A DNA stretch of 27,396 nucleotides from contig NZ_JAJOYU010000043.1 of the NCBI RefSeq assembly GCF_021290985.1, forward strand, positions 1-27,396, read 5' to 3'. Under the pieces are notes generated by a model. That model saw nothing but the letters and a program-made list of their open reading frames with translations. It searched no databases and had not been told where the DNA came from. This DNA is from Rheinheimera soli. GTDB taxonomy: Bacteria > Pseudomonadota > Gammaproteobacteria > Enterobacterales > Alteromonadaceae. Made by a program: the position numbers and the translations under genes. Within the stretch, counting starts at the first letter, position 1, and every line of letters begins with the position of its first letter. Of the stretch, positions 1 to 27,396 are shown one piece after another.

Positions 1-272
1 ATTGGACTCAGGTTCGCCCGGAGATACTGAGTAAAGAGTTCGCTGCGGTGCGTGACCTGGTACCGGAGATCGCGAAGTTAAAACCTGAGCAGCGCCCGAC
101 TTTCCACGAAATACGGGCTCTTGGTGGACACCTATATCTTCAAGCAGGCTTTACTGCAGATTACGTGCAGACACTGATGGCCCATAGCACAGCTAAGATG
201 ACAGCTCATTACACAGAAAGGCATGAGCTGAGATGGACAGCGTGTGATGGAACTATCTCATTTAGACTTTAA
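1..272 (+). CDS. int: Tyrosine recombinase / phage integrase, C-terminal part (5' end lies outside the window)
   Basis: The frame is open to the window edge (WTQVRPEILSKEFAAVRDLVPE...). The translation ...RPTFHEIRALGGHLY...TLMAHSTAKMTAHYTERH matches the C-terminal catalytic region of lambda-Int-type integrases (H-x-x-R, second His, Tyr nucleophile). Stop TAA at 270..272. Confidence 0.85.
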   Translation, partial: WTQVRPEILSKEFAAVRDLVPEIAKLKPEQRPTFHEIRALGGHLYLQAGFTADYVQTLMAHSTAKMTAHYTERHELRWTACDGTISFRL

Positions 273-324
273 AAATCACTACTTAAACTAATTTTTGCAG
301 CAATCAATACAGTACTCAGTGGCC

Positions 325-2592
325 TCAATGTTTAATGATGTTTATAATAATTTCTATATCATCATCAAAAGCGAATGTTCCCCGAAGCATAGTCTTCAAT
401 TCGAACAATACAGACAATGCATCGTCAAGCTCAGTCGTGTCACCAGAAAATTCATAATCCTCTTCCATCATTTGAAGATATGAACCACCAGGACACATCA
501 TACTCTCATAATGAAGTGCATGCTCAACCAAGCGAGAATAGAAATCAATTAAATAGCTAACGATACCAACCCCATGAAGATCTATAGCCTTTTTTATATC
601 TTTTCTATAATCTCTAAAAAGTACCGACTTACTGTCATGTATCACATAATCATTAAACAGCAGCCCTACATAGTTATATATACTTAACGAAGAGTAATCC
701 CTATCGTAGAACCCTTCGGGATGGTCCTGAAAATCATACCCAATGGAAAGGTCTATTTTGCTACAGCTGTAACCGATAATATACTGAGTCTTTGAATAAT
801 CTACTTGAATGCCGGGTTGCTCATTGCATACATTAGCAACAAACTCCAAAATAGACTCTGCGCTTTCTGGATCGATTGCCATTTTGTCTATACCATTTAA
901 AGCCAAGTCCAACAGCAAGCCTACAACGTGACTATTAGCTAATTTACAATTATCAATATAGGACATTATCGCTTCAATCATATGAATCTGGAGCCCAAAA
1001 TCCAAATTAAAAATCAAAGATGCTGGCACGTTATGAAAGCATAGATATTTAAACATGCACGTAGTGCTAATATCAAATGATGGAATAGATGCAATTTTAT
1101 TTATAACTTCCTCAGAGTCACCTAACTTGGAAAAATGTTCAATCAGCAAAATATCTCTATACGTCTCATCATAGAACTCGACAAAGCCATCAATCACCTC
1201 TAAGACGCCATGATTTTTATAAGCATCTGGCACAAATGTAAATCGACTTAGCCCAAAAATTTCGGCAAATGATTCTAAGGTAACTTTTGAAGGACCGTAT
1301 GCCATCACTTTAGCGAGATTAAGCAAAGCGGCCTTTGAATCAATCTCTTGACTAGTAGAAATGCAACTACATTTTTCATTCAACATGCGAACTAAAATCT
1401 GATATTCATTGTCAAGCTGCTTAAGTTCATAACCAGAGTTGATTAACTGGTAAAACTTCCCGACTGCATTTATAGAAGTTAATAACTGCGATGGTTCAAC
1501 CGTAGTATTGTATACCGATTTGTAATGCTGGATAACGGCACTATATGATGCCGCATCTAGTTGTGGAACTTTAATCTCCCTAAATACATTCTTAGAGTTA
1601 TTTTTGAACATCCCTATAGAATTATTTTCACCATCTGATTTTATGGTGTTAGTAAATGAGTCACTGCAACTAATTATAAACCTTACACCTGCGAGAGAAA
1701 TCATCTCTATATCTGTGATTATAGAATGCCTCTCATGAATATTAACTTCATTTAATCCATCAACAAACATTGTAATATTTCCACTAGAAATAATGGCATT
1801 AGCTATTATTTCTGGTGTACTGCCCGGCGGATTCATGAAAAGTGTAATTTGACTTTTTAAATATTGAATAACACCGTTGACTATTGATCTTGCTCTAAAA
1901 AAAATAGCAATTTCACCGCGTTCAATAGCCAAGTCAAAAGCATTGCATAAGTAGTTGGTTTTTCCAGATTGCGGAGGGCCAGAGATTAGTAATACCTTAA
2001 TATCGGGTTCTGGATCTCCGACTATGGGTATATAAAGTTCTTTGCAATGTTTTTTTGATTCGTTTAACTCACCACTTAATCGATGAATTTCAATCATCGA
2101 CAATTTTTCGCAGATACTTCCAACAAAACTACCATCATTGCTGAGTAATTTTATAGCTTCTTCTTTCGCAATGCTAAATGCAGTATCTCTGTACTGAAAT
2201 TCACCATCTAGAGCCAAACGAATATCGATATTTTTTATTTCTTTTTTCGTAAGTGAGCAATATACATATGTATTTATCGAATTAGTTATGACTACAATCG
2301 GCGCCATGTTACCTTTTAGGATTCGAGCATAGCTAACAGACTGATCAATAGACTCGGTGGAAATTTTTACGCTTGGTTTCTTAATTTCAAAAAGAATTAA
2401 ATTTATGCCATTATTAGACTTTACCAACAAATCAAAACGGCCGGCCTTGTGGATAGCGAACTCACCATGCCCAATTTGATATTTCACACTTCGTTCAAGT
2501 AAAATGTTAACTGAACTAATACCCTGAACCCGCAACCATTCATAAACAAATTTTGTTCTAACTTCATCTTCCGTTGTTATTTCGCTGCCCAT
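325..2592 (-). CDS. P-loop STAND/NACHT-like NTPase with an N-terminal PD-(D/E)xK (HsdR-N/Mrr-like) nuclease domain; candidate antiphage Avs/bNACHT-type protein
   Basis: 755-aa ORF, AT-rich. The N-terminus reads ...GRFDLLV...INLILFEIKKP...APIVVITNS..., a D...E-x-K restriction-endonuclease-like pattern (D54, E69, K71). Walker A GPPQSGKT is at nt 1957..1980. The Walker B-like MFVDGLNE at nt 1747..1770 resembles the NACHT hhhhDGhDE motif. The C-terminal region of about 450 aa is unassigned. Confidence 0.65.
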   Translation of the reverse strand: MGSEITTEDEVRTKFVYEWLRVQGISSVNILLERSVKYQIGHGEFAIHKAGRFDLLVKSNNGINLILFEIKKPSVKISTESIDQSVSYARILKGNMAPIVVITNSINTYVYCSLTKKEIKNIDIRLALDGEFQYRDTAFSIAKEEAIKLLSNDGSFVGSICEKLSMIEIHRLSGELNESKKHCKELYIPIVGDPEPDIKVLLISGPPQSGKTNYLCNAFDLAIERGEIAIFFRARSIVNGVIQYLKSQITLFMNPPGSTPEIIANAIISSGNITMFVDGLNEVNIHERHSIITDIEMISLAGVRFIISCSDSFTNTIKSDGENNSIGMFKNNSKNVFREIKVPQLDAASYSAVIQHYKSVYNTTVEPSQLLTSINAVGKFYQLINSGYELKQLDNEYQILVRMLNEKCSCISTSQEIDSKAALLNLAKVMAYGPSKVTLESFAEIFGLSRFTFVPDAYKNHGVLEVIDGFVEFYDETYRDILLIEHFSKLGDSEEVINKIASIPSFDISTTCMFKYLCFHNVPASLIFNLDFGLQIHMIEAIMSYIDNCKLANSHVVGLLLDLALNGIDKMAIDPESAESILEFVANVCNEQPGIQVDYSKTQYIIGYSCSKIDLSIGYDFQDHPEGFYDRDYSSLSIYNYVGLLFNDYVIHDSKSVLFRDYRKDIKKAIDLHGVGIVSYLIDFYSRLVEHALHYESMMCPGGSYLQMMEEDYEFSGDTTELDDALSVLFELKTMLRGTFAFDDDIEIIINIIKH

Positions 2593-2686
2593 AACTAAAG
2601 AACCTTTAATTCATATAAATTCATACAATTTAGCGGCTAATTCATAACCAAAAACCGCCAGAAGGCAATCGGCGTGTTAATAGTTA

Positions 2687-3526
2687 TTACGCTTTACTCA
2701 GATAGTGCTCACGGTGATAGCGTATAAATTTTTGTCCGCTCTTGTGTTGAGCAACTGTTTTAAGTTTTCCAGGTAAACCAATCAAGCTCAGATCATCATT
2801 AATAGAAAAGACACCATTGTCGAACATCACATGATGGTTTGGACACAGGCTTAACAGGTTATCTTCAATATCAGGGCCGTTATGTGGTTCACCTAAAGGT
2901 TGTATATGTACTGCTTCCGAGTATAGACCTGCGGAAGTCTTAATAGCTAAGCCACAGACCTGGCACTGATAACCATGCCATGATTTGACATTGATAGCTC
3001 GCTGGTAATCTCTAACAATTTTGTTTACCGAAAATTGTTTTCTCTTAGGCGTTTCATGTTCTACCAGGCTCTCGTTGTACGAATTTCCTATGGCTACTAG
3101 TCTATAACGCCAGACATAAAAACATTATTTTCCTTTGTCACACCAATAATCATCGACAAAATATAGACCGCAATATTTATAGCCCTTGAGAGGACTTAGT
3201 TCATGCTTATGCTTGAAGCCCCTTGTCACTCTAACAGGAAGGCCATCAATTTTGCTTCGTGCCAGAGCAAGGTTAACGCCTATCAACTCTTGATTGGTTA
3301 CTTGTTTACCGTTTTGCTGACCAGCAGCGCCGGTGTATATGAGCTCGTGCCCGAAGTCTTCATCATCTTCACAGTCTCCAGCTAAAACTATTGAATCAGC
3401 ACCTTCATTTTGGGAACCACTGATACCTGCTAGTGTTGGAGGGTGCACACCTGCCTTTGCTAGTGCGTCTCTGTTTTCAAATACAGCACCAAGACTTACC
3501 CCAGGAATTTCACCAAATACTCGCAT
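2687..3526 (-). pseudogene. SRA(YDG)-HNH modification-dependent (type IV) restriction endonuclease interrupted by one in-frame TAA at 3125..3127
   Basis: A single reading frame of 840 nt reads ...GYKYCGLYFVDDYWCDKGK*CFYVWRYRLVAIGN...YQCQVCG...EAVHIQPLGEPHNGPDIEDNLLSLCPNHHVMFDNG...HYLSKA*. The HNH part has no ATG/GTG/TTG until 47 codons before its end, which is why it is missing from the ORF track. Confidence 0.75.
3125..3526 (-). CDS. SRA/YDG domain ORF (133 aa), the translatable N-terminal portion of the disrupted SRA-HNH gene
   Basis: MRVFGEIPGVSLGAVFENRDALAKAGVHPPTLAGISG...GADSIVLAGDCEDDEDFGHELIYTG...LPVRVTRG...GYKYCGLYFV follows the canonical SRA/YDG pattern. A good RBS (AAGGTGATAA) precedes the ATG at 3526. 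Confidence 0.8.
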   Translation of the reverse strand: MRVFGEIPGVSLGAVFENRDALAKAGVHPPTLAGISGSQNEGADSIVLAGDCEDDEDFGHELIYTGAAGQQNGKQVTNQELIGVNLALARSKIDGLPVRVTRGFKHKHELSPLKGYKYCGLYFVDDYWCDKGK

Positions 3527-3569
3527 TTATCACCTTATGCATAACATCCGCATTTACAACAGTTTTGAA

Positions 3570-3759
3570 TAGTAAGCGGCGCTCTACTTCTAATAAAATC
3601 CGTTATCTTCGTCAGCACTTCTGTCATCGGGCAGGTTTTAGAGAAGATTATGTTCAGACACTAAAGTACAACAGCACTGCGAACATGACCGTTCGTTCTA
3701 CTGCCTGGCATACACCGGAATGTAAAGCTGTTAGTAGCTGTTTCAGATTACAAAACTAA
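3570..3759 (+). pseudogene. Decayed 3' remnant of a second integrase gene, paralogous to the one at 1..272
   Basis: The translation ...STSNKIRYLRQHFCHRAGFREDYVQTLKYNSTANMTVRS...SCFRLQN* aligns collinearly with ...PTFHEIRALGGHLYLQAGFTADYVQTLMAHSTAKMTAHY...ISFRL*. The catalytic His, His and Tyr positions are lost. The nucleotide alignment is visible by eye, and the 5' part is replaced by the SRA gene. The left boundary is approximate. Confidence 0.6.
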
Positions 3760-4103
3760 TCAAATTGACGGTTTTGGTATGAGGCTATTTCAGGCACTTC
3801 AAGGAAAATCTTGCCATTTTCAACAGTAACAACAAAAGAATCATCCCAATCACTTTCTACATCCATGTCAGAACAACCGTTATAGACGTTGTAATCAAAA
3901 TTATAACTTACAGTAAACTGACCATCACCTTCGTCTTGTACATGCTCAATGTTTAAGTTGTAGCATTCAGCACGTGGAATAATGTCAGAAAAGTTCACCG
4001 TCAAGAGCGCTAGTATTCTTTCAGCATGCGTCGATAGGATACTCTGTATCAATAAACAGGAAACACCGCCATCTTCATCTACGGTTGATATAAACTCTGT
4101 CAT
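3756..4103 (-). CDS. Hypothetical small acidic protein (115 aa), last gene of the rexAB-like cassette
   Basis: The ORF has a good RBS (AAAGGGG 6 nt upstream of the ATG at 4103) and lies 53 nt downstream of the rexB-like gene on the same strand. It is rich in Asp/Glu. I recognise no family. Confidence 0.6.
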   Translation of the reverse strand: MTEFISTVDEDGGVSCLLIQSILSTHAERILALLTVNFSDIIPRAECYNLNIEHVQDEGDGQFTVSYNFDYNVYNGCSDMDVESDWDDSFVVTVENGKIFLEVPEIASYQNRQFD

Positions 4104-4156
4104 TAAATGCCCCTTTAATTTCCCTTAAGAATGCAATATTTATTAAATACTCTCAC

Positions 4157-4579
4157 CTATGGTTGGGTTGAGCTTTTGGTGCTTATGTTTACCAGTATTA
4201 TGGTCATAAATAAGACCTGAAACAGGTTGTTTACTGTTGATCCTACAGCTAACTTCATAAATACATCACCGAAGTTATCACTAAGCGTCAGCAACGCGCA
4301 GCCGAATGTGAAAAATAGAGAAATGATCGAAAAAAAATATATCCAGTAAAAAACTGAAAAGTATCCTTTTTGGTCATATCGTCTTATCAACGAGTTGCGT
4401 CTCAAGCCAATTAAAATAGTAATAACAGCCGCTAAAAAGCCAAGCATTGTGAAAGCAAATGTTGCCGTTATAACTGCGACATTTGCTTTTTGGACAAACA
4501 ACGATAAATGGAACCCATTAAAACAATGCTTAATTAGTAGGTACAGTAGGTATAAAATTGGTCCAGGCATCAATGTCAT
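4157..4579 (-). CDS. rexB: RexB-like four-helix inner-membrane protein
   Basis: Four hydrophobic segments. The protein is collinear, from memory, with lambda RexB: MTLMPGPILY.. versus ..RIMPGVYIV.., and FTMLGFLAAVITILIGLRRNSLIRRYDQKGY versus GTMIAILIAALTFLIGSRTRRLAKIREYGY. The start was chosen by that alignment (ATG at 4579, about 140 aa). The ORF track start at 4630 is a GTG, so the start is uncertain. Confidence 0.65.
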   Translation of the reverse strand: MTLMPGPILYLLYLLIKHCFNGFHLSLFVQKANVAVITATFAFTMLGFLAAVITILIGLRRNSLIRRYDQKGYFSVFYWIYFFSIISLFFTFGCALLTLSDNFGDVFMKLAVGSTVNNLFQVLFMTIILVNISTKSSTQP

Positions 4580-5507
4580 TAAAGACAGCGATAGCTTGAG
4601 AGTTACCGTTCTCGAATCCTTCATCTGCACAATACTCGTTAATTTTCACCGCTAATGCAGCATTATCACGAAATTTTTTCTCCATTGTTTCAGCTATTTT
4701 GTTTACCTTTTTCGCATCAACGGAGTCTGATAAACCACCACTACCGACTATGTATAAGTCAGTCAATAGACTAGCAGCCTCTTCTTGCTTCGCTCTGATT
4801 ATAAGCTTGTCCACGTTTTCTTCTGGTACTTTCGCAAGAAGGTTTTGAACGGCTGGTTTAATGTTCTTTCTCAACTTTGGTATCAAAGTTATTTGTATAC
4901 CGGATACATCGTCATAATCTGTTGAACTTCCAGATAACAGATTGAAAAGATCTTGAGTGAAGGAATTATCTCTGTCCAGTTCAATGTGTGTTTTTCCAAT
5001 AAAAGACATTTCCATAGCTTTCGTTCTAGTGGCAGAAACCAAAGCTGTCCTTGGAGTCAAAGCCCAATTTGACAGTCCTATATGAGTCAGCAAAGAACCA
5101 ATATAACTCCAAAGTACGTCTTGTCTAGGAGCCAGTAAGGTAGACCCTATACCTATACAGCTTTCTTTAACTATCACATAGGAAGCAAAGCTTAAATGCT
5201 CATTCTGAGCAAGGAGTGAGTGCACCTCACTAACCGTCAGATCATCGGTCTTAATTCGGCGAATTATCTCTTTACTTCGCGTGATTAAGAATAGAAAAAC
5301 ATCACCAACATGATGAATTAAATAGACATTCTCACCTTGATGGCTAAATTGATTTTTAAAGGATGGCGCGTTTACGGCACAATAGGCCTTCAGGAATGGT
5401 CTGATATCGTGCTTATAGCGGGTGTTATCGTTAGTGTTTTGCAAACAGTAATGAAAATAGCTGACTTTCAAGATAAACCTCCATTGTTTACCGATATTGA
5501 ATACCAT
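4530..5507 (-). CDS. rexA: RexA-like phage-exclusion protein
   Basis: 325 aa, with RBS AGGAAAAT before the ATG. Similarity to lambda RexA (from memory) is collinear: VFLFLITRSKEIIRRIK...HLSFASYVIVKESCIGIGSTLLAP versus TFLFTKTNDKSLVQKIN...SLGFPSFLFVEGDTIGFARTVFGP; MSFIGKTHIEL versus MHFIGRTTVKV; IQITLIPKLRKNIK versus LDIVIKPKFKRDIK; LIIRAKQEEA versus ISLRAKDEAG. Confidence 0.65.
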   Translation of the reverse strand: MVFNIGKQWRFILKVSYFHYCLQNTNDNTRYKHDIRPFLKAYCAVNAPSFKNQFSHQGENVYLIHHVGDVFLFLITRSKEIIRRIKTDDLTVSEVHSLLAQNEHLSFASYVIVKESCIGIGSTLLAPRQDVLWSYIGSLLTHIGLSNWALTPRTALVSATRTKAMEMSFIGKTHIELDRDNSFTQDLFNLLSGSSTDYDDVSGIQITLIPKLRKNIKPAVQNLLAKVPEENVDKLIIRAKQEEAASLLTDLYIVGSGGLSDSVDAKKVNKIAETMEKKFRDNAALAVKINEYCADEGFENGNSQAIAVFNDIDAWTNFIPTVPTN

Positions 5508-5560
5508 ATATTTTCCTGAGTTTACAATTCATTTTTCCAAAATTTTTCCAAACGAAAAAC

Positions 5561-5598
5561 ACAAACAAAAACAAAAACAGCACCCGTAAGGTGCTGTT
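5561..5598 (-). terminator. Rho-independent terminator immediately downstream of tRNA-Val
   Basis: Perfect 9-bp stem AACAGCACC / GGTGCTGTT (5576..5584 and 5590..5598) with a 5-nt loop. On the minus strand it is followed by TTTGTTTTTGTTTGT. A T-run also follows on the plus strand, so it may act in both directions. Confidence 0.7.
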
Positions 5599-5612
5599 TT
5601 TGTTTTAGAATT

Positions 5613-5689
5613 TGGTGCGTCCTAGTGGACTCGAACCACCGACCCCCACCATGTCAAGGTGGTGCTCTAACCAACTGAGCTAAGGACGC
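5613..5689 (-). tRNA. tRNA-Val (anticodon GAC), with encoded CCA
   Basis: The reverse complement reads GCGTCCTTAGCTCAGTTGGTTAGAGCACCACCTTGACATGGTGGGGGTCGGTGGTTCGAGTCCACTAGGACGCACCA. It folds as a cloverleaf with anticodon loop CTTGACA and is nearly identical to enterobacterial tRNA-Val(GAC) as I remember it. Confidence 0.95.
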
Positions 5690-5731
5690 ATTTTGATAGG
5701 TTGTTATCACTTTACTGCGACAACGGGCGCT

Positions 5732-5760
5732 ATGTTATGCAGCCGTTGCTTTGCTTGCAA
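5732..5760 (-). promoter_or_regulatory. Candidate sigma70 promoter for tRNA-Val
   Basis: On the minus strand: TTGCAA (5760..5755), a 17-nt spacer, then TAACAT (5737..5732), followed by a GC-rich discriminator (AGCGCCC) typical of stable-RNA promoters. The leader would be about 35 nt. Confidence 0.35.
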
Positions 5761-5900
5761 GTACTTTTTTTAAAAGCCAGCCTGTTTGCTGTTATTTTAA
5801 ACGCCTGAAGCAATGACTGGCTCAAAAGCCACGGAGTTGGTTCTTAGAATACTGATTTCAGTGATATATTCTGCGTCATTGTCCAAGTCGTGGAGCTGTT

Positions 5901-6305
5901 ATGTTTACCCCTGTCCATACCTTTGAATTTGCTGAACTGGCTAAACAAAAAATTGCCGAATTTAATGCTTTGCATTGGGATGCGACCAAAAGGCAACAGT
6001 TGGGCTTCAAGCTGGAAGATCATGAAGGTAACTTAATAGCCGCTTTAGCTGGCCGTACTTTTGGCAATTGGTTTTATCTGGAGTCTTTATGGTTGGACGA
6101 AAAAGTTCGGGGAAAAGGCGTAGGATCAAAGCTGTTGATTGAGGCTGAAACCCTCGCCAAAGCAAGGGGTTGCAGCTTTGTTATTCTCGACACTCTGGAT
6201 TTTCAGGCCAAAGCTTTTTACGAGCGACATGGCTATCAGCTGGAATGGACACAGCAGAACTACCCTTTCACCGGCTGTAAACACTTTATGACCAAAAGGC
6301 TTTAA
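5901..6305 (+). CDS. GNAT family N-acetyltransferase
   Basis: 134 aa with acetyl-CoA binding motif A VRGKGVGSKLL and the C-terminal ...AFYERHGY typical of GNAT proteins. A GGAG RBS is present. Confidence 0.85.
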   Translation: MFTPVHTFEFAELAKQKIAEFNALHWDATKRQQLGFKLEDHEGNLIAALAGRTFGNWFYLESLWLDEKVRGKGVGSKLLIEAETLAKARGCSFVILDTLDFQAKAFYERHGYQLEWTQQNYPFTGCKHFMTKRL

Positions 6306-7570
6306 TTTTTCTTTTTCTCAGCCTGATACACAGAATGAACCCAGTCAGGATTGCCATCATTGGGTGCAGGCTGAATACCTAAAATACGGCACATCAGGTT
6401 ATACAATTCGATATTGGAAAAGGCCGGAATTTGACTGCCTGCGGCAAAAGCCGGACCGTACCCCACAAAAATAGCCTGCATAGCCGGGCTATTATTATCA
6501 TAACCATGGCTGCCAGTCACAGCGCTACGGCCTGGTTTTTCCAGCCATTCTTTTTGTCTATGTTTTTGCATTAAACGCCAGCCAGTGTCAGGTACCACTA
6601 ACAATGGAGCTATACGTGTACTGTTCTGGTAGTGCCAGCGTTCCGGTAACTCAGACTTTTTATAAACCCTGGCCTGAGGTGGCAGTGACGTTTTTAACTG
6701 CTGGTAAATAGCTTCTAATTCGGCTTTTTTTGGAAAAATAGAGACTATCTCTGGGGTCCATAACACCAAAGCCGCTTTTTTCTGGTCAAACAGCTGATCC
6801 ATCGCCATCACCTGATCCTGTGGCACTTTGGCCATACCATGATCTGATACCAGCATCAGGTTTATGCTGTGTTGCAAGCCTCTTTGTTGCAGCCCCTTCA
6901 CCAGCACACCCAGCGCCTGATCCACATCCGCAATAGCGTCAGCCACCTGTTTTGACTCAGGGCCATAAGCATGCCCTGCGTCATCCACCGAGCTAAAATA
7001 CAACGTCAGAAACTTGGGACGCTGCTCAACTGGTAAATCCAGCCAGGCCAACACAGAGTTCACTCTATCGATATTACTGACAGAGCCATCATAGGCTTGC
7101 CACAAGCCAGGCCTGACCCCTTTAATAGCCGCTTCTGAACCGGGGAAAAAATAGGTACCGGTTTTAACCCCCTGCTTCTCTGCAGTCACCCAAATAGGCT
7201 CACCCAACCACCAGCGGCCATTGGTAACTTCCTCTGGTTTGCTCATACGAAACACAGCATCAAAATCAGCATCGTAAATATTATTTTCGACAATACCGTG
7301 ATTCGCCGGGTACAAACCTGTGGCTATGCTGTAGTGGTTAGGGAAGGTTTTTGTCGGAAAGACCGGCTGCATACTAAGGGCTCTGGCACCACCTTGGGCA
7401 AGTTGGTGTAAAACAGGTGCTTTGTAACTATCCCAGTACTTCTGACCAAAACCGTCGATGGAGATCAGCAGCAAACTATGATCCTGTGACTGTGAATGCG
7501 ACTTCGCTTGTGCACTATGAAGATCGAGGCTGATCACTAAGCACAACAAAACCAGAAAAAAACTACGCAC
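6302..7570 (-). CDS. Secreted ectonucleotide pyrophosphatase/phosphodiesterase (NPP family, alkaline-phosphatase superfamily)
   Basis: Signal peptide present. Motifs LLLISIDGFG, PTKTFPNHYSIATGLYPANHGIV (catalytic Thr) and ...VSDHGM are present. Confidence 0.85.
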   Translation of the reverse strand: MRSFFLVLLCLVISLDLHSAQAKSHSQSQDHSLLLISIDGFGQKYWDSYKAPVLHQLAQGGARALSMQPVFPTKTFPNHYSIATGLYPANHGIVENNIYDADFDAVFRMSKPEEVTNGRWWLGEPIWVTAEKQGVKTGTYFFPGSEAAIKGVRPGLWQAYDGSVSNIDRVNSVLAWLDLPVEQRPKFLTLYFSSVDDAGHAYGPESKQVADAIADVDQALGVLVKGLQQRGLQHSINLMLVSDHGMAKVPQDQVMAMDQLFDQKKAALVLWTPEIVSIFPKKAELEAIYQQLKTSLPPQARVYKKSELPERWHYQNSTRIAPLLVVPDTGWRLMQKHRQKEWLEKPGRSAVTGSHGYDNNSPAMQAIFVGYGPAFAAGSQIPAFSNIELYNLMCRILGIQPAPNDGNPDWVHSVYQAEKKKN

Positions 7571-7701
7571 AAAGCACCTGCTTATATCGAAAAATCAGCA
7601 GTGTACTGAGCACCGCAGGCAGTCATATGACAAAACCGACCAAAAGTAAAAAAAATGCTATCAACGGCGAAAAACCAGGCCTCGGCATCATAAAAAGCGG
7701 T

Positions 7702-8781
7702 TCAGGCCACTACTTGCCAACGACCGCCTTTGGCTGGCCCTGTGCGAAGTAACTTGCCTTCAGCTTTTAATTTTGCCAATTGTTTTTCTATAGCTCTGGA
7801 GCTTAACCCCAGTTCATCTGCGATGGTTTTAGCACTTAATCTGTTGTCTTTTTTCAGTTTCTTTAAAATTTGATCTTCGGTTTTATACCAGGGACCTGGC
7901 GTTTTTGTTTTCACTTTTTGTGTTTGCAGTTGCACAAATTGTGACAAATCCACCAAAGGCTGATCCGGCAAATTTGCCGTCTGACTAAGACTATTGAACT
8001 CGGCCTGCTGCAACTGCAGCTGCTCTAATTCAACGCTCAGTGTTTCATTGATGCTACGCAACATAAACAAAATAAAAGCCGTTGCATCGTATTTAGGCAC
8101 GGACTGACGTAAAGCTTTTTGGTAGTCGCGTGTTTTATCTTTAAGCACAGCAGTAAAGGGCAAATAAGCAAAAAAAGACTGCCATTGAGTTAAAACTAAA
8201 TGCTGCCATAAGCGACAAAGACGGCCATTGCCATCGGAGAACGGATGTATAAAGGCCAGTTGATAATGCATTAAACAGGAAATCAGTAACGGATGTACTT
8301 GTTCATGCTGCAGTTTCCCCAACAGCTCATCCACCAAAGCGGACACTTTGGCCGGTGCTGGTGGCATATGCACCAGTTTGTGGCCCTCATACACCCCAGC
8401 GCCCTGCTTTCTGTACTGTCCGGCATCAGTGGATACTGAACTCATAAACTCTGCATGAGCCTTGCGTAAATCGGCACTTTGATAAGGATTAAACTGATCC
8501 AGCCTTTGATACAAAGCCAGAGCATTTTGCGCTTGCTGGATATCCTGCACCAAGGCTACTACGCGTTTACCAGCCGCAAGCTCCTGCAACTGCAGCAATG
8601 ACAGGGAATTGTGGTCTAAAGCCAGACTAGCCTGCAAAGCTTTGTTCTGTAATTCCAGGCGTTGTTGCAATGACAACGAAGTCAGAAACACCGACCACTG
8701 GGCCAGTTGCTGTTCAATCTGCTGAATTAACTCCGGGATTTCCGGATTCGGCTGATAAAAGGTCTGGTATCTATCCATCAC
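7702..8781 (-). CDS. Fic family protein (probable AMPylase) with a C-terminal winged-helix DNA-binding domain
   Basis: Fic motif HPFSDGNGRLCR. The C-terminal segment LSAKTIADELGLSSRAIEKQLAKLKAEGKL is HTH-like. Confidence 0.85.
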   Translation of the reverse strand: MMDRYQTFYQPNPEIPELIQQIEQQLAQWSVFLTSLSLQQRLELQNKALQASLALDHNSLSLLQLQELAAGKRVVALVQDIQQAQNALALYQRLDQFNPYQSADLRKAHAEFMSSVSTDAGQYRKQGAGVYEGHKLVHMPPAPAKVSALVDELLGKLQHEQVHPLLISCLMHYQLAFIHPFSDGNGRLCRLWQHLVLTQWQSFFAYLPFTAVLKDKTRDYQKALRQSVPKYDATAFILFMLRSINETLSVELEQLQLQQAEFNSLSQTANLPDQPLVDLSQFVQLQTQKVKTKTPGPWYKTEDQILKKLKKDNRLSAKTIADELGLSSRAIEKQLAKLKAEGKLLRTGPAKGGRWQVVA

Positions 8782-9023
8782 ACAACCACCTGCATTTATT
8801 CAATGTAGTGAACTTATTGACTAGCTAAGACTAATAGAGGTTCACTGAAAAAACAAAGCCTTAGCGATATTTGAGCAATTTTTCTAAATTTTAAGAAATA
8901 AAACTGCAAAAACTGAATAGAACAGCTTGCTTTCGTTATCCGGCTCAATAACTATTGAGTCAGACTATATAAGTAGCTTTAACCCATCTGACAGTGGTTA
9001 AACAGGATTAAGCAGGAGTTTTT

Positions 9024-12000
9024 GTGCAAGTAAAGCGTTACTCTACTTCTGAGCTTACGCTGCGATTTTGGGCAGCCATTGCGTTGTTATTGACCTTCAG
9101 CGTAATTTTTGTTGCTTATGTCTACGCAGAAAAACGTATTGATGCAGCCAATGATCAACGGGTGTATTCGTTGAAAATCATTGGTGAGTTACGTCAGTCT
9201 TCCGATGACTTAACCCGTATGGTGCGAAGCTACATCGCAACGGGAGAACATCGCTACAAAAACCACTTCAATGAAATTATTGCGATACGAAATGGCCAAG
9301 CGGCCAGGCCGGTTAATTACCATCAGGTGTACTGGGATTTAGTTGGCGAAGAAAACCAAAGACCCCGCCCCGCAGGCTCTCGTGTAGCCTTATTGGATTT
9401 AATGAAAGCCACAGGCTTTACCGATGCAGAACTGTCTGCACTACAGGAAGCCAAAATTCAGTCCGATCTGTTAGCTGTAACAGAGCAAAAAGCCATGCAG
9501 CTGCTGGAAAGACCAGAGCTTGATCCCGCACAGAAAGAAAAAAACAAGCAACAGGCACTGCTGAGCGTTTTTGATTTGAACTACCACAATACCAAAATGG
9601 CCATTATGCAACCCATAGCCACTGTCTATAGCATGGTAGACCAGCGCACAGCGGATGAAGTGGAAGATGCGATGTTTAATGCTCTGGTGATGCGTATTCT
9701 GTTTATTCTGTCTGGTTTACTGCTGTTTTATTCACTTTGGGATATTAAAAGAGTACACAACAGTATTCTTGGAGCTTCTGTCAGCCATTTGTACGACCAA
9801 ATCAAAGCCATGGGTCGGGGTGAAGTGCTGCACGATGCAGAACTGCGTAAAGCTAAGCCTGGCAGTATCATGAGCTGGCTGGGCGCAACCCAGCTTCGGC
9901 TGAATAGTTCTATTCGGGAACGTCAGACCCTGATCCAGACGCTGCAGCAAAAAGAGCAATACCAACGCACCTTGATTGACAGTATTCCTTTTGTGGTCTG
10001 GTTAAAGGACATTCACAGCCGCTATCTGGAAGTCAACCAGAAGTTTGCTGAGCAGTTTCAGCACCGTACTACCAGTCAGTTGGTGGGAAAAACAGATGCA
10101 GAGTTATTTGATGCTCAACGTGCCTTAAATCATGTAGTCCACGATAAACAAGTGCTGACATCAGGTCAGCCACAGGTGATCCGGTCACAACATAAAACTG
10201 AAACAGAGCAGCATTGGTTTGAAACTTACAAAGCCCCAGTGTTGGTTGATGATGAATATGTGGGTACTGTTGGTTTATCCCGGGATATTACGCTGGAGCA
10301 CACAGCAGATAACAAATTACGGCTGTCAGCCAGCGTGTTCACCCATGCCCGCGAAGGCATTATGATCACAGATCCTTTAGGTGTGATGATTGATGTGAAC
10401 CAGGCATTTACCGAGATCACAGGCTACAGTGCCAAACAAGCCATAGGCTGTACCCCACGTTTATTGCAGTCTGAGCATCAGGATGAACTTGCTTTTAGCT
10501 CGATGTGGCAAAGCTTGCAGCAACAAGGCTTCTGGTCTGGTGAGTTATGGAGTCGTAAGGCGTCAGGCGAAGATTTTTTCCAAAGCCTGACTTTAAGTGC
10601 AGTACTGGATGATAAAGGCCAGTTACAACATTATGTCGGGCTGTTTTCTGACATTACCAACCAGTATCAGCAGCAACAACACCTTGAAAAAATTGCGCTA
10701 TATGACTCAATGACCGGTTTACCAAACCGCAGTGCTTTAGCCCAACAGCTGCAGCTACTCATGAAAAAATCAACTGATGAGCAGATGCTTGCTATTGCTT
10801 ATCTTGATTTAGATGGCTTTAAAGAAATTAACGACCGCCACGGTCACGAAACCGGCGACCAGTTTTTAATTGCCTTGTCGGAACGCTTAGGAGCTCAGTT
10901 GGAAGAAACTGAGTTACTGGCCCGTATCGGCGGTGATGAATTTGTGGTGTTATTGCCCGCATTAAAGGACAAAAAGGCTGGTCTGGCCAAAATTCAGCAA
11001 CTGCTGGATGTGGTAGCTAAACCGCTGAAAATAGACGAATGGATGTTGTCAGTGTCTGCCAGTATAGGCCTGACTTTTTACCCTCAGACGGATGCCACTG
11101 AAGCAGAACAACTGATACGTCAGGCCGATCATGCCATGTATCAGGCTAAGCAGGATGGTAAAAATCGCTGCCATCTGTTTGATACCGACTACGCCCGAAG
11201 TTTACGCGGCCACCAGGAAACCATAGTAGAAATCAGACAAGGCCTGGCGCTTAAACAGTTCAGGTTGTTTTATCAGCCCAAAGTCAATATGCATACAGGT
11301 GAAGTGATAGGTGCTGAAGCCCTGATCCGTTGGTTGCATCCACAAAAAGGTATGGTCGCTCCTGCTTTATTTTTACCTGCAATAGAACAACACAGTCTGG
11401 GGGTCGAGCTGGGTTATTGGGTGATTGAAGAAGCTTTACGTCAATTGGCTGAATGGCAACGTCAGGGTATGACTATCCCTGTGAGTGTCAATATTTCAGC
11501 CTATCACTTACAGCAGCTGGATTTTGTTAATCGCCTGCAATTGTTACTGCATTTTTATTCAGACGTGCCGGCCTCTTTGTTGCAACTGGAAATTCTGGAA
11601 ACCAGTGCGCTGAATGACTTAACCCATGTACAGGCCGTGATGCAGGCCTGTATTCGCAGCGGCGTCAGTTTTGCGCTGGATGATTTTGGCACTGGTTATT
11701 CGTCGTTAACCTACTTAAAACGTTTACCAGCAACAGTGCTGAAAATAGACCAGAGTTTTGTTCGCGATATGCTGGTCGACCCGGACGATTTAGCTATTCT
11801 CAAAGGCATTATTGTATTAGCCAATGAGTTTAAACGTGAAATTGTCGCTGAAGGGGTAGAAACCACAGAGCATGGCGAAATGCTGCTGCAATTAGGTTGT
11901 ACTCATGCTCAGGGGTACGGCATAGCCCGTCCTATGCCCGCCGAGCAATTTATGCCATGGAAAAAAGCCTGGCTGCCACCTGATGTCTGGGCTGCAGCAC

Positions 12001-12074
12001 TGGTGGGATCAGGTATTCATCCTTCAGGCTCCGATAAAACACTGACCACACACTCTCAGCACAGAGCCGTTTAA
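9024..12074 (+). CDS. Membrane sensor with PAS domains, GGDEF diguanylate cyclase and EAL phosphodiesterase domains
   Basis: GTG start. The N-terminal sensor region is flanked by transmembrane segments and looks CHASE3-like (RSYIATGEHRY). Two PAS-like segments follow, then RIGGDEF, EALIRW, DDFGTGYSSL, KIDQSF and EGVET. Both catalytic signatures appear intact. Confidence 0.9.
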   Translation: MQVKRYSTSELTLRFWAAIALLLTFSVIFVAYVYAEKRIDAANDQRVYSLKIIGELRQSSDDLTRMVRSYIATGEHRYKNHFNEIIAIRNGQAARPVNYHQVYWDLVGEENQRPRPAGSRVALLDLMKATGFTDAELSALQEAKIQSDLLAVTEQKAMQLLERPELDPAQKEKNKQQALLSVFDLNYHNTKMAIMQPIATVYSMVDQRTADEVEDAMFNALVMRILFILSGLLLFYSLWDIKRVHNSILGASVSHLYDQIKAMGRGEVLHDAELRKAKPGSIMSWLGATQLRLNSSIRERQTLIQTLQQKEQYQRTLIDSIPFVVWLKDIHSRYLEVNQKFAEQFQHRTTSQLVGKTDAELFDAQRALNHVVHDKQVLTSGQPQVIRSQHKTETEQHWFETYKAPVLVDDEYVGTVGLSRDITLEHTADNKLRLSASVFTHAREGIMITDPLGVMIDVNQAFTEITGYSAKQAIGCTPRLLQSEHQDELAFSSMWQSLQQQGFWSGELWSRKASGEDFFQSLTLSAVLDDKGQLQHYVGLFSDITNQYQQQQHLEKIALYDSMTGLPNRSALAQQLQLLMKKSTDEQMLAIAYLDLDGFKEINDRHGHETGDQFLIALSERLGAQLEETELLARIGGDEFVVLLPALKDKKAGLAKIQQLLDVVAKPLKIDEWMLSVSASIGLTFYPQTDATEAEQLIRQADHAMYQAKQDGKNRCHLFDTDYARSLRGHQETIVEIRQGLALKQFRLFYQPKVNMHTGEVIGAEALIRWLHPQKGMVAPALFLPAIEQHSLGVELGYWVIEEALRQLAEWQRQGMTIPVSVNISAYHLQQLDFVNRLQLLLHFYSDVPASLLQLEILETSALNDLTHVQAVMQACIRSGVSFALDDFGTGYSSLTYLKRLPATVLKIDQSFVRDMLVDPDDLAILKGIIVLANEFKREIVAEGVETTEHGEMLLQLGCTHAQGYGIARPMPAEQFMPWKKAWLPPDVWAAALVGSGIHPSGSDKTLTTHSQHRAV

Positions 12075-13343
12075 ACCAGCGGCATCTGGTCGTGCAAAAA
12101 AAGCCACAGCCAAAGCCACATCCTGAGGTAAGCCTGCCTGACTCAGCGAGTTTAACCGCCGTCCCACTTCACGTGGGATGGCCGGCATGGCGGCTGTCAT
12201 TTGCGTTTCAATAAAACCTGGGGCTATGGCGTTAAAGGTAATGCCTCTGTGGTCCTGCATCGCCATATACTGGCAATACCCGACTAAAGCGGCTTTTGAG
12301 CTGGCATAGTTAGTTTGGCCTTTTTGCCCTGCCAGACCATTCATCGACGACAACAGCAGCACCCTGCCGTCCGATTGGATCAATTGCTGTTCCAGTAGCA
12401 GTGAATTAATACGCTGCACAGCACGCAGATTAACCTCCAGAGTTTGAGTCCACTGAGCCTCTGTCATTCTGTGGAATAATTTATCGCGGGTAATACCAGC
12501 GTTGTGTACCAGAATATCCAGTATCAGCCCGCGCTCTGTTAACCATTGCTGCAGTTGCTGAGCGCTGTTGCTTTGACTGATATCCAGCGCCAGACTTTTG
12601 CCTTGCAACTGCAGCATCAAGGCGTTAAGCGCATCTTCGGCTTGTGGAATGTCCAGCCCAATGACGGTAGCGCCCTGCTCTGTCAGCGTTGTGGCTATGG
12701 CAGCACCAATGCCACGGGCCGCACCTGTCACCAAAGCAACTTTCCCCTGAAGTGGTTTTTGCCATGGACTGAGTTCAGCTATTTTTGCTGCACGTACGGG
12801 CAACACCTGGCCTGTGACATAAGCTGATGCTTTGGAGAGAAAAAACTCTGCCGCAGGCAACAGACTCTGCTGTACGCCCTGGTGCAAAGACAATAAATTT
12901 GCTGTACTGCCAAAACGCCCCAGCTCTTTGGCTATAGAGCGGGTAAAGCCTGATAAAGCGGCAGCTGCGGCTGCAGCATCTGAGTTGCTGGTATCAGCTA
13001 AAGCCCGCGCCAGGATCAATACACGGCCGTTCTTCGCCAAAGCAGGTAAAACACTGTGTAACTCTTGCCAGACTAAATCCAGCTCTGCGGTGCTTTGCAG
13101 CTCTGTACCATCAAAAATAATGGCCTGAAATGGCCCGCCAGAAGCTTCATCAAAGCGAATATCCGGCAGATGGCTTAAATGCTGACGCAGCAACAGACTG
13201 TGCTGAGATGTCTTTCCGCACAACAATACTGAACCGCTCAAACAGGAGCTTTCACCTTGTGGTCGTTGCAAAGGCGTGGCTTGTGGTACACCACACCAGC
13301 GGCCTAGTGCAGAATCTGCTAAAGCTGTAACCCAGGATGTCAT
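12024..13343 (-). CDS. Two-domain short-chain dehydrogenase, 3-oxoacyl-ACP reductase (FabG)-like
   Basis: The C-terminal SDR domain has VALVTGAARGIGAAIA, NAGI and YASSK. The N-terminal domain of about 190 aa is as seen in high-molecular-weight FabG-type proteins. Confidence 0.8.
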   Translation of the reverse strand: MTSWVTALADSALGRWCGVPQATPLQRPQGESSCLSGSVLLCGKTSQHSLLLRQHLSHLPDIRFDEASGGPFQAIIFDGTELQSTAELDLVWQELHSVLPALAKNGRVLILARALADTSNSDAAAAAAALSGFTRSIAKELGRFGSTANLLSLHQGVQQSLLPAAEFFLSKASAYVTGQVLPVRAAKIAELSPWQKPLQGKVALVTGAARGIGAAIATTLTEQGATVIGLDIPQAEDALNALMLQLQGKSLALDISQSNSAQQLQQWLTERGLILDILVHNAGITRDKLFHRMTEAQWTQTLEVNLRAVQRINSLLLEQQLIQSDGRVLLLSSMNGLAGQKGQTNYASSKAALVGYCQYMAMQDHRGITFNAIAPGFIETQMTAAMPAIPREVGRRLNSLSQAGLPQDVALAVAFFARPDAAGLNGSVLRVCGQCFIGA

Positions 13344-13852
13344 GACTAGTCTCTGTCGGCTTAAAAACTTCAGTTATCTTAACGGCATACAGGCAGTGAT
13401 ACCAGCTCTGGTTACTCACAGACACAGAGCCAGTAGATGAGAAGTAAGGCGAAAATATGTTTAGCGGGGAGCCGACGTCTGTGCCCTGCTCTTTCTGCTG
13501 GATTTGTTCGTTCGGCCCATCGCAACTCTCCGACCACTCAAGCAATCAGCCCCTAGTGCAGCGGGCAAACTTCCCGGATATATAAACTAATTTTTTGTAT
13601 TTGCACTCTTTAGGTGCTGAACATTTATGCAGCATAAACAGTGACAGGCAATTCCAAACCTCAGGTTATATCTGAGTCTCTGATTTACAACAAAAAACGA
13701 CCTCAAAACCTTCCCAAGAAAACGCGTGAAGATTGCAGCGACCCAGGTTAAAAAACAACGATAGCATTGGCATCCGGTACTTTGCCATCCCTTAGTGACG
13801 CACCACTTTGAACGACAACGCACAATATCTGTGCAAATCTTCAATTTATATG

Positions 13853-13881
13853 TTGAAAAAACGTTCATCCTGCATTATAAA
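13853..13881 (+). promoter_or_regulatory. Candidate sigma70 promoter of the susC-like operon
   Basis: TTGAAA (13853..13858), an exact 17-nt spacer, then TATAAA (13876..13881), about 60 nt upstream of the ATG at 13940. Confidence 0.5.
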
Positions 13882-13883
13882 CA

Positions 13884-13897
13884 AAAAGACAACGTTG
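13884..13897. promoter_or_regulatory. Candidate LacI-family operator (palindromic core CAACGTTG)
   Basis: AAAAGACAACGTTG lies directly downstream of the candidate -10 box. An identical 14-mer recurs at 24569..24582, upstream of the LacI gene. The CG-centred palindrome ACAACGTTGT (13889..13898) fits the LacI-family operator style. Confidence 0.45.
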
Positions 13898-13939
13898 TTT
13901 ATTGTCGATAAAAATAACATTACATCAACAGGACAAGAC

Positions 13940-16915
13940 ATGAAAACATTCTCCATGCATCCGTTGGCGAGAGGCATTCATATGCTTCTGACAAGTAGCA
14001 CTTTGTTACTCCCCACTTTCGTTTTGGCAGAGCAACAAACAGAGCCGCCTATACAGGAAGAACAGAAAAAAAATGAAGAAAAAGAACAACAGGATATCGA
14101 AATAATTCAGGTTTCTTATGGCTATGCCTCAGTTGAGAAAAAAGACCTGACGGGCGCTATAGCAACAGTAAAGCTTGAAGATATTTCCGACATGCCAGCA
14201 GGTAATATCATGCAAAATTTACAAGGTCGGGTACCAGGCCTGCAAATAACCACCAGTGGCAACCCGAACTCAGCGGCCACTGTTCGTATTCGTGGCCAGG
14301 GTTTGGGTCCTTTGGGAAACAATGACCCTCTGTACGTGATTGATGGTATTCCCACTAAATCAGGTCTGCACGAGATCAACAGCAATGATATAGCGGACGT
14401 ACAGGTACTGCGTGACGCTGCCGCGGCCAGTATTTATGGTTCACGTGCCGGCAATGGCGTCATTGTGGTCACGACAAAAAAGGGTGAAGAAGGTCTTGAT
14501 TTTAACTTTCGTTTTAATCAGACCCGTGAAAGTTATAATTACGATCTACAACCCCTGAATACTGAACAACGAGGCGCAGCCGTATGGCGTGCCGCAGTAA
14601 ATGACAAAACCAATCCGAATACAGCAAGCCCCTTGTATAACTTTGACTGGAATGGCGATTACGATAATCCACAACTCAATAGCGTAAACCTTCCTGCGTT
14701 TACAGATCCCGACAATCTGCAACGCCCCGCCGACACCCGTTGGTTTGATTTAGTCACCCGCGAAGCTGATGTGCGGGATTTCAATGCGTCTTTATCTGGA
14801 GGAGATGACAATAGCCGGTATTACAGTTCAATTGGTTATTACAACTCAGACGGCATAGTGGATGGTTCTAACTTTGAACGTATGGCCTTTCGGCTTAACT
14901 CTGAACATGAACTGATTAAAGACCGCTTAAAAGTAGGCCAAACTTTTCTGCTGACTAATCAGGTTGGCAACCTGATTAATGACTTAGCAGGACAAATTCT
15001 GGGTTTATCCATTGAGCAGCAATCCATAGTCCCGGTTTTCAACGATGAAGGTGGCTGGGGAGGCCCTGTGCCTGGGATCACTGACAGGGATAACCCGGTC
15101 AGGATCATTGAACAAAACCGTGACAATAACCACCGTTTTAACAAGGTGATGCCTGGCTTTTTTGCCGAATACAGTCCTTTAGAGGATCTTAAACTCCGAA
15201 GCAGTTTAAGTGTCGACTACAGCCAGTTCTACTTCCGTAATTTTACCCGTAGTTTTAAAGCCGGAACTCTGACCTTTGGCGACAGGCTGACGGTCGATGA
15301 CAACTGGAGCCGCAGCATCATCGCCAGTAATACCGCCAGCTACAAAGTGGTATTGAATGAGAAACACAGCTTCAATTTGCTGGCTGGTATTGAAAAAATC
15401 AACTTTAAAAGCGAATCTGCCCGCGCCATAGGGTCTGGTTTTGCCTCCAACGATCGTGATTTTGCGTTCTTATCTCAGGCTACCCGGGATGTACGGGTGG
15501 AAGGTGATGGCGACAGCTGGGCACTGGACTCTCAGTTTGCCCGTGCCGACTATAACTACGATGATCGTTATCTTGCATCAGCCACAGTGCGACGTGATGG
15601 TTCATCCCGGTTTGGCGAAAACAATAAATACGGCACCTTTCCGGCCTTTTCTGCAGGCTGGGTGCTGTCCAACGAAGAGTTTTTTAATCTCGCCTATATT
15701 TCCAACCTGAAACTACGGCTGAGCTGGGGTGAAACCGGTAATCAGGAGATTCCAGGCAATGCCACCGCAACCACTTATATCCCTCGTTACGCCACTCAGT
15801 CTTTGTTTACCAATCAACAAGACGAAGGCACAGCTTATGACATAACAGGTGCCAATGGAGGTACTTTGCCTTCAGGTTTTGTACGTGCTCAAACGGGTAA
15901 CCCTGATCTGAAATGGGAAACATCAACACAAAGCAACATAGGTCTTGATATTGACCTGTTTTCCAACACTGTCTATGCAAGCTTCGATTGGTATCAGAAA
16001 GAAACAACGGACATTCTTACACTGACCCGCCCTGTCGCCACTTTAGGTGAAGGAGCACAAAAATGGGTAAACGGTGGCACCATCGAAAATAATGGCTTTG
16101 AAATGATCTTAGGTTATCAGGACTGGCTAAGTTTCGATGGCTGGGACGATCTCAAAGTGGACGCATCCTTTAACTTGTCCAAATCCAGAAATAAGGTTAC
16201 AGCCTTACCGCAAGACGTGATCAACAGCTTTGGTGGCAACGGCCAGGATAAAACCATTCTTGGTCGTTCCATCAACTCTGTATACGGTTATGTGGCCGAA
16301 GGATTGTTTCAAAGCCAAACCGAAGTAGATGAACATGCAACTCAGGCGGGGGCAGCTCCGGGGCGGATACGCTGGGCAGATCTGGATGGCAATGGCGTGA
16401 TCAACGAAAACGATCAGGACTTTTTTGCTACTACAGATCCTGATTTTCTCTATGGCTTGAATCTGACACTGAACTACAGAGACTGGGACTTCAATATGTT
16501 CTGGCAAGGTGTGAAAGGTGGCCAAATCCGTAACAACTGGCGCCTCTTTACCGATTTCACCTCGCTGAATATTGGCTCTAACTATGGATCAAGAGTATTG
16601 GACGCCTGGACTTTGCAAAACACCGACTCCACTGTACCAGCCCTGACGTTAGTTGATACCAATGGCGAAGGCCGTCAGTCCAGTTTTTTCTGGGAAGAAG
16701 GCAGTTATCTGAAGCTCAGAAATATTTCCGTTGGTTACAGACCTAATCTTGATCTGCTGGATAAATTTGGCATTCAGGAAGCCCGGATTTACCTGCAAGC
16801 CTCTAATTTACTCACTCTGACACCGGGTGGAACCTTAAGCGAAGATCCGGAAACACCCAATGAAGTCTTCCCGGTGCCACGCCGTATCACTCTTGGCCTT
16901 GAAATGACCTTTTAA
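13940..16915 (+). CDS. SusC/RagA-type TonB-dependent outer-membrane transporter
   Basis: Start chosen at MKTFSMHPL... (signal peptide, AGGA RBS) rather than the TTG at 13808. The plug region LTGAIATVKLEDI...LQGRVPGLQI...VRIRG...PLYVIDGIP...DIADVQVLRDAAAASIYGSRAGNGVIVVTTKKG is the SusC/RagA signature. The C-terminal residue is Phe. Confidence 0.85.
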   Translation: MKTFSMHPLARGIHMLLTSSTLLLPTFVLAEQQTEPPIQEEQKKNEEKEQQDIEIIQVSYGYASVEKKDLTGAIATVKLEDISDMPAGNIMQNLQGRVPGLQITTSGNPNSAATVRIRGQGLGPLGNNDPLYVIDGIPTKSGLHEINSNDIADVQVLRDAAAASIYGSRAGNGVIVVTTKKGEEGLDFNFRFNQTRESYNYDLQPLNTEQRGAAVWRAAVNDKTNPNTASPLYNFDWNGDYDNPQLNSVNLPAFTDPDNLQRPADTRWFDLVTREADVRDFNASLSGGDDNSRYYSSIGYYNSDGIVDGSNFERMAFRLNSEHELIKDRLKVGQTFLLTNQVGNLINDLAGQILGLSIEQQSIVPVFNDEGGWGGPVPGITDRDNPVRIIEQNRDNNHRFNKVMPGFFAEYSPLEDLKLRSSLSVDYSQFYFRNFTRSFKAGTLTFGDRLTVDDNWSRSIIASNTASYKVVLNEKHSFNLLAGIEKINFKSESARAIGSGFASNDRDFAFLSQATRDVRVEGDGDSWALDSQFARADYNYDDRYLASATVRRDGSSRFGENNKYGTFPAFSAGWVLSNEEFFNLAYISNLKLRLSWGETGNQEIPGNATATTYIPRYATQSLFTNQQDEGTAYDITGANGGTLPSGFVRAQTGNPDLKWETSTQSNIGLDIDLFSNTVYASFDWYQKETTDILTLTRPVATLGEGAQKWVNGGTIENNGFEMILGYQDWLSFDGWDDLKVDASFNLSKSRNKVTALPQDVINSFGGNGQDKTILGRSINSVYGYVAEGLFQSQTEVDEHATQAGAAPGRIRWADLDGNGVINENDQDFFATTDPDFLYGLNLTLNYRDWDFNMFWQGVKGGQIRNNWRLFTDFTSLNIGSNYGSRVLDAWTLQNTDSTVPALTLVDTNGEGRQSSFFWEEGSYLKLRNISVGYRPNLDLLDKFGIQEARIYLQASNLLTLTPGGTLSEDPETPNEVFPVPRRITLGLEMTF

Positions 16916-16938
16916 CAGCAATTTCAGCACATCAACGA

Positions 16939-18666
16939 ATGAGAACTACTATGAAACAGCTTATATACCCTTTATTCTGCAGCCTGCTTGCACTGCAGCT
17001 GGCTGCCTGTGGCGGAAGTGACGATCTGGACGTGCCGCCAAAGGCAGTATTGACACCTGATCAAGTCAGCACTGTAGCTAATATAGATGCACTGGTGATT
17101 GCCGCTTATAGCTACCTTGGCAACGACCACTACACAGCGCCCAACTTTTTATGGCCTACAGGAAATCTTCGTGCTGGAGATGCCCATAAAGGTGGTAATG
17201 GCCCTTCCGATATCTTTGCTTACCATGCCTTATCTATGTTTGAACCTATAGTGCCGGAAATGGAATCTTTTCCACCCGACCTTATTGATTTGAATGATAA
17301 AAAATGGACCCGCAATTACACAGGCATTTCCCGTGCAAACGAAGTGCTGCGTGTCATTGCCAACGCCGACAGCGCGGTAAGAGATACGCTGCAGCAAAAA
17401 GTTGCTGAGGCTCGTTTTGTCAGAGCACTGTTTTACTTTGACTTAAAAATCCACCACAAATGGATGCCCTGGATAGATGAAACACTGTCGCAGGAGCAAA
17501 TACTGACCACCAGTAACCGCGATCTGACAGATCAACAGTTATGGGACAAAATAGCGGACGATTTTCGTTTTGCTGTGAACAATTTGCCTGATGTGCAAAA
17601 AGATGTCGGCAGGGCATCCGCCCTTTCTGCAAAAGCATTACTGGCAAAAACCTTGTTGTATCAAGCTTATGAGCAAGACGAACAACACAATGTTATTGCT
17701 ATCAATACAGACAAGCTCAATGAAGTGGTCAGATTGGTGACAGAAGTCGAGCAGTCGAATGTCTATAACCTGTACGACGACTATGCAAAAAACTTCCTAG
17801 TTGAGTATGAAAATGGTGTGGAATCCGTTTTTGCAATACAGCGTTCGTTAAATGATGGCTCCCCGGATGGACGCGGCAGCTGGGCCAGCGCATTAAATGC
17901 TCCTCAGTCAGGTGGCTTTGGTTGTTGTGGTTTTCATGTGCCGACAGAAAACTTTGTTAATGCCTTCAAAACAGGGGCTGATGGCTTGCCTTTGTTTGAT
18001 ACAGGGAATAACGCTATTTATAACAAAGACACAGACGCTGTTGACCCTCGACTGGATCACACTGTCGCCATGCAAGGTAAACCTTTTAAATACGATGCCA
18101 ATCTAATCCATGGTGGAGACTCCTGGTCCAGAGCACCAGCTATCTATGGAAACTACACAGGGATGAAAGATTTAGAACATCCTGACTGTGATTGCCGTGG
18201 CGAAAATGGCCCCTTCCCTATTTTCTCTCTGAACACTGTAATGGTGCGTTTTTCAGATGTGTTGTTATGGAAAGCTGAAGCTCTGATTGAACTGGATCGA
18301 ATGAACGAAGCAGTGCCAATTATTAACAGGTTACGCCAAAGAGCTGCAGCCAGCACCGCCCGTTTAAACAACGCAAGTATCTACAGAATAGGTCAGTACA
18401 GCGCTTTCAACTCAAAAGACGAAGCCCGACAAGCCTTGCGCTGGGAGCGTCGGTTGGAATTGGGACTGGAAGGCCATCGCTTTTTTGACCTGGTGCGCTG
18501 GGGGGTAGCCAAAGAAAGTCTGGATCAGTATTTCCTGATAGAAAAAGGCCGAAAACCTTACCTGCAATCGGCTCATTTCACCAAAAACAAACACGAATAC
18601 CTGCCGATCCCAAATCTGCAGATCAACTTAAGCGGCGGGTTGTACGTCCAGAACCCGGGATACTAA
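16939..18666 (+). CDS. SusD/RagB-family outer-membrane lipoprotein
   Basis: Lipobox LQLAAC. Motifs RFVRALFYFDL, LLWKAEALIEL, INRLRQRA and RWERRLELGLEGHRFFDLVRWG match the SusD-like pattern. It lies immediately downstream of the susC-like gene. The start could instead be the ATG at 16951. Confidence 0.85.
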   Translation: MRTTMKQLIYPLFCSLLALQLAACGGSDDLDVPPKAVLTPDQVSTVANIDALVIAAYSYLGNDHYTAPNFLWPTGNLRAGDAHKGGNGPSDIFAYHALSMFEPIVPEMESFPPDLIDLNDKKWTRNYTGISRANEVLRVIANADSAVRDTLQQKVAEARFVRALFYFDLKIHHKWMPWIDETLSQEQILTTSNRDLTDQQLWDKIADDFRFAVNNLPDVQKDVGRASALSAKALLAKTLLYQAYEQDEQHNVIAINTDKLNEVVRLVTEVEQSNVYNLYDDYAKNFLVEYENGVESVFAIQRSLNDGSPDGRGSWASALNAPQSGGFGCCGFHVPTENFVNAFKTGADGLPLFDTGNNAIYNKDTDAVDPRLDHTVAMQGKPFKYDANLIHGGDSWSRAPAIYGNYTGMKDLEHPDCDCRGENGPFPIFSLNTVMVRFSDVLLWKAEALIELDRMNEAVPIINRLRQRAAASTARLNNASIYRIGQYSAFNSKDEARQALRWERRLELGLEGHRFFDLVRWGVAKESLDQYFLIEKGRKPYLQSAHFTKNKHEYLPIPNLQINLSGGLYVQNPGY

Positions 18667-18673
18667 CCAGCAC

Positions 18674-18706
18674 CAGTCAGAGCTGGCCTGGTGTCCGCTC
18701 TGACTG
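18674..18706 (+). other. Strong intercistronic hairpin between the susD-like and MFS genes
   Basis: Perfect 10-bp inverted repeat CAGTCAGAGC / GCTCTGACTG with a 13-nt loop, 8 nt after the susD-like stop. No T-tract follows, so it is not a canonical intrinsic terminator. Confidence 0.4.
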
Positions 18707-18727
18707 TTGTCACTAAAGAAGAAAGAT

Positions 18728-20044
18728 ATGAATAAAATTCTGTATTGGGCGATGACAGTTGCTGTCGCTGGTTTTTTGTTTGGTTTTGATACTGCCGTTA
18801 TTTCCGGCGCAGATAAACCAACACAAGAGCTATGGCAAAGCTCCCCTCTGTTTCATGGTTTATTTGTGATGTCCTCAGCATTATGGGGCACAGTACTGGG
18901 TGCATTGTTCGGCAGTTGGCCTTGTGACCGTTTTGGCCGTAAATTCACACTGGTGCTGATTGGTGTGCTTTATACAATCTCCGCTATTGGCAGCGCCTTA
19001 GCACCTGATCCCTACAGCTTTGCTGTACTTCGTTTTATTGGCGGCTTAGGTGTGGGTATGTCCTCTATTGCAGTTCCGGCCTATATCGCAGAAATTGCGC
19101 CGGCAGCCTGGCGTGGTCGGCTGGTTGCGTTGTACCAGTTCCAGATTGTATTCGGAATTCTGGTCGCATTCCTGTCAAATTATTTGCTGGCCGGCACTAT
19201 TGATGCCGACTGGCGATTAATGCTGGGTGTAGAAACTATACCGGCGCTGGCTTATTTATTGATGGTGTTACGTGCACCTGAAAGTCCCCGCTGGCTATTG
19301 CAACAACAAAAACCTGAGCAGGCCAGAGCCGTCTTTCGCCAGCTTGGGCATCAGAATGCTGAGCAAATTATTAGCGATTTCCAGCGCGAGCAGCGGGTTC
19401 ACGCTAACGAATCCTTGCTGGCCAGACGCTACAGTTTCCCCGTTATGTTGGCATTTCTGATTGCCGTCTTTAATCAGGTGTCCGGTATCAATTTTATAAT
19501 TTATTACGCCCCCCGCGTTTTTGAATTGGCAGGACTGGATAGCTCAGCCTCATTGCTGTCCAGTGCTGGTATAGGAGTGATCAACTTAGTCTTTACCATG
19601 TTGGGGCTCTACCTGATTGATCGGCTGGGTCGAAAAACGCTGATGTATATAGGCTCTGTAGGTTACATCTTGTCACTCGCAACTGTCAGTTGGGCTTTCT
19701 CCAGCGGATTCACTGGCTATTTTGTTGTGGGTGCCATTTTTACCTTTATTGCAGCCCACGCCATAGGCCAAGGCGCTGTGATCTGGGTCTTTATTTCAGA
19801 GATATTCCCAAATGCTGTGCGCTCTAAAGGCCAGTCACTGGGTTCAGGTACTCACTGGATCTTTGCAGCTCTTATCACCCTGATGATGCCCTGGGTTCTT
19901 GCCCATTTCAGCGCGGCTCAGGTCTTTGCATTTTTCACATTCGCCATGGTGTTACAACTCATTTTTGTCAAAACCATGATGCCAGAAACCAAAGGCAGGA
20001 CCCTGGAAGAGTTATCCGGTAGCCTGCTGTCGAAGGAGATATAA
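18728..20044 (+). CDS. MFS sugar porter family monosaccharide:H+ symporter
   Basis: Motifs GFLFGFDTAVISGA, PESPRWL and PETKGRTLEE. The ATG at 18728 is preferred over the TTG at 18707, which lies inside the hairpin. Confidence 0.85.
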   Translation: MNKILYWAMTVAVAGFLFGFDTAVISGADKPTQELWQSSPLFHGLFVMSSALWGTVLGALFGSWPCDRFGRKFTLVLIGVLYTISAIGSALAPDPYSFAVLRFIGGLGVGMSSIAVPAYIAEIAPAAWRGRLVALYQFQIVFGILVAFLSNYLLAGTIDADWRLMLGVETIPALAYLLMVLRAPESPRWLLQQQKPEQARAVFRQLGHQNAEQIISDFQREQRVHANESLLARRYSFPVMLAFLIAVFNQVSGINFIIYYAPRVFELAGLDSSASLLSSAGIGVINLVFTMLGLYLIDRLGRKTLMYIGSVGYILSLATVSWAFSSGFTGYFVVGAIFTFIAAHAIGQGAVIWVFISEIFPNAVRSKGQSLGSGTHWIFAALITLMMPWVLAHFSAAQVFAFFTFAMVLQLIFVKTMMPETKGRTLEELSGSLLSKEI

Positions 20045-20047
20045 CCT

Positions 20048-22102
20048 ATGCGTCGTATTTATGTTTTATGCACGGCTTTAGTTCTGGCAGGCTGTAACCT
20101 GCCTTCAACACCAAAAAACACCGGAGCTGGAGCCCTGCCGCTTTATCAGGAACAATACAGGCCACAAGTGCATTTTACGCCTGAACAACGCTGGATGAAT
20201 GACCCAAACGGTATGTTTTATTACCAGGGCGAATACCACCTGTTTTATCAGTACAATCCGGATGCATCAGTGTGGGGCCCTATGCATTGGGGCCACGCGA
20301 TCAGTAAAGATCTGTTGCACTGGGAACATCAGCCCATAGCCTTATATCCGGATCAGTTAGGCACAATCTTTTCTGGCAGCGCCGTTGTTGATCATGAAAA
20401 CACCAGCGGCCTGGGTACGAAAGAGAACCCGCCTATAGTCGCCATTTATACCTATCATGACCCTGTAGGGGAAAAACAGGGCCGGACAGATTTCCAGACT
20501 CAAGGCCTGGCCTATAGCCTGGATAAAGGCCGGAGCTGGATAAAACACCCGGCAAACCCTGTGTTAGCGAATCCTGGGATCAAAGATTTTCGTGACCCTA
20601 AAGTGGTATGGCATGAGCAGAGTAAAAAATGGATTATGGTGCTGGCGCAGGCCGATCATATAGGTTTTTACAGCTCGAAAAACTTAATCGACTGGAACTT
20701 CGAAAGTAACTTTGGCAAAGACTGGGGCAGCCATATTGGCGTTTGGGAATGTCCGGATTTAGTTCTGTTGCCCATTGAAGGTTCAGAACAATACAAGTAT
20801 GTGCTGATTGTCAGTGTAGGTTCTGGCGGCCCGAATGGAGGCTCTGCGACTCAGTATTTTGTCGGTGACTTTGACGGCAAAAGCTTTCAGTTGGATGAAG
20901 ACTGGCAACAGGCATTAAAACCTGAAGCACCAGTATTTCCACAAGGGCAAATCTTCGCTGATTTTGAAAGTGGAATACAGGGATGGACTGCAGTGGGTAA
21001 CGCCTTTGCGAATGCGCCAACCGCTGGTGCTCACCCGGCACAGTCACCGGTGCAGGGTTTTGAAGGCCAGTATTTGCTCAACAGTTTCGCCGACAAAGAC
21101 AAGGCCACAGGAACTTTAACATCAAGAGCCTTTACTATTAGCAACAGCTACATCAACTTTATGTTGGCTGGTGGCAAGTTTGATGGAAAGCTAGGCATGA
21201 ACCTGTTGGTTGATGGCAAGGTAGTCCGCACTGCAACAGGCCAAAATAGCGAGAACTTTCAAATACATAGTTGGGATGTGACCGATCTGAAAGGGCAGCA
21301 GGCAGTGTTGCAGGTGATCGATGAGATCAGCGAAAATTGGGGACATATTTATCTGGATCAGATTGTATTTTCCGATAAACCTGCTTCTTCTAAAGTAGAA
21401 CCTGCACTCTGGCTGGACTATGGTACGGACAATTATGCTGGCGTCACCTTCAGCGCTATACCCGGAGAGCTGAAACAGAGCATCTTTATGGGCTGGATGA
21501 GCAACTGGCAATATGCACAAACGGTTCCGACTGAAGTATGGCGTAGTGCCATGACCTTACCACGACAGCTGGATCTGGTGCACAGTGATGGCCTGTTACG
21601 ACTGAAATCTACACTGATACCTGAACTGCAAAAGCTTGAGCTGAATAAAAAGCAATTTGGGCCACTTTCAGGCCGGCATACAATAGCTTTACCTAAGCCT
21701 GAACATCAGTCCGGTTCCAGCCGTATTGACCTGAAGCTGGAGCAACAGCAAGGTGTGTCTGAGCTGATTTTGCATAACCAGGCTGGTGATCAGGTAAAAA
21801 TTGAGTTTGATTTTGTGAAAAAAGAACTACGACTTGATCGCAGACAGTCTGGTAAGGTGGATTTTGATAAACATTTTGGCAATGTGCAAATAGCACCAAT
21901 GATGGGGGATTTCAGTAAAAACACCCTGACCTTAGTACTGGATGCATCCTCACTGGAGCTGTTTTGGCAAGATGGTCAGGTGGTGATGACCGCCCTGCTG
22001 TTTCCACAACAACCTTATGACAGCTTGAAGCTAGATCTTGCCAAAGGCTCGACCATCGAGCAATTGACCTTAACAGAGCTAAAGTCAATCTGGAAAAATT
22101 AG
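20048..22102 (+). CDS. Glycoside hydrolase family 32 lipoprotein (beta-fructosidase / levanase-type) with an inserted extra domain
   Basis: Lipobox LVLAGC. GH32 catalytic motifs WMNDPNG, FRDP and WECPDL are present, along with YFVGDFDG...LDYGTDNYAG...GWMSNWQYA and a C-terminal beta-sandwich. The RBS is AAGGAGAT. Confidence 0.9.
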   Translation: MRRIYVLCTALVLAGCNLPSTPKNTGAGALPLYQEQYRPQVHFTPEQRWMNDPNGMFYYQGEYHLFYQYNPDASVWGPMHWGHAISKDLLHWEHQPIALYPDQLGTIFSGSAVVDHENTSGLGTKENPPIVAIYTYHDPVGEKQGRTDFQTQGLAYSLDKGRSWIKHPANPVLANPGIKDFRDPKVVWHEQSKKWIMVLAQADHIGFYSSKNLIDWNFESNFGKDWGSHIGVWECPDLVLLPIEGSEQYKYVLIVSVGSGGPNGGSATQYFVGDFDGKSFQLDEDWQQALKPEAPVFPQGQIFADFESGIQGWTAVGNAFANAPTAGAHPAQSPVQGFEGQYLLNSFADKDKATGTLTSRAFTISNSYINFMLAGGKFDGKLGMNLLVDGKVVRTATGQNSENFQIHSWDVTDLKGQQAVLQVIDEISENWGHIYLDQIVFSDKPASSKVEPALWLDYGTDNYAGVTFSAIPGELKQSIFMGWMSNWQYAQTVPTEVWRSAMTLPRQLDLVHSDGLLRLKSTLIPELQKLELNKKQFGPLSGRHTIALPKPEHQSGSSRIDLKLEQQQGVSELILHNQAGDQVKIEFDFVKKELRLDRRQSGKVDFDKHFGNVQIAPMMGDFSKNTLTLVLDASSLELFWQDGQVVMTALLFPQQPYDSLKLDLAKGSTIEQLTLTELKSIWKN

Positions 22103-22128
22103 CCTAAACCCTGAAGGGGAAAGAGCAG

Positions 22129-23355
22129 ATGCAAAAACACCGCCTGAATTACTGGTTGCTTAATGGCGCATTTTTCAGCTTTTTTGTTGCCTGGTCTTTT
22201 TCCTTTTCATTTTATGCCATTTGGCTAAAACAAAACGTAGGACTGACTGCAACAGATATTGGTTTTGTCTTCAGTATAAATGCCCTGGTGGCATTTATAC
22301 TGATGCCTTTTTATGGCTTTTGGCAGGACAGGTTAAGCGAAGGTAAAACCCTTCTTTATGTGGTGGCTCTCACCATTTTATGTTGTGGACCATTTTTTAA
22401 CTGGCTTTATCAACCCTTGCTGAAGAGTAACTTCTGGCTGGGTTCTGGAGTTGGAGCCCTGTTTACTGCGGTGAGTTTTGGCGCAGCTGTAGGGGTGCTG
22501 GAATCTTTTATTGAACGCTTAAGCCGCAGAGATGGTTTTGAGTTTGGTCGCTCCAGAATGTGGGGATCTCTGGGCTGGGCCGTCGCCACATTTTTTACAG
22601 GTTTATTACTGAACTGGTATCCGCAATCAGTTTTCTGGTTATCCAGTCTGGCCGGTATTGTTTTCTTGTTTTGCCTGATACGAGTGACCACACCCACCTC
22701 TTCTGCTTCACTGAGTTGCCAGCGGCACATCACAAAGCCTGGCCTGTCTGATCTGCTGCAGGTATTGAAACTACCGGAGTTTCGGCGTTTTGCATTTTAT
22801 ATCATCAGTGTGCCTTGTATTTATCAGGTATTTGACCAGCAGTTTCCGGTTTATTTTGCTTCTAAGTTTGCAGACCCTCAACTGGCGAATATCTATTTTG
22901 GTTATCTGAATTCTTCGCAGGTTTTTCTGGAGGCCGCACTGATGTTTGTCACCCCGGCACTGGTAAACCGAATGGGAGCAAGGCGGGCGCTGATTTTTGC
23001 TGGTGGTATTATGGCGATAAGAATACTGGGTTCAGGACTAGCGACAGGAATGCTGGCTATTTCTGCGTTAAAGCTGCTACATGCGGTGGAACTGCCTGTG
23101 TTATTGGTCGCTATGTTCAAATATATAGCTGCCGTGTTCGACTCACGGCTGTCTACTACCTTGTATATGGTGGGATTTTTGCTGTTCAGCCAACTCAGCG
23201 CTATGGTGTTGTCGCCATTTTTTGGTTATCTGTATGACCACTATGGCTATGCTAACTCCTATCTGCTAATCGGCAGCGTTGTGGTGTGCTGCACCCTGCT
23301 GTCAGCATTCTGGCTCTCTCCTGCTCAGACAGGCTTGAAACCTGTTTCACAATGA
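22129..23355 (+). CDS. LacY/CscB-family oligosaccharide:H+ symporter (probable sucrose or fructo-oligosaccharide permease)
   Basis: 12-TM MFS protein. The N-terminus NYWLLNGAFFSFFVAWSFSFSFYAIWL...FGFWQDRL parallels LacY/CscB. The genomic context is the GH32 gene. Confidence 0.8.
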   Translation: MQKHRLNYWLLNGAFFSFFVAWSFSFSFYAIWLKQNVGLTATDIGFVFSINALVAFILMPFYGFWQDRLSEGKTLLYVVALTILCCGPFFNWLYQPLLKSNFWLGSGVGALFTAVSFGAAVGVLESFIERLSRRDGFEFGRSRMWGSLGWAVATFFTGLLLNWYPQSVFWLSSLAGIVFLFCLIRVTTPTSSASLSCQRHITKPGLSDLLQVLKLPEFRRFAFYIISVPCIYQVFDQQFPVYFASKFADPQLANIYFGYLNSSQVFLEAALMFVTPALVNRMGARRALIFAGGIMAIRILGSGLATGMLAISALKLLHAVELPVLLVAMFKYIAAVFDSRLSTTLYMVGFLLFSQLSAMVLSPFFGYLYDHYGYANSYLLIGSVVVCCTLLSAFWLSPAQTGLKPVSQ

Positions 23356-24339
23356 GCCACGGCTGATCAGTCTGAATGGTAGTTTGCTGGCCACTACATC
23401 AGTGCGTTCATCCAGCAAATAATTAAAGGCCCAACGCCCCATTTCATAGTGAGGCAATGCCATTGTGGTCAGACTGGGCTGCAATAGCTCAGGGATCAGA
23501 TCCCAGTTGTCAAAACTGCCAATACCAATGTCTTCTCCCACTTTCAGGCCCAGAGACTGTAATACAAAATAAATTTCCATCGCCATCGGATCCTGACCAC
23601 ATAAAATAGCATCAGGTTTAAATTGTTTTATCACTTCGCATGCAGCCAGCCGCGCTCTTGAGATCAATTGGCCATCCTGTTCAACAATCACGGATTCAAT
23701 ATGCAAATTCTGCAATGACTCCCCCCGCTTTTCAAAAGCGCGGATAGCCCCGGCTTTACGCCCTTGTGCGGCAATAATACGCTCATCAAGATTCAGAAAT
23801 GCAATACGTCTATAGCCTTTATCCAGCATAGAGCCGACGATTTGTTCGCCTGCAAGCTCTTCATCCGGCACAACGGTCGCAAAACGCCCACAAGAGGTAT
23901 AACAATTCGCTAAAACAGTGGGAATTTGAGTCAGGCTATCGGGCAAACTGACCTGACGATGGTACATAGACGCATAGATAATGCCTTCAGCTCTGTGTTG
24001 GAATAAATGATCCACTGCAGCCTCCAGACTATATTTGTGCTCATTAATGTTCAGCACCATCAACTCTCTGTTGTGTTTCCACGCCATTTCCTGGGCACCG
24101 CGGATTAAATCAAAGGTGTATGGGATCCGTAACAACTCATCCGCAATAAAACCTATAACGCCGGATTTTTTACGTCGGGTCATCTGAGCCGCCCGGTTTG
24201 GGCGGTATCCCAACGCCTCAACAGACCGCAATACCTTCTCTCTGTTCTCTGGTTTTACCGTTGGGTCGTTGTTTACGACTCGGGCTACAGTTTTAAAAGC
24301 CACTCCGGCATGTTTTGCCACATCTTTAATAGTTACCAT
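23347..24339 (-). CDS. LacI-family transcriptional regulator
   Basis: MVTIKDVAKHAGVAFKTVARVVNN is an HTH, followed by a periplasmic-binding-protein-like sugar-binding core. The start is set at the ATG at 24339 (typical LacI N-terminus) rather than the ORF-track start at 24372. It overlaps the permease gene convergently by 9 nt. Confidence 0.85.
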   Translation of the reverse strand: MVTIKDVAKHAGVAFKTVARVVNNDPTVKPENREKVLRSVEALGYRPNRAAQMTRRKKSGVIGFIADELLRIPYTFDLIRGAQEMAWKHNRELMVLNINEHKYSLEAAVDHLFQHRAEGIIYASMYHRQVSLPDSLTQIPTVLANCYTSCGRFATVVPDEELAGEQIVGSMLDKGYRRIAFLNLDERIIAAQGRKAGAIRAFEKRGESLQNLHIESVIVEQDGQLISRARLAACEVIKQFKPDAILCGQDPMAMEIYFVLQSLGLKVGEDIGIGSFDNWDLIPELLQPSLTTMALPHYEMGRWAFNYLLDERTDVVASKLPFRLISRGSL

Positions 24340-24568
24340 AGCCGGTGCTTTCTCCAATAAGCCTGTTCGCATATTTCATCGCTTTTCGCCATCCCCACTT
24401 GATACCATCTGGTTGCTTTCTGGTTAAAGACAACATCAAACCCTATATCAGATTTGGCTTCTGGGTCAATTCCTTCATATCTTGCCTGAAATCCATAGCA
24501 GCTGAAACCGAACGTATTGATTTTCGACAAGAAAAAACCGCTGCTGTAATACGGCATAATTCCCTACC

Positions 24569-24582
24569 AAAAGACAACGTTG
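24569..24582. promoter_or_regulatory. Second copy of the candidate LacI-family operator
   Basis: AAAAGACAACGTTG is identical to 13884..13897 and lies upstream of the LacI gene. A related half-site AAAGACAAC is at 24426..24434. Confidence 0.4.
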
Positions 24583-24610
24583 CCCCTAACTTATCGGACT
24601 ACAGCTCATT

Positions 24611-24803
24611 GGCATTTTGCAGGACAGCAAAATGTAAAACAATCGCCGGGAGCGATTGTTAACAGCGGAGCGCAGCGACGATGGCCTGAGCAGGCATTTT
24701 GCAGGACAGCAAAATGTAAAACAATCGCCGGGAGCGATTGTTAACAATGGAGCGCAGCGACGATGGCCTGAGCAGGCATTTTGCAGGACAGCAAAATGTA
24801 AAA
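24611..24803. repeat. 82-bp tandem repeat, about 2.35 copies, each unit carrying two perfect hairpins
   Basis: Units start at 24611, 24693 and 24775. Copies 1 and 2 differ at 2 of 82 positions, and copy 3 is 29 nt. Hairpin 1 is CATTTTGC-aggaca-GCAAAATG. Hairpin 2 is AACAATCGC-cggga-GCGATTGTT. Confidence 0.9.
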
Positions 24804-24827
24804 GCCAGCGCTTGTGCTACTGGCTTT
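24801..24827 (-). terminator. Probable rho-independent terminator of the HiPIP gene
   Basis: On the minus strand: AAAGCCAG-tagcacaagcg-CTGGCTTT followed by TACATTTT, 30 nt after the HiPIP stop. Confidence 0.55.
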
Positions 24828-24856
24828 GTGTGCATAAATCCAATGGGTTGAGCGAT

Positions 24857-25147
24857 TTAGCTTTTTTTCGCCCAGGCTGCACACCAACCTTCGGCATGAA
24901 CCAGCTTACCAGGGAAAATATTACACCCCCGTAACGCTTCGCCATCTTTGCCTTGTATCTGCATACAATTGGCACAGTTGGCGCCTTCAACAGTGGATTT
25001 TGCGACATATTTCATCGCCACTGCCATTGGATCGTCAGACTTCACCACTTCTTGAGCCACAGCATGCAAGGCTGTACCGCCTAAAGTGATACCTACTAAG
25101 GTCGAAGCCGATAGTTTTAAAAAATTACGTCTGTCTAAATTTCCCAT
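24857..25147 (-). CDS. High-potential iron-sulfur protein (HiPIP) with a Tat signal peptide
   Basis: Twin-arginine motif DRRNFLK. The four-Cys pattern CANC...C...C with a C-terminal GWCAAW is present. A GGAG RBS precedes the start. Confidence 0.9.
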   Translation of the reverse strand: MGNLDRRNFLKLSASTLVGITLGGTALHAVAQEVVKSDDPMAVAMKYVAKSTVEGANCANCMQIQGKDGEALRGCNIFPGKLVHAEGWCAAWAKKS

Positions 25148-25313
25148 CTTTTACTCCGTTTTGTCTTTGGTTGTATCAAGGTGTTCTGCCCCTTGATAGA
25201 TAACGCTACGGAGTATGTGGCAAAGAAGACTACTTTGATTTGATCTAAAGCAGTGTCTGGTTGGAATAATCTGGCAAGTTCAGCAGACAGCAGTTACGGA
25301 AACGCGCACAACC

Positions 25314-26078
25314 TCAGGATTTAGTCACATAAAACTTCAACCACTGCGCTATGGTGCCTTGCTGTTGTTGCTCACGCAGATACTGATTAAAAGCCGCCAG
25401 TTGGGGTTTCCAGCGTGGATGAAAAGCCACGGTTAAACCTACAGGACTAAAGCCAGTAGCAGAGCGGTACAGTTGTTTGTCAGGAAAGTGATGATGCAAC
25501 AACCAGTTAGCGACATGCTCATTCATAAAGGCAAAATCACACCGGCCATTGAGCAACATATTCAGTTGAGTCAGTTCACTGGACGAGTCCACTCTGGCCG
25601 TCTCATTGGTCTGAAAAAATGGCGTTAAGGAGTCATAAATATAATACTGGCGGGTGCAGATGGCTTTACCTCTCACCCAGTCCGCTAACTGCCCTTGCGC
25701 GGCCAATGGCTGGCGGGCGAATAAATAATCCTTATGCTCTAATAACGGTTCGGAAAACAGCAGTTGATCAGGATGTTGAGTCCATTCTTTTGCCAGTAAA
25801 ATGGCATCCACTTCTCCCTGATAGAGCCTGTGTTCAGCACGGGTTCTGTTATCGGCCACATACTGAACACGAATATTTTGTTGTTGGAAAAAGTCCTGTA
25901 ATACTTCAGGCACCAGCCCTACTACTTTTTGTGTTTTTTCGTCCTGATACATGTAAGGCGGTACTTGCGGGTAATACAACACAAATTTCAGATCGGTAGT
26001 TTTGGGTGCAGCCTGAACTGAGGTGATGGCCCCAAGCGTTGTTAGCAGTATCAAAACACTTACTTTCCATAGTTTCAT
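25314..26078 (-). CDS. Orphan periplasmic substrate-binding protein (family 3, amino-acid-binding-like)
   Basis: Signal peptide MKLWKVSVLILLTTLGAITSVQA, with a two-lobe SBP-like sequence. The start was moved from 26153 to the ATG at 26078, which gives a normal signal peptide. No adjacent ABC permease or ATPase gene is present. Confidence 0.7.
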   Translation of the reverse strand: MKLWKVSVLILLTTLGAITSVQAAPKTTDLKFVLYYPQVPPYMYQDEKTQKVVGLVPEVLQDFFQQQNIRVQYVADNRTRAEHRLYQGEVDAILLAKEWTQHPDQLLFSEPLLEHKDYLFARQPLAAQGQLADWVRGKAICTRQYYIYDSLTPFFQTNETARVDSSSELTQLNMLLNGRCDFAFMNEHVANWLLHHHFPDKQLYRSATGFSPVGLTVAFHPRWKPQLAAFNQYLREQQQQGTIAQWLKFYVTKS

Positions 26079-26259
26079 TGTTTTACCTGTCAAACCAAAG
26101 CAGAACATCGCTGTGTGTAAAACTGATAATACAAGCATTAGTGTTTTTATCAAATAGTTGTTTTTAACCTGCCCGGCCTAAAATTTTCTGTTCAGCTGTT
26201 GTCAGTAAAGCTTTGGTGACATAGAGTGCCGCCACAGTCTTTTTTGAATCTTATCTCTT

Positions 26260-27396
26260 ATGAAACATCATCTTTTGTGGCTTGGCATCGCCAGCTTGGT
26301 TTTATCGGCCTGCAGCCAAACCCCTTCCGGCATTCATCAGTCCAATCAGTTTGCCAATAATGGATTGGATAAAAAAGCCAAAGCATTGAATGGCACTTAC
26401 AAGTTGCAACCAGAAGCCGCCTTAAAAACGCAATGGCTGACCCCGGAATTGTTGGCAGGCCTTGAAGAACAACTAAAATACTTAAACAAAAAGTCAGTGC
26501 CACAGCAGCATAACTTGCCGGGTTTAGCAGTCAGTAAAACTCAGTTGCAACAAACAATACGCGATTTACAAGCCTGGGCAGACCAACCGTTAGCGCAAGG
26601 CAGTAAGGCCTTTGCCTTGTATCAGTTGGCCGGTGAAGATGGCAAAGGTAATGTGCAATTTACCGGTTATTATGTGCCGGTATTTAAAGTACGCTCGACA
26701 CCGGATGCAGAATACAAATACCCTATTTATCGCAAACCTGCTGGTTTAAGCCAATATCCCAGCCGTGAACAAATCGACTTTGAACAGGCTTTGGCCGGGC
26801 AAGGGCTGGAACTATTTTACAGCAACAGTCTGGTCGATAATTTTTTTATGCAGGTACAAGGCTCTGGCGTGGTTGAAGATGAGTACGGCCAACAGCATTT
26901 GCTAAGTTATGGCGGCGGTAACGGCCATTCGTATCGCAGTTTAGGTAAAGTGCTGATTGAAATGGGCGAATACACTGCGGACACCATTTCTGCCACAGCC
27001 ATTAAAGAATGGCTGGCCAAACATCCGGACAGACAACGTGAGCTGATGAGCCGCAACCCAAGCTACACCTTTTTCTCGCCGGGCTTAGATAAACCTGTAG
27101 GTGCCGCCAATGTGCCTTTAACTCCACTGCACTCCATAGCCGTTGATCCGGCTTTTATTCCTTTGGGTTCAATAGTACTGGCGCAAGTGCCGTTGCTGGA
27201 TGACAAAGGTGAATTAACAGGCCATGAGTTCAGATTGATGCTGGCGCAGGATAAAGGCGCCGCTATTAAAACGCCTGGTCGTATTGATGTGTATCAGGGG
27301 ATTGGAGATGAAGCTCAGCAGCGCAGCGATAGCTTACGTCACTACGGCAAAATCTGGCTGGTGTTGCCAAAACAAGGATCAGAGCCACAGCTCTGA
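26260..27396 (+). CDS. mltA: Membrane-bound lytic murein transglycosylase A
   Basis: Lipobox LVLSAC. Motifs TGYYVPVFKV...YPIYRKP and ...QDKGAAIKTPGRIDVYQGIG are characteristic of MltA. The stop falls at the window end. Confidence 0.9.
   Translation: MKHHLLWLGIASLVLSACSQTPSGIHQSNQFANNGLDKKAKALNGTYKLQPEAALKTQWLTPELLAGLEEQLKYLNKKSVPQQHNLPGLAVSKTQLQQTIRDLQAWADQPLAQGSKAFALYQLAGEDGKGNVQFTGYYVPVFKVRSTPDAEYKYPIYRKPAGLSQYPSREQIDFEQALAGQGLELFYSNSLVDNFFMQVQGSGVVEDEYGQQHLLSYGGGNGHSYRSLGKVLIEMGEYTADTISATAIKEWLAKHPDRQRELMSRNPSYTFFSPGLDKPVGAANVPLTPLHSIAVDPAFIPLGSIVLAQVPLLDDKGELTGHEFRLMLAQDKGAAIKTPGRIDVYQGIGDEAQQRSDSLRHYGKIWLVLPKQGSEPQL

Follow-up and report, generated by a model that had tools for sequence, protein, structure and literature searches.

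The gene at positions 325..2592 of the window (the whole stretch of Rheinheimera soli DNA analyzed, 27,396 nucleotides) probably codes for an autonomous anti-phage sensor–effector of the STAND (NLR-like) class, with both functions in a single polypeptide. The best reading of the protein is an abortive infection or restriction nuclease; the general kind is already known, the family is uncharacterized. The protein combines an HsdR-type nuclease domain, a STAND NTPase module and a helical C-terminal domain that is specific to its family (Table 1). Homologs are carried as mobile defense cargo and, in almost half of the informative loci, lie between the dnd genes.

The gene and its genomic island

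The open reading frame proposed in the first-pass annotation is real: it is single and intact, begins with ATG and codes for 755 amino acids (aa) on the minus strand, which that annotation had not given. For DNA of 35% GC, a frame of this length with conserved homologs is far beyond chance. The start codon is correct, since the N-terminus aligns from residue 1–2 with all homologs. The protein is identical to WP_233081663.1 of R. soli, and its RefSeq name ([quoted passage not shown]) covers just the first 120 residues. An AAAGG ribosome-binding site precedes the ATG by about 10 nt, and transcription is probably driven by a promoter of the gene's own; a simple scan for sigma-70-like promoters, which is weak evidence, finds none in the 98 bp upstream.

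The gene had been placed in an island of foreign composition, next to other defense genes, and both statements hold. The GC content is 0.34–0.41 over positions 1–5500, up to the tRNA-Val boundary, and 0.44–0.52 elsewhere in the window. The neighbors show profile matches to RexA (E = 1.4e-54), RexB (E = 3e-8), SAD_SRA (E = 3.4e-36) and, in the other frame of the same split gene, HNH_2 (E = 3.4e-11). Repeats of the 3′ end of tRNA-Val of at least 10 nt do not occur inside the island, whose other end the contig does not reach. In the E. coli genome searched with the window, the tRNA alone matched.

Table 1. Features of the gene, of the encoded protein and of the surrounding island (positions in the window)
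Feature	Positions	Strand	Basis or remark
Whole gene, 755 aa and stop codon (325–327)	325..2592	−	HsdR_N-type nuclease, STAND NTPase and family-specific helical C-terminus
PD-(D/E)xK nuclease domain, HsdR N-terminal type, residues 1–120	2233..2592	−	Pfam HSDR_N_2, invariant residues, modeled alpha/beta fold
Helical linker and pre-P-loop segment, residues 121–194	2011..2232	−	Conserved K181/C183/Y187; alignment and AF2 model
P-loop nucleotide-binding domain, residues 195–345	1558..2010	−	Walker A G205PPQSGKT212; Walker B D278GLNE282
Helical domain (346–435) and winged-helix domain (436–490) of the STAND module	1123..1557	−	AF2 secondary structure, Foldseek, conserved motif
All-alpha putative sensor domain, 13–14 helices, residues 491–755 (265 aa)	328..1122	−	Model; specific to the 755–780 aa family
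Upstream region, 98 bp	2593..2690	−	Terminator-like hairpin 2653–2670 after the SRA-HNH gene; then ribosome-binding site
SRA-HNH modification-dependent endonuclease gene	2691..3526	−	Split by a frameshift near 3125–3130
Integrase remnant	~3560–3759
RexA (4530–5507) and RexB (4157–4630) homologs, abortive-infection pair	4157..5507	−	Profile matches
tRNA-Val(GAC)	5613..5689	−	Island boundary where GC content steps up
Tyrosine integrase gene, 3′ end, cut by the contig end	3..272	+	Phage_integrase E = 1.7e-6; marks the far side of the island

The nuclease domain and the STAND module

Pfam HSDR_N_2 covers residues 8–119 (E = 2.2e-10, 41 bits for a cut-off of 25), in agreement with the PD-(D/E)xK, HsdR-N-like nuclease recognized at first from the letters. 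The catalytic set is complete, with D54, E69 and K71 in GRFDLL...LILFEIK, and the QxxxY motif is formed by Q84 and Y88. The D...ExK and QxxxY motifs would have the role that they have in EcoR124I HsdR. In the NTPase, K211 belongs to the Walker A motif and the Walker B motif reads MFVD278-GLN281-E282. The catalytic triad, GPPQSGKT with K211, and DGLNE stand where the first-pass annotation had put them and are invariant in 13 family members. Across 55 distant superfamily members, D54, E69, K71, Q84, Y88, K211, D278 and E282 are all invariant. The Walker A and Walker B motifs of the window protein are intact. The Walker B sequence is D-G-L-N-E, whereas NACHT has D-G-h-D-E and the Group II relatives have D-A-I-D-E or D-G-L-D-E. 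The winged-helix domain contains the motif F473-Y-D-E-T-Y-R479-D480-I-L-L, conserved across the superfamily. We did not observe a conserved winged-helix histidine equivalent to H443 of NLRC4 in the family or in 114 relatives, nor, by eye, a sensor-1 arginine in the window protein.

The AF2 model of the whole protein (pLDDT 85, pTM 0.72) and Foldseek confirm the proposed order of nuclease, P-loop and helical domains. The best matches in the PDB, with probability 1.00, are 6mfv (E = 4e-7), the AVAST5 filament (second-best, E = 8e-6), SAMD9, NLRC4, NOD2 and NLRP3, the solved STAND structures ranging overall from 4e-7 to 2e-4. With NLRC4, NOD2, NLRP3 and 6mfv the alignments span 500–700 columns; the overall TM-scores with solved STAND structures are low (0.2–0.33) because only the central module superposes. 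The best viral match of the model is an NLR-like phage protein (E = 1e-6). ORC/Cdc6, DnaA and MuB rank lower. A KAP or transposition ATPase, the unrelated class considered at the outset, did not emerge: MuB is 42nd (E = 3.7e-3), and among the 55 relatives KAP_NTPase matches one (4e-3) and IstB two, weakly.

The profile searches give a different picture for the window protein than for its relatives. With the window protein, searches of Pfam, NCBIfam, PADLOC, PHROGs and PDB sequences return the nuclease domain only, the PHROGs matches being confined to that region. No NACHT, STAND or Avs profile in Pfam, NCBIfam or PADLOC matches it, and Pfam NACHT (PF05729) gives nothing even at E ≤ 10. Among 55 sampled relatives, HSDR_N_2 matches all, NPHP3_N 31, NACHT 13 and nSTAND1/3/5 six to eight, with the NPHP3_N, NACHT and nSTAND matches mostly under curated cut-offs. 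Some distant relatives match the NTPase region of PADLOC Avs2 (E down to 1.7e-12), and the superfamily profile matches the NBD of NLRC4 (E = 2.6e-4). The modeled structure and this transitive homology, via the larger HsdR_N-STAND superfamily, support assignment of the window protein to the STAND class. The original label "NACHT-like" likewise depends on structure and relatives, the protein itself having no such profile match.

The C-terminal domain

The last 450 aa or so had been described as unmatched. Residues ~346–490 belong to the helical and winged-helix domains of the STAND module, and the description remains apt for the last ~265 aa. The C-terminal domain modeled alone (pLDDT 88, pTM 0.83) has no structural match in the PDB at E < 0.001. 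Its resemblance to consensus TPR, ARM and MalT domain III is generic and non-significant (best E = 0.047, TM 0.32); the first-pass annotation had likewise matched the sequence to no TPR, WD40 or named sensor. Among 171 retrieved proteins, an HMM of the domain matches solely the 755–780 aa family. A word-index search with the C-terminal alignment returns nothing, not even the family's own members, and hence gives no evidence of uniqueness. Within the family, the C-terminal domain is the least conserved part, with a mean pairwise identity of 0.36 (0.41–0.54 for the other parts, the nuclease being at 0.54). The alignment would thus carry a weak arms-race signature, the variability being just modestly above that of the other domains.

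The family and its mobile settings

The family (755–780 aa) is rare: a set of 1.8 billion proteins contains about 10 clusters of it at 50% identity. A search with the family profile retrieves 1214 representative clusters, 285 of them below 1e-30, which share residues 1–480 and form the HsdR_N-STAND superfamily. Deposited phage genomes contain no match. Deposited plasmids contain two distant relatives, and the one examined (in Massilia) is truncated by an IS element. The family alignment retrieved nothing from a first scan of metagenomes, and a scan of genome collections gave one 2.6-kb MAG contig. In the literature, we found no experiment on any family member.

In all loci, the gene is carried as mobile defense cargo: in a tRNA island, in two P2-like prophage hotspots, in a Mu-like prophage and in the dnd slot. 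In a P2-like prophage of Vibrio, it starts at the stop codon of cI, between cI and int. In an Aeromonas element, that cI–int slot holds Septu PtuA/PtuB instead (6e-149 and 8e-82), and the family gene adjoins gpA in the ogr–gpA slot, the tin/old position of P2. In the Mu-like prophage, it is a moron on the opposite strand. It is this context, with homologs in prophage hotspots and defense islands, that supports the anti-phage candidacy put forward at first. No partner gene is conserved across the family loci, and the system is therefore a one-gene system.

Linkage to dnd genes

The first-pass annotation had missed a tight linkage of the family to dnd genes, which seems to be undescribed. In five of the 11 informative loci, the gene lies between dndBCDE and dndFGH, far above chance because dndBCD is present in only 568 of 31,478 genomes. 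In three of them (L007, L011/L016/L017 and L012), it follows dndE on the same strand with a gap of 2–10 bp and is apparently co-transcribed with dndBCDE; in the other two (L005 and L006), it ends the operon on the dndFGH side, facing dndE. DndFGH is present in every dnd-linked locus, and L012 has in addition a DndI-like GmrSD protein. The cargo between dndE and dndH varies (GmrSD; HATPase_c_3 with a methyltransferase; a ParB-like with an HNH protein), and the slot looks like an accessory hotspot. No dnd genes are found in the window, where tblastn with DndB–H and a GmrSD protein gives nothing, or within 10 kb of the gene in L001, L002, L004, L009 and L013. Among orthologs of about 50% identity, some adjoin dnd genes and others lie in prophages that lack them, which favors an autonomous function.

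In the family tree, the basal clade is the dndE-coupled one. It is conceivable, although rather unlikely, that the family began as the fifth gene of dndBCDE operons (as the basal clade still is), coupled to phosphorothioation, and later escaped as autonomous cargo of prophages and tRNA islands. With such an origin, the STAND NTPase–nuclease could recognize "self" by the sulfur mark, or it could protect the Dnd machinery from inhibitors of phage origin. It would then be a further, structurally unrelated phosphorothioate-associated restriction partner, beside DndFGH, DndI, SspE/SspFGH and PbeABCD.

Proposed mechanism and other explanations

For an autonomous sensor–effector, Avs3/Avs4 and bNACHT25 suggest a mechanism by analogy. 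The monomer at rest would be held closed by the NTPase module, with the nuclease inactive. The C-terminal solenoid would read an infection cue, for which a phage protein or a host factor altered by the phage is the likeliest candidate, and the cue would lead to nucleotide-dependent opening and to oligomerization. The nuclease domains, brought together, would cut DNA (that of the phage and probably that of the host) and the infection would be stopped. We infer the trigger, the oligomerization and the cleavage by the window protein from that analogy. The family would move among hotspots, i.e., the tRNA island, the cI–int and ogr–gpA slots of P2-like phages, the moron site of Mu-like phages and the dndBCDE–dndFGH slot, and the window copy would work without dnd genes. 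Several observations speak against this reading: the window protein itself has no NACHT, STAND or Avs profile match, its winged-helix motif is without the NACHT histidine, the presumed sensor is small and just modestly more variable than the other domains, and five of the 11 informative loci are dnd-linked.

The dnd linkage can be read differently. The protein might, as DndI or SspE do with other folds, act as a restriction partner coupled to phosphorothioation, with an NTPase–nuclease that inspects DNA, is switched off or released by the marks of DndABCDE and cuts unmodified DNA; in that case, the copy in the window would be either an orphan or reliant on dnd or ssp genes at another place in the Rheinheimera genome. 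The positions of the gene relative to dndE and dndFGH, the scarcity of dndBCD among genomes and the dndE-coupled basal clade are in favor of such a role, as is the constant location of the dnd-linked copies in the slot of Salmonella DndI (PMC11662687). Nucleases directly downstream of dnd modification genes have also been proposed to be the true restriction components (PMC10853773). However, neither the window nor the 10 kb around the gene in the five loci named above contain dnd genes, and the gene rides temperate phages (P2-like and Mu-like), in which cutting of unmodified DNA would kill a phosphorothioate-free host together with the phage. Further, a second enzyme reading phosphorothioates is not needed because DndFGH (in L012, also the GmrSD protein) is already there, Pfam shows no sulfur-binding or DUF262 domain in the window protein, and the varied cargo is that of a hotspot; we consider the coupled role improbable. 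Alternatively, the protein could be a guard of Dnd, its STAND module sensing Dnd failure, phage inhibition or an anti-Dnd protein and freeing the nuclease, while stand-alone copies like that of the window would have escaped and would still respond to a general phage cue. A guard agrees with the operonic coupling to dndBCDE, STAND proteins typically sense proteins, the tree would fit an origin beside dnd and later mobilization, and the Aravind group has proposed that Dnd-linked nucleases are back-up suicide effectors (PMC10853773). But a guard leaves the cue of the dnd-free copies unexplained. In addition, the similarity (47%) between the window protein and the dnd-linked P0002/P0003 is the same in the C-terminal domain as over the full length, which argues for one shared, Dnd-independent cue, and we regard the guard as distinctly improbable.

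Two explanations give the window gene no active part in defense, and both appear very improbable to us. An ATPase–nuclease could serve its mobile element in replication, resolution, transposition targeting or post-segregational addiction: the gene is always on mobile DNA, beside integrases and replication genes (gpA, cI), and ORC/Cdc6, DnaA and MuB are among the lower-ranked structural matches. Yet the elements are unrelated (P2-like, Mu-like, tRNA island, dnd cluster), the positions are those of cargo and not of core genes, and the gene is exchangeable with Septu. The top structural matches are, moreover, immune STAND proteins and not replication or transposition ATPases, and KAP and IstB matches are rare. 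The R. soli copy could also be silent or in decay, left over from an island that has degraded, with the frameshift in the upstream SRA-HNH gene, the integrase remnant and the lack of a sigma-70-like promoter in the scan pointing that way. The open reading frame, however, is full length with every family-invariant residue intact, the ribosome-binding site is present, and little weight attaches to a simple promoter scan.

Comparison with known systems

In bacteria, nuclease–STAND proteins such as Avs and bNACHT correspond to the NLR immune receptors, and the cue of each one is the question of the field. The present family is among the smallest of them, and its putative sensor of ~265 aa is without known relative; it thus lends itself to the study of how infection is recognized by a minimal NLR-like receptor. 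PADLOC-DB 2.0.0, NCBIfam and Pfam NACHT all miss it, so that annotation by means of these libraries overlooks both the family and the HsdR_N-STAND superfamily of ~1200 clusters. The dnd link raises the question, open to direct test, of whether NLR-like sensors are recruited to phosphorothioation systems, be it as restriction partners or as guards. If the link merely reflects the clustering of defense genes, the family is a solid but ordinary new one.

The Avs/AVAST proteins, of which Avs2 is the most relevant here, reportedly combine a STAND NTPase and an N-terminal nuclease effector in a single gene and sense phage proteins (Gao et al. 2020, 2022; Lee et al. 2026 preprint). The window protein resembles them through its distant relatives, which match the Avs2 NTPase region of PADLOC, and through the AVAST5 filament among its structural matches. 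In contrast, it matches no PADLOC Avs model itself, the similarity of its relatives to Avs2 spans just ~150 NTPase positions, and a 265-aa solenoid without significant TPR match takes the place of the long TPR sensor. At 755 aa it is, as noted from the start, far shorter than typical Avs proteins, half the size of the Avs2 models (about 1500 positions). With the solved STAND proteins (the STAND-TPR protein 6MFV, NLRC4, NOD2, NLRP3 and SAMD9), it shares the fold of the NBD, helical and winged-helix domains at a sequence identity of 10–13%, whereas the effector and sensor domains differ.

With HsdR of Type I restriction–modification, the common part is the N-terminal nuclease of the HSDR_N_2/HSDR_N family, with D...ExK and QxxxY. 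The protein is not an HsdR fragment: there is no SF2 translocase (ResIII/Helicase_C) in it and no hsdM/hsdS in the window. DndI, the DUF262 and HNH protein of the IscS-DndBCDE-DndI system, can act as its own defense module (Tang et al. 2024, PMC11662687). Like the window protein, it joins an NTPase and a nuclease in a single protein, and its gene, too, occupies the slot between dndBCDE and dndFGH (PMC11662687). DndI, however, has a ParB-like DUF262 NTPase and an HNH nickase, where the window protein has a P-loop STAND module and a PD-(D/E)xK nuclease. The two are not the same protein, since DndI is DUF262-HNH and L012 carries both a DndI-like GmrSD and the STAND protein. Homology to DndF/G/H or to DUF262-HNH is not seen either, Pfam giving HSDR_N_2 only.

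Compared by architecture only, from PMC12169576, bNACHT25 (WP_001702659.1) and bNACHT32 (clade 6; Kibby et al. 2023) also unite in one polypeptide an N-terminal Mrr-like DNase of the PD-(D/E)xK type, a STAND NTPase and a C-terminus that is short and all-helical. Their C-terminal NCH1 domain stands in place of long repeats, the nuclease aspartate of bNACHT25 is needed for defense (D48A mutant), and mutation of its winged-helix histidine hyperactivates the protein (PMC12169576). The window protein differs in its FYDETYRD motif without that histidine, in falling under the Pfam NACHT threshold and in its unusual Walker A (PPQSGKT). For bNACHT25, no dnd linkage is reported, unlike for the family described here.

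Motifs and predicted fold

The STAND gene is a single minus-strand ORF of 755 codons with an ATG start, and its product is identical to WP_233081663.1 of Rheinheimera soli (RefSeq name only 'type I restriction enzyme HsdR N-terminal domain-containing protein'). The motifs quoted by the first-pass annotation lie at the residues it gave: D54, E69, K71, G205-PPQSGKT-212 (with K211) and D278-GLN-E282 do not vary among 13 aligned family members, and D54, E69, K71, Q84, Y88, K211, D278, and E282 are invariant also among 55 far more distant relatives. D...ExK together with QxxxY characterises the catalytic site of HsdR nuclease domains, such as that of EcoR124I. Residues 8-119 match Pfam HSDR_N_2 (E=2.2e-10), in agreement with the proposed PD-(D/E)xK nuclease of HsdR-N type. 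At the sequence level, the predicted HsdR-type nuclease site is complete and the predicted NTPase is intact.

AlphaFold2, run on the family alignment, gives a confident model (pLDDT 85, pTM 0.72). A structural search had been called for; with Foldseek against the PDB, the top matches are STAND proteins, namely 6mfv (STAND-TPR, 4e-7) and the AVAST5 filament (8e-6), followed by SAMD9, NLRC4, NOD2, and NLRP3, with AAA+ proteins, ORC/Cdc6, and MuB ranking below. Among viral models, the best match is a phage protein annotated NLR-like (1e-6). The model shows a predicted STAND fold. The first-pass NACHT-like/STAND assignment thus holds for STAND by fold but not for NACHT by profile: direct searches with the protein itself give no NACHT, AAA, NCBIfam, PADLOC, or PDB sequence match.

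The last ~450 aa had been left unassigned. Since the model contains a helical and a winged-helix domain, ~145 of these residues belong to the STAND module, and the last ~265 aa stay without assignment. A separate model of this region is confident (pLDDT 88, pTM 0.83). It has no PDB match below E=0.001; the closest (E 0.047, TM 0.32) are designed repeats of TPR and armadillo type and domain III of MalT, and the resemblance is that of alpha-solenoids in general. An HMM of this domain recognises only the 755-780 aa family among 171 proteins retrieved, and of all the domains the solenoid shows the lowest conservation (mean pairwise identity 0.36 vs. 0.54 for the nuclease).

Family and superfamily

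The window family is rare and uncharacterised. A word-index search gives only 15 homologues among 5.8 billion clusters, all of 722-780 aa or fragments and annotated with HSDR_N_2 only. An exhaustive profile search of 1.84 billion representatives gives 1214 clusters at E<1e-3 (285 below 1e-30), with only about ten full-length matches of 755-780 aa; the other clusters are proteins of 820-1050 aa, common over residues 1-480 and divergent afterwards. The window family escapes detection by PADLOC-DB 2.0.0, NCBIfam, PHROGs, and Pfam NACHT.

HSDR_N_2 is present in 55/55 sampled relatives, NPHP3_N in 31, NACHT in 13 (best 3.8e-7), nSTAND1/3/5 in 6-8, and KAP_NTPase in only one. Several relatives match the NTPase region of PADLOC Avs2 (down to 1.7e-12), and the superfamily profile finds the NLRC4 nucleotide-binding domain as its best NTPase match in the PDB (E=2.6e-4). 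Motif inspection of the retrieved superfamily proteins (P0024-P0163) separates two groups, one of 820-920 aa with an unusual P-loop PQxGKT, Walker B DGWNE, and the winged-helix motif IDFYYxRERD-(F/Y)-x-IA, the other of 930-1050 aa with canonical GxSGxGKT and DAIDE or DGLDE. The winged-helix histidine of NACHT proteins is absent from both. By its motifs, the window family is a short offshoot of the PQxGKT/DGWNE group. No protein of this set matches a PADLOC model over its full length; there are only partial matches to the Avs2 NTPase region and weak ones to nuclease-domain/PDC models. HEAT repeats or a MarR domain occur at the C-terminus of some members. Taken together, the structural matches, the profile matches of the relatives, and the motif groups make the window protein a STAND NTPase that has NACHT-like features but whose membership in Pfam NACHT or any named Avs family is not demonstrable.

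The island at tRNA-Val

The foreign composition noticed earlier is real: GC is 0.34-0.41 over 1-5500 vs. 0.44-0.52 beyond, and a tRNA-Val(GAC) at 5613-5689 adjoins the island. The neighbouring defence genes are likewise there, as RexA/RexB homologues and an SRA-HNH endonuclease gene.

Features of the island, read away from tRNA-Val, and domains of the STAND protein
Feature	Position	Strand	Remarks
RexA and RexB homologues	4157-5507	-	First in island; RexA 325 aa, E=1.4e-54; RexB 157 aa, E=3e-8
Acidic 115-aa ORF	3756-4103	-	Between rexB and integrase remnant; phrog_13663 (unknown function), weak, 8e-5
Degenerate integrase C-terminal remnant	~3560-3759	+	RAGFREDYVQTL..., homologous to integrase piece 3-272
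SRA-HNH (TagI-like) modification-dependent endonuclease gene	2691-3526	-	Just upstream of STAND gene; frameshift-split
Terminator-like hairpin			Between SRA-HNH gene and STAND gene
STAND gene	325-2592	-	After hairpin
Integrase gene 3' end	3-272	+	Cut by contig end; last in island
Nuclease	residues 1-120		AlphaFold2 model
Helical linker	residues 121-194		AlphaFold2 model
P-loop domain	residues 195-345		AlphaFold2 model
Helical domain	residues 346-435		AlphaFold2 model
Winged helix	residues 436-490		AlphaFold2 model
All-alpha domain	residues 491-755		AlphaFold2 model

Seen from the tRNA, each of the two integrase pieces lies at the far side of a cargo block, an arrangement suggesting that two integrative elements accreted in tandem at tRNA-Val; a search of the window gave no att repeat of at least 10 nt. 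The lambda RexA/RexB homologues lie directly beside the tRNA in a non-prophage island. Because the called rexA and rexB ORFs overlap by ~100 nt, RexB probably starts further downstream than called. The 115-aa ORF has no Pfam match. The frameshift of the SRA-HNH gene falls in an A/T run at about 3125-3130. ORF 3125-3526 encodes the SRA part, and the HNH part (FYVWRYRL...CPNHHVMFDNG...) continues in another frame as far as 2691; either the gene is a pseudogene or the frameshift is a sequencing error. Nucleases of the SRA-HNH type often occur beside dnd operons; there are no dnd genes in the window. The remainder of the window holds housekeeping genes. Just outside the island, a 359-aa Fic/DOC domain protein with a C-terminal HTH (7702-8781, minus strand) is a possible toxin or regulator.

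Homologue loci in mobile elements and dnd clusters

Apart from the window, 11 distinct loci have useful flanks. In a P2-like prophage (Vibrio rotiferianus and an IMG/VR viral contig), the homologue lies between cI and int and begins where the cI repressor gene has its stop codon. In Aeromonas veronii (LR732798.1, L001 8700-22274), it lies between ogr and gpA of a ~13-kb P2-derived element that keeps ogr, gpA, CP76, cro, cI, and int without structural genes (either a decayed prophage or a satellite-like element), and the cI-int slot holds a Septu system (PtuA 6e-149, PtuB 8e-82). Septu and the STAND gene are thus interchangeable cargo of one hotspot. In A. allosaccharophila (L004), only the STAND gene occupies this chromosomal site. 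A Mu-like prophage carries the STAND gene as a moron on the opposite strand, flanked by the protease and Mu-F genes; two further loci are small islands. The mobile elements concerned are unrelated, and in them the gene occupies the positions of defence cargo. Since no partner gene on either side is conserved across loci, the STAND gene is a single-gene unit. In one island with Zot-like and DUF3693 genes (L009, GCA_029350075.1), the gene for a protein of 454 aa (8635-9999), which matches nothing in Pfam or PADLOC, ends 1 nt before the STAND gene and may encode a lineage-specific partner.

DNA-phosphorothioation clusters account for 5/11 loci, and the strong dnd connection refines the first-pass annotation. 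In L007, L011 (= L016, L017), and L012, the STAND gene lies 2-10 bp past dndE, co-directional with dndB-C-D-E, with dndH-G-F converging from the opposite side; in L005 and L006, it closes the operon on the dndF-G-H side and faces dndE. Local tblastn with the L012 Dnd proteins finds dndBCDE and dndFGH in exactly these five loci and nowhere else. Since dndBCD occurs in 568/31,478 genomes (Tang et al., PMC11662687), this proportion is far above chance, with perhaps two independent arrangements only among the five loci. In a neighbour-joining tree, the dndE-coupled members, which share 25-40% identity with each other and with the window protein, fall in the basal clade, and the window protein falls in a derived clade mixing prophage, island, and dnd contexts. 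We found no description of this linkage in the literature.

In Salmonella, dndI occupies the same slot between dndE and dndH (PMC11662687). The STAND gene is not dndI: DndI is a DUF262-HNH protein, unlike the STAND protein, and L012 has both a DndI-like GmrSD gene (10727-12529) and the STAND gene. Between dndE/STAND gene and dndH, L007 has instead HATPase_c_3 and Methyltransf_35 genes (12362-14631), and within dnd clusters this slot behaves as a hotspot for accessory genes. L005 (1440-4054) and L006 (7324-9944) share two conserved genes located between the STAND gene and dndH, one for a protein of 556-558 aa whose N-terminus is DpdB/ParB-like (5e-11) and one for a 314-aa protein with a weak Cas9-HNH-like match; the pair may be a split, DndI-like NTPase-plus-HNH module.

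Possible function and known systems

The overall interpretation made at first, a nuclease-STAND antiphage sensor, is supported by the complete nuclease site, the NTPase, the STAND fold, and the defence-cargo context. By analogy with Avs3/Avs4 and bNACHT25/32, an infection cue read by the C-terminal domain would open the NTPase module, the protein would then oligomerise, and the assembled nuclease domains would cut DNA, with abortive infection or restriction as the outcome; we consider this course of events fairly probable. The dnd-linked loci raise the main rival, a role in phosphorothioate-coupled restriction following a DndI-like logic. Dependence of the window copy on phosphorothioates is at odds with temperate phages that carry the gene without dnd, with ~50% identical orthologues in both contexts whose C-termini are equally conserved, and with the presence of DndFGH at every dnd-linked locus. 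Functional coupling to phosphorothioation of any kind is doubtful, the DndI-like role is unlikely, and the idea that the STAND protein guards the Dnd system or serves as its back-up ranks after it as quite improbable.

The one-protein nuclease-STAND sensor that we favour is of a well-known kind. A 2024 reappraisal of Dnd neighbourhoods describes HKD, HNH, REase, URI, HEPN, and PIN nucleases and no REase-STAND protein (PMC10853773). The survey of Lee et al. (2026) counts 589 STAND clades and has pfam13588 among the STAND-associated domains; the accession of the window protein was not found in the part of its tables that was searched. Among the analogues of the window protein is bNACHT25/32 (clade 6), with the order PD-(D/E)xK, NACHT, and short helical NCH1, where the nuclease residue D48 is required in bNACHT25 (PMC12169576).

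What the first reader, a model, noticed from the sequence alone, without database searches (positions are those of the whole stretch)
4157..5507. Orphan RexA/RexB-like abortive-infection pair outside any prophage immunity region
The 325-aa and roughly 140-aa products are collinear with lambda RexA and RexB as I remember them (several conserved blocks in RexA, and four TM helices plus the LIG-x-R-R...Y-x-x-x-GY block in RexB). In lambda the pair sits downstream of cI and is transcribed with it. Here no repressor gene is present: tRNA-Val and its terminator lie immediately upstream, and the pair has its own upstream region. The rexB-like start also lies 50 to 100 nt inside the rexA-like 3' end. 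This recalls the internal promoter for rexB within lambda rexA and could allow independent control of the RexA:RexB ratio.
Basis: partly seen in the sequence, partly recalled or inferred. Interest (0 to 1): 0.7.

Follow-up and report, generated by a model that had tools for sequence, protein, structure and literature searches.

The report
Repressor-less RexA/RexB pair beside tRNA-Val
This is a real but fairly ordinary relative of the phage lambda RexA/RexB "suicide-on-infection" defence pair, sitting without a phage repressor at the edge of a mobile island next to a tRNA gene; its one unusual trait is that the two genes always overlap by about 100 bases in this branch of the family.

Summary
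Observation confirmed. The window is a Rheinheimera soli contig. ORF 5507..4530(-) is a RexA homologue: Pfam PF15969 E 1.4e-54, PADLOC RexA 6.9e-57, lambda RexA crystal chain 8TWQ E 1e-18, and 8TWQ is the top Foldseek hit. ORF 4624..4157(-) is a RexB homologue: Pfam 34.7 bits against a cut-off of 27, PADLOC 1.6e-22, four hydrophobic segments. No repressor lies upstream, only tRNA-Val and a terminator.

Homology to R. sediminis stops 6 nt past the tRNA 3' end. The terminator and rexAB therefore belong to a low-GC island that also holds an integrase 3' end and an integrase remnant.

The rexB start lies 95 nt inside rexA, in the +1 frame. All 14 loci examined from this "long RexA" clade (301-328 aa) show an 86-143 nt overlap. 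Codon evidence shows selection in both frames. Lambda-type pairs (269-282 aa RexA) have an 11-30 nt gap instead.

Repressor-less contexts are not new. Clade relatives sit in prophage immunity regions, next to other defence genes, and on plasmids. One metagenomic locus has the same tRNA-rexAB-integrase layout. The literature already notes RexA homologues outside prophages.

No internal rexB promoter could be supported. Verdict: a new member of a known kind, with a modestly interesting clade-wide gene overlap.

The parts
5613..5689 (-). tRNA-Val (anticodon GAC). Chromosomal anchor and probable integration target of the island.
   Evidence: ARAGORN; Rfam tRNA 68.6 bits. Homology to R. sediminis covers 5607-5810 at 92% and stops at 5607.
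5568..5606 (-). Intrinsic-terminator-like hairpin with a T-run, directly after the tRNA. It lies on the island side of the homology break.
   Evidence: Terminator scan; homology break at 5607.
5531..5552 (-). Tandem 11-mer TTTGGAAAAAT x2 in the 96-nt space between terminator and rexA. Function unknown (possible promoter or operator element).
   Evidence: Read directly from the sequence. No consensus promoter was called here.
4530..5507 (-). rexA homologue, 325 aa as annotated. The likely true start is TTG 5471, giving 313 aa. It carries a C-terminal tail of about 26 aa beyond the end of lambda RexA.
   Evidence: The DNA-binding residues R219/K221 of lambda align with R238/K240 (PMC11077077).
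4625..4637 (-). Shine-Dalgarno-like GAG (GGAG in homologues) and a 10-nt spacer ahead of the rexB ATG, embedded in rexA coding sequence.
   Evidence: GGAG at conserved spacing in L002, L007, L009 and L018 (9-12 nt in L003), and GAG in the window; the motif is absent or unclear in L010 and L019.
4530..4624 (-). 95-nt dual-coding overlap. It encodes the RexA tail (frame 0) and the RexB N-terminus with the first part of TM1 (frame +1).
   Evidence: 14 of 14 long-clade loci overlap by 86-143 nt, always in the +1 frame. The RexA Trp codon TGG is preserved by an invariant T in the preceding RexB codon.
4157..4624 (-). rexB homologue, 155 aa (157 aa if the GTG at 4630 is used). Four predicted transmembrane segments.
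   Evidence: NCBI annotates the 155-aa form as WP_366515584.1.
3756..4103 (-). 115-aa acidic ORF 53 nt downstream of rexB, with no terminator between them. Possibly co-transcribed, but not a conserved partner.
   Evidence: No family hit. Absent next to rexAB in all other loci.
3565..3711 (+). Degenerate remnant of an integrase 3' end, convergent with rexB.
   Evidence: 47% aa identity to the integrase end at 3-272, E 8e-9; DNA alignment.
1..272 (+). C-terminal end of a tyrosine recombinase, cut by the contig end. It marks the region as an integrative element.
   Evidence: Pfam Phage_integrase, 28.4 bits against a cut-off of 27.1.

Best explanation
This is a two-gene RexAB abortive-infection (phage-exclusion) module. 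It is carried as tRNA-proximal cargo of an integrative island in Rheinheimera soli and is expressed without a prophage repressor.

By homology, RexA is a cytoplasmic, non-specific DNA-binding dimer with an RdgC-like fold. It senses an infection-associated state. RexB is a four-helix inner-membrane protein. When RexA activates it, the membrane potential collapses and the infected cell stops supporting phage growth.

The pair belongs to a distinct, well-populated 'long RexA' clade. In this clade RexA carries an extra C-terminal tail, and rexB is translated from an internal SD and ATG in the +1 frame about 95 nt before the rexA stop. The most likely role of the overlap is to tie RexB synthesis to translation of rexA and so fix the RexA:RexB ratio.

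Shown here: family membership, fold, topology, island context, and conservation and dual-frame selection of the overlap. Inferred: the defence function, the sensing and depolarisation steps, and the coupling role of the overlap.
For: Family and fold:
-.
- The lambda DNA-binding residues R219/K221 (PMC11077077) align with R238/K240, and the A-K pair is invariant in the alignment.
- Four hydrophobic segments are collinear with lambda RexB.

Clade:
- A profile search of 1.84 billion representatives gives 286 clusters. Most of the top 150 are 305-320 aa and match to the end of the profile.

Overlap:
- 14 of 14 loci overlap by 86-143 nt, always in the +1 frame.
- The chance that the rexA frame stays open in the first 13 loci is about 1e-11 if they are treated as independent.
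- GGAG lies about 10 nt before the ATG.
- The Pro codon before the conserved RexB Gly is CCT in 11 of 11 loci, which preserves the RexA Trp. Neighbouring synonymous sites vary.
- Lambda-type pairs have 11-30 nt gaps.

Island:
- GC is 0.34-0.39 across 500-5500, against 0.45-0.50 elsewhere.
- An integrase end and an integrase remnant are present.
- Homology to R. sediminis ends at 5607.
- The same tRNA-rexA-rexB-integrase layout occurs in L022 with an unrelated integrase.

Function of relatives:
- A distant, prophage-encoded RexAB-type pair in P. putida defends against phage. There RexA binds DNA, and its overexpression causes RexB-dependent membrane defects (PMC12894663).
- The RexAB-like Sucellos system needs both genes (bioRxiv 10.1101/2024.07.02.601686).
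Against: - No experiment exists for this locus or this clade.
- No promoter could be identified in the 96 nt between the terminator and rexA, so expression is unproven.
- The TM3 glutamate of lambda-type RexB, proposed as a proton sink in bioRxiv 10.1101/2021.04.19.439022, is Ser, Cys or Asn in the long clade. The membrane mechanism may therefore differ.
- No RNA structure was detected at the rexB start that would point to classical coupling by unmasking (z between -1.0 and +1.1).
- The AF2 model is only of moderate quality (pLDDT 63.7).
- Rex proteins in lambda also have non-defence roles.
Confidence: 0.75

Rival explanations
1. The pair is a leftover of a decayed prophage immunity region. 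It was once cI-rexA-rexB, the repressor and the rest of the phage were deleted, and what remains is a functionless or decaying fragment.
For: - Clade relatives sit directly behind cI-type repressors: L018, L023, L010, L003 and L024.
- The island shows decay: an integrase remnant at 3565-3711 and an SRA domain with no nuclease partner.
Against: - Both ORFs are intact and keep the residues invariant across the clade alignment. The overlap, the SD-like GAG (GGAG in homologues) and the TGG/CCT site are also preserved.
- rexA begins about 100 nt from the exact island/tRNA junction.
- L022 has the same tRNA-rexAB-integrase layout with an intact, unrelated integrase. That argues for a regular att-proximal cargo position rather than a random deletion end-point.
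Confidence: 0.12
2. The pair mainly serves the mobile element rather than defence. Either RexA acts as a DNA-binding modulator of the element's own switch, or RexB acts as an anti-proteolysis / addiction-type stabiliser of the island or plasmid.
For: - Lambda RexA biases the CI/Cro switch and RexB inhibits ClpXP/ClpAP proteolysis (PMC11077077; bioRxiv 10.1101/2021.04.19.439022).
- RexAB pairs occur on very small plasmids such as the 5.2-kb pYR5.
Against: - There is no CI/Cro-type partner in the visible 5.6 kb of island.
- In P. putida, RexA had no effect on the repressor promoter, yet the pair defended against phage (PMC12894663).
- The neighbours in the window and in L002 and L007 are defence-like: SRA, a nuclease-NTPase, a TIR protein and a GAPS4-type PDDEXK protein.
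Confidence: 0.1
3. The overlap marks an internal PLIT-like promoter that gives an independent rexB transcript.
For: Lambda has PLIT in the distal end of rexA (bioRxiv 10.1101/2021.04.19.439022). The rexB start lies inside rexA.
Against: - No sigma-70-like match lies in 4580-4760. The only minus-strand match is 470 nt upstream, at 5127-5100, and the region has fewer matches than shuffles.
- What is conserved across the clade is an SD-like GGAG and an ATG, not promoter hexamers.
- An internal promoter is not excluded; it is simply unsupported.
Confidence: 0.15

Closest known systems
Phage lambda RexA/RexB (Pfam PF15969/PF15968; PDB 8TWQ)
   Same: - Gene order rexA then rexB.
- RexA fold, with conserved basic DNA-binding residues (R219/K221 aligned with R238/K240).
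- RexB of about 150 aa with four hydrophobic helices and the LIG-R...GY block.
- 26-27% identity.
   Different: - No cI upstream and no PRM-type co-transcription. A tRNA and terminator lie upstream instead.
- RexA is about 30 aa longer at the C-terminus.
- rexB overlaps rexA by 95 nt in the +1 frame, where lambda has a 15-nt gap.
- The TM3 Glu of RexB is replaced by Ser.
- No TIMM-like terminator was detected after rexB.
'Long RexA' clade members in prophage immunity regions (e.g. Methylophaga MAG L018, Mu-like viral contig L010, L023, L024)
   Same: - RexA length of 301-325 aa, the tail with its conserved Trp, and an 86-98 nt +1 overlap.
- RexB of 148-163 aa with the PGP motif.
- 27-49% identity across the clade.
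   Different: Those pairs sit behind HTH_3/Peptidase_S24 or Phage_CI_repr repressors. The window pair does not.
Repressor-less RexAB-type pairs already known
   Same: Examples:
- The Acinetobacter conjugative plasmid L027.
- Y. ruckeri pYR5.
- The V. cholerae integron system Sucellos (bioRxiv 10.1101/2024.07.02.601686).
- The orphan RexA homologues noted by Adams et al. (PMC11077077).
- Metagenomic locus L022.
All are two-gene RexA/RexB-type modules outside an immunity region. L022 shares the exact tRNA-rexA-rexB-integrase layout. L027 shares the overlap.
   Different: - pYR5 is lambda-type, with no overlap.
- Sucellos is not detected by the Pfam models.
- The orphans described by Adams et al. 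lack RexB and/or lie outside a prophage; the window has both genes.

Membership tests
RexA (Pfam PF15969 / PADLOC PDLC02339) | Profile match above the curated cut-off over the full domain | tested here: met
   185.6 bits against a cut-off of 25, model positions 1-230 of 235. PADLOC 190.9 bits, positions 1-263 of 267.
RexA (Pfam PF15969 / PADLOC PDLC02339) | Fold of lambda RexA (split globular domain plus dimerisation domain, PDB 8TWQ) | tested here: met
   The sequence matches chain 8twq_A at E 1.1e-18. The AF2 model's best PDB hit is 8TWQ (E 2.4e-8, prob 1.0, TM 0.43-0.48), followed by CENP-N-type kinetochore proteins. Adams et al. report fold similarity to the kinetochore subunits IML3/CHL4. 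Model quality is only moderate.
RexA (Pfam PF15969 / PADLOC PDLC02339) | Basic residues needed for DNA binding (lambda R219/K221) | tested here: met
   They align with R238/K240. The A-K pair is invariant and the R position is R or K in homologues. Residue roles are taken from PMC11077077.
RexA (Pfam PF15969 / PADLOC PDLC02339) | Non-specific DNA binding and dimer formation | not testable with these tools
   Needs EMSA and SEC with purified protein.
RexB (Pfam PF15968 / PADLOC PDLC02340) | Profile match above the curated cut-off | tested here: met
   34.7 bits against a cut-off of 27. PADLOC 78.3 bits, E 1.6e-22. BLASTP to lambda RexB gives E 8e-12.
RexB (Pfam PF15968 / PADLOC PDLC02340) | Four transmembrane helices | tested here: met
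   Kyte-Doolittle peaks at about 11-32, 47-77, 87-116 and 127-151, collinear with lambda RexB. No dedicated topology predictor was available.
RexB (Pfam PF15968 / PADLOC PDLC02340) | Acidic residue in TM3 (a feature of lambda-type RexB, proposed as a proton sink) | tested here: not met
   Glu in lambda and L011-L015. Ser in the window and Ser, Cys or Asn in the long clade. This is not part of the Pfam definition.
Rex defence system as called by PADLOC | RexA and RexB genes adjacent on one strand | tested here: met
   Both PADLOC models hit adjacent, overlapping minus-strand genes.
Lambda-type immunity-region rex operon | cI-type repressor immediately upstream and co-transcribed | tested here: not met
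   Upstream are tRNA-Val and a terminator. None of the ORFs scanned in 1-5600 gave a repressor-type (HTH/S24) hit.
Lambda-type immunity-region rex operon | Internal promoter (PLIT) for rexB in distal rexA | tested here: inconclusive
   No consensus match near the rexB start. A consensus scan cannot exclude a promoter.
Lambda-type immunity-region rex operon | Phage exclusion phenotype (e.g. against T4 rII) | not testable with these tools
   Needs plaque assays.

The most novel reading that the evidence does not exclude
The 'long RexA' clade is an undescribed architectural variant of Rex. A selected RexA C-terminal tail of about 30 codons is encoded out of frame over the RexB N-terminus and TM1. 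Translation of the sensor therefore hard-wires production of the membrane effector, and the tail may itself contact RexB. This self-contained design lets the module work as free-standing cargo at tRNA/att junctions, on plasmids and in defence islands, without a prophage repressor.
Probability: 0.35. Interest if true: 0.5.

Novelty: new member of a known kind. Interest (0 to 1): 0.3.

Why it matters
- For genome annotation: both genes are 'hypothetical protein' in the public record, and NCBIfam has no model for them.
- In this clade, gene callers often truncate or miss rexB because of the long overlap. Examples are 116 aa in L007, 139 aa in L002, no call in L003, and 91 aa by PGAP on the Acinetobacter plasmid. 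Rex systems are therefore probably under-counted.
- For Rex biology: lambda's Rex is entangled with the CI/Cro switch. A repressor-less natural pair, with its expression ratio possibly fixed by gene overlap, is a cleaner system for asking what RexA senses and how RexB is activated.
- The conserved tail and the loss of the TM3 Glu are concrete handles for mutagenesis.
- None of this changes the picture of what Rex is.

Tried and rejected
- Internal promoter for rexB: the consensus scan found none near 4580-4760 and no enrichment overall.
- RNA structure masking the rexB start: MFE z-scores for -60..+45 in 13 loci lie between -1.0 and +1.1. Rejected.
- A copy of the tRNA-Val 3' end marking the far island border: none in the window at up to 3 mismatches in 20 nt, and no informative direct repeats. 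The island runs off the contig.
- The 115-aa downstream ORF as a third Rex component: no family hit, and absent beside rexAB in every other locus.
- Exact look-up of the RexA protein in assemblies: not on record.
- The genome-contig scan with the alignment that included lambda failed for lack of a conserved stretch. The retry gave only 2 loci.
- tblastn against the phage collection gave a single weak record, so no annotated cultured phage of the long clade was found.
- Rfam: nothing besides the tRNA reaches a gathering score in 1-9000.
- The 755-aa neighbour has no PADLOC, NCBIfam or PDB sequence match.

Full report
**What is there.** The window is essentially a whole 27.4-kb contig of Rheinheimera soli. 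On the minus strand, tRNA-Val(GAC) lies at 5689..5613. A terminator-like hairpin follows at 5606..5568. Next come a 325-aa ORF (5507..4530) and a 157-aa ORF (4630..4157) that overlaps it.

The first ORF is a RexA homologue:
- Pfam PF15969, E 1.4e-54, 185.6 bits against a cut-off of 25.
- PADLOC RexA, 6.9e-57.
- The lambda RexA crystal chain 8TWQ at E 1.1e-18.
- 26% identity to lambda RexA taken from NC_001416.
- An AlphaFold2 model built on six sequences is of moderate quality (pLDDT 63.7, pTM 0.64). Its best PDB match is still 8TWQ (E 2.4e-8, probability 1.0, TM 0.43-0.48). The next hits are CENP-N-type kinetochore proteins; Adams et al. (PMC11077077) report fold similarity of lambda RexA to the kinetochore subunits IML3/CHL4.
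- The residues whose double alanine substitution abolishes DNA binding in lambda RexA, R219 and K221 (PMC11077077), align with R238 and K240.

The second ORF is a RexB homologue:
- Pfam PF15968, 34.7 bits against a cut-off of 27.
- PADLOC RexB, 1.6e-22.
- 27% identity to lambda RexB, E 8e-12.
- Four hydrophobic segments collinear with lambda RexB.

**Refinements of the gene models.** rexA most likely starts at TTG 5471, giving 313 aa:
- GGAGG lies 6 nt upstream of that codon.
- Every homologue starts with M-K/R-V/I-N/S-Y-F at that point.
- Both profiles begin at residue 13.
- In the representative search, nearly all listed full-length hits start at profile position 1.
- Residues 1-10 of the annotated form have pLDDT 28.

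rexB most likely starts at ATG 4624, giving 155 aa. This is also the form NCBI annotates, WP_366515584.1, as 'hypothetical protein'.

**The overlap is the interesting part.** The rexB start lies 95 nt inside rexA, in the +1 frame. I collected relatives from metagenome assemblies, viral contigs, GTDB genomes and plasmids. They split cleanly into two groups.

- In 14 of 14 loci with a long RexA (301-328 aa), rexB starts 86-143 nt before the rexA stop, always in the +1 frame.
- In lambda and eight lambda-type loci or plasmids (RexA 269-282 aa), rexB starts 11-30 nt after the rexA stop.

Elsewhere both alternative frames are full of stops. If the 13 loci first examined are treated as independent, the chance that the rexA frame stays open across the overlap in all of them is about 1e-11.

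Several loci have GGAG about 10 nt before the rexB ATG; the window has GAG.

The strongest evidence for dual coding is at one site. The Trp conserved in all 14 RexA tails is a TGG that straddles the RexB codons xxT-GGN. In the 11 loci where RexB reads Pro-Gly-Pro, the first Pro codon is always CCT. It is never CCA, CCC or CCG. The adjacent Gly and Pro codons, by contrast, vary freely at their third positions. That pattern requires selection on the RexA frame on top of selection on RexB.

The long clade is not rare. A profile search of 1.84 billion cluster representatives finds 286 clusters, and most of the best 150 are 305-320 aa and match to the end of the profile.

I found no mention of this overlap in the Rex papers I searched.

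A practical consequence is that gene callers truncate or drop rexB in this clade.

**Context.** Positions 500-5500 have 34-39% GC, against 45-50% for the rest of the window.

The syntenic region of R. sediminis matches the window from the GNAT gene rightwards. It matches again over the tRNA-Val and its upstream 120 nt, at 92% identity. That second match stops at window position 5607, six bases past the tRNA 3' end. The terminator, the 96-nt leader and rexAB are therefore island DNA joined at the tRNA end.

The island also holds:
- a 115-aa ORF of unknown function;
- a degenerate integrase 3' remnant at 3565-3711;
- an SRA-domain-only ORF;
- a 755-aa protein with a nuclease-like HSDR_N_2 N-terminus and a Walker A motif;
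- the 3' end of a tyrosine recombinase at the very contig end.

There is no repressor, and no phage structural or replication gene, in the visible 5.6 kb. The island continues beyond the contig, however, so a prophage further out cannot be excluded.

**Is a repressor-less Rex pair unusual?** No. Within the long clade, several pairs sit directly behind cI-type repressors:
- L018: HTH_3 plus Peptidase_S24.
- L023, L010 and L003: Phage_CI_repr.
- L024: HTH_3 plus S24.

Others do not:
- L007 follows a TIR protein.
- L002 lies near a GAPS4-type PDDEXK protein.
- L027 is an Acinetobacter conjugative plasmid.
- L022 shows tRNA-Gly/Cys/Leu, then rexA-rexB, then a convergent intact integrase unrelated to the window's. 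That is the window's layout, arrived at independently.

PLSDB holds 29 plasmids with RexA homologues, including a 5.2-kb Yersinia ruckeri plasmid with a lambda-type pair. The literature already notes RexA homologues outside prophages (PMC11077077) and a functional RexAB-like system in a Vibrio integron (bioRxiv 10.1101/2024.07.02.601686).

[quoted passage not shown] Together they exclude phage by an abortive mechanism that involves loss of membrane energetics (PMC11077077; PMC12894663; bioRxiv 10.1101/2021.04.19.439022). I infer the same for this pair.

Without CI/Cro partners, RexA's switch-modulating role has no visible target here.

How the pair is transcribed is unresolved. No consensus promoter was found between the terminator and rexA. 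That region contains only a tandem TTTGGAAAAAT repeat of unknown meaning.

The conserved features are translational signals.

I therefore favour translational linkage of RexB to RexA synthesis as the role of the overlap. I found no RNA structure that would mediate classical coupling, so this step is inference.

One difference from lambda deserves note. The TM3 glutamate of lambda-type RexB is Ser in the window and Ser, Cys or Asn across the long clade.

**Verdict.** This is a genuine RexAB pair that standard tools (Pfam, PADLOC) detect, in a context that is already documented for the family: a new member of a known kind. The conserved, dual-frame-selected overlap and the RexA tail define a subfamily feature that seems undescribed. 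It is worth a short note and a simple experiment, but it does not make the system a new kind.

Noticed in passing
window 1-272 (+) and 3565-3711 (+): The 3' end of a tyrosine recombinase gene is cut by the contig end. A degenerate second copy of the same 3' end (47% aa identity, catalytic residues lost) lies 3.3 kb further in. This suggests two successive or recombined integrative modules at tRNA-Val.
   Followed up: partly
window 325-2592 (-): A 755-aa protein with an HSDR_N_2 (restriction-enzyme-like nuclease) N-terminus and a Walker A motif (GPPQSGKT). It has no match in PADLOC, NCBIfam or PDB sequences. It is a candidate uncharacterised defence gene in the same island.
   Followed up: partly
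window 3125-3526 (-), 2687-2830 (-): A 133-aa ORF that is nothing but a SAD/SRA (modified-cytosine-binding) domain (E 3.4e-36), with no nuclease domain attached. A 47-aa ORF downstream may be a remnant. This is possibly a truncated type IV restriction gene.
   Followed up: no
window 5531-5552 (-): A perfect tandem repeat TTTGGAAAAAT x2 lies between the island-borne terminator and rexA. No consensus promoter was called there, and its role is unknown.
   Followed up: no
window 13347-24863, and 5810-5901 vs L029 2662-9001: Compared with R. sediminis, the window carries about 11.5 kb (TonB-dependent receptor and neighbours) with no counterpart there. It also lacks a 6.3-kb glycosyltransferase/NfrA_C/DUF4434 operon that R. 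sediminis has between tRNA-Val and the GNAT gene.
   Followed up: no
L027 (A. baumannii plasmid NZ_CP149839.1) 4854-5321; L007 2966-3433; L002 5841-6314; L003 4260-4733: In public annotations and gene calls, the rexB homologue of the long clade is truncated (91, 116 or 139 aa) or missing. The likely cause is the long overlap with rexA.
   Followed up: yes
window 7702-8781 (-): A Fic-domain protein with a C-terminal HTH lies in the conserved chromosomal flank. It is also present in R. sediminis.
   Followed up: no
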